Source: Phoronis australis (taxonomy: Eukaryota > Animalia > Phoronida). Taken from it: a stretch of DNA of 64,000 nt. Below are positions 1 through 64,000 of the stretch, piece after piece. The stretch is taken from contig NMRA01000006.1 in assembly GCA_002633005.1 (NCBI GenBank), forward strand, positions 1,520,888 through 1,584,887. Direction: 5' to 3'. Made by a program: the position numbers and the translations under genes. Each line of letters opens with the position of its first letter. Within the stretch, counting starts at the first letter, position 1. The notes beneath the pieces are model-generated. The model searched no databases and had not been told where the DNA came from. It saw only the letters and a list, made by a program, of their open reading frames with translations.

Positions 1-3000
1 TCATCGTCATCATCGCTGAGGTCGGCGCCCATGCTACCAAAGTTTTTAGCAGGCTGACCAGGTTCTCCACCTCCCGCTTCTGAAATTAAACGAGACAGTT
101 ACAACTTGATTGATCATTAATTCTGTTTTTACAAAAAATGACCTGCATGTGTTATGATTTCAAGTGGGCCTAATATAAATTTGGAAGTCCAAACCACACT
201 CATGAAAACTAAACTCAAAATCTTCAACTCAAACGTCAAGTCCATCCTGCTTTACGACTCACTAAATCCATCATCAATAACGTCCGAGTGTTCATAAACA
301 GATGTCAGCACCAAGTCCTGTAAAGTAAGTGGTCTGACAGAGTAACAAATGAAACAGAGCCGGGCAGGAAGCCATAGAGAAACAGATTAAGAGGAGGAAG
401 TGGAGGTGGATTGGTCACACGCTGTGAAAGACCAATCCAAACACCACCAATCTTGCCCTTAATTGGAACCCTCAAAGAAGACGGAAACGAGGCAGACCTG
501 TGAAGAATCGAAGACTAACTGTCACATGTGAGTCTCTCTATTGGCATGGCATCGAACGAGATCCGAATAAAGGCTACCAAACGGAAAAGATGGCTAGCAG
601 TCATGGTGGCCCTACGCACCTCAAGGTGCCTAAAGGCATAACTGTCAAGTAAGTGTAATTTAAATGTGTCCCAGTAATCAAAGGGGCTATAAACCCACCT
701 TCCATCACAAAAACAAAATTTTGATTTAGACAGCTTAACATTAAGGAATTGGTCTCAAATTGCTACTAATTCGAATTCCAGAGCTTTGAAAGAACTGACA
801 GCTACAACAGCGTGTCGCTTTATGCCGCGCCGAGCATGATCACAAAGAATAAGAACTGTCAGTTCGAAACCGCCTCCAGTCTAATTAAGGAACAAGCTGA
901 GATCAATTTCATATCAGTACGTGGTCTTAATCAAAACTTCGCTTCTTGGACAGAACACAGGTTTATAGCAGCTTAACAGCCTGGTAAATTTGTATAAAAA
1001 ACAAGGAATGTAAACTTTTAGTGCAACATGATGGACAAAAATACTTCACTGATTATTAGCCTACAAATACGCTCGTATCATTGTACGATTTTCAAGTGCA
1101 CAGGCACGAATTCTCAAGAAAAAGTAAGACATGCAGCAAGTTTGTTGACAAGGGTACGTTACAAGTACATGCATTAATTTTCAAACAGAGACGCACATTC
1201 ACCCAGTCACGTTTATTGTGAATTCAATTTGTGTTAAAAGAAGTATTGCAGGCGATCTGGTACACGTTGTGCCACACATGCGTAGGACGCTCAGGTGGCA
1301 ACATTGCACTATCACGTGGTACCAATTTTATGCTTTAATCACACATAGTCAAAACCAAGCTGAGGAGCTAGAGACCTGACTCAAGGGACTAGCAGTGCGC
1401 CCTAGTGGGACTCAAACCCATGACTTTGAGTAAAGGAAGTGGACACTTATCCCACTAGGCCACACTGCCTCCTCTCAATTTGTGTTACTTGAACTAATAT
1501 TCATGACTGTGTTTACGATGTCAGGCATACACAGGTAAACACGTATGACCCACCTTCTCTACCTGACCGGCCATGCATGTGTCTTGGTCTCGCTGGACGT
1601 ATATCTTCCTCCTCACTCTCCCCGTCGTCCTCCTTCACAAAGTCTACAAACAACAACAATGGGTTTTAGTCAAAAGTAAAGAAAAAAGCCATTTCAATGC
1701 ACCACAAATCAAGTCTTCTGTCAATTTTGTTTCCAATTTGGTCACATACAGCTATGAAACTGATCATAACTGTTCCGTACTCAGATTGGAAAAGATTCTA
1801 AGTTTGGGAATACCTTACAATTCGTAATCTCTCGAGATCATTATCAGTGCATGAAATGTCCTGGTGGGTAAAGTCAAAGCACAGGCAGATTTAAGAGATG
1901 TCCCTAAATAGCATGGACACCACAAAAAACCACACCATCAGTATTGCCACCTTTAGGGCATACAAGGACACTTTTCCTTCAAAAACACAGGACACCCCCT
2001 TTACCACAACTGTATGACGTACTCTGATTTGGAGCAATAACAAACTGCCCCTTCTTCACAAACACAGGACACCCCCTTTACCACAACTGTATTACGTACT
2101 CTGATTTGGAGCAATAACAAACTGCCACTTCTTCACAAACACAATAAAATCTTTCAATCACAGTAAGGAACAGATTGAAGCCAGGTATTTATGTCACGAA
2201 AATCAAAAACCAGCTTTTAGATTGGAGACAGGTATATATCACTTTTAAAGTGGCTATAAATTCCCATTCAGACAAAGAAGCGAACTTTCGACTTGTACTA
2301 CTTAAAGCTGGCTTCAGCTTGATCCTTGCTCAGATTAGAATTGCTTTCTGGGTTTGCAAAGCACCAATAGTTCATTATTCCTCAAGATTATGACAGCGGT
2401 TAAAATGTAGCAGAGCCTGGTTTCAAGGAATAATGAACTCAGTTCATTCAAAGCCCTGAAATAACCTCTGAATTGGGCGAGGTACAATACGATGGGCTTG
2501 GAATGATCAATGACAAAAAATAGGAAAATGTTTCAGTTGATGTATCGCACCACAAATAAATAGGCTTGTGTGATTCAAATATTCTTTGTGTTGTAAAATT
2601 TAACTGAAACAATGCTTTTGCAATGATTAAAGTCAAAATAATGATAAAAAATGGAAACAGGAAATAGGAAATCAAATAAGAGGAAATCAAAACCAAAAAT
2701 AGGAAATCCTCTTAAAAGTGGAAAATTCCAAGCCCTAAATAAGAGACACATCTCATAATGGTGTACATTCCAAATGAAAACTTGGGTATTCATGGCCACT
2801 TCAAGTGTTCCTGCATCAGTAGTAGACTATAGACATGCCGACCTCTTCCTTCGACTGACAACTTTACTCCACAGCAATTTTGCACACAAAAGCTCATTAT
2901 ACGAGATTTTGACATAACATGATAACTTATGAAAAAGATGATTATGACCAACACTGAAGGTTTTACCAAACAACAGGGCACAATTGAATCACAAAATCAC

Positions 3001-6000
3001 CTGCCTGACAAATATATGTCAAACTTTAATAGCATGGAAATGGACTGATGAATAAGTTACACAAAAATTCACTCCAAAGGCAAAATCACCAGGTTCAATG
3101 TCACTGAAATTAATCTTCTTAAGAAGCACGCAAGAGTGGGTGTGTTTTGCCAATGTATTTACTTCAAATTCTCAAATGCTAATAAACAAATGCAAACAAG
3201 ACAATACAACTGACATTTCAACTCAACAAGTGGTAATCTCAACCAAAAAGGTTCATGATGAGGGGGTTAGTTCTGGGTAGAAGCTTTAACAAAAATCAAC
3301 ACAAACATCAAAACTGGACAACTCGGGGCAAACTAGCCTCGTTTTGTTTCATTTCTCTTCTTTTTTGAAGACGCTTTGGCCTTGTCATCTCGTCGTTGGA
3401 GTGTGCTCTCAATTTTTTTGTTAACCTGTTTCCTGGAGAACTTGTCAAGTACAACTGAGAAAAGGGTACAACATTAAGTTAATGGTGATTGTACGTGTAT
3501 AATTACTGTTTGACTATTAAACATATAATGAAACAATGTATGGCTTCAACACTGATTTCGTACTGGAGAGAAATAGTCAATATAATCTAAATGTTTGTAG
3601 AAAGAAAAGCCCTCAACTCAGAACTCTTGGCCGCATTCACTCTTTCAAAAACAAGGGTAAATATTTTGTATATTAGACCAATGCTTTACAGACATCTAAC
3701 TACATTAAAGATGTATTTGCATGCTCCTAACTATGCCAATGTGTAGCAGGAACTAAACGGCAATGCTATTCTAACATAATCTGTGCTAAACAAAGTGCAG
3801 TAGTATTCATTGATAGGTTTAAATGTGAAAACAAAAAAAAATTGGCAAATTGTTCACCTTTGCACAAACGATGTACCTCACAGGCTCACATATCCCGCAT
3901 CATGCAGGGTTATTCCCCAGCACCATGTCACGTTACCTACTGGACACGGTTCAGTGTTTTGCGGCGGATCATTTTCGCCACAAAACTCGTTCTTTAAATG
4001 GTTTAACAACTTTCAAGCTACTCAATATTCACATCATCGCTATATGTTGTGTTTCTAATTAAGTTGACCAAGCAGTCGCAGAGATAAGTAATTAGCCTCC
4101 ATGTTCCAATCCCACACTAAAGGTGCCGTTGAAAGCGCAGTGAAGATGCAATCCTCAAAGTGGCTATAAACCCATGCTCCATTCAAGGAACAAATTTCTT
4201 AATATTTAGATAGCTTACCGCTATAAAATTGGTCTCAACTTGCTCCTCACTCTGACGAGAAGTGATTTGTGGGTTTATAAAGACCTGACAGTTGGCTATC
4301 GCTTGAGAAGACACTCGGCGCATGGAAAGACATGCTATGACAAGCCAAAGTAAAGAGCCTGCTCTCTACCAGTAACCAATTGCCGGTTATTTCAAAGTCC
4401 TGAAATATCTCCAATTTGTCTGAGGAAAATTTTGAGACCAATATCAAAAGGGCAAGTGGTCTGTATGAAAAGTTGTTTTTTGTTGTGGAAGGTGGGTTTA
4501 TAGCCACTTTGATTGCAGAGCTTATCGTCCAAAATAAGTACTACGTCACAAACTAATGAATGTATGACTTTCATTACCTCCGAGGTCATCCTCATCCTCG
4601 TCCGAGTCATTCCTCTGGCTTCCTTTACCAGTGTTTTTCATCTGATCAGCCATCATCTTCAGAGTCCTCTCCGTTTCCTTGAAAGAATGTCATAATTACT
4701 AAAATTGGTATTACTAAACAGATTGGCTGATAGGCTTTCATATATCACACTGACAGGGTAGTTAACATTCACTAGTTGGTGGTCATGAAGAAAGGACCTG
4801 CCTTAATGGAAATGCACATAATAATATTCACGTAGGGCTGTTGGTTCACTAGCGCCACCTAGCGAGTTTCAAGTTTCTCATTGTGAACATTTTTGAAAAT
4901 GAGAAAATGAGAATACAGATGGTAAAGTCACAAAATTTAAGAATATCAGTAATGCATCATAGAAAATACAGTAGTGTAAAATAAAATCACAATTTATGAA
5001 TAAATTAATGCACTTCTGTGGTTGTTCTGGATTTTTATAAGATTTTTGCTACTTCGACATATACTTGAACTCAATCACAATTTAATTCAGAATAAATTAC
5101 TTAAACTCTCTAGTCATGAGCTTAAAAATTATCAAATACAGATTTAGCCAGTCTTATCTTAGATTATCCAGCAATTTGTGATATGTTTACACAAAACTGA
5201 ATGCACGACCAATGAGATACCATAAACTAAAATTAAGTGAAAGAAAACAGCTTTAAAATATTCCTTAATTTCGCAACACTCACCTCAAACCTGTCCTGCT
5301 CAGCTCTATTCAGCTCTTCCATCTTGTGCTCCAAAAACGTCAAATTGCGGAATTTTTCCAAGTACTGCTGGTACAGCACTGCCAGATCCTCTTCCAGCTT
5401 TTCATATTCATCCATGTAAGCAGGCCTGTCAGGAAATGTTGGCGATAGTCTGATATAATGTGCTCGAGTTTTGAGAACCAGTTTGATGCCCGTTATTTAG
5501 TGGAGAAAACTAGTTCTCAAAATTCGGGGCACGCTACATCAAAGTTTCATCAATAGCAATCGTACAACAAACAATTTGTATCAGGGGTGAAAGCGCAAAA
5601 GTGACATATCATTTCCAGTTATTTAATATCCTTGTTCATGCCACCGCAATACGGTGGTAATTTAACAAAAAAACATGATCAAAGCTGTAAACAAATCTCA
5701 CTTTAAATCCCCTTCCACATAACAATGGGTCAAAGCAGTCATGTGCCATTGAAACTTGGAGATTTAAAAAGCACTGACTGTTGATATTGAGTGGATCACG
5801 TAATGAGAAGCATTAAGAGGAAAAGCTAAATACGTACACCAGCCAAGCTTACCTGACACTCTGTAGTGTTGCAAGCTAAATACGTACACCAGCCAAGCTT
5901 ACCTGACACTCTGTAGTGTTGCAAGCTAAATACGTACACCAGCCAAGCTTACCTGACACTCTGTAGTGTTTCAAGCTAAATACGTACACCAGCCAAGCTT

Positions 6001-9000
6001 ACCTGACACTCTGTAGTGTTTCAAGCTAAATACCTACACCAGCCAAACTTACCTGACACTCTGTAGTGTTGCAAGCTAAATACGTACACCAGCCAAACTT
6101 ACCTGACACTCTGTAGTGTTGCAAGGCGTTTCTGGTTCCGCTCTAGTTCCGTTTTCTTTTTAGTAATTTTGGCTTCAAGATTTGCTTCATCCGACGCCAC
6201 ATTGTCGATCATGTTCAGCGTCTTTTTGATATCTTGCTGTAGAGACAAGCAAAGAAAACATTGTTTGCAAGTCAGCAGATGAACGTTTGTGCTACGCCTC
6301 ATTTTTATCTGATTTCCGATTACGTTTATTTACTGTCATATAAAAAATAACAACATTAAGAATAAACTAAGAAATGAATAACAATGTTTGTTAATCCAAA
6401 GTGCAGTAAAGTACTTCGATGAATTTTGTAACTTTAACGCAGGACAAACACTATCTGTTCTCATGGAGCCAAATTCAGTAATAAACTTACCTCAACAGCT
6501 TTTATAGAACTGTTCAAGCCCTTTTCAACTTCGTTTATTTCCAAAGGTCTTGCAATTACAGTTGACCTTGTGTCCTGGAAAATCATAATGAATAATATTA
6601 TGTCCCAAATCAGTGTACATGGGAAATCAGTCTTAGTAAAATAGTAGTTAGAAACATTATTTTACAAATGAACCAGCCTGGGAAAATGTAGTACTGATCA
6701 CAGAAGTTGTCATTAATCGCGATGATTGAATTTTCCGCAGTGGACTATTTAGGTTACACAAGGAAAAATTAGCCAAGTAAGCCATTGTAGTTATTAAAGT
6801 TTTTATTGTGTAGAAAACTTACTCTTAGGTCAACTTCTCGGCCAAGTAAGTCATGCAAAGATGCCCCTTTAGCTGTTATGGCTGAGGCCAGCTTGCGAGC
6901 TTCTTTTAATTCACCAACCTGAATGAACGAAAAGAAAATGACTTACTTGAATCAACCAATGAACACACAGTCATTGCAAGTAAGACAATGTTAATGCAAA
7001 ACACCCTCATGTTTCAGTATTTTCAAATTACCATACATCCACTATGCTCAAATGAGATTGAAATAAATTTTGAATGGTGGATTAGCATCCATCATAAGTT
7101 GTCTTTATGTCTCCAAATTATGAGATCAAGTTCAAGTTACATTAACAAGGCGGTGTCAAAGGTCAAGTGTGACCAATAATATCCTCCACTTGCAAAGTGT
7201 CAAAGTTCAACCTCGGTCCAATAAAATCAAAGGTCTTTTTGAGTACACACCCTTGATGAGATGTCAAAGTTCACGTTGGATGACTCATCCTCCTCTTCGT
7301 TGGTCTCCTCAGTGCCTACGACATTCTGTTTCATGGCATTGTATAGAACACTGGTCACTTTAATCAGTTCTTTTACTGCATAACCATCTGCCTGGTACAG
7401 TTTCTTGGTGTTCAGCTTAATGTGGGCTTTTGTGGCCTGGAAACATCAAACGTCATACAATCATTGGCCATTGCTATTGGTTAACAAGGAAACAGACGGA
7501 ATGTTCATTTCTTGGAGAATGTTGTATGACTAGACTGCACATATTAGAAAAGCCAGCAAAATTTATTTAGTTTTAAAGTTGGTTTCAGACTCACGAACAT
7601 AGCTCAGCACTCATGAACACAGCTTACAGACTTGTAAACTTAGATGGGTTACATTGAATTAACAAACTTGCCTGAAACTATTTACTGTCTCAAAATGAGT
7701 CATCCACTCTCACATCAGGTATACGGTCACTTGTAAAATCCTTTTTCTTACTACAACCCGTTATATTTTTCCGAGCATTTCAAATTTTTTATTGAGTAAC
7801 TCCAAAGTTTTCATTAAGATGCAGTTTTAAACTAAATGTTGATGTTTTCAAGACCGAGAAAAGTTTATTGTGACGCAAAGCCCCTTCAAAATTGCCTACG
7901 CTTTACGCCCAAATAAATAATTGTGAGACTGTAATGGAGGGCTATTAATGGTTGGTACCACGATCCTATATTCTTAACTCTATTCAACACAGTAAACACA
8001 AATAAAACATGCATTATACGTTATTTTTTGCTCAACAGCATTAGCGCAGACATTGTCAAGCCACAGAATCTGAGACACATGAGGTGTTACTTAATTAATG
8101 AGAGAACTAAATTTATAACTATTCTTGCTCACCTAAACACTTGCTGTCCACGAGAATGCACAGCGGTGTTCAGACAGTGCAAATAAGACAAAAAAATAAT
8201 GAAAAATAAAGAAGTTGGAACTAGTTGGATAATAAACAAACTGTGCAATCAACTCTCTCTCAAACTTTGATAGCCCATTGTACCACTATAACACTGTGAA
8301 TACACTGGCGGATCTATGATGCCGTAAGGGGGGGGGGGCAACCACAAATTTTTTAAGAAATTGTTAGCGTAAGATCTGGCAAGGACTTGCAAATAGGGTT
8401 TTTTGGTGGTGTCTGAAGGGTAGTTGAGCCCCCACCCACCCCATAAATCCACCTGTGGCGCACAATGACATTGACAAAACTACCATAGTAGGGCGTGTGC
8501 GGATATTGGCATGTCTGCCAAAGTATGGTCTGTTCAGGTAATTGCTACAAACCATAAACTGTGCGGATGACTTGATAAAGATCACTCTGTCCTGTTCTGA
8601 ATCAACATCAGTTGGCAGGTCAGCATTTGGGTCATATCTGAAAGTTAAGAAAGCAGTTTACACTTGTGATAAAATCCAGTATTATAGTGCTATCAATTTT
8701 AAACAAATATTACTGTTATGAGTTATCTGCTTTTGCAGGCGGGTAATATTTTTAATTTTTGACCCGTGGTTCAATGTCAATTTCTCTCAAATTAAAACAG
8801 GACCATTTTTTATGCCTTTGCAGTTATCCCTAACAGACTTGTGAGCCATATATAAAGCCTAGCATTAAGACCTGTACATGTGAATTTGAGGTATGGTAAT
8901 AAAGACACAATGCGTCTATGTACTTTGTGGAATTACCACCATCACATTTGTGTATGGTGAAATAACTATAACAATGACATTCAAAAAAAATTAAATTCGA

Positions 9001-11028
9001 AAAGGAAAAAAATGGATGACAATAGCAAATAAAATACTTAAAAGTATTGATAACAGCACAACTTTTACGCGATATCTTTGTTTCCTAACTGAAGCATGTA
9101 TCACCAGGGCAACTTCCCATATCTAGCGTAAACCAGTTAAAGCCGATTCCATTACACTAGCTAGTAACCGTGCAGAGCATGGGTTCCAGCTAGTTAACAT
9201 CACTTTCTTCCACAAGTCTTACATCCTCTGAAGCAGCATAAATACAACCTTCTGCATCATATGTTGCTATCAGCAATAGAATTTTAGTCCAAGTACAAAC
9301 CTCTTCACAAGCCAAATTAAGACTTCAGCTACGAGTGGAAAATTCGGGTTGCGGAAGTTTTCCATCGAGATGAGACGAGGGTACCCGAGGGCCCTCATCA
9401 TTTCCGTAAAGTCTACAAGAAGATATCACACAAAGAGTTCAAATTTGTTTGAGAAAATACTGCATCTAAGGTTCTCATGTGGTAGGTAAATGTGCAACCT
9501 TCATGTAAAATGTGGGAACCAGCATCAACAGGAGACAAAGAAATGCATGTGTTAGCTGACTAAGTTAGTGTTTATATTAGAAAGGTTGAATGTGACATTT
9601 TTAGAAAGTACTTTTTTGGGTCAACTTGATATATTTTACTTGCTATAATAGATATTTTGAATCTCAGAGTCTTTAATTGGTTTTTCACCAAAACAAAACA
9701 TTTTTTCAAACCAGAAGTTAGGGTGCTGTGAGCTCGTAGCACAATGTAACTGAAAGCAGGACAGTGGGCACCTATGACAATGGGGCATATTAGGAGCGTA
9801 CGGTAGACTTTTCCGTTTTTAAAAAAGCGGGAGTGTGGCCTTGTGAGTACATGAAGTTCTTTGGCTTGTTATTTCTTTTATATTGCCATAACGCCACAAT
9901 TTGAGCTTCGTTTTTGGCCTTTTTACCCACACCAATTCACAAAATACTTAGTAGTAGGAGACCAGTTTATTGAATGAGACCAGTTTATAAAATACCATTA
10001 AAATTCTCAGAAACATTTAAAATAAAATCAATGATAGAAGTTAATTGTGTTACAGCCGAATACATGTCAGCCTTGTTCAAGGATGCATTCAATAGGTGGT
10101 GCTAATTTGTGTCGTACATAATAGTTACCTTTCATTATTTCAATATATAACTTCACGACAACAGCATATTTTGTGAATTTAAACTGAACTTGAGGCTCAA
10201 AACATCGCCTGATTTATCATGAGCATGCACCATCGTAACTCTCGAATTCCGCTTCGACTTCAGCAATTAGAAAAGCAGCGATGTCACGATGCCACGTCAG
10301 TTTTACTTAACATGAAAATTTCTAACACTTCTCTAGTAGGCATCAGCCAAGATACCTCGAACAAAATAAAATTAATTCAGATTAAGTACAAACCATCTTT
10401 TACTGTATGCACAGTTAGTGATAGTTAGTGAATACTAAAATCTTCTGAGTTGCAGCATCATTGCCACCGTTGACTTCATTTTTCAAGTCGTTTGATTAAC
10501 TGTTCCTTGAGCACTTCTTAGTGTCTAATTGAGCAGGTGAGTGAATGATAGTAAATGAAGTGCTTTGCCTTTGGTGAACTAAAGATTTGCTGTATGAGTT
10601 TACTTAGTTTAGACAGTCCAAACCAGTGGTTATTGAGGTCCAAACTACTTCAGGTAAGTAACACCAAAAATGCACATCAAGCTTTCATCAAACAATTGTA
10701 ATGTGTGTTGATTAGTGTTGGTGAATTCACTGGAGAATGTGTTTCCAAAATGTTCGATAATCTGGCCCTCTCCGTATTTGCACTGGTCTGGTTGTCACTG
10801 AGTGACTGTGTAATATTGGGAATGTAGAATAACTAAAAGCGTACTTAGCAACCCAACATTTTTGTAACTGGATGTTTCAGATACAGTGAACATAATGCAA
10901 CTGCTAAGGCCCATATAAGTAGTACAACACTAAAATCTGGCTGGAATTTCAATAGAGTCACACATTAGGTAAATTTTGAAGCTTTGACACGGGAACATTT
11001 ACTCACTTCTCAAGTCTCTGTACGACAT
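1..11028 (-). CDS. CLUAP1: Clusterin-associated protein 1 / IFT38 (multi-exon, 3' end beyond window)
   Basis: Exons (minus strand): 11007-11028, 9301-9412, 8553-8637, 7251-7436, 6823-6918, 6491-6574, 6103-6236, 5284-5425, 4578-4677, 1554/1563-1643, 1-79 (partial). All GT-AG and phase-compatible. Spliced translation [48 protein letters not shown]...[24 protein letters not shown]...[13 protein letters not shown]...[23 protein letters not shown] is the recognisable CLUAP1 sequence, with an acidic C-terminal region. Confidence 0.95.
200..654 (+). mobile_element. 5'-truncated, degenerate RTE-clade LINE 3' end
   Basis: Reads [17 protein letters not shown]..., then [13 protein letters not shown] and [15 protein letters not shown], typical of the RTE ORF C-terminus; ends in a short aagtaagt tail; contains stops and frameshifts. 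Confidence 0.7.
1355..1472 (-). mobile_element. tRNA-derived SINE-like remnant
   Basis: Reverse complement has A-box-like (gtggcctagtgg) and B-box-like (ggtttgagtcc) motifs; a related copy lies at about 60942-61042. Confidence 0.45.
1983..2143. repeat. Tandem duplication, about 78-nt unit x2
   Basis: aaacacaggacaccccctttaccacaactgta...cttcttcaca repeated twice with few mismatches. Confidence 0.85.
3333..3454 (-). CDS. CLUAP1: Candidate alternative terminal exon of CLUAP1 (basic tail)
   Basis: Acceptor tacccttttctcag; phase-1 continuation from exon 4578-4677 reads (V)[39 protein letters not shown] ending at TAG (3333-3335). Confidence 0.5.
4150..4520. mobile_element. MITE-like element with diverged inverted arms
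   Basis: caaagtggctataaaccca...attggtctcaa at about 4156-4240 is inverted at about 4430-4512; a related arm lies at about 680-765. Confidence 0.5.
5445..5540. mobile_element. Short (~100 nt) palindromic MITE family, 5 copies in window
   Basis: Core ttttgagaaccagttt...aaaactggttctcaaa with self-complementary flanks; other copies at about 17545-17645, 21836-21940, 34585-34680 and 49753-49860. Confidence 0.75.
5823..6125. repeat. 50-nt tandem repeat x6 spanning the CLUAP1 exon 7 donor
   Basis: Unit aagctaaatacgtacaccagccaagcttacctgacactctgtagtgttgc with period 50; the rightmost copy is the real exon 7/intron junction (6103). Confidence 0.95.
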
Positions 11029-11546
11029 TTTGAAGAATGTTTCAGCACGCATGCGCTGTTTGGTAAAATTGTCATGTAAAAAGGGTAAAAACAAACTACT
11101 TAAACATGTTATTATCTATTAAGGATAATGCTTTGGCTCAATGACTTTCTAATTTTTCTAATTCCATTGCCCTGATCTCTTTAACACACCTATTTGTAAT
11201 ATTTTAATATTACATGAAGCGTTTTACACCCGGAAAGCTAACTGCGCCTGCGCGTCAAACTTTTGCCAGCAACCGATGGGTAAATAATGGCGGAGATTGG
11301 GTGTAACAATACTCCAACTTGAAAATCCAAGTCATCTGGGATAATAGCAAAGCTGTATTGCCATTCGTTGTCGCTTCACTGATGTAATATACAATATCCT
11401 AACAGACTAGGGAGTTTGAACACCAGATAATTATTCCAAGTAAGTGAATTCTACGTCAAGAGAACTGTTGTCAACTCGAATTTTCGTCAAGTTAAAACTG
11501 TCTTGGTTTTGTCCGTTCTTTCTACGTTCTTGTTTTGTTGTTGTAG
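11029..11546. promoter_or_regulatory. Bidirectional promoter and CK1 5'UTR exon between CLUAP1 and CK1
   Basis: Divergent ATGs only 519 nt apart. NRF1-like cgcatgcgc (11048-11056) and tgcgcctgcgc (11243-11253), ETS-like ccggaa (11230), YY1-like aatggcgg (11286-11293). UTR-exon donor caa|gtaagt at 11439/11440 and acceptor ttgtag at 11546. Confidence 0.7.
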
Positions 11547-11547
11547 G

Positions 11548-14500
11548 ATGGAGCTCAGGGTTGGCGGAAAGTTCCGTCTTGGTCGCAAGATTGGTAGCGG
11601 CTCATTTGGTGATATATACCTCGGTAAGTTCCTTTTTATTGTTATTGTTTTTATTTATTTATCCAAGATACGAGAATCCGGAAATGGCGTTTACAGTTTG
11701 CGATTCATTCAAAATCATTTCTTTTTCTTTCCTGTAATCAGAATTTCGGAAACCAAATAGCATTCTGTGGCAAATAGAGCAAGATTCAAATGAATTTCGG
11801 TTATTTGTTTATTTCTGTTCTCAATATTCACCAACCATTTTAACAAATCGCAAAATCAGTCAGTGACAAATGTGATGTTTCTGATAAAAAAAGTCCTGTG
11901 CGTTTTTCATACATGTAATTGAAGTCATGACAATAAAGCAATTTCCACATATAATTGTAGATTTTAACTGCTGAAAACAATAATAATTGGATAATAAGAA
12001 CCCTGGCATTAATTGTCTAAATGTGTGTCTCTGTGTTGTTGTGTCGGCTAACATTCTAACCCACTGATGACTGTATGCTGAGCTTTGGTTCTTACTCTTA
12101 GTCATACATTCTGCGCCTGTTACGCACTACTTCGCAATGTAGCATTGAAATTTAGCTAAAAGTAATGTTTCTCATTTGTTATTCCACAGTGTAGTGTGAC
12201 AGTGTTAATCTTATCTTTAGTGCTATGAATCATGGTAGCAGATCAATATGAGATGAGTTTTAGTCAGATTAAATATTGTTTCCTTTTTTGCTTGTCAATT
12301 TGGCGGCAATAAGAAATGCCATACCAGCGATTGAACTCCTTATTAGACATTGTGTAAATTCCCTGTCATCTTAATCAGCAAGAGTCTAAATTGGGTTGCA
12401 TAGGAAAAACTTTTCATCTCTTTGAAAATATGTTTTAAACTTAAGACGAGTTTCAAAAACTCTTACCAGGGCCGTCAATGCCTCAGTTTTGGGTCTGAAT
12501 ATCAACCTCATTGCTCTCTGAAGGAAATATTTACTTATTTGCTTTTAAAGTGCGTAAAATCACTGATGTCATCTTAAAAAACGTCGAAATTCAACCCCAC
12601 CAGTCTATCAGCTGTCAAATTGCACCCTCAAACACTATCTTACGATATGTTAATTTGCTGATCTCTGAGTTATGAGCATATATTGTTACGTAAAATTGGG
12701 ACAACCAATCACACCACTAGTCATCCTCCACTGCTTTGGTATGAAATTCCATTAGATAGTACTGTTCATTTTCCCGTGGTTCATGGAATAATAAAGAATG
12801 GAGAGACGGTGCGTTTTTGGTGGTTATGACAACTCTGTGTATATAGGCCCTTTCGTGCTGACTTTACTCCAGTATAAGCGCAGTGTCAACGTAAATTGTG
12901 AAGTTAATTGAATCGTTCATTCCGGTCTTGGTAGTCAACAGACATCGAAGTAAACGGTTGGTGACGTTGTCACCATCGAAGTTATCGCAAGATATTGCTC
13001 ATGCGTATGTGAAAACTTGAGAACATTTATGTGTGCTAATTGACATACGGTAAAACTTATTTACAATTCGATTGGTGATAATTCAAGCAAAGTATAAGCA
13101 ACTTTAATTGTTGATGATAGCAGTGGCCCCTGGTGGTAATTTCAATGAGACCACAGTTGACCGTAAATACCGTACAGCAGCGTCGACACTCCAATGTTAA
13201 GTCCACCTGGTTACTGTGAGGTTAACTGGTGCTGTTAACTTCGATACAGGACTGAAGTTGATCGTTCATACTGACCGCAACTCCCCAAAACATGGACGCG
13301 TCGAGGTTAGTATGAAAAGGCCTATGACAATGCTGTGCTGTGGCTTTTTTACTTTCCCTTGGAACATCAGAGAAGCACGGATATTGTGCATGGTGTACAA
13401 TAAACTCGTGTGTTGGTGGACATGACATTAGAGTTGGGTACATTCATACGACACGTTCATTTCTGTGGGGCTAGGAAACTCTCAAGTATAGTAATTTTTC
13501 TTCTGTTTTCTCATTATGTGGATATTGAATTCAGGATTGTGATGTGCAGTACTATAAAGGATGGTCTAATGATGCTGACAATGAAGTCACTTTTCAAAAC
13601 AATGTAAACTGTGGTTTTAAGCACTTATAGCAAAATTTGCTTCACCAGGCCCAGAAACTCCTCACTAATGATCAACGTTCTCCTCAAGATTAGACATTCC
13701 GTTAGTAAGTTTTATTAACGGCAAAACTCCGCACGTCTACGCCATGTGTCACAGCCTTGAGCTGGTGAACAGGATGTAGGTTAGTTTATTGCAGTCTGCA
13801 AATGTAGGGGCAGTTATGCAGTGTCGAGAAAGAATGGCAATCATGGGAGTCCTCGGTTCACAATTCAACTCCCCTGCTACTTAGGCGACACTACCAAGTG
13901 GTGTTCAAGGCATTGCTTTGAAATTACTTCAGAGAGCTCAGTTTTGGGGCTATTGATAGGCTGAAAACGAAGAGCGGGGTTGTAGTTAGGGTAAAATCGG
14001 CGGGGTATTTTCTCGTTGAAAATAATTTCCGTATCAGAAGAGATTGTCGTCCTTCCCTTCAGGTGAGCGAGGGCACTGCTTATTACCTTCAACTCTTAAT
14101 TATTCTATTCGTAACCTCATTGAAGCATGCTTATGCGAATTATGACAGATTTAANAAAACAATGTAAACTGTGGTTTTAAGCACTTATAGCAAAATTTGC
14201 TTCACCAGGCCCAGAAACTCCTCACTAATGATCAACGTTCTCCTCAAGATTTGACATTCCGTTAGTAAGTTTTATTAACGGCAAAACTCCGCACGTCTAC
14301 GCCATGTGCCACAGCCTCGAGCTGGTGAACAGGATGTAGGTCATTGCCTAGTTAGTTTATTGCAGTCTGCAAATGTAGGGGCAGTTATGCAGTGTCGAGA
14401 AATAATGGCAATCATGGGAGTCCTCGGTTCACACTTCAACTCCCCTGCTACTTAGGCGACACTACCAAGTGGTGTTCAAGGCATTGCTTTGAAATTACTT

Positions 14501-17500
14501 CAGAGAGCTCAGTTTTGGGGCTATTGATAGGCTGAAAACGAAGAGCGGGGTTGTAGTTAGGGTAAAATCGGCGGGGTATTTTCTCGTTGAAAATAATTTC
14601 CGTATCAGAAGAGATTGTCGTCCTTCCCTTCAGGTGAGCGAGGGCACTGCTTATTACCTTCAACTCTTAATTATTCTATTCGTAACCTCATTGAAGCATG
14701 CTTATGCGAATTATGACAGATTTAACATAGAACTTGCGCCCCATTTTTGATGCCATTAACTTCGGAGTTGAGCTTATGAAACGTGACGAATAACGACCTT
14801 CAGCATTTTGTCTATCATAGCACGTCATTTATTGAACTATTACTATATTGCAAAATCTGCTTGTTGAGATAAAAGTCTATGTTGACTTGGCAGAGTTTTT
14901 GTGGTTTAGTCAAGCTCTCTTCTCAATGATTATGTGATTAAATTATCTTGTAATATTCCAGTTAATTAAGCTTTATTTTACGCCTTTCCTGAATTTTTTA
15001 AATGATTAGTTTTTATTAGGAAGCTCACTCACCTTTCTCTTTATGTGGTGACAAGAGCAGGCAAGAGGTTGACACAGAGTGTTGCTGCTATATATTTAGT
15101 TGTTTGATTTGTAAGACAAATTTTTAAGCTCAAGGTTTAAGAGTAGCTGATTGTAGAAATGGTCAACACAGAATTGCTTTACGTTATTGTCATCAGTTCA
15201 GTTTGGTAACGGTTTTTGGTTGTGGAGGGGTTTCAGTTATGAGGAATTTTTGTTTTGAGTAACAACATCATCATTCCCACTATTGTGGGTATGAAGTCTG
15301 CGTAATGTCTTGAGTCTATTTGTTTGAGCTGTCATAATTTCGTAAGTGCTAGCTTGTTGCCATCACGAGGTTCAGGTTGAGGTTAAAGCCAGGTCAGTGC
15401 GCTTTTAATCTCTAATCAGGTTGTGTCGTGGCTCTGAGGCATTGTCTGTCCCGATTCTGGCCTGGGACACTTGGCCCTTAGTAGACAGAGCTTGGCAGCA
15501 TTCGCTTGACTGGTTCCTTGCAGTGTTACCAGTGCACTATTGAACAGCTGAGGAGGTCAAGTTCATTGTTTACCTATTGTTATTGTTGTAGGGCTATGTT
15601 ATTGGTTGTTCCTGTGGTTGTGGGATGAGACAGACCTTGCCACTTCAAAGTCTACTGCAGGGACTAGTCTAAGTGCCTTTGTTCTTGGCTGGTCTGGTTA
15701 TAACTTTGTGATTCGGCTGTCTAATTTGTAACTCCTGCAAATGTTAAGGTATACCCCTGCTAAAAATTCTGATAGTCCGACCTAACGTAATTTTGCCCCA
15801 TTGTGCTGCTGGTAAATGTAGAGCATCCAATAATACAGTTGTTTTATTTTGTTCCTGCCCGTTGTTTAGAAAACACCTATGTCCTCTTGTGATAGTGTTC
15901 AATTTGGCGCTGTTTTTGCTTATAAATATAATTTTATTTGTTAGGAAGACTGAACCTGGCAATGTGACATGTAGTAGTTGCACTGGTACTTTCTTTGTTT
16001 CTGAAAGCATTTCTATCTCTGCCTCTGCGCACACGTGTGGCTTTAGTATGGAGCTACTAATTGATGCCTGGCAAATTAAGTCAGCACGCAGCACTGGCCT
16101 CCCAGCAGCTGGTCCTGCCTATTTAGATTATACAGGAGCTATCATCCTGATGCAGGAATGTGCACTAAACAAAGATTTGTCTGGTGGAACTCCACTTGAC
16201 CCTGTTAGGGGGAGGGGGCTCAGGTTGCCATCTCGCTTACAGGAGCTATGAACTGAACTTTGTGCTTGTCATTGGTTGGCGTGGTCCTGTATTCTGCACT
16301 TTTTTAGGTCATTGAGTTAGCCAAACCTGTCCCCTTGGGAGTCCTAACATCCTGGTGTAGGTGAGACAAAGCAGTTAATAGGAACATCCATGTAATGTCT
16401 TATCATGAATTTGATGGAGATGAACTATTCTAATTCCTTGTTGAAGAGGAACATTTTTGATAGGTGAGAATTAGTAAACTACTTGCTAATAGTGGGAACG
16501 TTAATGTGGATAGATTTCACCCATTGTTCGTAAGGTTGAGGGTTTCGTTTAGGCTACATTCACTGAGATTGACAGGTTCTTGTTAGGTATATCTGCTGAG
16601 TCACGCGCCCAACTTTGATGTACACTTTATTGAGTATTAGAATGCACTCACCGCCTTGTTTGATTTGTGGAGAGATTATAGGTACTCAAGAGCTTCTGCC
16701 GTTTGTTGACAAGGCTCTAGTAAATGCTAATTCTAGTTCAAACTCGCTAAGTTTTGACAGAAACATTCAATAATGCTTGCACGCTTTTGTTGGCCTGTAC
16801 GTTACTTTCTATATTTATGCCAGTCCCTCTTCACGCTATGCGCTAAAAACTGCTTTCTGTGAATGTGCTGTGTTGCGCACTGCCAATAACAACAGCAGTC
16901 CTGGTATGTGATGTGTTCAGGGATTTAGTCTCTTATGAACAGGTGTGTAATCTCATCTGGCTTGTTGACTCCAATGTTCTAAACTCTACTTCACTGCAGT
17001 GCCTGTAGCTTATTTGTTGTGTCACAAATGGATGTATGACATTTAATGTGCACTTCACCTTTGCTTGAACTTCGATAACCCTTGACCCCACAGAAACTGC
17101 CATATGTACCAGGGGACCACTATACTGCAGTGTAGGCTGTATGGCTTACTCTCCATTTCAAAACGGTGTTGTCTGTCTTGTTACCAGACTTGGATGACAG
17201 TGTCAAGTGTGTGCCAATAACCGTGCAGAGCATATGTCAGTGCCATGTTGGGTTCAATTTACATTAGTGCATTGTACCATGGGATGGTACACAACATGAT
17301 GAAACAGAGGGGTGGGAACAGTGTTAGATGTTTACACATGTTAGTGACAAGCAGAGTTGTGCAGTCTGACTCTGTTGTGGTAGTTTTCATTGCCCTCATC
17401 TAAATCAACAAATTCACCATATCTTGACAATTTCCAGATGTTATGTTCTATGTGGGTCATTGCATATAAACATGGTGTAATACACATGAACACTGCTTCT

Positions 17501-20500
17501 CCCAATCTGATTTTGCAGTCTAATCATGTAGCATGGTGGGTAATGGTCTGGTATAATAACTGCCCGAATTTTGAGAACCAGTTTTCTCCACTGAATCACT
17601 GGCATAAACTGGTTCTCAAAATACGGACACGTTATATCAGACTATTGCCACATGGTCAGTGCTGATGGTGACCATTTGCAGAAAAAAATGCTTACGTCTG
17701 ATACAAGTCTAAACTTTGGAGGAAGGTGCCTGGTCACAAGACCTGGGTAATGGTAGGACCTCGCTAAAATCTAGCCAAAATCTCGTGTTCTCGCGAGGTC
17801 CTGGGGTTACTAAACTCTACCCTGCAGTTGCCTTGATTGCTGTGCAGGCCTCGACATAGCAAGTACACACTCGAAAATACAAGTTGCAATTGTGAAATAA
17901 AAAGAAGCAGTGTCTCACGCATAGATTTTCACCAAATGCAAATTTGCGAGAATCCCAGAATTCCCAAGTCGCCTAACAAGATCTGAGGTCGCCGAAATTG
18001 ACATAATCGACCAAAAACTTTCATGCTGCACTCCGTTCTCAAAAATATGCGCATACCTCTTCCGTTTCCATTTCTCACGTGAAAAATATGCACCTTTAAA
18101 TTTCCAACTCAATTCCTCCTGCCAATGAAGAACACAAATGATCAGATACACTGGAGGTGCATGTTTCATGATCCAATCTTGATCGATTTTGGCTGAACAT
18201 GTCCGACTTCTGTCTGTTTACTTCCTGTTTTAATTTAAGCGCATGTTTATTGTGTGCTGGATTTGCAAAATAAATGGAACAACTGTGAACCAAAGGCATT
18301 GAATGTAGGAAAACTGTTAGTAATTTAAAGTTTGGAAGTTACCACAAATTTGGAGGGAAATATTGCCTCACTTTGATACTCGTGGCGGCTTCGGGGATTT
18401 TTCCCAGGTCGCTAAACACAATCTGAAGTTGCTTTGGTGACTTGTAGGTCGTCAAAGCGAGCACTGAAGCAAAAAATTGACCTCACTGTTTATGAGTGAA
18501 AATCTGGAGACACAGCGCCGAATACGTCCTCGCTCATATTTTCGAACGGTCATATTTTCGTGTGGGCATTTTTACCTGTGTCGAGCACTGCAGTGTGTAT
18601 GTTTGTTGTGGGGTCAGAAACGTGCAGAACTCGACCACTTGGTCCGCTTCACACCGCTTCTCCGTCTCTGGTAACGTTGCCTCTGGCTGTGGTGGGCTGC
18701 GCTAGCGTACTATACCTATCTCTCTCAAACAGGCACTAACATTTCCATGGGCGAAGAGGTGGCCATCAAGCTGGAGTGTGTCAAGACCAAACACCCGCAG
18801 TTACACATCGAGAGCAAGTTCTACAAGATGATGCAGGGCGGAGGTAGGTCGCGCTCTGTTTAACCCCTACCATTAACATACTCACCCGTGGCTGTGGCGG
18901 TAGATCATGACAGCCACACTGCCCTGTCCGCCTGTCTGCATCTGTCCGCCTGTCTTGTCTGTTCAGCGTCTCTTCGTTGGACATCGTCGGCATAGTGCTA
19001 ATGGCGTGCGCCTGTTGCAATTTCTCCCCAACTAGGTACGGAGGTCCCGACGGGGGAGGAGGTAGGCATCAAGCTAGAGTGCGCCAAAACGCACCACCCC
19101 CAGCTGCACATTGAGGCGCGCATGTACAAAATCCTGCACCCGGGTGGTAAGTCGATGACCGTCTGTAATTGTGAAGTGCTGTGTCCGCAACTGACTGTAT
19201 GTATGTCGCCAATGTGCAACTATCTGTATTTGCTGAGAATGAATGCGTGTGTGTGCTTGTCATCGACGAGGAGCTGACTGTTTGAGTATTGTTAGCCAAC
19301 CGTGACTGGTAAGGACTCTGAGCGTGCGTTTTCTGTGATCATGTGACCATGTTGTCCAGAACTGTGATGCTGAATTTGTTCATAAACTTGACTGCAGGGA
19401 ATGGATTGCCTGATGTTCTTGTAGTGTGTGCGTTTCTGAATTTGTTTCAGATTTTTGAAACTGAACAGTACATCTGCAGACATTGGCAACTGTTTTTGGG
19501 CTTGGGTAGGCACAAACCATCCTGGCTGATCTTTTGTAGGTAGCCACTCAACGGTGAACCTTGGTCTATTGTCTTAGTAAAGGAGGAGATCATTTATTAA
19601 CGATAACTGAAACCTGTTCACACAAGCACCTGAGGAGGTGCCTTTGTTTGTAGACCTGGCAGTGGCAACTTATAGGAAATCTATAAGTGTTTGGTTACAG
19701 CACACACATTTGTTTGGTACTGTATTGTTTACTGATATGTGGGCAGGATTCCCTCTAGGGTTTTCTCAGTCAGCTGCTGCTCCTGATGATGTGAATAACG
19801 GCAGTGCAGTTGCAGTTGACTCTATTGTTGGGATGGGTCTCTTATAGTGATTCAGACATCCTGTTTGCTCAAAGGAAATAAGAAATTTTATCCAAAATTT
19901 GAAATGAGGTGTATTTAGTCTATGCTCGACTCATAATACTTAAAAAATCCTTGTTTAATTCTTGAAAGAGTGTCTCATTTTTGAGTTTGATTATTTTCCG
20001 CAGTAGTTCACCAACATGAATGTGAAACCATCCAGATTGAGGAAATGCGCCCTTAGCGAGAGACCCTGATTCTCCGCAATACCGGAAATGGATGTAATTT
20101 AGATAATTGGACTTCATTTCTGGAATTAGAGGTTTTGAATGTAATTCAGGTACTCTAACTAACGTTACCATAATTGAATATTTTTTGTTTTTAATTACAA
20201 AAATTAAGAATCAAATTTTGCGATTCTGGCTACAAATCTATCAACGGTCATATTGCAGGGGACATGTTCAATTATTTTTGAAAATGGTGCTCCTCTTTTT
20301 CCAGTTTTGAGAATCAACAAACATGGTTTGCAGCAAGTTATCGATAAAGTGTACTCATGTTTATCACTTTGAAATGAAAAAGATTTTGCTAATTAACTGA
20401 ATTGGGAACTTGGAATTCTATGCTTGCTCACTGGATTTCTCTGTTAATGAAAATGGGCCTCTGATGAGTCTAACCTTGCAAGGTGTGATGCGATATCACC

Positions 20501-23500
20501 TAGAGTAGACTTTGATTAATGAAGAGTTTTTTGTTGCCACGTAACTAGGACGTTCTATGCCCTGTCTGCCTAATATTACTGCAAAAAGCAGTAATTAATC
20601 ACGGTAGATAAAAACTCCACCATTTACAAGCAAGCTGCGACAGAAAGCAGACACTGCTAAGGACACTATTGATTTCTGTTAGTTAGTTCACCCCGTGTCC
20701 ATGCATGTCATTCCAAAGGCTTTCATGCAGGGATTTTGCCAAGTCATTCTACTAACTGTTCTTGGGGTTAGGTTCAGTTGTGTAGGGGGGGTTCCTCAAC
20801 ATATTAGTTTAGTTGGTTGATGATTGGTAGACTGTTGATTCTATCAATGGTTTGCATTGGTGTGAGGTCATGTGGTGTGTTTGAAGATATCCTATCCACC
20901 AGCGAGGTTGGTACCGTTCAGTGATCGTGAGGAACAGGTAGGACAGCTCTGGCATTAAAGTGGTATCTGGTACAATATTCAGTTGAAAAATCAACAGATG
21001 GCTCTGATAATGAATTTACTTTCGAAACATAGATCAACCTAGGATGTTGCCCTTGCCTCCATGGTTGCCTTGACGACTGCCTGGGTGTGTTTTGTGTTGG
21101 TGTTTGTGTGTGTATGTGTTGGTGGTTCTTAAGGTGTGTGGTTGTGCAATCAATGTCATCTTACTGTCCATTGTTCAAACAAACTGACTTGATGTGTAAT
21201 TAAGGAGTGGCTTTTGAGACTGCCGCCAGACGTGCAGCAACCAAAGGGCAGCTTGCCCCAGATCAGCTGAGCATCAAAATACACAAATGAGTCACCGGTG
21301 CTGTGAGGGAAATGATGCGAGTCGATCTCCTGTGGATTAACTATATGAGCTGGGTGCACATGCACTTAGCTGACTGTTACATTCATAAATATGAAACGGA
21401 AAACTGCCATTTGTTGTTGCTGTTCTATTGCGAAACTATAATCGTGGAACGTGTTGTAAGTTGTATTGTTTAGCAAGTGGAGAAACTATGACCACTGCTT
21501 ATTCATTTAATGTCATGTTTTGGGGTAAAATCTCTCATTTTTGGATAAAATTTCCAAATTTACGCTTTTAGATTCTAACATTGTTGTGAATGCGCACAAT
21601 GTTTCAAAACGTCGTATCTGTGGTACAGTATTTGATCATGGAGATGCATTTAATTTGTTTCGTTTCATACTACATGTTTCATGAAAAAATGTTAAAAACA
21701 AAATTTCACTTGTCCCCATATTGTGTCCTAAATTGTAGAGAGTTTTCCATAGGTTACAAACTGCAGATTGCTGTAAAATTTTTACTTAATATCTCTGCTT
21801 TCATCATTGCTTGGGCTTTCTGTCCTGTGGTAAAGTAGTCACTGCTTGAACGGTAATTATCTCTTAGAACCGGTTTTCTACACTGAATAATTGGCATCGA
21901 ACTGGTTCTCAAAACCTGGGACCCCCTGTAAGTGACTGTAGCCATTCAGCCTATAATTTGAGCATTACTTTGAGGTGCTTGTTTTTTCACATTTGCGTCG
22001 AAACTTTTGTGTTTTTTTATTTTACCATTTTTGGCAATGGTGCTACAGGCTTTGTGTTCTTTTTACCATATCTGGGGGGTATACAAAAAGGACTCCTTAA
22101 AGGCGAAATCTTAAGACGTGTTTGGTTTATTTATGGACATTCAGAGGAAATTACTCAATTGTTAGACATCTTCGGAGACAACTGTTGTTAATTTATTCTC
22201 TTGATAAGAAAAGTTCGCCAGCGTGACATTATGATTTCTTTTCAGTGGGTATTCCCAGTATTAAGTGGAGCGGTACGGAGGGTGATTACAATGTGCTGGT
22301 CATGGAACTCCTCGGTCCGAGTCTAGAGGACCTATTCAACTTCTGTAATCGCAAGTTCAGCACAAAGACAGTATTGCTATTAGCCGACCAGCTAGTAAGT
22401 GGACAGTGCCAAGGACGTCGTTCTCACATACGGATGTATTGGGACTGAAATGATGCACTGGCGCACAGTTCAAGGGCCCTTTGAGCCCGCACTTAACATC
22501 ACAATGGGGGTGGGGTTGTGTTTGATTTGTTTGATTTTGGTTTAGGTTAAACTTTTTGTATAGAACAAAGACTCGACGCTACAATGTCTGTAACTGACAT
22601 TTTTTTATAAAAACATCAAGTTGGATTTACTTGGAAATCCTGAAGTGCTTTTTGCTAACATTTGTCCACAGCATTTCGGAGTCCAAAGAAAATACGTTTT
22701 CTGAGTCCTGCGTATCAAAATCATTAACAACCGCATTGAAATTAACTGTGCCAGTAGGCTGTTGCCTCGTTTCAGTCCCGGTGCGGGTGTATGTGTGCAC
22801 GCGTGCGTAGGTGGTTCCCAGTAGATGACCCATCTCTCTATCGCGTCTGTCTGTTGTTGGTTTCAGTCGGCATCCCCACCATCAAGTGGTGCGGGGCAGA
22901 GGGCGACTACAACGTGTTGGTCATGGAGCTACTCGGCCCCAGCATCGAGGATCTGTTCAACTTCTGCTCGCGCCGCTTCAGCCTGAAAACGGTGCTGCTG
23001 CTGGCCGACCAGCTAGTAAGTGCCCGCCCCGCGTACCCACCCCACCCTGCCCCCCTTCCCTGTCCCCTGGGGGGTAGTGTGCGGGGGTGGTGGGCGTGCT
23101 CTGCATGTTGTCACCGCGTGACTCGATGTTGTATGCATCCTCTCTCACCCACCACTTGACGGTTGTAGCCGGCAGTTACACAGGAACGTCCATCCTCTAG
23201 AAGCACCTATGGGTGCCTTTCGAGGAAAATTGTCATTGCTATTTTAAGAGGGCATTCACATGTAAATTTACCTTTTTTAACTGAAAAGTAACTATTTCTA
23301 TGAACACTGCTGTTAACTTGACCAATTGAGTTTCAGAAACGACAAAACAGTTTTCTTCACAAAACCCCCTTGTGCCACCACACATGGACTGCCAGACTAA
23401 ACCAAGTGTCTTGTGTGAAGTTAGGCTGTTGTGCTATAGCTTCTGCTGCCTTATCTGCCATTTTCACATCCACAACCGGTCATCAAAAAGGTCATTCGTT

Positions 23501-26500
23501 GTGGACGTCCTCATTATCTATGCTAGCACTTCCAGTCCTAGTTGTTGTTATCTCTGCTAGATGTTTGCCAACAACCCTGTGTGTGTTTGTGTGGATTTGA
23601 CTGATAGTTTGTTGATGACTTAACTTCATTGTCCCCCGCCACGCAGTCAAACGCGAAGGAGGGACATCGTATTCATGTCTGTATGATGCATTGTTTTTGA
23701 CTTTATATATTAAGAAGGTCAATTCTAATGTCCTTGATGTCATTTTCAAAGCTGTGAGAAATTTAGTTTTGATCTGAGGGATGCACCTGAGTGATATGTC
23801 AGGGTGGGAGGTTTCGATTTCGTTCATGTTGGCAAACTTGGCCTCATCTTCATGGTAGTAGCGAGTAATTTAAGAGTGGTCGTACATCTCAAGGAATCTG
23901 TTGACTGTGGAATTTAGGAGTTGGATTTAGAAAATGTTGGCCCGGCATCTTTAGAAGGTACAAGCTACCCAAACAATATAGCTCAGTCACCCAAGAACAT
24001 AGCTCGGCACTCATTAACACGACTCACTGACCGTTAAAGTCAGATCACTGGCTCCTGAAAAGCCTCACACAACACGACTTAGGCATCCAAATGGCATGGT
24101 TCATGTAACACAAACATGACCCAAGGACGAAATGTTCACTTTTTTGTTTTCCACTTTGCCATCTAGGGGCAATAAAAAGTACAATGTAGAAATCTCTAAA
24201 GACTATTCAGTTCTGTAGCAAAGTGCTACCTTTCCCCTGTCATTCTAGTCGCCAATCCGATGGTTACGCACACATCATGAATATTATTAATGTCCAACAG
24301 TTTTAAGCCCCTGTCCTATGAATACATTTGTTTAAACAGATTTTTTGTGTAACAAATGACTACTTGGCTTCACGTGATTTGGTATGCCTGAGCACTTTTT
24401 TTCAAGTGTATACAGACCGCCTTGTTGCTAATTGCTGCATTTGACAAGTGTTGCAGCAAGACTCTTATTGCCGTGGCCTGCCTATCTAGGTTAGTCGGTC
24501 CTCACAGTACACATAATCATTCTCATGTTTTGGACGTTTTGTCTCATGCAGCATGTGCTTTCCTTAGAATCAAATTTTGCTCCATGAACCACTTTCTCTC
24601 TCTTGTCCAGTTGTAGAGTACAGACAAGTTGAGTAAGCTGGCACTCATGGTACAGTCATTGCAATTCTGGAGCTTTCATATTAAGATAACTGAGCTGATG
24701 GTCGTTTTTCAAATGCATTGTATAGTGGTTGTCTGTTCGCAAATGTCCACTGACATCACTGAAAATTTGGAGACATGTAGAAACCAGGGTTGTATTTAGT
24801 AGGCGCAACAATTTAGCGAGTTAAGGTTGGATCAGATGACACGTGTCTTGAGAAACTTTTGCACAAAAAAATGCTGAAAGTCTGCGTATTCATCCAATGC
24901 TTCTGTAGCTTGTGTCAGTTTTATATTTTTATATGATTGTTGTTTTGTCATTTTCGCACCAAAAAGCAGTTGTGTTCCGGTGATTTCAGTTCTAGTGCAT
25001 ACAAGAGATAAGTGTTGTTTTTTGTCTTGCGGTTTAATACTCATCAAGTTTTCTGTGATGTCACCGAATGTTTCCAAGCCATCAGCCGTCTGATACTGCA
25101 TTTGAAAAACGACAGCAGACCGGAAATTCCCCAAATTAATGTACGTGTATGTTATCAAGTGCCAAATGTTTGCAAAAAGCAGTCTTGCTAATTGGTTTGC
25201 TAAAATGGCTAAATGATTTCAAATGTTTTAGCAAACTGGGCTGAAGCATTTAAAGGCTATCATGAGCCTACTTTGATACACTGTACAGAGAGCGACGATG
25301 GCTGGGGTTCATGAGGATCAAAGTGTGTTCTTAAGCATTAAAGTGCATGAGAACGTAAATACCCGCTGTAGCTCGTAAGGAACGAATTGTGCCCGTGAAA
25401 AAGAAAACCTTCGTGAGAACTTCCTTTCAGATTGTTTAGGGAGGACTGCTTACCTTGCTGTATATGCTGGCTTGTGTGTCACATTTAGTGTGTGAAACTA
25501 CTGTCTGTACCAGTTACATGTGTTGGTTTATTATCGAATGTGCTTTCTTATTCTTCTAGAGATTCGGTTACACAATGACAATAAAAAGTCAGTCCTAACA
25601 ATACCTGTTCTGCACAAGTAGAATGTTAGACTGTGCTTAAATCTTCTGTAGGGAGATCTTCAGTTTTTTTCAAGAAGCAAAAATGTTGCTTGCTCATTAA
25701 GTGAAGTTTGATATTTTGGGTGTTCCAAACGACACGCGTGTGCCTTATGTGCATTCGCCTTTGAGGGTGTACGTTCTCCCAGACTTTCCTGACTTTATAA
25801 GTGTCTGTTCACAAAACATGATAAAATGAAAAGTGCAATCTGTCCGCTCACAGTATCCCGATTTCGGTATTCAAATATGGAACCATCTGCTGACATTCCC
25901 TGACCAAGGATCATGCAAATCCCAGAATTTGTTACACTCACCAAATATATGAGCCAACACGCATTGTCAATACGTTTGTCATCGTCCACTTCAGGGAAAC
26001 TAACCCGCCAGATACTGATCTGCTTACAGTTCCAAGAGGGTCTTTTCGAGACCAACCTTGTTGCATTATCACGACACCTGGTGGTTTACTTTGCTTACTT
26101 TCTGTGTAGATAAGTCGAATAGAATACATCCACTCCAAAAACTTCATCCACCGTGACGTCAAGCCAGACAACTTCCTAATGGGCCTGGGCAAGAAGGGCA
26201 ATCTGGTGTATATCATTGACTTTGGCCTAGCCAAGAAGTACCGGGACGCGCGCACCCACCAGCACATCCCCTACAGAGAAAACAAGAATCTCACGGGCAC
26301 GGCCCGCTACGCCAGCATCAACACACATCTGGGTATAGGTGAGTTGAGAAACGACCTCGTTGACGGGAGAGAACGCATGGCGAGTGGATTTGGGGTTGTG
26401 GTTTCAGAAATCCGAAGGCCGGAGAAAGTTTTGCACAGCCTTTGAAGCCTTGGTTCATTATCACACAGTCCACGTAAGAACTAGTTCTCATCAAGGCTCT

Positions 26501-29326
26501 CTGTAGACTACCGTGCCTTAAAGTTCAGTCGGATCTTGGCTTTGCCTGGACATAGTTTTGCAGTTGATCTCAGTATTTCCAACAAGTATGATTTTGCCGT
26601 TTTAGAATACAATTTTTGTCCAACTTGTATTGAGTTTTCTTATTGTTTTTACAAGGACTTTAAGATTTTCACTGTTGAAAGAGTTGCATTCACTGCAGTT
26701 CTGTGTCCACATCTGGTCGTGTAACTGTCACCGTTTCATTCCCGCTGTAGAACAAAGTCGGCGAGATGACATGGAGTCGCTGGGCTACGTCTTCATGTAC
26801 TTCCTGAAGGGTAGTCTGCCTTGGCAGGGCCTTAAGGCGGCCACCAAGAGACAGAAATACGAAAGGATCAGCGAAAAGAAAATGTCCACACAGATAGAGG
26901 ACTTGTGCAAGGGCTTTCCCAGTGAGTATTATTGTCGTAGGAGGTGGTAGTGACAAAAATTAATGCGCGACACCTTCTGGGAGGGCCTGTTTATTAAAGG
27001 CTTTATGGCCTTGACTAGTTTGGCTTACTTGGTTCTTGTTAGAAAATCCAGTTTGAAGTATTGGGAGATTTGGCAGCTGTTTAGCAAATTACAATATGTT
27101 TGCTTTTAGTAACAATTCGGTGCATTTATTGCAAGAACACACAAACTGCCCATGGTATGGACATAGGTATTCGAACACGTACATGAAATTTATGTTCCCG
27201 TCTTGCTTGAATTTTCTATTTTGGAGAGCATTGGTTATGAATTTTTTTCAGTGCGTGTATGTAGTTTTGAAGTGCAGGTTTGGAATTTGTACTGCAAATT
27301 TGGCGTTTGCTAGATTAGTGGATCCAAGCGGGAAATTTTGAGGCATGGAGTCATTTCCACCTCAGAATTTGGTTTGTGGTGTTGTCATTAGTGTAATGCT
27401 GTTGAAGAGCCAAAACAATGGGGTCCATTTCAAAATTGTAGCTTTTAAAAATGATGCTGCGTTAATGACCACAGTATGATACAACCATCTTAGTAACTGT
27501 GCATTTAAACTTTATTAATAAAATGGGTTCTTGAAGTTAACAAAGTCCTCATGGTTTTAGCATAACATCCATTTCAGTACGAGCACACTTGTGGGTATAA
27601 CATAATAACACTAAACGAATGTGAATTACGTATAAGAGACATTGAACCAAGAGTTTTATGCCAAGTCAATTTTTAAAAAATCCGGTAACTCAGCACCATC
27701 TGTACTGATACAGAGCTGTCAGGTCTGTGTTGAATGGTTACATGTTGATTGTGTGTTACGGCAGTCTGAAACGAGGCACAAGTTTTCTCATTCGCATGTA
27801 AAATAGAAGACAGAATAAGAATTATAAGTGATGACTTGCTCTGCTTCATGTAAATTGTCTTGCATTCAGATGTTCCGGGTGGTTCGTTATTTGTTTTTGC
27901 ATGCATGTAATCTTTGCCCGCTGATAGATTCGTTGTCTTTTTGTACGATATCGTAATATCTGATTATAAGTTGTTACTAAAACTTTGTCCCTGTGGCATT
28001 TGCAGCCGAGTGTTCGACCTACCTGAACTTCTGCCGGTCGCTACGCTTTGACGACAAACCCGACTATTCCTACTTGAGGCAGCTCTTCAGAAACTTGTTC
28101 CACCGCCATGGATTTACCTACGACTACATTTTCGACTGGAACCTGCTCAAATTTGTAAGCAGCACCCTTTGATAAGTTCCCCGTCGCATGGTCCCTCCCT
28201 CTCTTTCTCTTTATTAATGTTGTTTTCCGTTGTTGGATTTTACGTGGATTGTTGTTTATGCCCTCTGTAGGAATGAAGTCCGCAGTGATTTGTTACTACA
28301 CCAAAGTCTTCAAAGAATTTGACATTGAATGTGTGGATTTTTTCACTTTCTCACAATAGAATTTCTGTAATGCTAATGAGCATCACAAGCTGCGTTCAGT
28401 GGTGCACCCCATAATATCCAGTATGTATTACTAAAATAAGTCCCTTCCTTGTTACTTGGTATGAGCTTGAATTCTTTCTTATTGTTTTCCTTGACGTGCA
28501 GTCAAAGATGTGGTGACAGTAATTGGGTCTTAGGTCAGGCTATTAGGGTCAGGTCAATTTTTCAGCCTTAACTGATTCAGACCCTTGCCTGTCTTCCCAG
28601 ATAATTAAAAGGCTGATGCTCAAACTCCGTATGTGCTACAGTACATGCCAAAAGTAATCAGGGAAAATACAATTTCCCCGTTATGATGGGTCAGTATCTG
28701 CCATGTCAGGTCATGCTATTTATTCACTTCGAAGGTGAATTTCACTTGCGCTCGGTCACCTTGATGGGGAAATCCACCTGCGCTCAGTCGCCATGACAGA
28801 GAGTTCCGGGTCATTTTGTCTGATTTTTCATGGCGTGAACTGTACCTCACAAATGCTTGCTTGTTAATTTTCTGCCTGCCTAGTCCCTTACGTAATCTGT
28901 TCAGTGCCCAAATACTTTTCACTTATGCCTGTTGAATGTTGTATGGGTGTTCAGATCCCTGATGTGGAGATAGAGCCATTGGCGTTAAGCTTCACAAGTT
29001 ATGTTGTAATGTTTCATGGTGTTTAGCCTCTGTTGTACTGTGCTGCATGTTGCTGTCGCTAGAGCATGTTCACCCTCCTTGCGGTGGCTTTTGACCATCT
29101 CGACCCCTGTCCCCTAGGGGGGTCTGTCTGCATGCCCGGCCCCGTTCTAGTGCTGTGTCTGTCTCTCTCGTTTGCAGGGCGGTCCGGGTTCGCGTGCGGC
29201 ACATGAAGACCGTTGCAAAGACCAGCTGAGAACACCGGTAAACCATCTGCGTGTTGAGTCACATCGTTTGCCAACGTCCGACTAAACTAATCACCATCCC
29301 CTAGCTTGGGTTGGCCGCCATGTTTC

Positions 29327-29358
<32 letters not shown>

Positions 29359-30709
29359 GAAGGGTGCCTGGGTGTCTGGACTAACTAGCATTTTTAACCT
29401 GCTTTAGGTTGTGATGTATCAGTCGAAAGATTTGGTTGAGGTTGAGAAATAATCGGAATGTTAACGTGTGCTTGTGTCCAAAGAGCTTCTGTTGAGAGTT
29501 ACCGTTCAACATTGTACTAGCAGTATTTAATCCCTTCTACGAGCTAACGTGTATTTGCATGTTGTGAACCTGTTGTTCTTTGCCTATGATATGTCGACCT
29601 TGTCTACAATGACAAAAATTCCATAAACGCTCGACTAGTTATTCATGTTCTATATGCACCTTATCGAAATTTTGGCCGTGCGTCACTCTTTGACTTTGTC
29701 CAGTGTTTTGCATGCTGATGTCATTTTTGTCTATGCTATTTTATCTGTGTACGCGTTTACCCGAGTACTGAGTTCGGTTGCCTTATAGGTTTGCGTATTA
29801 CGCACTCCTGCTTACGAATTGTGCACTCAGTGTCAATTCCTTTGTTTATGTAATGTATAAAAAGTTGCTACTGTTCTTTTAAAAATCTTTTTTAGATCGA
29901 ATTTCCCAGTTCATTTAGCCTCTGAAAATTCGTATGAGATTTGAAAATGAAGACCTACTGTATAAATAAAACAATTTTATCCAGCAGTGAGCCAACGCAG
30001 ATACTTCAGTAAAACCTGTGCTCACCTTAAAATTCATGGTGTACTTTAACGGAGCAAAAGTGTTTTAGTTATGATTTGATGCAACTCCCCATGGTAGTGA
30101 AAGTCTGTGCTTCTGAGACATTGGTGTGGAATTTGTCCATGCTGGTGACAGGGGTAGCGATAGTAGTTTCTTGTAGAGACTGATGGAAGTTTTACGTTCC
30201 ATTTGTTGATTGCAGGGTGGCACTGGTGCTGATGATCGTACGCGTCACCACATCCACAGCTCAACGACGCGCGCCGTCCAGGGGACGAGTACGGGCCGGA
30301 TACGCAGCTCCGACCATGCTGCTGGTGCTACAGCTAGTCCATCGGCCGACTACGGAGGTAGGTCGGGCGTCACTGCTGCAGGGAGTCCTGGTCATCTTGT
30401 GGGGGGATCCTGAGTTGCCCGTGTGGGCATTACTGACCGTAGTGAATATTGAGACGGGCATGGGTAAAAATAGTGTTATGATTACGTGAAACTGCTTGAA
30501 TTTTGCAGTTTTGTTTTTGGTTATGGATTTTGGTTTAGTTATTTTACATATCATTTTTCTAAGAATTCTCTAACTAATTTATCTTTTGAATTGTGGTATT
30601 GAATTTTCTTAAATTATTTTTCAATAAGTAATTTAATTGCAGTCACTTTGAACAATTTCTATTCAGTTGTGGCTATCCGTGGTGCTTGTATTCTTATGTG
30701 TCTGTGCAT

Positions 30710-30741
<32 letters not shown>

Positions 30742-33474
30742 GCTGTCATTGCTGTAGAATAGGCGTGTGTTAAGCTTACCCTGATGCACTCTATGCAAAC
30801 TATGGGCTTCACTGAAACTCTCTAGTCTATGCATCCAAAAGGTCTCCAAAGATCCTTCACTGCCTCTTTCTGCTAGTGCCTCTCCAGCTTCTCTTGAAAT
30901 AATTCACCATCACTGTGAATTGAAAAGGGAGCCTTGTAATCCACTGTTCTCATTCACGTAATGTTGAATGTCGATACATAATCCAAGATATTCTGTAAAC
31001 GTGTTGGCGCATGTGTTAGTGACCTACTTAATGGTGAGTTTTGTCTTCCTCCTCCTACTTTGACGAGGTTGTAGCGGTTTGACTGATTTCAGATGTCAAG
31101 TTGTTCAGAAGGCATGTGGCTGGCACCTTCTATGTTGTTTGTTCTTAGAAGCACCCCTGGTGTCGGCATGAGCATCTTTGGAGACTTGCACTGCTCTATT
31201 TTTCCTTTCACCTTTATCTCGCTCTATCTCTCTCTCTCTCTGTGCCACCCGTAGACCCTGGCCCTGATCGAGTGCTTGTGCGGCCACAGACTCTGGAGCC
31301 GGCAGCCCTCCTTGCCGACCGGCCCCTAACCAGGTCACAGTCCAAAGACAAAGGCGGTGGTCTGACCCGACAGGCAGACTTGCGACCTTCTGGTCGCACA
31401 GCCAGTGCTCAGCCCAGACTGTCTGCCAATATGCACGGTCTACAGCCGGGCTCTTCAACAAAGAAGCGCAAGGAATCTGATGATTCGCGTCTACGTAGTG
31501 GGTCCTCTCGAAAGTCTGCACTTTCAAGGCCAAAGATGACAAATAACTAGCAGCGCCATCTGTTGTGAAGGAATTATCATTTTGGTTTTGGGACACTTGG
31601 TTCTGTTGTAAAAGGGTTGTCCTCATCACCTCCATTGTTGTAACGGGTCAAGATATAACTATATGAATCATGATTTTGAGTTTGTTGAACATCAAATCCA
31701 GTAATGTCTGGTGTTAGCCAGCTCTGTTGTACTCAATTTCCTAACACCTCAGTTTTTAGTAATGTGTAAATACTGTGTGCATATCCGTTTTATTTATTAT
31801 ATTTCTCAATAATTTCTATCAATTTGGAAGTGATCTGTATTGTTCCGTTTTTATTGTTTGTGGCCGTTACTATCCACAAGTGCTGTGTATCTGCTGGGCT
31901 GAATAAACAAGATGAGTCCAAGAGTAACAGTGCACTTGTTTATGTTGAGTACACTAGGAAATGGAGGTTGTCTCAGTCAGAATTTTTTTACAATTGCATT
32001 TATTTCATTATCGTTCATGTTGTTCTCTTGAACTGTATCCGTGTACATAATAATATTCCTACAGAGTTCAGGCGTCAGGAGTTCACTGTGGTTCACTGTG
32101 AAATGTGTTTGTAACCACTCCAAGTTTTTGTATGAAACGAACTTTGTCATAGTCTGTGTTGTTATCTGTTTCGTTTGTGTTTAATGTTTGCCACTGTTCA
32201 ACTTATTTGTTGCCTTTGAACCACTACTGTAGAAAGTGTGAACTTTCATAAACGCTGATTTGATGAATTTGATGAAGCAGTTTTCAACAGCTGCTGTTAC
32301 GTATGGCATGAAGACTCCCTCACTATTGACTTAAGTGACAAAACGAGTTGGTACCAAGACATAAAAACTTTGTTATCAGACTCTATACACTATGGATGTT
32401 AATCACATCTCGAAACGTTAGGCCGGATTTTCTAAATCCATTTGCTAGACATTGCGAGCAGGGTATGTCGAAATATCCAATACTTAGTCCATGGGTGTTT
32501 TACGTAGATTCGAGACACTCGCGTGCTTCACTTGCAATAAGTGGCGACATCTTTTGACGACTTGCGTTTTTGCAAGTTTCTTTTGTCTGCGAAATACAGC
32601 CGTTATCACAGCTGATTGGCCAGTGTATTTTTATGTTCATAGATGATTGGTGAGATTATATATATATATTTATATGCGAATCTGACCACTAAATGGTTTC
32701 ATTACCTGTTGCCAACAGCCAAGCCTTGGGTTGCTGACACTACTTTGTTGAGGCTGGCGCATGATCACTGTACTAACATTGTTCGTAGTTTTCGTTGAGT
32801 AACCCTAACCTACCACCTTAGACTTTGTTCTGATAGTAACTGTAAACGTGTTCTCTGCTCTGTTCTGTGGTGTTGGCTTAACCTTATTTCTACCCCCAAT
32901 GACTCAGTGGTGCAAGAAATGGTGACCTCACCTTCTCATGACAGTGAGTAGTGATGAACGACTCTGGGTCACAATTTAATGAGAACTGTTCTCTCGTAAA
33001 AAAGACGGGTTTCAACTGTCTTTGTGAAATTTTAAATTCACTTTACTTTCTGTTAGTAGTATTTTGAAGGAGAGGGGTAATTTTTCTTTATTTTGGTTTG
33101 CTGGATTTCCAATTGGGTTTCTGTTACTTGGGTTTGCTGACAGTTTGCTTCACTGGAATTCCCTTTTATCGCGATGGTATGGGCTAGTGCCCTGTCCACC
33201 ACGTGGTCTTCATGTCTTGCTAACCACCGAGTCGTGGGTTCTGTGTCGTCTGCACTACTAATGCATGCTTTGTTAACCTCGTTCTACAGCCGCTCCCTCA
33301 CCTAGTCGTCCAATCTCTCGTGCAGAACGCGAGCGGCGGATCAGCCAACGGCTGCACCGTGGCCAGCCACCTCTGATGACTAACCCGGAGCTGGCGCGTG
33401 AAGGCACGCGGCTGTCAAGCATGGGCCCGCCGGCGTCCAATACCCGCAAGACCAGCGCTAGCGCTCGGAGGTGA
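11548..33474 (+). CDS. CSNK1D/E: Casein kinase 1 delta/epsilon (doubletime-like), multi-exon with alternative exons
   Basis: Exons 11548-11623 ([25 protein letters not shown]), 18733-18843 or 19036-19146, 22246-22394 or 22867-23015, 26110-26338 ([27 protein letters not shown]), 26751-26921, 28006-28154 (FDWNLLKF), [29178-29237], 30216-30357, then 31255-31550 or 33290-33474. All GT-AG and phase-consistent; exon sizes 76/111/149/229/171/149 match the vertebrate CK1d/e layout as I recall it. Confidence 0.96.
13596..14725. repeat. ~560-nt direct duplication joined by a single N (likely haplotype/assembly overlap)
   Basis: 13596-14154 and 14156-14725 are near-identical (a few SNPs, one 11-nt indel), with N at 14155. 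Confidence 0.85.
17908..18466. mobile_element. Non-autonomous DNA element remnant (hAT-like ends)
   Basis: Ends cagtgtctcacgc ... gcgagcactg with subterminal gtcgc(c)taa..atctga repeats; no clean target-site duplication. Confidence 0.35.
18733..18843 (+). CDS. CSNK1D/E: CK1 alternative exon 2A (canonical)
   Basis: aaacag|GC...GGA G|gtaggt; 111 nt, phase 1-1; (G)[36 protein letters not shown]. Confidence 0.93.
19036..19146 (+). CDS. CSNK1D/E: CK1 alternative exon 2B (divergent duplicate)
   Basis: Branch-like tgctaat, then ttctccccaactag|GT...GGT G|gtaagt; 111 nt, phase 1-1, no stops; (G)[36 protein letters not shown]. Confidence 0.88.
22246..22394 (+). CDS. CSNK1D/E: CK1 alternative exon 3A
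   Basis: tttcag|TG...CTA|gtaagt; 149 nt, phase 1-0; (V)[49 protein letters not shown]. Confidence 0.92.
22867..23015 (+). CDS. CSNK1D/E: CK1 alternative exon 3B
   Basis: tttcag|TC...CTA|gtaagt; 149 nt, phase 1-0; (V)[49 protein letters not shown]. Confidence 0.92.
29178..29237 (+). CDS. CSNK1D/E: Candidate 60-nt cassette exon in CK1 tail
   Basis: Long pyrimidine tract, tttgcag|GGC...CCG|gtaaac; phase 0-0; [20 protein letters not shown]. Confidence 0.55.
29328..29357. repeat. (CTG)n microsatellite
   Basis: About 10 perfect CTG units, roughly 90 nt downstream of the candidate cassette exon. Confidence 0.9.
30216..30357 (+). CDS. CSNK1D/E: CK1 C-terminal tail exon
   Basis: ttgcag|GGT...GGA G|gtaggt; 142 nt, phase 0-1; [47 protein letters not shown]. 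Confidence 0.75.
30710..30742. repeat. (TTG)n microsatellite
   Basis: About 11 TTG units. Confidence 0.9.
31255..31550 (+). CDS. CSNK1D/E: CK1 alternative terminal exon T1 (novel tail)
   Basis: (CT)n tract then cccgtag|AC; phase-1 open frame of about 98 codons (D)[11 protein letters not shown]...[32 protein letters not shown] (part of ORF 31242-31550). Confidence 0.65.
33290..33474 (+). CDS. CSNK1D/E: CK1 terminal exon T2 (conserved tail)
   Basis: ctaat branch, ttctacag|CC; phase 1; (A)[27 protein letters not shown]...SASARR*, resembling the vertebrate CK1d/e tail motif [21 protein letters not shown]. Confidence 0.85.
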
Positions 33475-36400
33475 ACAAATACTGTCGTGGTCGTGTGTAC
33501 CATTGAGGTTGTGTACAGATGTGACTGCCAGTGCTCGCAATAGGAGTCGGACTGTCGGCTGTGCATTAGATGTGCATAGAATGTGCAGTTGTTGGTAAAT
33601 GCATCGGAATGTGAACTGTTCATCAGTGTAGCATTTTTGAAATGACTGTAAATATATAGGCCACAGACTTATGTGTGAACAGTTCACATTTCTTGACTCG
33701 TGAGACTGCTATGAATTTCATACTGTTTTGATTTTATCACTTGTAAGAAGGTCTGGTACAGGCTGCGAGCTCTAGGTGAACTGCTTGTACTGTAAGTGTG
33801 AGTGGACTTCTTTGCAGGATGACTGTACACGGACTGAACATACATCAAGGATAATATGATTGGCCAATTACATGGCAGACTTTGCTGTTGGGCATTTGCT
33901 TGGTGATCATGGCCAACTGTTCAATGCACACTTATATATGCATCTCATTCATGACAATCTGGTGGATAGGTGTTTGAAATGTCCAACTGCACTGTTTGCA
34001 TAAATACTAAGTCTAAAAGACCATTGCCTTTAGCTCGGAACTGGGACCGGAATCAGCATTCTAGTCTTGAGCTAGTAGATTAGCAAGAGCTAGTAGACTA
34101 GCAAGATCTAGTATATAAAATCCGTTGGTAATTCCGGGAAGTGTTGGTTTCGAAACTTTTTCACTGCTGAAGGCATCTCGTAAATATGTCTCTGTTATAG
34201 GAATCTTATGTCTGTAATAGTGTCGCTGAATGTGTGTGTATATATATTGCTCCGTGGGTGAAAGTTGTGTGCAATAGAGGGTTTACTAACAGTGTAATTC
34301 TTGCGTTTAAAAGGTCAAGCTCATGCTGAGGTCGCGCGTTGGAATTCTTTTAACATTGTTCTTTATGTGGTCTTTGAGGGAGCCACAGCCATGTTATGTG
34401 TATTATAACGTTCTTTTCTGTGCTTTTATTGAATTGCAAGACTTGTAAATAATAGGCCAGGGAGGAGTCAAAATATCTGTTGAGTGAGAAGTGGGATGGG
34501 AGCATTTTAATGCTTAAAAGCTCTAGTCACGAGAGCATGCTTCTTGGGTACATAGTCATGGTTATGTCAGAACAGTCATGGGCAATAGTCACTTACAGGG
34601 GTACCGGTTTTTGACAACCAGTTTGAGGCCCGTTATTCAGTGGGAAAACTGGTTCTCAAATTGGCGGGACCCCTGTTACTATTACCAAGCTGTGGGGGGA
34701 AGTTCGTGATCAAGAACACTTTTAGAATGTACACGCTCTGGACTTATGAGATAAACCTCAGCCTATCGTTGTATGTTATGCGCTCAATACGGAATTGAAA
34801 AATATGTGTACCTTTTGTGAGGGAGTAGTTATGAAAGTGATGACGTTTTCAAAACGTTCTTTAATACACCTTGGTGAGTCGACCAATCTCATATTTTGAC
34901 GTAAGTGTAGTTTCCTGTGGGGTAAGTGGATCAACCATGCACAGTCCTGTTAATTATAACGTTGGAATGGTTTTGCCTGGTATCTATATGCTGTACAGTG
35001 TTAAAATCTTTTAGTTGCTATGTTGGTCAATTTGTTCGCTGATTCGACTGTGTAATATTTTGTTGTTTAGCTCCGTCTTATTAGTGTATATACCTATTTT
35101 GTGCTATCTGTCTATCTATATATAAATTTATTGTTGATAATTTGATCTCATGTGACTGGCTTTATTGAACGTCGTACTAGTGATGTTTGAGAAAATCGCA
35201 AATTTTAACCGCAAACCAAACGCTACAGAAATCGACTACCTTTTTGCTATGAATGTAGAGGCAAATCTTCGGCAAACTTGGTGAATTTGTGTCTTGACAC
35301 AACCCAGTCTTCGCATCCTGTAGGCTTGCTTCCATGTTGGTTATCAGTATCGTGAAAATCGGTGCTCTGTATTTCGATAATGGCAAAACTAACGTCACTG
35401 CTCACCTACGCACACTGAGGTGGGCCCTATCTTCAGCGAAGTGTTGCAATCAGACGAGTGTATGAATTTTTGCTTTGTTTTATTGTGTTCGGAATGGCGA
35501 TTTCCAAATATAAACTATTCTAGACACGTTTTAGATAGTCTGATGTTCATGGCTGCCGTCGTTGTGTGTCTGCTCTCATGAATAGATGCAAAAATCAATC
35601 TGTGGGGTTTCAGGGTCGCGCTTACTGAACGAAACTCGGGCGCGTGCATAATGGCCGATTATTTTATATTAAATATGGGCGTGTCCAGTGGGAGAATTTT
35701 TCACATTTGCCTTCAACTCATGGTTACCTTCTTCAATGTTAATTAGTCGTGTTGGTCGGTCTAGCCATAGATTATAGCGAGATGCGCACGTTCGCCTCGT
35801 TCAGCATTGTCACGTGGGAAATGCTTTTTGTTCCAGATAGTGACTGATGTATCCGCGATTGGCGTTATTCTAGCACGTCCATTTTGCGGAAGACGGGCGA
35901 TTAGGTCCTTGATTTTTTTACATGCACTTTGGTGGTTGAAGGTAATGTTCAGTGCCGGATTACTCGTAGCTTGGGCACCGCCTCCTCAGTCGTACTGTCC
36001 CGTCTTGCAAAACGTAACACTATGTTGGGTAAACATGATAACGACCGCAGGGTGTTTGACTGAGAGCCTTGAAATTGTGGGTCCTGGGAGGGGTGAACTT
36101 TTTGGTTTACCGTCGAGGGCTATTTTGAAGCGACGGGGTGTGACATTTTGACGACTGGGAGTTGGCTCCACACCCCTAGGTAGCGCTAGTGTGTTTAATT
36201 AACCAGAACTAAAAAGCATTACGGGACACATAGTATGGGCGTAGGGAAGCGGAAGTCAGCGGGCACATGTCCCAAAATTAAGTCAACACTTCTGCGAGCA
36301 AATGTTATGCTATACGTTCTTACCCTGCCAGACTGTGCTTATCATTAGTAATTTCCAACCTTGCACATTTTTATTGCCCTGGCGTTAAGAACTTTGTGGG

Positions 36401-39199
36401 TATTGGCGTCCATAGGGTACTCCACCTGTACATAATTAACGTGCATGCGCTGCGTTGGCATGCGTTTGAAATGTGAACGATTGACTACAGCTAGAGTGTG
36501 GGGCTGCGCATCCTCGTAAGCTACTGATACGGCTGAAAGGAGCTTTGCATGCAACGTTAAAATTGTTAGTTCGCCGAGAAGGTTTCCAATGCTTGGTTTC
36601 CTGGTTGTTTTGTAAAGTTTGTAAAAATACTGTAAGAAAGTGTAGAGTAGCGTGGTCGCCGCTTGGCGTCTCTGTGTGTTTATGATCACTGTGTATAAAG
36701 TTTAAAACGAAATAAATACATTCTACATTGCTCCTTTTAGTTTCAAGTACCTTCACTGCATAACGGTTTTCAGTTCTTGGACGTTTCGAAATATCTGCAC
36801 GAACATTATATATGGCTCGATCCATGCTCATTTTGAATGGTTTACTTGAAACCCAGGGTAAAATGGAACTAACAATGGTAGCTTAGACCACAGGCGTCCT
36901 CAGATCGTCCCCAATACACTATATATAATACTACAAGGTATGAGTGAGACTCCGGACTAGAAATTCCACGGGTGCTTCACTTCAGCCGCCCATAACAAAC
37001 ATAAAACTCAATAAATTTACATAAAACAGAAGTTCAACAAACCATGAAGAATTGTTCTTTCTCCCAATGCCATTTATGGTGTCCTGCTCCACCAAGTTCG
37101 CAAGAAATTCGCGGTCAAAACACAGAAATCGTCCCAAAAAGCTCGTCCGGAGCAACTCATTGGTCCCACGCGCAGGGTACGGAATTATCCAAGGAGTTGC
37201 GGATGAACGGCAATTTGCCTTGATGTATAGTGCGTATTGAGAGGGCGCTCCTCGCTCGTGCAGACGCCTCAGTCCGCCGGGCTTCAACAATACAACGCTA
37301 ACACTATTGTTGACTGGCGTGTCGTTTTTATATGAAGTATGCATTTCAGTTCGTCCTTTCTGGAGTTAAATGGAAACCTTATTTATGTTTTGAAGCCAAA
37401 TAATGTCCTGTAGCCCTCGACAACTCTAAAAAAATTGAGAGAAGTACATTTTTGAAAACTCGAACTCTGCAAAACGGACGTAAGCTTTGGCGAATTTCAC
37501 GCTTGTAGGAAAAGACCACCCACCAAGGACTATAATATTTAACCTGTAACTTGGGGAGTATAAATTTTTAATTGATTCCTGCCTTGTCCTTGGAGGATCG
37601 ACGCCAATGATGCATTAGAAGGTGTCGTGCACATACCGAGGATTGGTGGAAATCCGATCACGGATTTCTTAACCCCGTGGTCGGTTTGGCGATTACATAA
37701 CCAGGTCTTCGGAATTTCCTCTTTTATCCTCTCCGTTTCATCATTTCTTGCAGTTAATTTTACAATTCAAAAAAAATTCTATCACATAAACCTATTTGTA
37801 GAACGATAGGTCACCTGGAAAATTTTCCTCGTCCATTTCAAGCCTCGATTCTCAAGACAAATGCGTTACATCCTCTTAATTGGATATACGCTATTTCAAT
37901 GAGATGGAAGGTTCAGCATTGCCTAAATAGACCACATGTACGTATTAGCAAAGCAATCGACCAGTTGTAGGGCAAGACAGGAAAACGTGAAATAAAGAGC
38001 AAATTACAGGGTCTTGTGTCCGCAGAAAACTTAATGGAGATTGCTGAGATATTGGTGAACAGATTCAAGGCGACAGTTGACAGAACAGTGAGAGTGTAAT
38101 GATAGTGGCCAACAGACAGAGGGACAGGGAACGATAAAAATGCAAATAAACATCATGATGAACTGTCTGCCCGCAAATATATATCCATCAACATGGGGAA
38201 AGGTCAATTGACAGGCTCCGACATCCTGTTCAAATTGTGTGTGCCATGGATCCTGGATCCGCCAGTGCAATGCATGTAAATATTTTATAAACGAGTTACT
38301 TGTCTAGTGGAGGTCGGAAAGGACATTCAGAAAAGAAAGTCTGCCATTCCCGTCGCTACGATGTCTAGTCGGAAAGTTTTTTAAAATGTTAAAAACATAA
38401 CTGGGGTTCAACCAGTGGCACGGTAAGCCTATGAATGCCGAAAAAAATTTGTGGTCACTGCAATGCTCGAAACAATTTGTTTCCGAGTCATTCAAGACTG
38501 GGTCTTGGTCATGGCAAATTAGCTCCGTACGCGTATGGGATTTCAGTGGAACCAGAACCTAGGCCACTCATAGTTTGTACGGCGGGTTCCCCAGTTCAAT
38601 GAATGATGGAATAACTTTTTCCAGTCTTACCGGAACATATTTGTGCCAAGTTGTTCTCACGGTTGCCACCACCATAGACTCAAGTGACCCTCCGCGTCTC
38701 GCCAATATCCGATGATACGTTTTTAGTTGGAATGCCAATTTTCACGGGGCCGACGAGCGGCTTGTCCGGTGTGTACACCGATGGAGTATGCTATGCGCTG
38801 ATCAAGGCGAACATTCATTTGACTGTTTTTCAGAAATTACCTATGAGGCAGACCGTGAATTAGAACATGTTTTGTTTCCTGCCTACACCTATAACCTACT
38901 GGTGGGTTCCGTTTCGCTGGCGGCACAGCCGTACTGCATGACTCAGTTCTGCTACTCCGGGGAACTTAACACAAATCACCGTTCGGTGCAATGCGCATCT
39001 ACACTCGTGCTTTGCGCAAATTTTTACAGACAAGATGTTGCCCCCCCTCTTGTGATATCCTAGATCCGCCACTGAGAAATTTTGACGAAGTCCTCCCGCA
39101 TTCGCCCCTCAAAATGCAAAAGCCGGTGGCCACCAACCTCATTGGCAGCCACCGGGTACTCCGCCACTAGGTGCCGCTTTATCATACTCAAAATCAATC

Positions 39200-42100
39200 A
39201 TGGCTGCCGTACTGAAGTGTTTACGGAAAATTGGAGTGTTCACAAAAACTGCTTCAAACACTATAAAATTTTCCCGGTCGGTTGGCTCATTCTATCCTAT
39301 CAATGATGACATGCATGGCTTAACAGATCATCACAAGCAGGTTTGTTTTTTACTCTGCTTAGTTAAAATATCTGAAAGCAAGCCCTCTGTCTGGCTCTGG
39401 TTATTAGGCCTAGAGCCGCCTAGATCAACTTCAGAAGTTCAGTCTTCAGACTAGTCTTCAACTTCAAGTTCAAGCCCAAGGAGGCTAGTCGTAGTTGATC
39501 TGCCCTGAGCGCTTTCCTGTATGGCAGTTCTCATAAGTAACTTTCCAACCTATAGTTATAATCGGAAACTGGCGATAACGTTTGAGTGAAAATACACTGA
39601 AAGCTAGAAAGCACAATCGATAGTCATAGATTTCAAACTTGTCTCGTTAGATAAATTTTCTTTAGCACTCCACATCACAGTGTTAACTTCGAACCACGTG
39701 AGGGTTTGACTTTAAAGGACTTTATTATTCACTGGTGCAGTAACTGTGAATCTACAATACGAGAAAACAAAGCAGACTAAGACTTATAAGACTAAGATTA
39801 AATTCACAAAATTAAAGAAATGTAATAAGACCACTTTGAGTAAATATCAAATACCTATAAAATATATCAGTGTAGGACTACACTAGACTATGCATAATAG
39901 CAAGCTATCCGCGATAATATAATACTGGAAGTTATGTGTCAATTTTTGAAATAGACCACTTTAAAACACATCATGTAAAACTCACAACTTTAGCCCCAAT
40001 GACTTGTTCACACGAAGATATTCAGGGATCATCTTAACCTAAATAATGCAAACACCGAATGTAAGTATTATGACCACTACAGAATAAAATGGCTTGTGGG
40101 CAACACCCCCTTAGTACTAAACAAAATGCAACACAACAGAACATGAACTGTAACGCATAGGAACACAGGGAAAATACAGATATAATCAGCAAATAGGGAC
40201 TGTCTCCTACAGTCAATTAAATGTGCTATTTTACAAAAACAACACACTTGGAGCCTTAAACCAAAGGAATAGCGAGATCCCAAGCTTAACAAGCACTAAA
40301 CATGGTATAAGTGCCAAACCTAGCAAAATAATGATTTACCTCAAATAGGGCAATTCCGTGAAAAGGTCAACCTCTAGACAAAATATTAAAATTGTGACTA
40401 CACTAACTTTTTTGGTCTCATCGGAAAGCCCATTCTCTCTAGTTTTAGGACCCATATTTGACTGTCCTATAACTTTAAATGTTTTGCCTAAATGGACCCA
40501 TTTTTAGGGGTCAGTTGACCCTAAAAAATTAGCTTGATTTTCATGTGTGTTGCTTATTATTGTCATAAAAAGGTAATTATGGGTATTTCACTATACTATC
40601 AGTTTTGTGCAATCAGATGAACCCCAAACTTTATAAAAAATAACATTTCAACTTTGGCACATCATCGACCTCATGGGGTCAAAGGTCAACTCCTGGATAT
40701 TGTGGTGCCGTACATCCATCACAAAAAAGTGTTAAAAAGTTTAGTTACGTTAAAAGTTTTCAATCAAAATTAAAATAATTTCTGATTCTCTTTTAACTTG
40801 TTACTCAATACTATTGACAAAAATTTTANATTCTTGACACGAATTCTATATAAAGCTGGTGAAATGACTTCAGTGATAATACCAGGTCCCCTCCAAGGAG
40901 ACGATAACTTCTTACATTTATGCTTTGCTGAAGCTGAGTCAAAGATAAACACCAGATCGCCTGTTCGAAAAACACGTTTAAATATAGTAAGGTCATAATC
41001 TTTCTTCATAGAAGACTAAGTAACTTTCCAACCTATAGTTGTAATCGGAAACTGGCGATAACGTTTGAGTGAAAATACACTGAAAGCTAGAAAGCACAAT
41101 CGATAGTCACTCATAGATTTCAAACTTGTCTCGTTAGATAAATTTTCTTTAGCACTCCACATCACAGTGTTAACTTCGAGCCACGTGAGGGTTTGACTTC
41201 AAAGGACTTTATTATTCACTGGTGCAGTAACTGTGAATCTACAATACGAGAAAACAAAGCAGACTAAGACTTATATTAAGAGTCTTATTACAGTAATAAG
41301 ACTACTTTGAGTAAATATCAAATACCTATAAAATATATCAGTGTAGGACTACACTAGACTATGCATAATAGCAAGCTATACGCGATAATATAATACTGGA
41401 AGTTATGTGTCAATTTTTGAAATAGACCACTTTAAAACACATTATGTAAAACTCACAACTTTAGCCCCAATGACTCGTTCACACGAAGATATTCAGGGAT
41501 CGTCTTAACCTAAATAATGCAAACACCGAATGTAAGTATTATGACCACTACAGAATAAAATGGCTTGTGGGCAACACCCCCTTAGTACTAAACAAAATAC
41601 AACACAACAGAACATGAGCTGTAACGCATAGGAACACAGGGAAAATACAGATATAGTCAGCAAATAGGGACTGTCTCCTACAGTCAATTAAATGTGCTAT
41701 TTTACAAAAACAACACACTTGGAGCCTTAAACCAAAGGAATAGCAAGATCCCAAGCTTAACAAGCACTAAACATGGTATAAGTGCCAAACCTAGCAAAAT
41801 AATGATTTACCTCAAATAGGGCAATTCCGTGAAAAGGTCAACCTCTATACAAAATATTAAAATTGTGACTACACTAACTTTTTTGGTCTCATCGGAAAGC
41901 CCATTCTCTCTAGTTTTAGGACCCATATTTGACTGTCCTATAACTAAATGTTTTGCCTAAATGGACCCATTTTTAGGGGTCAGTTGACCCTAAAAAATTA
42001 GCTTGATTTTCATGTGTGTTGCTTATTATTGTCATAAAAAGGTAATTATGGGTATTTCACTATACTATCAGTTTTGTGCAATCAGATGAACCCCAAACTT

Positions 42101-45100
42101 TATAAAAAATAACATTTCAACTTTGGCACATCATCGACCTCATGGGGTCAAAGGTCAACTCCTGGATATTGTGGTGCCGTACATCCATCACAAAAAAGTG
42201 TTAAAAAGTTTAGTTACGTTAAAAGTTTTCAATCAAAATTAAAATAATTTCTGATTCTCTTTTAACTTGTTACTCAATACTATTGACAAAAATTTTANAC
42301 CAAACAGGTATTACAGATATTACAGATATTGGTTGAACGATGAGTGCACTGTTTTTGGTCATCTCAAGTCAAATTCTGTTATAAAGTTTATTATATCAAC
42401 TTCACTAGCTTTATATTCTGTACAATGAGTCATCAAAGCTGCAGTTACCAACAAAAGAAAAATGCACAGATGATGTGTGGTTTATATTTTGGCAACAGGT
42501 GTCACTGCTGCTCCATTTTAGACGCACATACAAAAGCATGAAACGGGCGAAAACTCAAACATTTTAAATGGGGACATTCTTGCTCCACATCATATTATTA
42601 AAATAATGACATTTATTTCGCTTTTGGTGTTTTCAAAAAAAGATGAAGTAGATGAAACTACAGCTCTGAAACACCAGTTTGGAGTTGAGCAAGGTCCGTG
42701 TCCCTATATAAAGTACAGAATTGCGGTGGCGCATGAGTCTACTGAAAGCAGACACTCTGGCAACCAAACACGTGCTAATGATTGACAGGTCTACCAAATA
42801 GGTATAAAATAGTTTGAACATTGCAACATTTGAAATACATTGTATATTTCTTTCTGAGTTGAAAGGGCCAACTTCTCTCTTTGATTAACTGGGAGTCTTA
42901 GTAATCTTACAATGTGGGTGTACAAACTGGAGAAATTCTGATTGACAGGGCGTCCAAATGATACATTGGGCGTCCTTGCCAGGGCGTCTACATTAGTGCT
43001 AGGGCGTCCATTTAGGGCGTCCAAATGGACGCCCAGGACCTACGCTGCATGAAGGCCTGATCATCGACCTCATGGGGTCAAAGGTCAACTCCTGGATATT
43101 GTGGTGCCGTACATCCATCACAAAAAAGTGTTAAAAAGTTTAGTTACGTTAAAAGTTTTCAATCAAAATTAAAATAATTTCTGATTCTCTTTTAACTTGT
43201 TACTCAATACTATTGACAAAAATTTTAAATCCCAGGGATAATTCGTTAAGTCAGAAATTGCGTGACAGACATATAGTAAATTTGTACATCCATCACGTAC
43301 GTAAGTCACACCCATCAAATAACAATTTTTCAGCAAATAAAAGTAACCTGAGGTCATATTTTTACTTTCTAAACTTGCAGAAGTTAAAATGTATCACACA
43401 CCTAAGAAATTAAAAACAATACAATAATACAAAGGCAGCTTTAAAATTATGTGAATAAGTTGCTACAGATTTAAACTAAATGCATCGGATTTTTTCAATT
43501 TCAAAAGTATTTGCAGAAAAGTTATAGTTTGCAATGTCATCTAGTAAATCTTAGTAAAATTCAACTTATTAAAATCAGACAGTTGACCCACATTATAAAA
43601 TGTGAATAAAACAAAATGCTAATTTAATGAACTTATTGTTTATCTGTTGTTACCCCGTGTTTGTAAAGAAATGCTTAGCTTTTGGGAAATTCAAGATTCA
43701 AAAATCTTCATACAAAAGAAATCCTAAGGTGCTCTAGAGTATAAATAACAAGAGATCTAAAGGAATACATGTCAAGTTGCTACTGTGCTGGAATTAACAT
43801 GTTATTTCTGCCCTTACCTGCTATGCTGTGTTGGGTGTTGAAAAAGCCTATACTGGGCATTTTTAAGCGGTAGGAACCTTTCACCTACTTTATTGGGGAT
43901 TTTTGTCACAGCCTCACTGATTTGTTTTTCAGTGTATTGGGTCATTGGGTGGCTGGTATGAAATGGTTCAAAGCAAATGATTACATTGTCTCATCTTACA
44001 TATTTTTGATCCCTCAATCTTTTTAAGAATAAGACTAATTTTTTTTTGTGCTGAGCTTCTAGGAGATTGAATCGGCATTTAGAAACGATAGAAGAAATTG
44101 TTGGAGACCAAAACAATTAAAATGTGTTTTTATGACAGAGGTTAGTATTCTTTTAAAATTTTATTTCCAATTTTATATTTTGACAGTCACATTTACTTAT
44201 TGATTTTGAATTAGTATTCTATTTAACTCATAAAAACAGGTTTTTACTGGTAACTAGTAGTTGTCAAATACAAAATGATTATCACTCTCATTTCCACGTG
44301 GCTTACCATCTTCAAAGGAAAGTGAAGATTTTAGGGTAGTTTTATATCTTAATCAAATGGATTGAAAAGTTAAAATCTTAGAGTACATTTCTAGCATAGG
44401 CCTACCTGTGATGATATCGTATGAAAGGTCAATTGGTACATTTTAATTAAAAAAATGAATCAATAGCTTAAATACTGCAAAAGCTTGAATAATTTTAAGT
44501 TAATATCTTAGTCACAACAAACAATTTAATACTAAAAATTCAGACCATACGTCCATCACGTACGTCCGTCACACTAACTCAACTTCTATCGAGCTGTCTG
44601 ACAAAAATTTCTTGAAAGATATTATCAAAAAAATTAGTGTGTTGTACTTTGCAAACATTCCACTATATCATCATACAAAACAAAAAACTGTAACTTAATG
44701 CAACTCACAGAAAATTCACGTTAAAAATTTTTTTTTAAAAATTCAAATTCTCTGCAAACGTCCATCACGCCCCTTTAAAAGCAATTTTCTCAGTCAGATT
44801 AAAAGATAGGGGAAAAGTTGATACATGCTTTGAAAGCTGTCAATGAGACCTATCAAGTGATTTATTAATTATTTTCTTAGGATGAACATTTTTTTCACAA
44901 TTGACCAAAATGTTCTGTGATTGCACCTCCGTCACAAATGGAATTCTCACATCAATTTATGTGTAGATGACACTTGATTTTACCTAGATTGACCTTGATT
45001 ATGTTACCAGAAATACAGCCCTTGAATGGTGTTAGACAAGATGGCTGTCAAAAAGAAAGACACCATCCCAAGATGCTTGAGGGCAAAACAAGAGATGACT

Positions 45101-48100
45101 GTAATTACATAATACATCTGGCTGGTGGTTCACCAGACTTGCATAACATGTAGGCCATGAGCCATAGCTCCAGTCTTTTCATCCTGTGTCCATGTCAGGG
45201 GGGCAACTTGATTTTTTTGTATGGATAGGTATTAAGCAATTGATACCTGAGAAGTTCCCACATTTTAAGTTGCACATTTTTGTAGAAAAACAGTTTTTGT
45301 GAGTCCAAAAGTTACATTATTGAACAAGAGGTGGCGCTAAATCCAACAAAAGACTAACACAAGATGGCATCTGAAGCCAATCACAAGCTCAGAAATTAAA
45401 AGCGAAGGCAACCTTTTTTCGTGTCATTTTTAGCAAAAATGAGGTTCGTCGATTATCCCAGACATATTTTTCACTTTACTGCTTTTCGTAATTTAATTAA
45501 TTATTCGTCGTCTACTCCGGAAGTGACGTTTTGGGAGGCAAGAATTTCGCGCCAATTTCTTTTCATATAGTCTGACTGTGAGAGCAGTCGACTCAGTCAT
45601 TGTTCTACCTCGGTAGTGATAAGTTCAGTTGTCGTTTGCTTTTGCTTACGAGTCAGTCAACATGCCACGCTGTTGCTGCGTACTGGGGTGTACTCATTAT
45701 CGTCTCACGTACAGAGGAAGAACTGTCCCCTGCCACTTGCCAGAGTGTCCCGCGACACACTCCCACTGGAGGGTGATGTGAGCACCCAAACTGCTTAGAT
45801 CCCGCCATGTGACTCCCTCGCCACACACCTGGCACCTTCTAAATAGCTCCAATACAAGTCCTCAATAAACTTATCAAACTTAGGCTCACCGATCTGTTCA
45901 TTGGATGACGAACTGTCCTCTTCACTGGGTGTCGAACTGTGCCTGTATTCACTCCCACTACTCAACATCGCTGCAGGGCTGCTTACAGGCTCTGGGCTAG
46001 AGACAACAGCACAGGGCGAATCACTGCTAATTCCCAGAATTGCACGCCATGGGGTAGGTTCGGAGGCACGGGTGACAGTAGATGAAGTGCCTCCAGTCAC
46101 TGTATATAGTGGCCACAGCTCGCAAGGCTTCTCGCTTCAAAACCGCACTTCTTGGGGTTGGCGACGGAGCACTGCTGGGAATCAACAGCAACGGTATGGT
46201 ACCCTTCTTCAGGAGTTGTTTCGCAGGGACCTTCATCAATTCAGCTTACATATCTCTGCCGTAATCTGACGGAAGTGCTTGCCACACACTCGGTAACGGG
46301 CACGGGTAGCGCTGCGTTCTTCACATGAACGAGCTAGCCAAGTACGGCGAAGTGTGTCACCCTTCCGAAAGCGACGCAAGGTACCCAAAGCGCGTGTGAG
46401 ACGATGATGAGTACATCCCGGCACGCAGCAACAGCGCCGTGGCATGTTGACTGACTTGTAAACAAAAGCAAACGACGACCGAACTTATCACAACCGAGGT
46501 AGAACAAGAGTGACTCGACAGCCCTCACAGTCAGACTATAATGAAAAGAAATTGGCGTGAAAGTTTGGCCTCCCAAAACGTCACTTCCGGTGTAGAGGAC
46601 GAGAAATTAATCAAAATACGAAAAGCTATAATTAAGTGAAAAATGTGACTGGGATAATCAACGAACCTTATTTTTTGCTTAAAGTGACATGAAGAAAGGT
46701 TACCTTCGCCTTTAAGTAACTGCAGACCTAATCTAACATGGCAGCTCCCTTAGAAGATGCTGTCAGTGATTGCTGCATACACTTTTAAGCAGTAAGTTCA
46801 TCTGATCTGTTGAGTTTCTTGAAACTGACATGGGCAAAAAGCATTGACTGTGTGAAGGAATGACTTTCCCTTGGAGATAAAGACAGAAATGAGCACAATG
46901 TGTGTCACCAGTTGGCATTTGCATCAAGTAAATTGGCGTGGGCTCCAGGCAGTAGTATCGCAAATCATGTTTTATCAGCTTACTGATGTTACAAAGATTG
47001 AAAGAGCAAAGAGGAAAGATTGCGAAACTAAAAAGTATGCTGAGAACAGAACCACCTGATTACGACCAAGAGAAAGATGAGTGTTAATATTTTTCTGGTA
47101 TAGTGTGATAAATTGACGAAAGTCAGTCAGTGACAGCTGTGTAGTCAGTGGTGACAATGGGAAACAGGTCACTTCAAGTTCAAACCCAAGTCAACTCGTA
47201 CCCAAGTCAAATTTCAAAAGTATTTCAAAACTATTTTATTTGGCAAAAGCAGTGATTAAAATCAATGATGGGCTAATAATTTTTACACACAGGGATGTCT
47301 TTGTCTTGATGGCTTAAGTGAGTCATCCACAGATAAAAAGAACATTCTTTGTTATTGTTGCATTATTGTACCAATCGAAATTTAGACTGCGAATATTGCA
47401 CACACTTAAGTATTCTGCCCCTATGTACAATATTAAAAATCTACAACGGATGTCGAACCCCAACCCTTTTTGTTAATGATCTTGTTATTGGGAATACTCA
47501 ACCGATTTACTTGATAAAATGAACTATGCTAAACAATATTTATGGAAACAATTACAGGGTGATATTATTGACACATGAATACAGTTGTAAAACTGCTGTT
47601 ATCTTCCTTTACTTCATCTTTTGTTGAATATCTGAATGTAATTACACTGGACCAAAAAGTCATTACCCTGGCTGTAAGAAAACAACTCTGAACAGATAAA
47701 TTGGTCATGTAATCTGTACTATACTGGTGATAGGTTTGAATTGATTAATTGTAAGTAACGGATCACAGAACATCAGAAACTACAAAGTTTGCTGACCGGT
47801 AGACAGTGACCATTGTCCGCAGCTGGCCAGTAGAGACGCTGAAACTTTTTGACGAATTATGCCTCACACTGATTGAAAATCAAAGTTATGTTATAGGTTC
47901 CTTTTGCGCATAGAGGGACATCTTATGAGGCTGTCGGTGTCTTTAATTACTTGCAATCTAACAAATACTCCTGTAATAAAACGTTTTCTTCAAGCAATCC
48001 TTCGTTTAGTTGCCCGAATGGGCACCTGGCCATTTTTAAGACTGTGCGCGCCAGGTGCTATGACATTATATCTCCTGGAGCTTCACCACCTCTACTGGCC

Positions 48101-51100
48101 AGCTAGAGACGGTGGTCACCGTCTAATTGACATGTAGCCAACTAGCTAGCTGTATGAAGACTATTGTCAACATAATCGGTAGACAGCTTTGCACCAAGGC
48201 TACTAGTAGCTGACAGGCAAGTCTGTACTTGTTGGGCTTTTTAGTTTTTGCAATATTCGTAAAAGGATTTCGATTACGAGAGTACTTGTTCAATGTCGAA
48301 AGATTTGATGATATCAGCTGCCTCCAAGGTGTGTCCATCAATGCTCGAAAGGTACATAAAGTAATATGATTTTGATATTTTATCCAATCTTTCAGTGCAC
48401 AGGATGTATGAGAGTGTGCTACACCTTGTGGAAGATATGTGACTGAAAACACATCTGACTTACAGAAATGTTTTCCTCCGCTGAAGCTCAGTTGGTGTGA
48501 ATGGATTGAATTGACTCAAATATTTGGTATTGTGGATATATACCACTAGCCAACAAATAATTTTCTCAGCGCCCTATGTGATTGTGTGATGCAGTAAGAT
48601 TTTTGTGTGAAACATCCGGAACACGTCAAAAAATTGTTATTGCTGTGCATATAAGCAGAGCCAATATTTGCTTTGCGCTCATGGATCTTAACAACAATTA
48701 TAGTTGGTGCGGCCTAACTGTGTTTGTAGCACAACCAAAACTAAGGTTGTCTAATGGTGCTTCAAAATTTTATGGAAGACAAAAGGTACCCATAAAACCA
48801 GCCATATTTAGCTTGAAACATTTTATGTGATGTATGATAAAACACTGTCATGTTGTTTCTCAAATATTTTGGGCCACGTCACACGTGTTCAAGGTGTGGC
48901 TTGTTAATGAAATATTTTTAGCACAATGTGTTTGTTTCAGCTAAGAGAAACGATATTTCAATTCGCTCAGAAAGAATTGGCCCCACATGCTGACACAATT
49001 GACAAAGAAAATGGCTGGTCTGACCTCAAGGTAGGTAAATCAGAATAGACAATGTCTGGTGGTTGTTGTGTGGTGATAGCTGTTCCCAGAACATTACTTG
49101 CATACTTGCTCCACCAAAGCCTGGTTATGTCAGATCTCCTATTAATGAATCCGAACCCAGCTGTTGATCTACCAAGAGAGGTAACGACCTGTTATCGAGA
49201 CTGCATAGTTAAAATGTCAATGTTCTCACCAAGCTTTTTGGTGGGACGCCATTCTCAAAAGCAGAGCAGTCTCTACAAGATGACTTGTCTTGATGTTTCA
49301 TTTTATTAACTGCATGGTCTCGAGTAACAGCGAACTGTCACTTTGCATGACCAAACTGATGTCTCACTGGAAAATTTATAGCAGCGAGTGGTCTAAATCA
49401 GAAGTTAGTTGATCGACCCTCTTAATTTTGCATATTTTCACACTAAGATAATGGCATTGCAGCGCTTCCGCTATTGCCGTGGTCATAGAAAATTTTTAGT
49501 CATCTGTTGTCACAATAAGATCCTAAGTGGTTGTGTTCACTGAACTATAGCATTTTACTTCTTAGGAATTCTGGAAAAAGTGTGGTAATCTTGGAATCCT
49601 GGGTATCACAGCTCCAGGTAAGTGGGTAGGGGTTCACATTTGCATAGAGAAGTTCTCCCCTAGAGGTATTTGCTAGCAACATGTTATACTACAAGCTGTC
49701 TGTTTTAGCAGTTGATTAACTCTTGAGTCATCATCTATTGTGTGGCGAGGCAATAGTCATTCATTTACAGGGGTCCCCAGCTTTTGAGAACCAGTTTGGT
49801 GCCCTTTATTCAGTAGAGAAAACTGGTTCTTGAAATGCTGGTACCCCTGTAAGTGACTATTGGTGTGGCAATACAATAGCGACCACTTGGTTATGTTCAT
49901 TGTTAGGTATCCTCTTAGCAGATCAAATCGCCCATTAAACTCTAAACAATTGATTTTCCCAGTTGTTCTGCTCTCTGTTTTTCGATCAGGATTCACGTAT
50001 ACTGCCCAAGTGTGGTGACTGACAAAGTGTAGCTATGTATTTGAAACCGTATCATTCAATTAAAAAATTCTCGCACATTATTGCTCTTCACCTCAAAAAT
50101 ATTCCATTGTCAATGTTTAGAGCTATATTTTGTGTGGATGTAACGTTTAGGATTTGGGAAATCTAGCTTCACGGGTGTGTAAACAATCCCTGAAAAACGG
50201 TCTTTTCTATTTCATGTCATGTATGTGTATTTCTTCCTGTAGCTGAATATGGTGGTAGTGAAGGATCTTACTTTGATCACGTGCTCATCATGGAGGAGCT
50301 GTCAAGAGTGCATGCTGGGATTGCCTTGAGCTACGGTGCTCACTCCAACCTTTGCGTAAACCAGATTGTACGCAATGGAAATGATAGGCAGAAAGAAAAG
50401 TTCCTTCCAAAAGTACGGTTCAATAAGTCTAAAAGTTTCTTTTTAAAGACGATTTGGACCACTTAGTCGTGTGCTTTGACTTTGTTTAAATCAGCTTGCA
50501 TATCATGAATCTTTATGTAATAATCCACAGTGATTATGTTGTATAACATACATTAATCCCATATACGTGTGAATATGCCATGGAATATGATGTGGAATAT
50601 GCCATTGAATACGGAAAGTAGAGCCACTCCTTATTCAGTGGTAGAGGCCGTATTTCACGGTTGATGTACAATCTCCTGGTGGAGTATATTCTCCTCTATT
50701 GTGGCAAGTTTGATTGGGCTTGTTCATTTGGGCTACCTTAATTATTGTTCGAAGGCATCATTCCTGAAAAAGCAGTTTTACTGCTCTAAAAACTGTAAAC
50801 TTTCAGCAGAGATTTACCGACGAAAATTCAAATGCACGGTCATCAAGTGACTGTTTTTAGGCTTCGCTAGTTTTAATCTGGATCCCTTATTCATTAGCGC
50901 TTCCTGGTGAACGTAAAGTTGCCCACTAGAACTTATTTACTTCTTTCTACAGTTGATCTCTGGCGAAGCGATAGGAGCTCTGGCAATGAGTGAACATGGC
51001 AGTGGGTCTGATGTGGTCTCCATGAAATTGAAGGCTGAGAAAAAAGGTAGCAATGAGCAGAGTTCAACGTGTAGTGTGCTGCTGAATAACCTAGGGGTGT

Positions 51101-54100
51101 GTTCTATTGATGTAAGAGTCTCATGAGAAAAGCTGGTGTGATCACATTCTTCGCTTGTATAGCATGGCATAATCTCACAAAACGTGCGTGGTCTTGTTTT
51201 CACGAGTTTCTCGTGTCTATGCACCGCAGGCCTGGGGAGATGGTATGGCTCAAAAATTTGTGACAACTGGGGTGGGAGGCAGCACTGATACCTTTCGCCC
51301 ATGTTGGTGTAGTCCTGGCTATGCAACTGGATGTGATTTGTTGAGTATCTTGTTTGCAGTTAGCATGGGGTGGACATTTCTTGGGAACACCAAAAATCAA
51401 CTTCATATAAATATGTGGGCGCATATTGCCATCATCTGCGTCTGAGCGTCTGGGCATCTGGTGTCCGCAGCTGTGTCTCCTAAACTCCTTGCAGTATCTT
51501 GATGAGAAATTGGCAGATGTGTTCCTATGAAGCTGACAGATGGCGACGAATTTCGGACAGATCCGACTACCAGTGTGCCCCCTAGTGACAATTTTAGTTT
51601 TTTACATTTACTTCTGTATCTTCAAATGTCCTCAATGGATTTTCATGAAATTTGGCTCTGGGCACCAATTATTAAGATGATGCTATCGTCCTGTTTTCGG
51701 ATGGATTCGATGCATTTGGCGCCACCTAGTTTTCATTTTTACTATTTTCAAGTCTGTTTTTTGGCGTCTGCCTCTCTATTAACCAATCCACTTTAAGGAT
51801 TGTGAAAATTAGCATACATGTGAAGAGGATGGGTGACGATGATTTTACGATGACTTTGACACCTCCTAGTGGCAGTTTCTTTTTTGCGCCTATAGCAGGA
51901 TCTTTATGAAATTTAGCGAGTGCATTTACATCAAGTTGACAACGAACAATGACTGTCAGACAGATCCGATCAAAGCTGTGCCCCCTAGTGACAATTTTTT
52001 CTGTTTTTTTTCTGTTTCTCTGAAATTCATTGATGGATTTTTATGAATTTTTTTTAAACGATGACATGTTCCCGTTTTTGCATGGATTTGAGGCACTTGT
52101 GTCATCTAGTGGCCATTTTTACTGTTTTCAAGTCTGTTTTTTGGCATCTGCCCTCTATAGACCAAACTACTCCAAGGATGATTGTGAAAATAAAATTGGT
52201 GTATACATTCTTAGTGTGAGGAGGACGGTTGATGATGGTTTTCTGACGACTGCAACTACTGTGGCGTATCCTAGTAGCAGTTTATTTTTTTTTTGCGCCC
52301 ATAGCTGTATCTCCTAAGCCCACTGCAGGATCTTTATTAAATTGAGCAAGTGTATTTGCATGAAATTGACAACAAACGACGACGACTTTCAGACTGATCT
52401 GACAAACGCTGTGCCCCCCAGCGGTAATTTCATTTTTTCCGTTTTTATCTGATTCTCTGAAGTTCCTCGACGGATTTTTATGAAATTTTGTTAATAGCTT
52501 TCTATTCAAGGAATGATGACATGTTCCCTTTTTTGCATGGATTCGAGGCATTTGTGCCATCTAGTGGCCATTTTTACTGTTTTCGAGTCTGGTTGATAAA
52601 GGGGCAGATGCCAAAAAACAAACCACTCTATGGATATTGGCATATACGTTCTTAGTATAAGGAGGACGGTTGACGATTTTCCGCTGTGCCCCCTGGTGGC
52701 AATTTCATTTTTTCCATTTTCCTTTGTTTCTCTGAATGTTCCTTGATGGATTTTTATGAAATTTGGTAAATAGCTTTCAATTAAGGAACAATAGCATGTT
52801 CTTGTTTCCGACGGATTTGACATATTTTGCATCATCTAGTGGCCACTTTTATAAACACCCCTAGAAGTACACCATTTGCGTAACATTCATGGGCGCATTT
52901 TAAGGCTCTGCTTAGCTATTGTTAGAAATGTCCTGATAAAAAGCGGTTGAAATTTGTTCTTTGATTATAACTCTATCACTTAAATAATCTTTCAGGTTGT
53001 AATAAGTTGTACTTTCGATTGTGGGCATCTCGGAGTAACTCACCAACTAATTCTGCGTAGAAGACAATGTGCAATATTGCAAAAATTGGCAGATTTGTTG
53101 TTTTTATAAAAACGAAGTAGGACATTGATTTGTATTTGATAAATAGAAAACACGGAGTCAAGAAATGCAAGGTTCGTAACACATTGAATATGATGTCTTC
53201 ACCATGTTTCATCCTTCCTCTCTTCAGGCGATTACTATATACTCAATGGCACCAAGTTCTGGATCACCAACGCACCTGATGCCGACGTCCTGGTCGTCTA
53301 CGCTAAGACAGATTTGTCAAACCCAGTCCCTGCCCATGGTATCAGCGCATTCATCATTGAAAGAGTGAGTTGTGTCAGACGTAGCTACTGAAAATGAGGA
53401 ACGCCCTGTAAGTGAAGATTACACCTGTTGCTTTGCAGAATGGACCACTGTTTACCCAGGTTTACAAGTTCATTGCCTTAGCTTCCATCAAACAATATTT
53501 TGTGACATTAAAGGCATTAACAACTGCATTTTTAAAAGCCTTTTAGCTATTTTTGACCAGAAATAGTGAAATTTTACCGTTTCAAGAGTCCATCCTCAAC
53601 ACTCGCCTTCAACCATTTTCTTTGTCAACAGTAATATCTTTATATTTTGGGTGTTGTTACAAAGCAAGACGACAAAGCGACAGGTTTAAACAAAATGAAT
53701 TTTCTTTTTTTAAACTCAAATGCACTCGTGCCAATCAATGTCATTTAATCAGATTTCACACAGTGTTCACGTTTTAGCATGCTGCATGACTCCGCTACAT
53801 AACACCATAAACAATGTTTAATGTCACATAGGTATTACTCATCAGGCTGTTCAAAAGGCAATGTAATTTTGTTGTTGTCATTTACTTGTACTGAACACTC
53901 TTACAACAAAACCCCTTGATGGTCATGATAACTAAAAACTAACCCGAGCACACATCACCAGCCTTGTTAAGAGCAATATTTTTGTGATCCTGGTCTAAAG
54001 TGTAATAAATTGTCAGTTCTTCTCAAATCTTGAAATCATTTTTTATCTGAGTAAGGAACAAGATCAAGTCATTTTTCTAACATGAAGTGGCCTAAACTAG

Positions 54101-57100
54101 AAGTTTGGTTTTCAACAGAAGGTGTGGCTTTCGTGTCCCTTCAAATGACTCACTGTTATGATATTGGACCTTACTCAGACAAGAAGTGAATTTTGAGCTT
54201 GGAAAGAACTGATGAGTCACTGTATATACTGAAATGAAAGTAAAGTATGATATTCTGTTGTTGAAGACTGAACCCAACACATTGGAATTAATTGACTAAA
54301 AGTAATATGGCTGGAATTAGGCTAGTTCCATTACCAAACACCAGATGGAGCAACAGTGATGAAGCTCACACTCCCTTGAGTCGATATTTTCCCACAAATA
54401 TGGATTCTGCGTAGGAATATACACAATAGGGTTTCATAAGAAAGCGCTCTCCACATGACTGAACCTGTGCCTTGAAAACAAGACTATCCTCCCATTAAGA
54501 CCTGTTACTGTTGTGATGCAAATTGCCTTTGTAAATTGTTACTAGAAGTTCAAAATTAAGAATTTTTCTCTTTACTGGCATTAATTACATAACCATTATC
54601 ACTGAATTTATGTTTTACTTGTATAGGGCATGGAAGGTTTTAGCACATCTCCAAAGTTGGATAAGCTGGGCATGAGAGGGTCAAATACTGGTGAATTAGT
54701 GTTTGAAGACTGTAAAGTACCAGGTAAGTTTGGCGGGATTTGTAAACTTGACGAGCTCTGTCATTGTAGTACGAAAACTGAATTTGCATAATGAGGCCAA
54801 AAAAGCATAGTTGGATCTAGTCTTCACCCTGACTAGTGTTGAGACCTGTGCTCACTGACTGAAAGAAAAAAATCTGCCTGGCTGCATCAATTTCAACCAA
54901 AGTCTTGTGTTTTTTAAAAAGCTTCACAAAGGTATGTGAACAAAGTTTGAAATGCCATGATTTGCAAAGCAATGAATCAAAAAAAAAAAAACAAATCCCC
55001 CGATTTTGCTCTTCATGTGTAGATTTTCTTTTTTTTAATTTTTGCAACTAAAAAATACGCCACCTACTAGACTTTCAAAAACGTCGCAGACCTGAACCAG
55101 CTATGCTTTATTTTCCTGTCCCATTTTCAAAAGAAGTTGTTAATCTTCTCTGGTTTCATTTTTTCTAGGCTTTACTGGCTAACCCTCGGTTGCAAATCTT
55201 CTGTAAGTTCTTATGAAAATTCTTTCTGAAAATGTGTAGACTCAAGTTTGAGACAAATTTTGAAAAACGATGTAGGATTAATTCAAATTTTCATGGGTTC
55301 GGCTTTTTGAGTCAATCTGTAGATAATAAATCTGTGAGTGTCGACAAGGAAAAGAGAGGTCAGTTTAAAAAAACTTTGAGATACGCGAACTGCCAACAAA
55401 CAGACTCGTACAGTTCATCTGTAGTTCGATTCTACAAAAAAAAACTAACAAACTACATTGCAAATTCTATAACAATTTGAACAAAAATACACAAATAGGG
55501 CTAATTCCAAAAAAACAGAATTAAATAAGAAATTGAATCATCTCAATACTGCGGGTCTCAAAATATATGTTCATCCTCTCTTGTCCACAGCCCAAGATAC
55601 ATTGGCAACACCCAAGTGTGCTGATCAGAAGTCAGCACACCTGTTCATATGCAAAATACGGGTCATATGACATTCAGAACACATTCAGCCCACACAAAGC
55701 TAAAGAGAGACAAATAAGCGTGAAGCTCCCTAAGCTAAAATCAAGTAGTCAAACATTAAATATCTGAGGCTCTCTAAGCTGACTCAGAGCAAAATATCTT
55801 ACAAAATCCAATATTTCATGTACTCCAGCTCAATTCTTTTGTTCATTTTATTTGTAGAATTTTGTGTTATCTGTAAAACATGAAACCACTATCTCAGAAT
55901 TTCTCATGCTCTCTTTTTTGCAACTAAGTGACATTAGTTCTATTATTGTTTGTTACAAAGCTGAAAATATCATGGGCATTGAGAACAAGGGTGTCTATGT
56001 GTTGACGAGAGTTTTTCGTGGCTGGTGGCTCTCTTGGGTACGATTTTCCCATGGCAAACAAACCAAACATCCAGGGATATTCTCAGCTCTCTCCCCATCT
56101 CACCTCTATGCTCAACTCAAGTTCTCTCCTGTGCTGCACGGATTCCTTCTGGATCTAATTCCATTTAAGAGTGTATGCTCGCCTTACTAGTTGCCATCCA
56201 TGGGCCTTTTTATGACTGGAGAATTGTGGGGACTACATGTCCCTAGCCGTCAGTTGGCTGGAAATGTACATTCTCTGGTTTCATTGGATGGTTTCACACT
56301 GCTTGGCTGACCAGTGTTCCACAATCCATTAAGGTATTCCACCAATTTGAGAAGTTCTGTGGTCCCCGGATGTTTCTGATTTTTCTTTGGTTTAACCTGA
56401 GCTTGGAGTAGCTGTGCATATCTCAACTCACTGCATTTTTCAAAGAAAATGTGCAAGATAAAAGTTGATTGTGTTCACTTGTAATTTACTCCCATATTTC
56501 TAAGCCATTGGTCACTGTTTGAGGCCACAAAGTGTGTAGTACTGCCAACCTTTTCTTATGGAGATTTAGCACCCCTTATTTTGCAGGATTACCCCGTGTA
56601 CCGACTTAAGTTCATTGGTGCCTTCTAAGGCTAGATTAGCCACCACTTTATTTTAATTTGAAGTTGGAAATTTTTTCACCCATGTTGCTCTTTACATCAT
56701 ATGTGACTTTAGCCTGCTTTGTGCCAGTTAAACTGAGCGCAAAACGAATTCTACCTCCTTACTGAAGATCGTCATTATCATACACTGCCTAGCATTCAAA
56801 ATACTTCATTGGCTCCCCGTTTGTGTTTCTTGTTTAAAGCTGAGAACCTTCTGGGTGGTGAAAACAAGGGTGTCTATGTCCTCTTTACTGGTCTTGATGC
56901 TGAGAGAGCTCTTGGTGCCTCTGGACCACTGGGGTAGGTTTGTTCAGTTTTTATTTGACACCTGCCAGTCATGACCTAAGCTCCTCCCACTTGCTCACTT
57001 AGGTACAAAGAAAGAATGGCATTTATTGGTAGAAAGTCTTTCTTTTCAATTGGTCAAGGGTTTACTAATAAACAGAAGTACTAATGTCCAAAATTTTTTT

Positions 57101-60100
57101 TGACCTCATTTGTCTGAAATATGAGGCCAGAGGTCAAACTAAAAAGCAGTTTTGGACACAGGTGCCATTCGAGATATTCGCAAGAGGCCGTGGGTCACTT
57201 ATCCTCCACAAATTAAAGGATCATGTAAGTGTAACTTATTTGGAAAAAACAGCTTTACCTTGGCGTATTTGTCTATTACTTCAAGATCAGGTTATTGCCC
57301 CTGCAATCGCTATAATTCATGTTTTGCTCTGATGACTTAATGTACCCCTCACTGTGCCCCCCCCCCCACCCCGGTACTCCACCCACAGGTCACCAGGTCG
57401 CCAACCCTCATCGGCAAAGCCTGAAGTAGCCAAAACTAAGTTTTACTGAAGTGATTGCAAGCTTTAGAATTGAATGGAAATTTTTGGGTCTCATAAGCGG
57501 AATTTCACATCATTTTTAAATATTTTTCATAGGGGAATGGGTCTCATATTTGGCCTCAAAAATCGAGGCATCAAGGACCCTGCCCTCATTCTTCAACTGC
57601 CAATTACTCATGAGGTTCTCAGCTGGGTGCTATCTTCCTGTTGCCTTCTGACAGTTTCTAATGCTGTACTGCTTAATCCTGACGGAAGCTGAGCAACGTA
57701 TGTTTTGTTGCTTAGATGTTCAGCTTGCTTACTCTAACATGCCATGCGAAATGCACCACCTGCTACACTTTAACTTTTTCACAATGTGTGAGCTACATGT
57801 ATGGTGCGTTCCGGGGATGAACAAAAAACAAGACTACTCAAAATAACTCTAGTGTTTCGCGATTATGCTCGGGAGCTTACTAGCATACTCTAGCAAAACA
57901 GCGAAGTGATTGGTCGGTGAGGTTGGAATGTTGAATTATGGGATAGAATTTGGGGTGAAGATTTCTGGCCACAAGTACTTGGTTTGTGTATTGCGTCTAT
58001 GGAACGCATTGCGTCTACGGAACGCATTACAGAATGGTGTTGTCAGTGCACTCTCAACTCTTCCCAGTCCTTTCTCGCCACTCTTACCATCCCTCTGTGA
58101 TTGCTTTTGATTACAGCTGAGAATCTCGTGCGTGAACAAAACCGGGGTGTTTACGTTTTAATGAGTGGCCTCGATATCGAAAGGCTCGTTCTTGCTGCTG
58201 GCCCTATTGGGTGAGTCAAGTTGATGTATCAGTTATGTATCAGCTGGCCCTATTGGGTGAGTCAAGTTGATGTATCAGCTGAATAGATTTTTTTTATAGA
58301 TTCTGGAAGTGATAAAAGTCATTGTTTACAATTCAAAGAAGTTTGCATTTTTGTCACTTTGCATTTTTTGTCGCGGGGGTATCACTTATTCATTTTACTT
58401 TGATGTACTTATTTTGTAGTTGTANGGTCAAAAAATGCCACCCATTTTTAATGCATCACTTCTTACAGGAACGACCACCCATAATTTGAGTTTTTTTCTG
58501 AAGACCACCACCCATGAATTTTTATTTCTACTGCCGTCCCCCCCCCACACGGATTTTACTGGAACAGCCCTTATGAATAATATGGTCAAAACAACTGTTT
58601 TGGTTTCATTGCTTGCCAGCGCTTGTTTTGTGACGTATTTTGAATTATACAGTGTTATTAATTCACAACATTTCTTCATTGGAAGTTGTACACTATTTGT
58701 CTTCACGTTCTGTGCTTCGTAACAGCTGATCCAAGGGAAGATGGCGGATATGTACACAACATTGAATGCCTGTCGGTCATACACTTACAATGTAGCAAGA
58801 GCTCTGGATAACGGACATCACGTGCCGAAGGTATAGTATATTTTGAAAAGACAAATGGGAGACTCGTGAACCAATGATAACTAGTTGTGTGTGGCTTATG
58901 ACCTGTAGAGTTACTAAGAGGTATGCGGAAGTATTTGATCACAGCGGGTAACGGCAAACTTTTTTACACGCGCGCTCTCTCTCTCTCTCCAGGATTGAAG
59001 TTGTAGATGGTGGAAACGTCAGAATGCACTCAATTGCAAACCTCGGCTAACTCCCGAAGCGGAGACTACTGTGTTATGTTTTTTTGCTAAATTTGTAAGA
59101 ATGGGCACAATACTGAAAAATCCACGTAAAACCACTGTAGTCACATTTGGTGTGCCCGGCAATCAAACGTGAGCATTTGGACTCAAACTTTGCAAACGAT
59201 GCAACTTTTGAAAAACACGCACGCTTGCTCAAAGTAAAGTAAATTCAGTTACTTCTTGTTAATAGTTTTCTTAACAAATGTTCAAGTATAGTCTTGTTTG
59301 AAGTTGTAATGTTTTAAACTTAACAAATAATATTTACAAATAACAGTGAGCAGGGCTTCCTCACGTGTGAGAACTGAATTGACTTTGAGAGAGCACAACT
59401 AAACAGTCTCACCGCGTTTCTTGAGTTGGGGCTCGTCTCTGTTTGAATTAATGTAGATATGGAACTCGCCGCTGAAGATGGGTCAGTTTAAGAAGTCTGC
59501 ATGTCCTTCCGACTGGGAGTACATACAATTGTGACACTCGATTTGTCAATCATCACGGAATTCCGGCATTGCTTGGTTGGCACACATTTAGTGTTTTGCA
59601 GAGACAATAAAACGTAACGTGCATAGACTTCTACTTTGCACTACTTTGGGATTCGCCCATGTAATATCAAAAATTTACGTACTCTGTGTTATTAACCAGT
59701 TGTGTCATAACACATTCCTTAATTCATGAGAGAAATGGAGTTGTTCCATCAAGTTTTTGGTCAATGGGTAGTAAGTCCTTAGTTGATATGGTATTTGAAA
59801 ATTTTCGGTGTAAATGGGGTTGATCTCAGCGTCGTCGTATTAGTCTTTGTTGAGTAGTAAGTTTTTAAGTGCCATCTCTGTCAATCATTTCAAGTCCATT
59901 GGTAAGTGGAAAATGTTCAGCACATTCAACAAACCTTGACTCTTGCCATCTCTATAAATTATTGTGAACTTGATGCTTTGATAAATTTTGTCATTTTACC
60001 AGAAATTCTCTTGATAAACCTATCAGGTGGCAGGAAGTTTGATTGAGAAACATTGGAATGACGATAATGATAGTGATAATGATAATGATAATGATAGTGA

Positions 60101-61723
60101 TAATAATTGATAATGGTAATGATAGTGATAATGATAATGATAGTGATAATAATTGATAATGGTAATGATAGTGATAATAATTGATAATGATAGTGATAAT
60201 AATTGATAATGGTAATGATAGTGATAATAATTGATAATGATAGTGATAATAATTGATAATGGTAATGATAGTGATAATAATTGATAATGATAGTGATAAT
60301 GATAATGATAGTGATAATGATAGTGATAATGATAGTGATAATAATTGAGAATGATAGTGATAATGATAATGATAGTGATAAGAATTGATAATGTTAGTGA
60401 TAATGATAGTGATAATGATAATGATTAATTGATAATCGGGATCACATTTCCACTGCTCTTGAAACTGACTTTGTTGTATTCAAAATTCATAACAATAGGT
60501 ACCTTATCAAGGTATTATGAAAGGTACCTGAATCAGAACCGTAAGCCTTGACATATTAGAGCTTTCGAGCCATCAAGGGTCCTTCTTTAAAGACAACTCG
60601 CATCACTTTGTAGACTCTAATTGAAAGTAAGTTTTGAACGTCATTCAAAACATTGGTCTTTTGGCACAAGACTCTCTGCCCTCTTCTGTCACCCCTGTTT
60701 TTATATTTTCAGGACTGTGCTGGTGTTATTCTGTATGTTGCCGAAGCTGCCACCAAAGTGGCATTAGATGCTATACAGATTCTAGGTAAAGTATACATTA
60801 AAAAATAGTGCCGGTGATCCAATACACATTAGATCAGACATGCGCAGGCTAGTAAGCTTTGCCCATTGTACTAAACACCTGAAACCATTTTTTTCATTTA
60901 GTAACATAAACTATACATGTAACACGTATACACAAATTAAGACTGAGCTGAGAAGCTAGAATCCTGAGTCGAGGATCTAGCAGTGGGGTCCAATGGGATT
61001 TGAATCCATGACACTTAACCCACTAGATGGCACTGCCTCCTCAGAGTGGCTGATTAAGTAAGCTTTATTGTTTATCTTTGTATGCGGGGCTATCAACAAT
61101 ATGACATGATTTTCATGAAAAAAATCGTCGAAAGTTCAATAAAGTGAAATCAAAACTTACATTAATTTAGGAAACTGTAGCAGCATTTTGACTATTCATT
61201 TTCATCATCTACAATAAAACATTTGGTCATGTTATTGATATCATAATTTTGTTAAATTTTACTAAAAAGACATGGTCACATGACCCAACTGATGGCAGAC
61301 TGATAAAAAGTCGAAAACAAGTTTCCTCAGGCTTTCTACTTTCAGAAAATGCATGCTTTTTTACTGATATAAGCTCTATTAGTTTTAAAGATATTTGGCT
61401 GAATGCACAGACAGATAAGGTCCTACATAACCTGACACTGTTCATAAGGTCCTACATAACCTGACACTGTTCATAAGGTCCTACATAACCTGACACTGTT
61501 CATAAGGTCCTACATAACCTGACACTGTTCATAAGGTCCTACATAACCTGACACTGTTCATGTTCGATTCCTAGGTGGAAACGGTTACATCAACGACTAT
61601 CCCACTGGGCGGTTCTTACGTGATGCTAAGTTGTATGAGATAGGTGCTGGCACCAGTGAGGTTAGACGACTCTTGATTGGTCGAGCTTTGAATGAAGAAT
61701 ATGGGGTCAAGAGGTCAGCGTGA
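39200..61723 (+). CDS. IVD: Isovaleryl-CoA dehydrogenase, mitochondrial (multi-exon)
   Basis: Exons 39200-39340 (transit peptide, ..[16 protein letters not shown]), 48941-49030, 49566-49617, 50243-50412 ([13 protein letters not shown]), 50953-51046 ([14 protein letters not shown]), 53228-53364 ([10 protein letters not shown]), 54627-54723 ([12 protein letters not shown]), exon 8 variants 56840-56933 / 58117-58210, exon 9 not found (N at 58425), 58726-58830, 60713-60785, 61575-61723 ([17 protein letters not shown], the IVD-type G-A in place of the MCAD Y-E). Confidence 0.95.
39536..43227. repeat. ~1.3-kb near-identical duplication around single-N junctions in IVD intron 1
   Basis: 39536-40828 is repeated at about 41019-42297, each copy ending at an N (40829, 42298); the last ~170 nt recur at 43060-43227. 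Confidence 0.85.
40830..41009 (-). mobile_element. Ty3/Gypsy LTR-retrotransposon integrase C-terminal fragment
   Basis: KKDYD...[10 protein letters not shown]...[26 protein letters not shown] matches the GPY/F-type module downstream of Gypsy integrases. Confidence 0.75.
45400..46711. mobile_element. Kolobok-like non-autonomous DNA transposon with ~310-nt TIRs and THAP remnants
   Basis: TTAA at 45396-45399 and 46712-46715; termini a(a/g)gcgaagg; arms 45400-45710 and about 46395-46711 are inverted copies; ORF 46236-46445(-) [11 protein letters not shown]...W...VCGKHF is THAP (C2CH)-like. Confidence 0.75.
51405..52920 (+). mobile_element. Helentron/HINE (DINE-1/pearl-like) non-autonomous element with internal tandem modules
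   Basis: 5' gtgggcgcat followed by a gtcY microsatellite, repeated modules (gtgccccctagtg..., ggattttYatgaaatttgg) and a 3' gggcgcat; a second copy starts at 63598. Confidence 0.6.
55961..56037 (+). pseudogene. IVD: IVD exon 8a, decayed duplicate (pseudo-exon)
   Basis: acaaag|CT GAA AAT ATC ATG GGC ATT GAG AAC AAG GGT GTC TAT GTG TTG ... GCT GGT GGC TCT CTT GG|gtac; 77 nt versus 94, so frameshifted, and lacks the SGLDxE segment. Confidence 0.75.
56840..56933 (+). CDS. IVD: IVD alternative exon 8b (intact, divergent)
   Basis: tttaaag|CT...CTG GG|gtaggt; 94 nt, phase 1-2; (A)[30 protein letters not shown](G). Confidence 0.85.
58117..58210 (+). CDS. IVD: IVD alternative exon 8c (canonical)
   Basis: ttacag|CT...ATT GG|gtgagt; 94 nt, phase 1-2; (A)[30 protein letters not shown](G). 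Confidence 0.92.
58197..58278. repeat. 36-nt duplication of the IVD exon 8c donor
   Basis: gctggccctattgg|gtgagtcaagttgatgtatcag occurs at 58197 and 58243. Confidence 0.9.
59270..60060 (-). mobile_element. Degenerate Penelope-like retroelement fragment
   Basis: Minus-strand remnants SIKFT (59963-59977), YYMGES (59649-59666, YIG-like) and IYIN..NRDE near 59430-59465; many disablements. Confidence 0.4.
60063..60436. repeat. (GATAAT/GATAGT)n microsatellite array
   Basis: About 370 nt of degenerate hexamer repeats. Confidence 0.95.
61415..61561. repeat. 29-nt tandem repeat x5 just upstream of the last IVD acceptor
   Basis: ataaggtcctacataacctgacactgttc x5 perfect copies, ending about 13 nt before exon start 61575. 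Confidence 0.95.
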
Positions 61724-61853
61724 TGACATTTCCTGCAACATTTCAGGGGATGGTGTTACGACACAGTCTTTTTGATATTCTATACTTTAAATCATGCGTG
61801 CACCGTTTTCACATTTTATCACCTCTTTATTCTAAAAGTGCACGTGAAGGCTA

Positions 61854-61859
61854 AATAAA
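61854..61859 (+). terminator. Candidate IVD polyadenylation signal
   Basis: AATAAA about 130 nt after the stop codon. Confidence 0.45.
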
Positions 61860-63597
61860 GCTAATCTACTGGATGGACATGTTATTGACATTTGTAGATA
61901 AACTGGTGTATCTAAGATATTGTAAGGGGGGTGGACCAATCCCAACTTTTGAGTAATAACTTTTAAGGCTTTGTCTGTAGAGGGGCACATTTCCTTCAAC
62001 AGTTCAGGAAATTAGAAGATCTACCGTCCCAGAAACTGAATTCGAGGGAATGGGATGCCCTCAAAGATGTAGAAAATTTTATTTGTCTATCCAGTCCAGT
62101 AGCTGTTTCGTGAAAAGTGACTTAAGTCCTAAGTCAGCCATTTTAACTTACACTGTGTTTGAATGGAATGAAGTTTTTGCTATGTAACTGTGTTAGCACA
62201 TCACAGTCTAGAAAAGTGATGAAAACCGTTTGGGAAACTAGCAATCATGAATATATTTTCAAAGACCTTGTACTTTTTGTTGAGTTGAGAAAATTATGTT
62301 AGGGGAATAGTTTTGTGGAGTTCAAGAAGAAATTTCTGACCTAAGTTAATTTTCCGGAAAAGGACGCAAGTAGATTATAATCAACTCATTTAGTGTAATA
62401 ACTCACCCGTTTGGTGTTTACCAAAATAAAGTTCTAATTTATCCATCCATATCAGATCTTCGATACTTTAAGCTGTTGTGTACAGTTTATGAAAGTGAAT
62501 GTACAAAACGTGGACTTTTGTTAAAGGTTCTATTGTTACAATGCAGGGAAAATGTTTTGATTGTTTTGATAAACAAAATGTGTTGATGGAACTGGTTTTT
62601 GCTAAGTTATTATGTCTGAAGAACAATGTTGTCTGTAAATAACCTTAAAGTTCCTCAGTCAACCATTGTTGTGAAGTGTTAGATTGTAATATGAAAGGAG
62701 GCAATTTATCAATGACGTTTCATTGTGAAAGAATCATGTTTTCGTGTAAAGTCATGCAAATTGAGAATTAAAATCATACTAAACAAAAATCCTATTTTTG
62801 TTTTTCGGGTGGTGGCATGTTTATTCACGACTGTTTAAATTGTCTCTTAACTTACATACTGCGTTTTCCCATTGCTCCCAACTTGTTCGATTCTATAGCC
62901 CAACATCAAGTTGGCAAGTTTACCCCTGTAGCCAATATCTTACAGGACTGATTAACTCCATTCTGGCATTTATGGTTGGAGGGCCAGCTCTCTTTTGTTC
63001 GATAATTGTTCTAATCTCCAGTAAGCTGGTATCTAGCCTGACTGGGCTGTGCTGTTAAATATAAAAAGTTAAGTTATAATATATTTGAACATAAATCAAT
63101 AGCATTTCTGAAATCCTCGTCAAATGGTGATCATGTTTAGTTCTTGAATCGCCAATATCGCCCAACTGCAACCGAATGTATCAATTCACTCTGGCCGGGT
63201 TTGACGTTGTTCACACGTGGTTTGCAATAAGCCTGGTAGGCTAGATAATTGGTGTGCCTGTTGTCATAACAGACCAAAGAGTGTGCTTGGCAGTTAACAA
63301 AGCTAGATGTTATCACACGCACAGAACCCCCTTCGTCGGGTAAAGTCACTGAGCGGGAAAACGCTGTCATGTAAGACAGAAGTATTCTGTAATCTCCTTG
63401 TGTACCTGATTTCGAACCCTGCGCTCCAAAAGATCAATACATGCACACACATACATATGTATAGTGTTTAAAAGTCTAATTCTCATTTTCTCCAGTTAGT
63501 GCACTAATGAAATAAACGAAAGTAGTTCTGCTTGTCGCGTCAGCTGTTGGTATCATTATCTCAATTTATGACCCACAACGCGTGACTGGACAAAGCC

Positions 63598-64000
63598 TTT
63601 TTATGCGCCCACATTTTTATATGTGGACGCATTATGCCGTCATCTCCGTCCCTCCGGGCGGCGTCCGTCCGGCGTCCACTGCTTTATCTCCAAAACCCTT
63701 TAACATACGTTCATGGCACAAATGTTCCATTCATGAATGGGACGGCATGTGCGAACTTTCGGACGGATCCGACTACCGGTGTGCCCCCTAGTGGCAATTT
63801 TAGTTTTTTACGCTTACCTTTGTATCTTCAAAAGTCCTGAACGGATTTTCATGAAATATGGTATGTAGGCACCTATTAGTGAGATGACGCTATCCTCCCA
63901 TTTTCAGATGGATTCGGCATAGTTTGCGCCACCCAGTGGCCATTTTTACTGTTTTCGAGTCTGTATTTTTGCGTCCACCCCTCTATCAACCAAACCGCTC
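63598..64000 (+). mobile_element. Second HINE-like copy (5' end; runs off window)
   Basis: tttttatgcgcccac...gtggacgcat inverted pair, then (gtcc)n-like tract and modules homologous to 51540-51800. Confidence 0.65.

What the first reader, a model, noticed from the sequence alone, without database searches (positions are those of the whole stretch)
18733..23015. CK1 delta/epsilon has two consecutive pairs of duplicated kinase-core exons: a 2x2 mutually exclusive exon switch
Seen: exon 2 exists twice (111 nt each, phase 1-1) and exon 3 exists twice (149 nt each, phase 1-0). All four have canonical splice sites and open frames. The copies differ at many synonymous sites while key residues are kept (beta3 Lys, HPQL, helix-C Glu, gatekeeper Met), and the flanking introns are unrelated, so this is old duplication under selection and not an assembly echo. 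Established: these exons encode the ATP-anchoring Lys38, helix C, gatekeeper Met82 and hinge of CK1, and include positions of known clock-period mutations (T44, H46, P47, M80). Inference: one gene could make up to four distinct catalytic N-lobes, playing the role of vertebrate CK1 paralogues. Including both 3A and 3B frameshifts (149 nt), consistent with exclusivity. Alternative splicing of doubletime is reported in some insects, so homology of these particular pairs needs checking.
Basis: partly seen in the sequence, partly recalled or inferred. Interest (0 to 1): 0.9.

Follow-up and report, generated by a model that had tools for sequence, protein, structure and literature searches.

The report
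Swappable catalytic exons in casein kinase
An invertebrate casein kinase 1 delta/epsilon gene carries two old duplicated exon pairs in its catalytic region, RNA reads show all four exons being spliced with usage that differs sharply between samples, and competing RNA stems are predicted to pick one exon of the second pair, so one gene likely makes several versions of a clock and Wnt kinase.

Summary
Confirmed. Exons 2A/2B (111 nt) and 3A/3B (149 nt) are intact old duplicates: synonymous sites saturated, pN 0.25 and 0.10, flanks unrelated. RNA-seq of the species (three raw-read runs) shows E1-2B (19 reads), 2B-3A (22), 2A-3A (3, undercounted), 3A-E4 (162) and 3B-E4 (5, one run); no 3A-3B joint was listed. 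2B is about 1-8% of transcripts in two runs and about 40-60% in the third (P 6e-7). 3B is minor and its upstream partner was not seen, so the full 2x2 is unproven. New here: an element just after 3A has two competing partners, before and after 3B, and a second element pairs with 3B or 3A; the exon-2 pair has no such stems. The cited catalytic and clock-allele residues are identical in the copies (position 80 is Leu in both); 2B differs at 14 neighbouring residues. A Mya arenaria gene model also has exon 2 twice; 0 of 80 metagenome loci had a duplicate. A new member of a known kind.

The parts
11548..11623 (+). First coding exon (E1; ATG to phase-1 donor; an acceptor AG lies just before the ATG, so a non-coding exon probably lies upstream)
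   Evidence: its 3' end is the loose-end consensus at the 2B acceptor
18733..18843 (+). Exon 2A, consensus-like copy (CK1delta residues 26-62: beta3 Lys38, HPQL, helix C)
   Evidence: mean 84% identity to 70 distinct homologous peptides; 3 reads join it to 3A
19001..19001 (+). Predicted branch adenosine for 2B (CTAAT), 157 nt from the 2A donor
   Evidence: motif match only
19036..19146 (+). Exon 2B, derived copy (14 substitutions, incl. A36G, V42A, K45H, S53A, K54R, F55M, M58I, M59L, Q60H, G61P)
   Evidence: E1-2B 3/5/11 reads and 2B-3A 6/1/15 reads
22246..22394 (+). Exon 3A (residues 63-112: gatekeeper Met82, hinge), major form in the three runs
   Evidence: 3A-E4 74/67/21 reads
22415..22470 (+). 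Element D, 20 nt after the 3A donor; predicted to pair with P1 or P2
22744..22804 (+). Element P1, ends 24 nt before the predicted 3B branch point (22828); D:P1 stem closes the 3A-3B intron
   Evidence: score 61, dG -63.6, 0 of 300 shuffles; intron fold z -4.3, 0 of 100; top stem of the gene
22867..23015 (+). Exon 3B (7 substitutions against 3A), minor form
   Evidence: 3B-E4 5 reads in run X3
23117..23163 (+). Element E, a degenerate inverted copy of the 5' third of exon 3; predicted to pair with 3B (22878-22925) or, more weakly, 3A (22261-22304)
   Evidence: scores 48 and 37.5, its top two partners in the window; 3B x downstream 1 of 300 shuffles
24968..25000 (+). Element P2 in the 3B-E4 intron; D:P2 stem would loop out 3B
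   Evidence: score 45, dG -37; 2 of 1000 shuffled D and 0 of 177 other intronic 56-mers reach it
26110..26338 (+). Exon 4 (HRD, DFG), single copy
   Evidence: its 5' part is the loose-end consensus after 3A and 3B
26751..26921 (+). Exon 5, single copy
28006..28154 (+). Exon 6, end of kinase domain, single copy

Best explanation
This CK1 delta/epsilon gene holds two old tandem exon duplications in the N-lobe and hinge, all four copies are spliced in RNA-seq with sample-dependent use of 2B, and each pair is likely mutually exclusive, the exon-3 choice being predicted to rest on competing RNA stems. Shown: intact copies under purifying selection; junctions E1-2B, 2B-3A, 2A-3A, 3A-E4, 3B-E4; a several-fold shift in 2B use between runs. 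Inferred for exon 3: D:P1 folds first and leaves 44 unpaired nt between the 3A donor and the 3B branch point, too close for 3A-3B joining, while E masks 3B, so 3A is the default; D:P2 later loops 3B out altogether; 3B is used when E pairs with 3A instead; any 3A+3B leak has a premature stop and would be cleared by nonsense-mediated decay. Inferred for exon 2: no frame, steric or stem lock was found, so a tissue- or stage-specific splicing factor probably turns 2B on and 2A off. Inferred for the protein: all variants keep the catalytic residues, and 2B would tune the beta3-helix C region (nucleotide pocket roof, helix C packing, partner surface) rather than switch activity off.
For: Sequence and selection. 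Junctions: (3 stranded raw-read runs, 18-19% of each read). Shift: 2B-3A against exon 3-E4 is 15 vs 26 in X3 and 7 vs 141 in X1+X2, Fisher P 6e-7. No 3A-3B joint listed against 162 3A-E4 reads. E1-2B (19) and 2B-3A (22) are balanced and all listed loose ends at the 2B acceptor agree with E1. Stems; six control pairs at constitutive exons gave z between -0.9 and 0.7. The most stable nested state (D:P1 plus E:3B) predicts 3A as default, which matches the reads. Threshold of under 50 nt for steric interference: PMC5740500 passage.
Against: 2A depth and E1-2A were not measured, and the tool drops human-like reads silently, so 2A and maybe 3B are undercounted and 2A-2B joining cannot be excluded (E1-2B fraction 19/41, 95% CI 0.31-0.63). 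3B depth (2-7) is within the intron background (0-10) and its junction was listed in one run only; no acceptor-side junction of 3B was listed. The stems rest on one genome, with no covariation; D:P2 (43-45) and E:3A (37.5) lie in the range of unrelated pairs gene-wide (one search lists several at 40-44), E:3A may only reflect 3A-3B homology, and 2 of 270 window tiles outscore D:P1. 0 of 80 metagenome loci hold a duplicate.
Confidence: 0.7

Rival explanations
1. Only the exon-2 pair is a working switch; 3B is a silenced spare, wrapped in RNA stems and included only as low-level leak, so the gene makes two kinases, not four.
For: 3B depth is at intron background and 3B-E4 was listed in one of three runs; E is an inverted copy that masks 3B; no upstream junction of 3B listed.
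Against: 3B keeps frame, splice sites and GC3 0.90 with pS 0.80 against pN 0.10; 5 of 26 exon 3-E4 reads in X3 use it; at C71 and L102 it, not 3A, has the common state (31 and 23 of 33 homologous peptides); its reads may be filtered.
Confidence: 0.15
2. Exclusivity of exon 3 comes from frameshift plus nonsense-mediated decay and ordinary splice-site competition; the predicted stems are by-products of small inverted duplications or repeats.
For: 3A+3B gives a stop in 3B; E looks like an inverted exon fragment; repeat-derived hairpins of similar score exist in the gene (17539-17649).
Against: D sits 20 nt from a donor and P1 24 nt from a branch point, D's two best partners in 64 kb flank 3B, and D matched no repeat in the scans made.
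Confidence: 0.3
3. 2B is a cassette added beside 2A (in-frame 37-residue insertion) or encodes an impaired kinase that lowers CK1 activity in some tissue.
For: 2A+2B is in frame; no steric or stem lock; 2B has states seen in none of 70 homologous peptides at 7 of its 14 differing sites (E28, P30, A42, H45, M55, H60, P61); the Mya model joins both copies.
Against: 19 reads join E1 straight to 2B; K38, HPQL and E52 are kept; pN is far below pS; two copies of beta3-helix C are unlikely to fit one N-lobe (established kinase anatomy); the Mya join may be an annotation merge.
Confidence: 0.1
4. Assembly or haplotype artefact.
For: Such artefacts exist: a sturgeon model has two identical exon-2 peptides (P0144).
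Against: Copies differ at 40 of 111 and 40 of 149 nt with unrelated flanks; reads join 2B to 3A over the genomic intron and intronic reads cover the stretch.
Confidence: 0.01

Closest known systems
FYN kinase tandem duplicated exons (FynB/FynT)
   Same: Homologous mutually exclusive exons covering part of the kinase N-lobe and ATP site, with tissue-specific use (PMC9741552, passages).
   Different: One pair in a tyrosine kinase; here two adjacent pairs in a CK1, covering beta3, helix C, gatekeeper and hinge.
Human ATE1 exons 7a/7b
   Same: One element with two competing partners (R3 with R1 or R4) plus a long-range stem (PMC7797038, abstract and passages).
   Different: Proven by compensatory mutation; there the stems hide 3' splice sites, whereas D lies after the first donor and E pairs with the exon body; here prediction only.
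Dscam exon 17 and insect docking-site/selector clusters
   Same: Steric hindrance combined with RNA structure (title seen only in reference lists; paper not held); competing pairs, and downstream docking sites in 14-3-3zeta, Mhc, MRP1 (PMC6071210, passages).
   Different: Those elements are conserved across species; no selector for P2 was found after 3B.
Spliced forms of insect doubletime and mammalian CK1delta1/delta2
   Same: Same kinase family diversified by splicing (PMC9794997, 12 of 15 passages).
   Different: The passages seen describe variation in the C-terminal tail and 5' untranslated exons, not duplicated kinase-core exons.
Mya arenaria KC1D-like gene model WAQ97154.1 (P0001)
   Same: Exon-2 peptide twice in tandem, the second with Gly36 as in 2B.
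   Different: Its copies differ at only 3 residues, exon 3 occurs once in the model, and its DNA could not be read; shared origin is open.

Membership tests
CK1 delta/epsilon kinases | Kinase-domain sequence closest to CK1delta/epsilon | tested here: met
   Best solved-structure hits of 2B and 3A are CK1delta/epsilon, above CK1alpha; exons 4-6 are 95% identical to the nearest row
Tandem-duplicated mutually exclusive exon pair | Homologous neighbours of equal length and phase with canonical splice sites and open frames | tested here: met
Tandem-duplicated mutually exclusive exon pair | Both copies under purifying selection | tested here: met
   pS 0.78/0.80 against pN 0.25/0.10 between copies; no per-copy rates in relatives
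Tandem-duplicated mutually exclusive exon pair | Each copy spliced to both flanks | tested here: inconclusive
   Both sides seen for 2B and 3A; 3' side only for 2A and 3B
Tandem-duplicated mutually exclusive exon pair | Copies not joined to each other | tested here: inconclusive
   No 3A-3B joint listed against 162 3A-E4 reads (listing needs 3 reads; decay and read filtering could hide it); 2A-2B would be undercounted
Competing-RNA-structure (docking/selector) control | One element with two mutually exclusive partners, exon-3 pair | tested here: met
   D with P1 or P2; E with 3B or 3A; prediction only
Competing-RNA-structure (docking/selector) control | One element with two mutually exclusive partners, exon-2 pair | tested here: not met
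   7 local and 4 long-range region pairs gave z of 0.9 or less; exon 2B x downstream intron z 2.0, 5 of 100; fold z 0.33
Competing-RNA-structure (docking/selector) control | Conservation with compensatory changes; rescue by compensatory mutation | not testable with these tools
   No related genome with the duplicate was reachable
Steric-interference exclusivity | Donor to branch point under about 50 nt | tested here: inconclusive
   Linear distances 157 and 433 nt fail; 44 unpaired nt if D:P1 forms; branch points are motif guesses

The most novel reading that the evidence does not exclude
One CK1 delta/epsilon gene builds four N-lobes with different substrate or inhibitor preferences, switching them by tissue through two coupled RNA stem modules (one using an antisense copy of the exon itself as docking element), and the Gly36 exon-2 copy is an ancient lophotrochozoan duplicate kept in a bivalve and in this animal and left as the sole copy in bryozoans.
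Probability: 0.2. Interest if true: 0.78.

Novelty: new member of a known kind. Interest (0 to 1): 0.55.

Why it matters
CK1 delta/epsilon sets clock period and acts in Wnt signalling, and its known splice regulation in the passages read concerns the tail. Natural, expressed alternatives of the beta3-helix C and hinge segments sit beside the short-period alleles T44A, H46R and P47S (PMC7012598, passage) and give a ready set of variants for asking how the N-lobe sets substrate choice. The exon-3 cluster is a compact minigene candidate for competing-structure splicing outside insects and mammals. The splicing device itself is well known, which caps the score.

Tried and rejected
No genome is held for the window, so other CK1 genes of this animal were not examined. 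No indexed RNA holder was listed (no evidence either way); the contig run X4 gave one 162-nt intronic piece. Whole-region duplex folding timed out and was replaced by a local stem score. A stem first noted around 2A (18593-18613/18865-18885) is chance (52 of 300 shuffles). Metagenome scan: 0 of 80 loci with a second exon 2 or 3; 12 intron-bearing animal-type loci, some from the same organism, span E1 to E4 with single copies (counted by eye); 80 of 573 relatives were kept. Search of 50% representatives with 2B: no close 2B relative, best single-stretch identity 72%; the one two-stretch CK1 hit has identical copies and a contamination flag, so it was rejected. Kinase tree did not resolve the lineage. 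The exon-2 tree groups 2B with Mya's second copy and bryozoan-type exons at 94/81, but on 36 columns, with a long branch, an unsettled bootstrap and 40 of about 70 peptides: a lead only. Literature: searches found no report of duplicated CK1 kinase-core exons; two searches found nothing on residue 55; M80I was not found and is recalled. The library lacks most subscription papers, and supplements (for example Figures S2-S7 of PMC9794997) were not opened and may bear on novelty. Earlier notes: none on this gene.
Full report
Observation. The window holds one CK1 gene on the + strand: E1 11548-11623, E4 26110-26338, E5 26751-26921, E6 28006-28154 and tail exons to 33475. Between E1 and E4 lie 2A 18733-18843, 2B 19036-19146, 3A 22246-22394 and 3B 22867-23015, with ag/gt ends, equal lengths and phases, and open frames. 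The copies are 71/111 and 109/149 nt identical, synonymous sites are saturated (pS 0.78, 0.80), replacement divergence is low (pN 0.25, 0.10) and the flanks are unrelated (16-20 of 50). No third copy is in the window. The best solved-structure matches are CK1delta and epsilon.

Expression. Three stranded raw-read runs of the same species label (18-19% of each read) and one contig run were laid on 18860-23209. E1, 2A and E4 lie outside that stretch and appear only as loose ends. Reads in X1/X2/X3: E1-2B 3/5/11; 2B-3A 6/1/15 (GT..AG); 2A-3A listed in X2 only (3, median overhang 19 nt); 3A-E4 74/67/21; 3B-E4 listed in X3 only (5). One loose-end row was not shown. Rows need 3 reads. No 3A-3B, 2B-3B, 2A-3B, 2A-2B or E1-3A row was listed. 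The tool drops human-like reads without notice, which would explain why so few 2A junctions appear; 2A as the major form is therefore inferred by subtraction. 2B amounts to 4-8%, 1-7% and 42-58% of exon 3-E4 reads in the three runs (P 6e-7 for X3 against X1+X2; different junction types are compared, three samples of one study, conditions unknown). If the choices were independent, 3.6 reads of 2B-3B were expected in X3, so their absence says little (P 0.31). 3A+3B stops at aa 151; 2A+2B is in frame.

Protein differences (CK1delta numbering). K38, T44, H46, P47, E52, M82, E83 and L85 are the same in both copies; position 80 is Leu in both. 2A to 2B: N28E, I29V, S30P, M31T, A36G, V42A, K45H, S53A, K54R, F55M, M58I, M59L, Q60H, G61P. 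3A to 3B: S67T, S71C, T73A, L89I, N97S, K99R, T102L. 2A is near consensus (mean 84% to 70 distinct peptides) and 2B is derived (62%); 3A and 3B are about equally far (88%, 87% to 33). K45 lies among the short-period alleles T44A, H46R, P47S, which map to the N-lobe above anion site 2 and alter PER2 site preference (PMC7012598, passages). That Ala36 roofs the adenine and that residue 55 separates delta (Ile) from epsilon (Phe) in inhibitor selectivity is recalled; two searches found no paper.

Mechanism of choice. Of 23 region pairs scored against dinucleotide shuffles, two stand out: D (22415-22470) with P1 (22744-22804), z 9.9, 0 of 300, and exon 3B with its downstream intron, z 6.1, 1 of 300; a third (before 3A with 3A) reached 3 of 300; six controls were null. 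The 3A-3B intron folds at z -4.3 and the 3B region at z -2.9. A long-range scan found a second partner of D, P2 at 24968-25000; P1 and P2 are D's two best partners in the window, 2 of 1000 shuffled D and 0 of 177 other intronic pieces reach the P2 score. Element E (23117-23163) is a degenerate inverted copy of the exon-3 start whose two best partners are 3B and 3A. With D:P1 closed, 20+24 = 44 unpaired nt separate the 3A donor from the predicted 3B branch point, under the 50-nt limit cited in PMC5740500 (passage). Three nested states follow by inference: D:P1+E:3B (3B masked, most stable), D:P2+E:3B (3B looped out), D:P1+E:3A (3A masked). Against this: one genome, no covariation; gene-wide D:P1 ranks first and E:3B fourth of 42 pairs, but D:P2 and E:3A fall among unrelated pairs; 2 of 270 window tiles outscore D:P1. 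For 2A/2B no stem beat shuffles clearly and the branch point is 157 nt from the 2A donor, so protein-factor control is inferred by exclusion.

Relatives. A Mya arenaria model has exon 2 twice, differing at three residues, the second with Gly36. Bryozoan-type single exons share V29, G36 and L59 with 2B (L025 spans E1-E4 with one copy). A 36-column tree groups these at 94/81, which is weak; plant and algal CK1 peptides also show G36 or I58-L59, so convergence is plausible. 0 of 80 metagenome loci carry a duplicate; the intron positions themselves are shared by many of them. No second exon 3 like this one was found in any animal protein except longer multi-exon repeats (P0006, P0007).

Known and new. 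It works like FYN's duplicated N-lobe exons (PMC9741552, passages) and, for exon 3, like ATE1 or Dscam exon 17 (PMC7797038, abstract and passages; the Dscam paper seen by title only). The doubletime survey describes tail splicing in the passages seen (PMC9794997); the Hemiptera preprint showed nothing on it (passages); PMC9741552 and PMC5740500 do not name CSNK1 in the main text. Seven searches (listings only) found no report of duplicated CK1 kinase-core exons; supplements were not opened. Verdict: real, expressed and regulated; a new member of a known kind; interest 0.55.

Noticed in passing
window 29178-29237, 30216-30357, 31255-31550, 33290-33475: The C-terminal tail also looks alternatively spliced: a 60-nt in-frame cassette, a 142-nt exon, and two candidate last exons of the same phase, the second with an [13 protein letters not shown] motif like other CK1 tails. 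No reads were laid here.
   Followed up: partly
window 21860-21935, 17574-17621, 5468-5510, 49765-49830: A short dispersed repeat; reads from the opposite strand match 21882-21914 with loose ends on both sides, so they come from a copy elsewhere. The copy at 17539-17649 forms a strong hairpin.
   Followed up: partly
window 50245-50412: Exon of an acyl-CoA dehydrogenase (PF02771), by recall isovaleryl-CoA dehydrogenase, downstream on the + strand.
   Followed up: partly
window 13699-14500: Direct repeats about 560-570 nt apart with palindromic cores (13699/14259, 13896/14467) around the N at 14155; may be a local tandem repeat or an assembly overlap.
   Followed up: no
window 40100-41700, 47673-48400, 49561-50030: A repeat at about 1470-nt spacing (40145/41616) and strong inverted repeats near 47.7 and 49.6 kb, probably mobile elements.
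   Followed up: no
L023, L027-L033, L037, L038: In these animal loci the bases after exon 3 read acggt rather than gt, so the exon-3 donor seems shifted by one codon against the other loci.
   Followed up: no

Follow-up and report, generated by a model that had tools for sequence, protein, structure and literature searches.

Phoronis australis carries a gene for isovaleryl-CoA dehydrogenase (IVD), the leucine-breakdown enzyme, in which two versions of the catalytic exon, 8b and 8c, form a cluster that is old and likely mutually exclusive in its splicing. The cluster probably yields two enzymes: the canonical one with Leu258, and an isoform with Gly258 that is predicted to have an opened pocket floor and to act on longer acyl-CoAs. 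Exon pairs of this kind, with a Leu257 plus Gly/Ala258 signature in the alternative exon, are also found in a brachiopod, a nemertean and molluscs. The alternative exon keeps the catalytic Glu as well as Asp252 and Arg255, which bind CoA, and the remaining pocket residues, which lie in constitutive exons, are unchanged.

Organization of the IVD exon cluster

The window, a stretch of 64,000 nt, contains the gene on the + strand. Exon 4 (50243..50412) is constitutive and retains the pocket residues corresponding to human L127, A131 and L135. The constitutive exon 7 (54627..54723; 97 nt, AG/GT) is the common upstream exon of the cluster, and the joint leading into it (53364-54627) was covered by 19, 17 and 11 reads in the RNA runs X1, X2 and X3, respectively. 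All three paralogous copies of exon 8 that an earlier note on this DNA had proposed could be located, and two of them, 8b (56840..56933) and 8c (58117..58210), indeed have the same length and phase and intact splice sites, both being 94 nt long, flanked by AG/GT and in frame with exon 7. Exon 8c is the canonical catalytic exon with Val257 and Leu258, and 8b is the alternative, expressed catalytic exon with Leu257 and Gly258. A minor in-frame cassette of 33 nt (55170..55202) lies between exon 7 and 8c; it was joined to exon 7 by 2 reads in X1 and 3 reads in X3, and to 8c by 3 reads in X3.

Downstream of the cluster, exon 10 (58726..58830; 105 nt) and the last coding exon (61575..61723), which is constitutive and retains G406/A407, were identified. 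No match to exon 9 was found between 8c and exon 10 by tblastn and by reading of the window, and a single N (58425..58425) marks an assembly gap at its expected place; in L003, a comparison locus from another animal, this exon is 82 nt long. Duplications of 97% identity lie at two other N gaps, in contrast to the 61.7% DNA identity of 8b and 8c.

The proteins encoded by 8b and 8c are identical at 17 of 30 residues, and just 4 of these 17 use the same codon. Because of this codon usage and the low DNA identity, the two exons are regarded as an old duplication and not as a haplotype artefact; an artefact of haplotypes or assembly was also ruled out by the splicing of both exons.

Exon 8a (55961..56037), which had been described as decayed, starts at the position given for it and has its own GT donor after 56037, but with 77 nt it is 17 nt short and frameshifting. 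No joint between exon 7 and 8a was present among the joints listed for X1-X3, and its read depth in the three runs was 0.52, 0 and 0, by which its use as an exon was ruled out. The 3' end of 8a reads FFVAGGSL, with Val at position 258, and resembles a third exon class of other animals. The L003 locus has three intact 94-nt copies with AG/GT in the interval from exon 7 to exon 9; the third class comes first, followed by the Gly258 class and the canonical class. Exon 8a may be what is left of an ancestral third version, one with Val258.

Alternative splicing of exons 8b and 8c

Alternative use of 8b and 8c, as the earlier note had suggested, could be observed in the RNA. Exon 7 was joined to 8b (54723-56840) by 13 reads (2, 5 and 6 in X1, X2 and X3) and to 8c (54723-58117) by 14 reads (3, 2 and 9), small counts that come from about one fifth of each run, with joints of fewer than 3 reads left out. 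Read depth in the three runs was 3.43, 1.62 and 10.1 for 8b and 3.03, 2.63 and 8.75 for 8c, and the strand of the reads agrees with +. Exon 8b or 8c is spliced onto exon 7, at similar levels, and the possibility that 8b is never spliced in, which would have spoken against the proposal, does not apply. No joint leading from 8b or 8c to a downstream exon was seen: exon 9 is missing at the assembly gap, and the loose read ends listed are repeat-derived. Full-length orthologous models with either exon exist in other animals.

A joint between 8b and 8c was not listed in any of the three raw-read runs, although decay could hide such transcripts. Double inclusion had been predicted to shift the frame, and a stop indeed arises at the second codon of 8c; because this stop is immediate, a transcript with both exons would likely be degraded. 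The locus has several of the properties by which mutually exclusive exons are recognized: the homologous exons lie in tandem, agree in length and phase and have undamaged splice sites, each is joined to a common upstream exon (by 13 reads for 8b and 14 for 8c over X1-X3), and no transcript with both is seen among the joints with at least 3 reads in the three runs. The cluster is likely mutually exclusive, and strict exclusivity would be set at the splicing step. Steric exclusion was rejected as the mechanism on the basis of the distance from the 8b donor to the 8c acceptor, which at 1183 nt exceeds the usual steric range.

A candidate pairing element in the intron

An intronic element at 57598..57627 (+) is complementary to the acceptor and the first ∼20 nt of both 8b and 8c, and more weakly to 8a. 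Predicted pairing energies with 8b and 8c were -33.4 and -34.2 kcal/mol, compared to best values of -23.9 ± 2.2 and -22.1 ± 2.6 for shuffled sequences, and 0/60 shuffles reached either value; the pairing with 8a was reached by 1/60 shuffles. Such complementarity beyond chance between one element and all of the alternative exons is one feature of docking-site/selector control. As a candidate site of competing pairing, the element would mask the acceptor of either 8b or 8c and so impose a one-at-a-time choice, and decay of double-inclusion and double-skip transcripts would back up this choice, 94 nt not being a multiple of three.

In Dscam and srp (PMC6071210, PMC4691838), there are likewise tandem duplicated exons and a single element, the docking site, that can pair with any of several selectors competing for it. 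However, in the docking/selector model described there pairing exposes an exon, whereas the pairing predicted for IVD covers the 3' splice site and would hide the exon. The element is known here from predicted pairing; it is present in the window and was not found in L003, and no shared intron motifs or pairing partner were found in the loci L001-L003, of which L003 is the only complete one and is distant. In the literature searched, no paper on an RNA-pairing docking site in Lophotrochozoa was found.

Active-site residues of the two isoforms

In an alignment to human IVD chain 1IVH, both 8b and 8c place a Glu at E254 (human E286/E254), the catalytic residue on helix G. Exon 8b retains E254 and R255 and carries M248F, S249T, L253A, L256A, V257L, L258G and G260S. 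The retained Glu and Arg and the change of Leu258 to Gly had been noted correctly, but V257L, which is present in all 10 alternative exons compared, had been overlooked. The M>F, S>T and L>A changes are real, yet F248, T249 and A253 are not diagnostic and were rejected as specificity markers since they occur in canonical IVDs, e.g., P0005, P0045 and P0102.

The pocket role attributed to Leu258 agrees with published work, in which human L290 (mature L258) and L127 (mature L95) form a barrier at the pocket floor against chains of at least C7, and G406/A407 leave room for a beta-methyl branch (PMC12369846). This barrier is complete in the 8c isoform and broken in the 8b isoform by the Gly at the L290 position, with L127 constitutive and unchanged. 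Gly-Ala at G406/A407 is present and lies in a constitutive exon. The 8b isoform is an IVD by descent, but IVD specificity is not assumed because of this Gly. With the floor Leu lost, longer chains (C6-C10, straight or 3-methyl-branched) would be admitted, and since G406/A407 are constitutive, the 8b enzyme would still tolerate a beta-methyl branch. A changed substrate range of the 8b isoform is predicted on these grounds.

The Phoronis gene shares with human IVD (PDB 1IVH, 8SGR, 9JQ3-5; PMC12369846) the fold (TM 0.95 for the model of the alternative isoform P0255), the helix G catalytic Glu, D284/R287, L127/A131/L135 and G406/A407, as well as L290 in 8c. The human structures contain a single version of the segment, whereas Phoronis has a second expressed exon, with L290 changed to Gly and V289 to Leu, and a decayed third copy. 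MCAD (ACADM), which has V284 at the L290 position and accepts C6-C12 chains (PMC12369846), resembles the predicted 8b enzyme in this smaller residue, and Val is also found in the third exon class. In MCAD, however, a different structural element carries the catalytic Glu, E401, which together with Y400 prevents branched chains from entering. An identity as MCAD was rejected, as Gly-Ala stands at the position of E401 and the preceding Tyr and both isoforms keep the IVD-type Glu.

It is also conceivable, though rather unlikely, that the exon switch is real and the 8b pocket is reshaped instead of deepened: Leu257 would replace part of the bulk of Leu258 and the helix would repack, leading to a preference for a differently shaped short substrate (for example 2-methyl-branched, bulkier or sulfur-containing) or to altered kinetics with isovaleryl-CoA. 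The invariant V257L, the small residue at 256, the change of Pro262 to Cys in 4/10 alternative exons and the unchanged L127 fit this explanation, as does a plant IVD paralogue that has shifted to 2-methylbutyryl-CoA. In LCAD, the cavity is lined by the third and the fourth residue that follow the catalytic Glu (PMC10925408). By their offset these positions would map to IVD 257/258, and V257L could partly refill the cavity left by the loss of Leu258, which speaks against a fully opened floor, as does the constitutive L127. On the other hand, the published role of the changed Leu is in depth, not width, and the width determinants G406/A407 sit in the constitutive exon (PMC12369846). An opened pocket floor is the preferred reading of 8b.

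Structure models were considered for both isoform types. The model of the alternative isoform P0255 has the IVD fold (TM 0.95 to 8SGR), with helix G broken at residue 291 and a pLDDT of 68 over 281-290; that of the canonical isoform P0177 also folds, with a pLDDT below 50 at 276-281. Around helix G, neither model is confident enough for the two to be compared. The broken helix, together with the change of several helix residues to Gly/Ala, would suit an 8b product that serves as a low-activity or regulatory subunit with a weaker helix G, by which IVD flux is tuned in mixed tetramers without a new substrate. This is improbable, as every alternative exon has kept Glu254, Arg255 and Asp252, a conservation for which an inactive subunit would have no use, and given the uncertainty of the canonical model in the same region the models say nothing firm.

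Conservation of the exon pair

Counterparts of 8b, whose absence or disruption in relatives would have counted against the proposal, were found in three phyla. Isoform pairs of the same length were present in 9 of the 20 protein clusters looked up, i.e., in Lingula, Tubulanus, three oysters, a scallop, a clam and two abalones; no alternative exon was found in the other 11, which include siboglinid annelids and Aplysia. The same exon swap and signature as in 8b/8c are seen in the RefSeq pairs of Lingula anatina (X1/X2, XP_013382495/XP_013382503), Tubulanus polymorphus (XP_074647381/2), Crassostrea virginica (XP_022315157/8), Saccostrea spp., Pecten maximus (XP_033735706/14), Ruditapes philippinarum (XP_060561675/6) and Haliotis spp., isoforms that are automatic models and are unexplained in the database. 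The two isoforms are ∼11 residues apart (9-14 per pair), with all differences confined to a single segment, no longer than 31 residues, that corresponds to this exon. In 10 pairs, column 258 is Leu in 10/10 canonical exons and Gly (8) or Ala (2) in the alternative ones, which also have a small residue at 256, and Glu254, Arg255 and Asp252 are invariant in 20/20 exons. Compared with these RefSeq alternative isoforms, 8b additionally carries F248, T249 and A253.

Among 234 motif matches in the proteins gathered, 217 have Leu at 258, 5 Ile and 12 Gly/Ala, and all 12 of the latter are alternative isoforms or 8b itself. The degenerate motif had no exact match in 185,579 prokaryote genomes, a search by exact pattern that misses near variants. 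A homologue search with 8b and its intron as query returned 36 candidates, of which none was scored.

Cross-phylum quartets favoured the grouping of alternative with alternative exons in 15/15 cases, and in 12/15 when columns 256-259 were removed, with none favouring within-species duplication. No grouping was starred in the 30-column tree. Without columns 256-259, the alternative exons need 7 changes on the tree, and 11/500 shuffles were equally low, a result that would also be compatible with convergence. The Ala258 exons of abalone cluster with the third class, away from the Gly258 class. The weak tree signal without the motif columns, the decay of 8a in the Phoronis lineage and the clusters without an alternative exon would fit copies that are functionally equivalent and kept by drift, or that arose repeatedly and converged without a shared function. 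This is very improbable in view of the class-specific pocket-floor signature fixed in three phyla, the predominance of Leu258 among the motif matches and the equal expression of 8b and 8c; moreover, repeated convergence would itself imply selection.

Discussion

No paper describing the IVD exon swap or its isoforms was found in the literature searched, in which subscription journals are thinly covered. Enzyme isoforms with differing kinetics that arise from mutually exclusive exons are known from pyruvate kinase M1/M2 and ketohexokinase A/C, where likewise one gene with duplicated exons gives two enzymes. In contrast to these, the catalytic base and the residue at the pocket floor are both part of the swapped IVD exon, of which there are at least three versions, and the cluster is found in several invertebrate phyla. 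As a tentative extension, a lophotrochozoan or earlier ancestor may have turned IVD into a splicing-controlled dial of pocket depth, with at least three exons (Leu, Val/Ala, Gly), of which an RNA element lets one be used at a time by masking 3' splice sites. The gene would thereby have gained a second dehydrogenase, so far undescribed, that acts on longer acyl-CoAs with a beta-methyl branch, e.g., isoprenoid-derived chains from an algal diet.

Acyl-CoA dehydrogenases are known to shift their chain-length specificity by gene duplication. In IVD, splicing would do so instead, by a swap of the exon that carries the base and the pocket floor, and this switch has been maintained across brachiopods, nemerteans and molluscs, lineages that have been apart since the Cambrian. 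It predicts that the mitochondria of oysters, scallops, clams and abalone have a so-far-unassigned dehydrogenase activity, and it supplies natural Leu, Val, Ala and Gly variants of the residue that has been proposed to determine the chain length of IVD.

Three copies of the catalytic exon in the IVD gene

The isovaleryl-CoA dehydrogenase (IVD) gene, which is spliced and lies on the plus strand, probably begins with a first exon near 39.2 kb and reaches its stop at 61723. For exons 2-7, 10, 11 and 12, both position and splice sites were identified; exon 9 was not found within the window, and its expected place holds an assembly gap, visible as an N at 58425. The name exon 8 follows the human exon numbering. 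Among the proteins compared, the constitutive exons were most similar to Lingula (78% identity), and both were joined in a quick 65-row tree (SH-aLRT 94, not starred), which tentatively points to a probable lophotrochozoan, perhaps a lophophorate.

Exons 8b (56840-56933) and canonical 8c (58117-58210), both on the plus strand, are 94 nt long with AG/GT borders and open after exon 7, and, as the earlier note had described, share length, phase and intact splice sites. They are identical at 61.7% of bases, with the same codon at just 4 of 17 identical residues. Compared with the human IVD chain 1IVH (mature human numbering), 8b carries M248F, S249T, L253A, L256A, V257L, L258G and G260S, and retains E254 and R255. 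Exon 8a (55961-56037, plus strand) is indeed decayed, being frameshifting and 17 nt short, though both splice dinucleotides persist. Joining 8b to 8c results in a stop at 8c codon 2.

The plus strand also carries, ahead of IVD, exons of a presumably casein kinase 1-like gene (22758-26950), a family label based on recognised motifs. Tandem duplications of 97% identity flank single-N gaps (39534-40828/41017-42297 and 13596-14154/14156-14725) and are likely unmerged haplotype overlaps of the assembly. Short interspersed repeats in IVD introns (57903-57950 and 58426-58573) are strongly transcribed and draw hundreds of reads from other loci. By eye, the last IVD introns show a microsatellite of the (GAT/AAT) type and tandem copies of a ~30-base unit (60056-60431 and 61413-61560).

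Exons 8b and 8c in transcripts

Exon use was studied in three raw-read RNA runs labelled as the same species and taken from a single study (X1-X3), of which about one fifth each was read. Exon choice was taken from the upstream joints with exon 7, as exon 9 falls in the assembly gap. Joints from exon 7 to 8b were covered by 2, 5 and 6 reads and those to 8c by 3, 2 and 9 reads in X1, X2 and X3, respectively, so that each of the two upstream junctions was supported in all three runs; exon 6 to exon 7 joints had 19, 17 and 11 reads. Among the joints listed for these runs (threshold 3 reads from 2 starts), none led to 8a or from 8b to 8c. Read depth was 3.43, 1.62 and 10.1 for 8b, 3.03, 2.63 and 8.75 for 8c, and 0.52, 0 and 0 for 8a, and reads over all three copies were on the expected strand. 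In the contig set X4, coverage was limited to exons 10-12 and repeats. It is very likely that 8b and 8c are used alternatively in functional transcripts. Because 8b-8c joined transcripts contain a stop, their decay could add to, or mimic, exclusivity.

A 33-nt in-frame cassette between exon 7 and 8c (55170-55202; 5 reads into it, 3 out) would insert 11 residues immediately before helix G and is probably a cryptic exon.

The exon pair in other animals

Twenty protein clusters, picked by animal name and several members rather than at random, were checked. Nine contained a same-length isoform pair with 9-14 differences, all inside the catalytic exon (Lingula anatina, Tubulanus polymorphus, Crassostrea virginica, Saccostrea echinata, S. 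cucullata, Pecten maximus, Ruditapes philippinarum, Haliotis rufescens and H. asinina), counterparts of the 8b/8c pair. The Mizuhopecten X2 isoform likewise carries the alternative form. No pair was present in the other 11 clusters, from siboglinid annelids (two in one cluster), sea urchin (2), Aplysia, C. angulata/gigas X1, scorpion, spider (2), rotifer (2) and one unnamed source, which does not imply absence from these species, since a cluster may lack some isoforms.

Across the nine pairs and the window, D252, E254 and R255 are unchanged in all exons. Leu258 is found in 10/10 canonical exons; the alternative exons have Leu257 in 10/10, and at position 258 eight of them have Gly and two Ala. 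Among the proteins compared, 234 motif matches had Leu258 in 217 cases, Ile in 5 and Gly/Ala in 12, every one of the 12 coming from 8b, an alternative isoform or part of such an isoform. The 464-residue IVD model of Nucella lapillus (P0002) had an unusually high exon 4 score (144 bits), and this region may hold a duplicated segment.

The isoforms are present in RefSeq as automatic models, there labeled X1/X2. Literature searches on splicing and on specific residues of IVD or acyl-CoA dehydrogenases, mostly outside subscription journals, gave no paper on these isoforms.

Further exon versions and their origin

A scan with a degenerate form of the alternative motif matched 8b alone within the window, none of 185,579 prokaryote genomes, and three metagenome-contig loci, all with introns. 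In two of these (L001, L002) the Gly258 exon directly follows exon 7; in L003, exon 7 is followed by three intact 94-nt AG/GT copies in the order Ala258, Gly258, Leu258 and an 82-nt exon 9. A profile search over 1.84 billion representatives gave 602 hits at E 0.001. Motif matches within the best 150 of these carried, at column 258, Leu (110), Val (13), Gly (11), Ile (8), Ala (7) or Met (1); three proteins lacked the motif. Because the ends of P0286 and P0287, two members of the Val258 class, match the FFVAGGSL remnant of 8a, read in its own donor frame, 8a is most simply a relic of an old third exon version. P0272 has two non-canonical exons in tandem, and further variants carrying Val258 or Ala258 occur among P0272-P0405 (e.g., P0322, P0337, P0297, P0299, P0376). 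Such sequence comparisons suggest more than three exon-8 classes across animals. P0340, a spliced IVD-like protein with Gly258 and an altered helix at the L127/A131/L135 positions, is possibly a separate paralogue with an independently opened pocket.

Cross-phylum quartets favored a shared origin in 15/15 cases, and in 12/15 without columns 256-259. In a 30-column tree, all but one of the 20 non-canonical exons fell together (SH-aLRT 94), as did nine Gly258 exons (88); nothing was starred, and the abalone exons were placed with the third class. With the motif columns removed the signal was weak (7 changes; 11/500 shuffles equally low). A single ancient origin of the alternative exon is favored by these alignments, short of proof.

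A candidate pairing element between 8b and 8c

An inverted-repeat search revealed one stretch in the 8b-8c intron complementary to both acceptors. When 1011 intron windows were scanned for duplex formation, 8b (-32.4 kcal/mol), 8c (-34.2) and 8a (-23.4) all paired best with 57598-57627; exons 7 and 10 paired best elsewhere (-24.4 and -22.8). Of 60 dinucleotide shuffles per exon, none attained the observed value for 8b or for 8c and one did for 8a; these tests are not independent, as the exons are paralogous. Since the predicted pairing spans the AG and the first ~20 bases of the exon, it would conceal one exon at a time. This is the opposite of the docking-site model, in which, as outlined in PMC6071210 and PMC4691838, pairing activates an exon. 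Alternatively, the element could be an inverted exon fragment without function; duplex and shared-element searches of L003 found no equivalent. That pairing controls the 8b/8c choice is given about an even chance.

Predicted substrate pocket of the 8b isoform

According to PMC12369846, L127 and L290 of human IVD close off the bottom of the pocket to chains of at least C7, with T121 and V284 at these positions in ACADM, G406/A407 admitting the branch, and D284, M280 and R287 binding CoA. By alignment to 1IVH (offset 32), L290 is mature L258, confirming that Leu258 lines the acyl pocket. L127, A131, L135, G406 and A407 are all kept in constitutive exons of the window IVD. With G406/A407 kept and the floor Leu removed, the 8b pocket is therefore predicted to be deeper and would still admit the beta-branch. 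Against simple deepening, L127 stays in the 8b isoform and V257L is invariant in alternative exons; in LCAD, according to PMC10925408, L294 and I295, three and four residues after catalytic E291, both touch substrate. AlphaFold models of the Tubulanus pair had mean pLDDT of 82.8 and 83.0, with low certainty near helix G in both, and the alternative isoform matched 8SGR with TM 0.95 and rmsd 1.7. Longer-chain acyl-CoA specificity of the 8b isoform is predicted and somewhat favored. The 8b/8c pair would be a case of a known kind, in which an enzyme is tuned by homologous exons that exclude one another.
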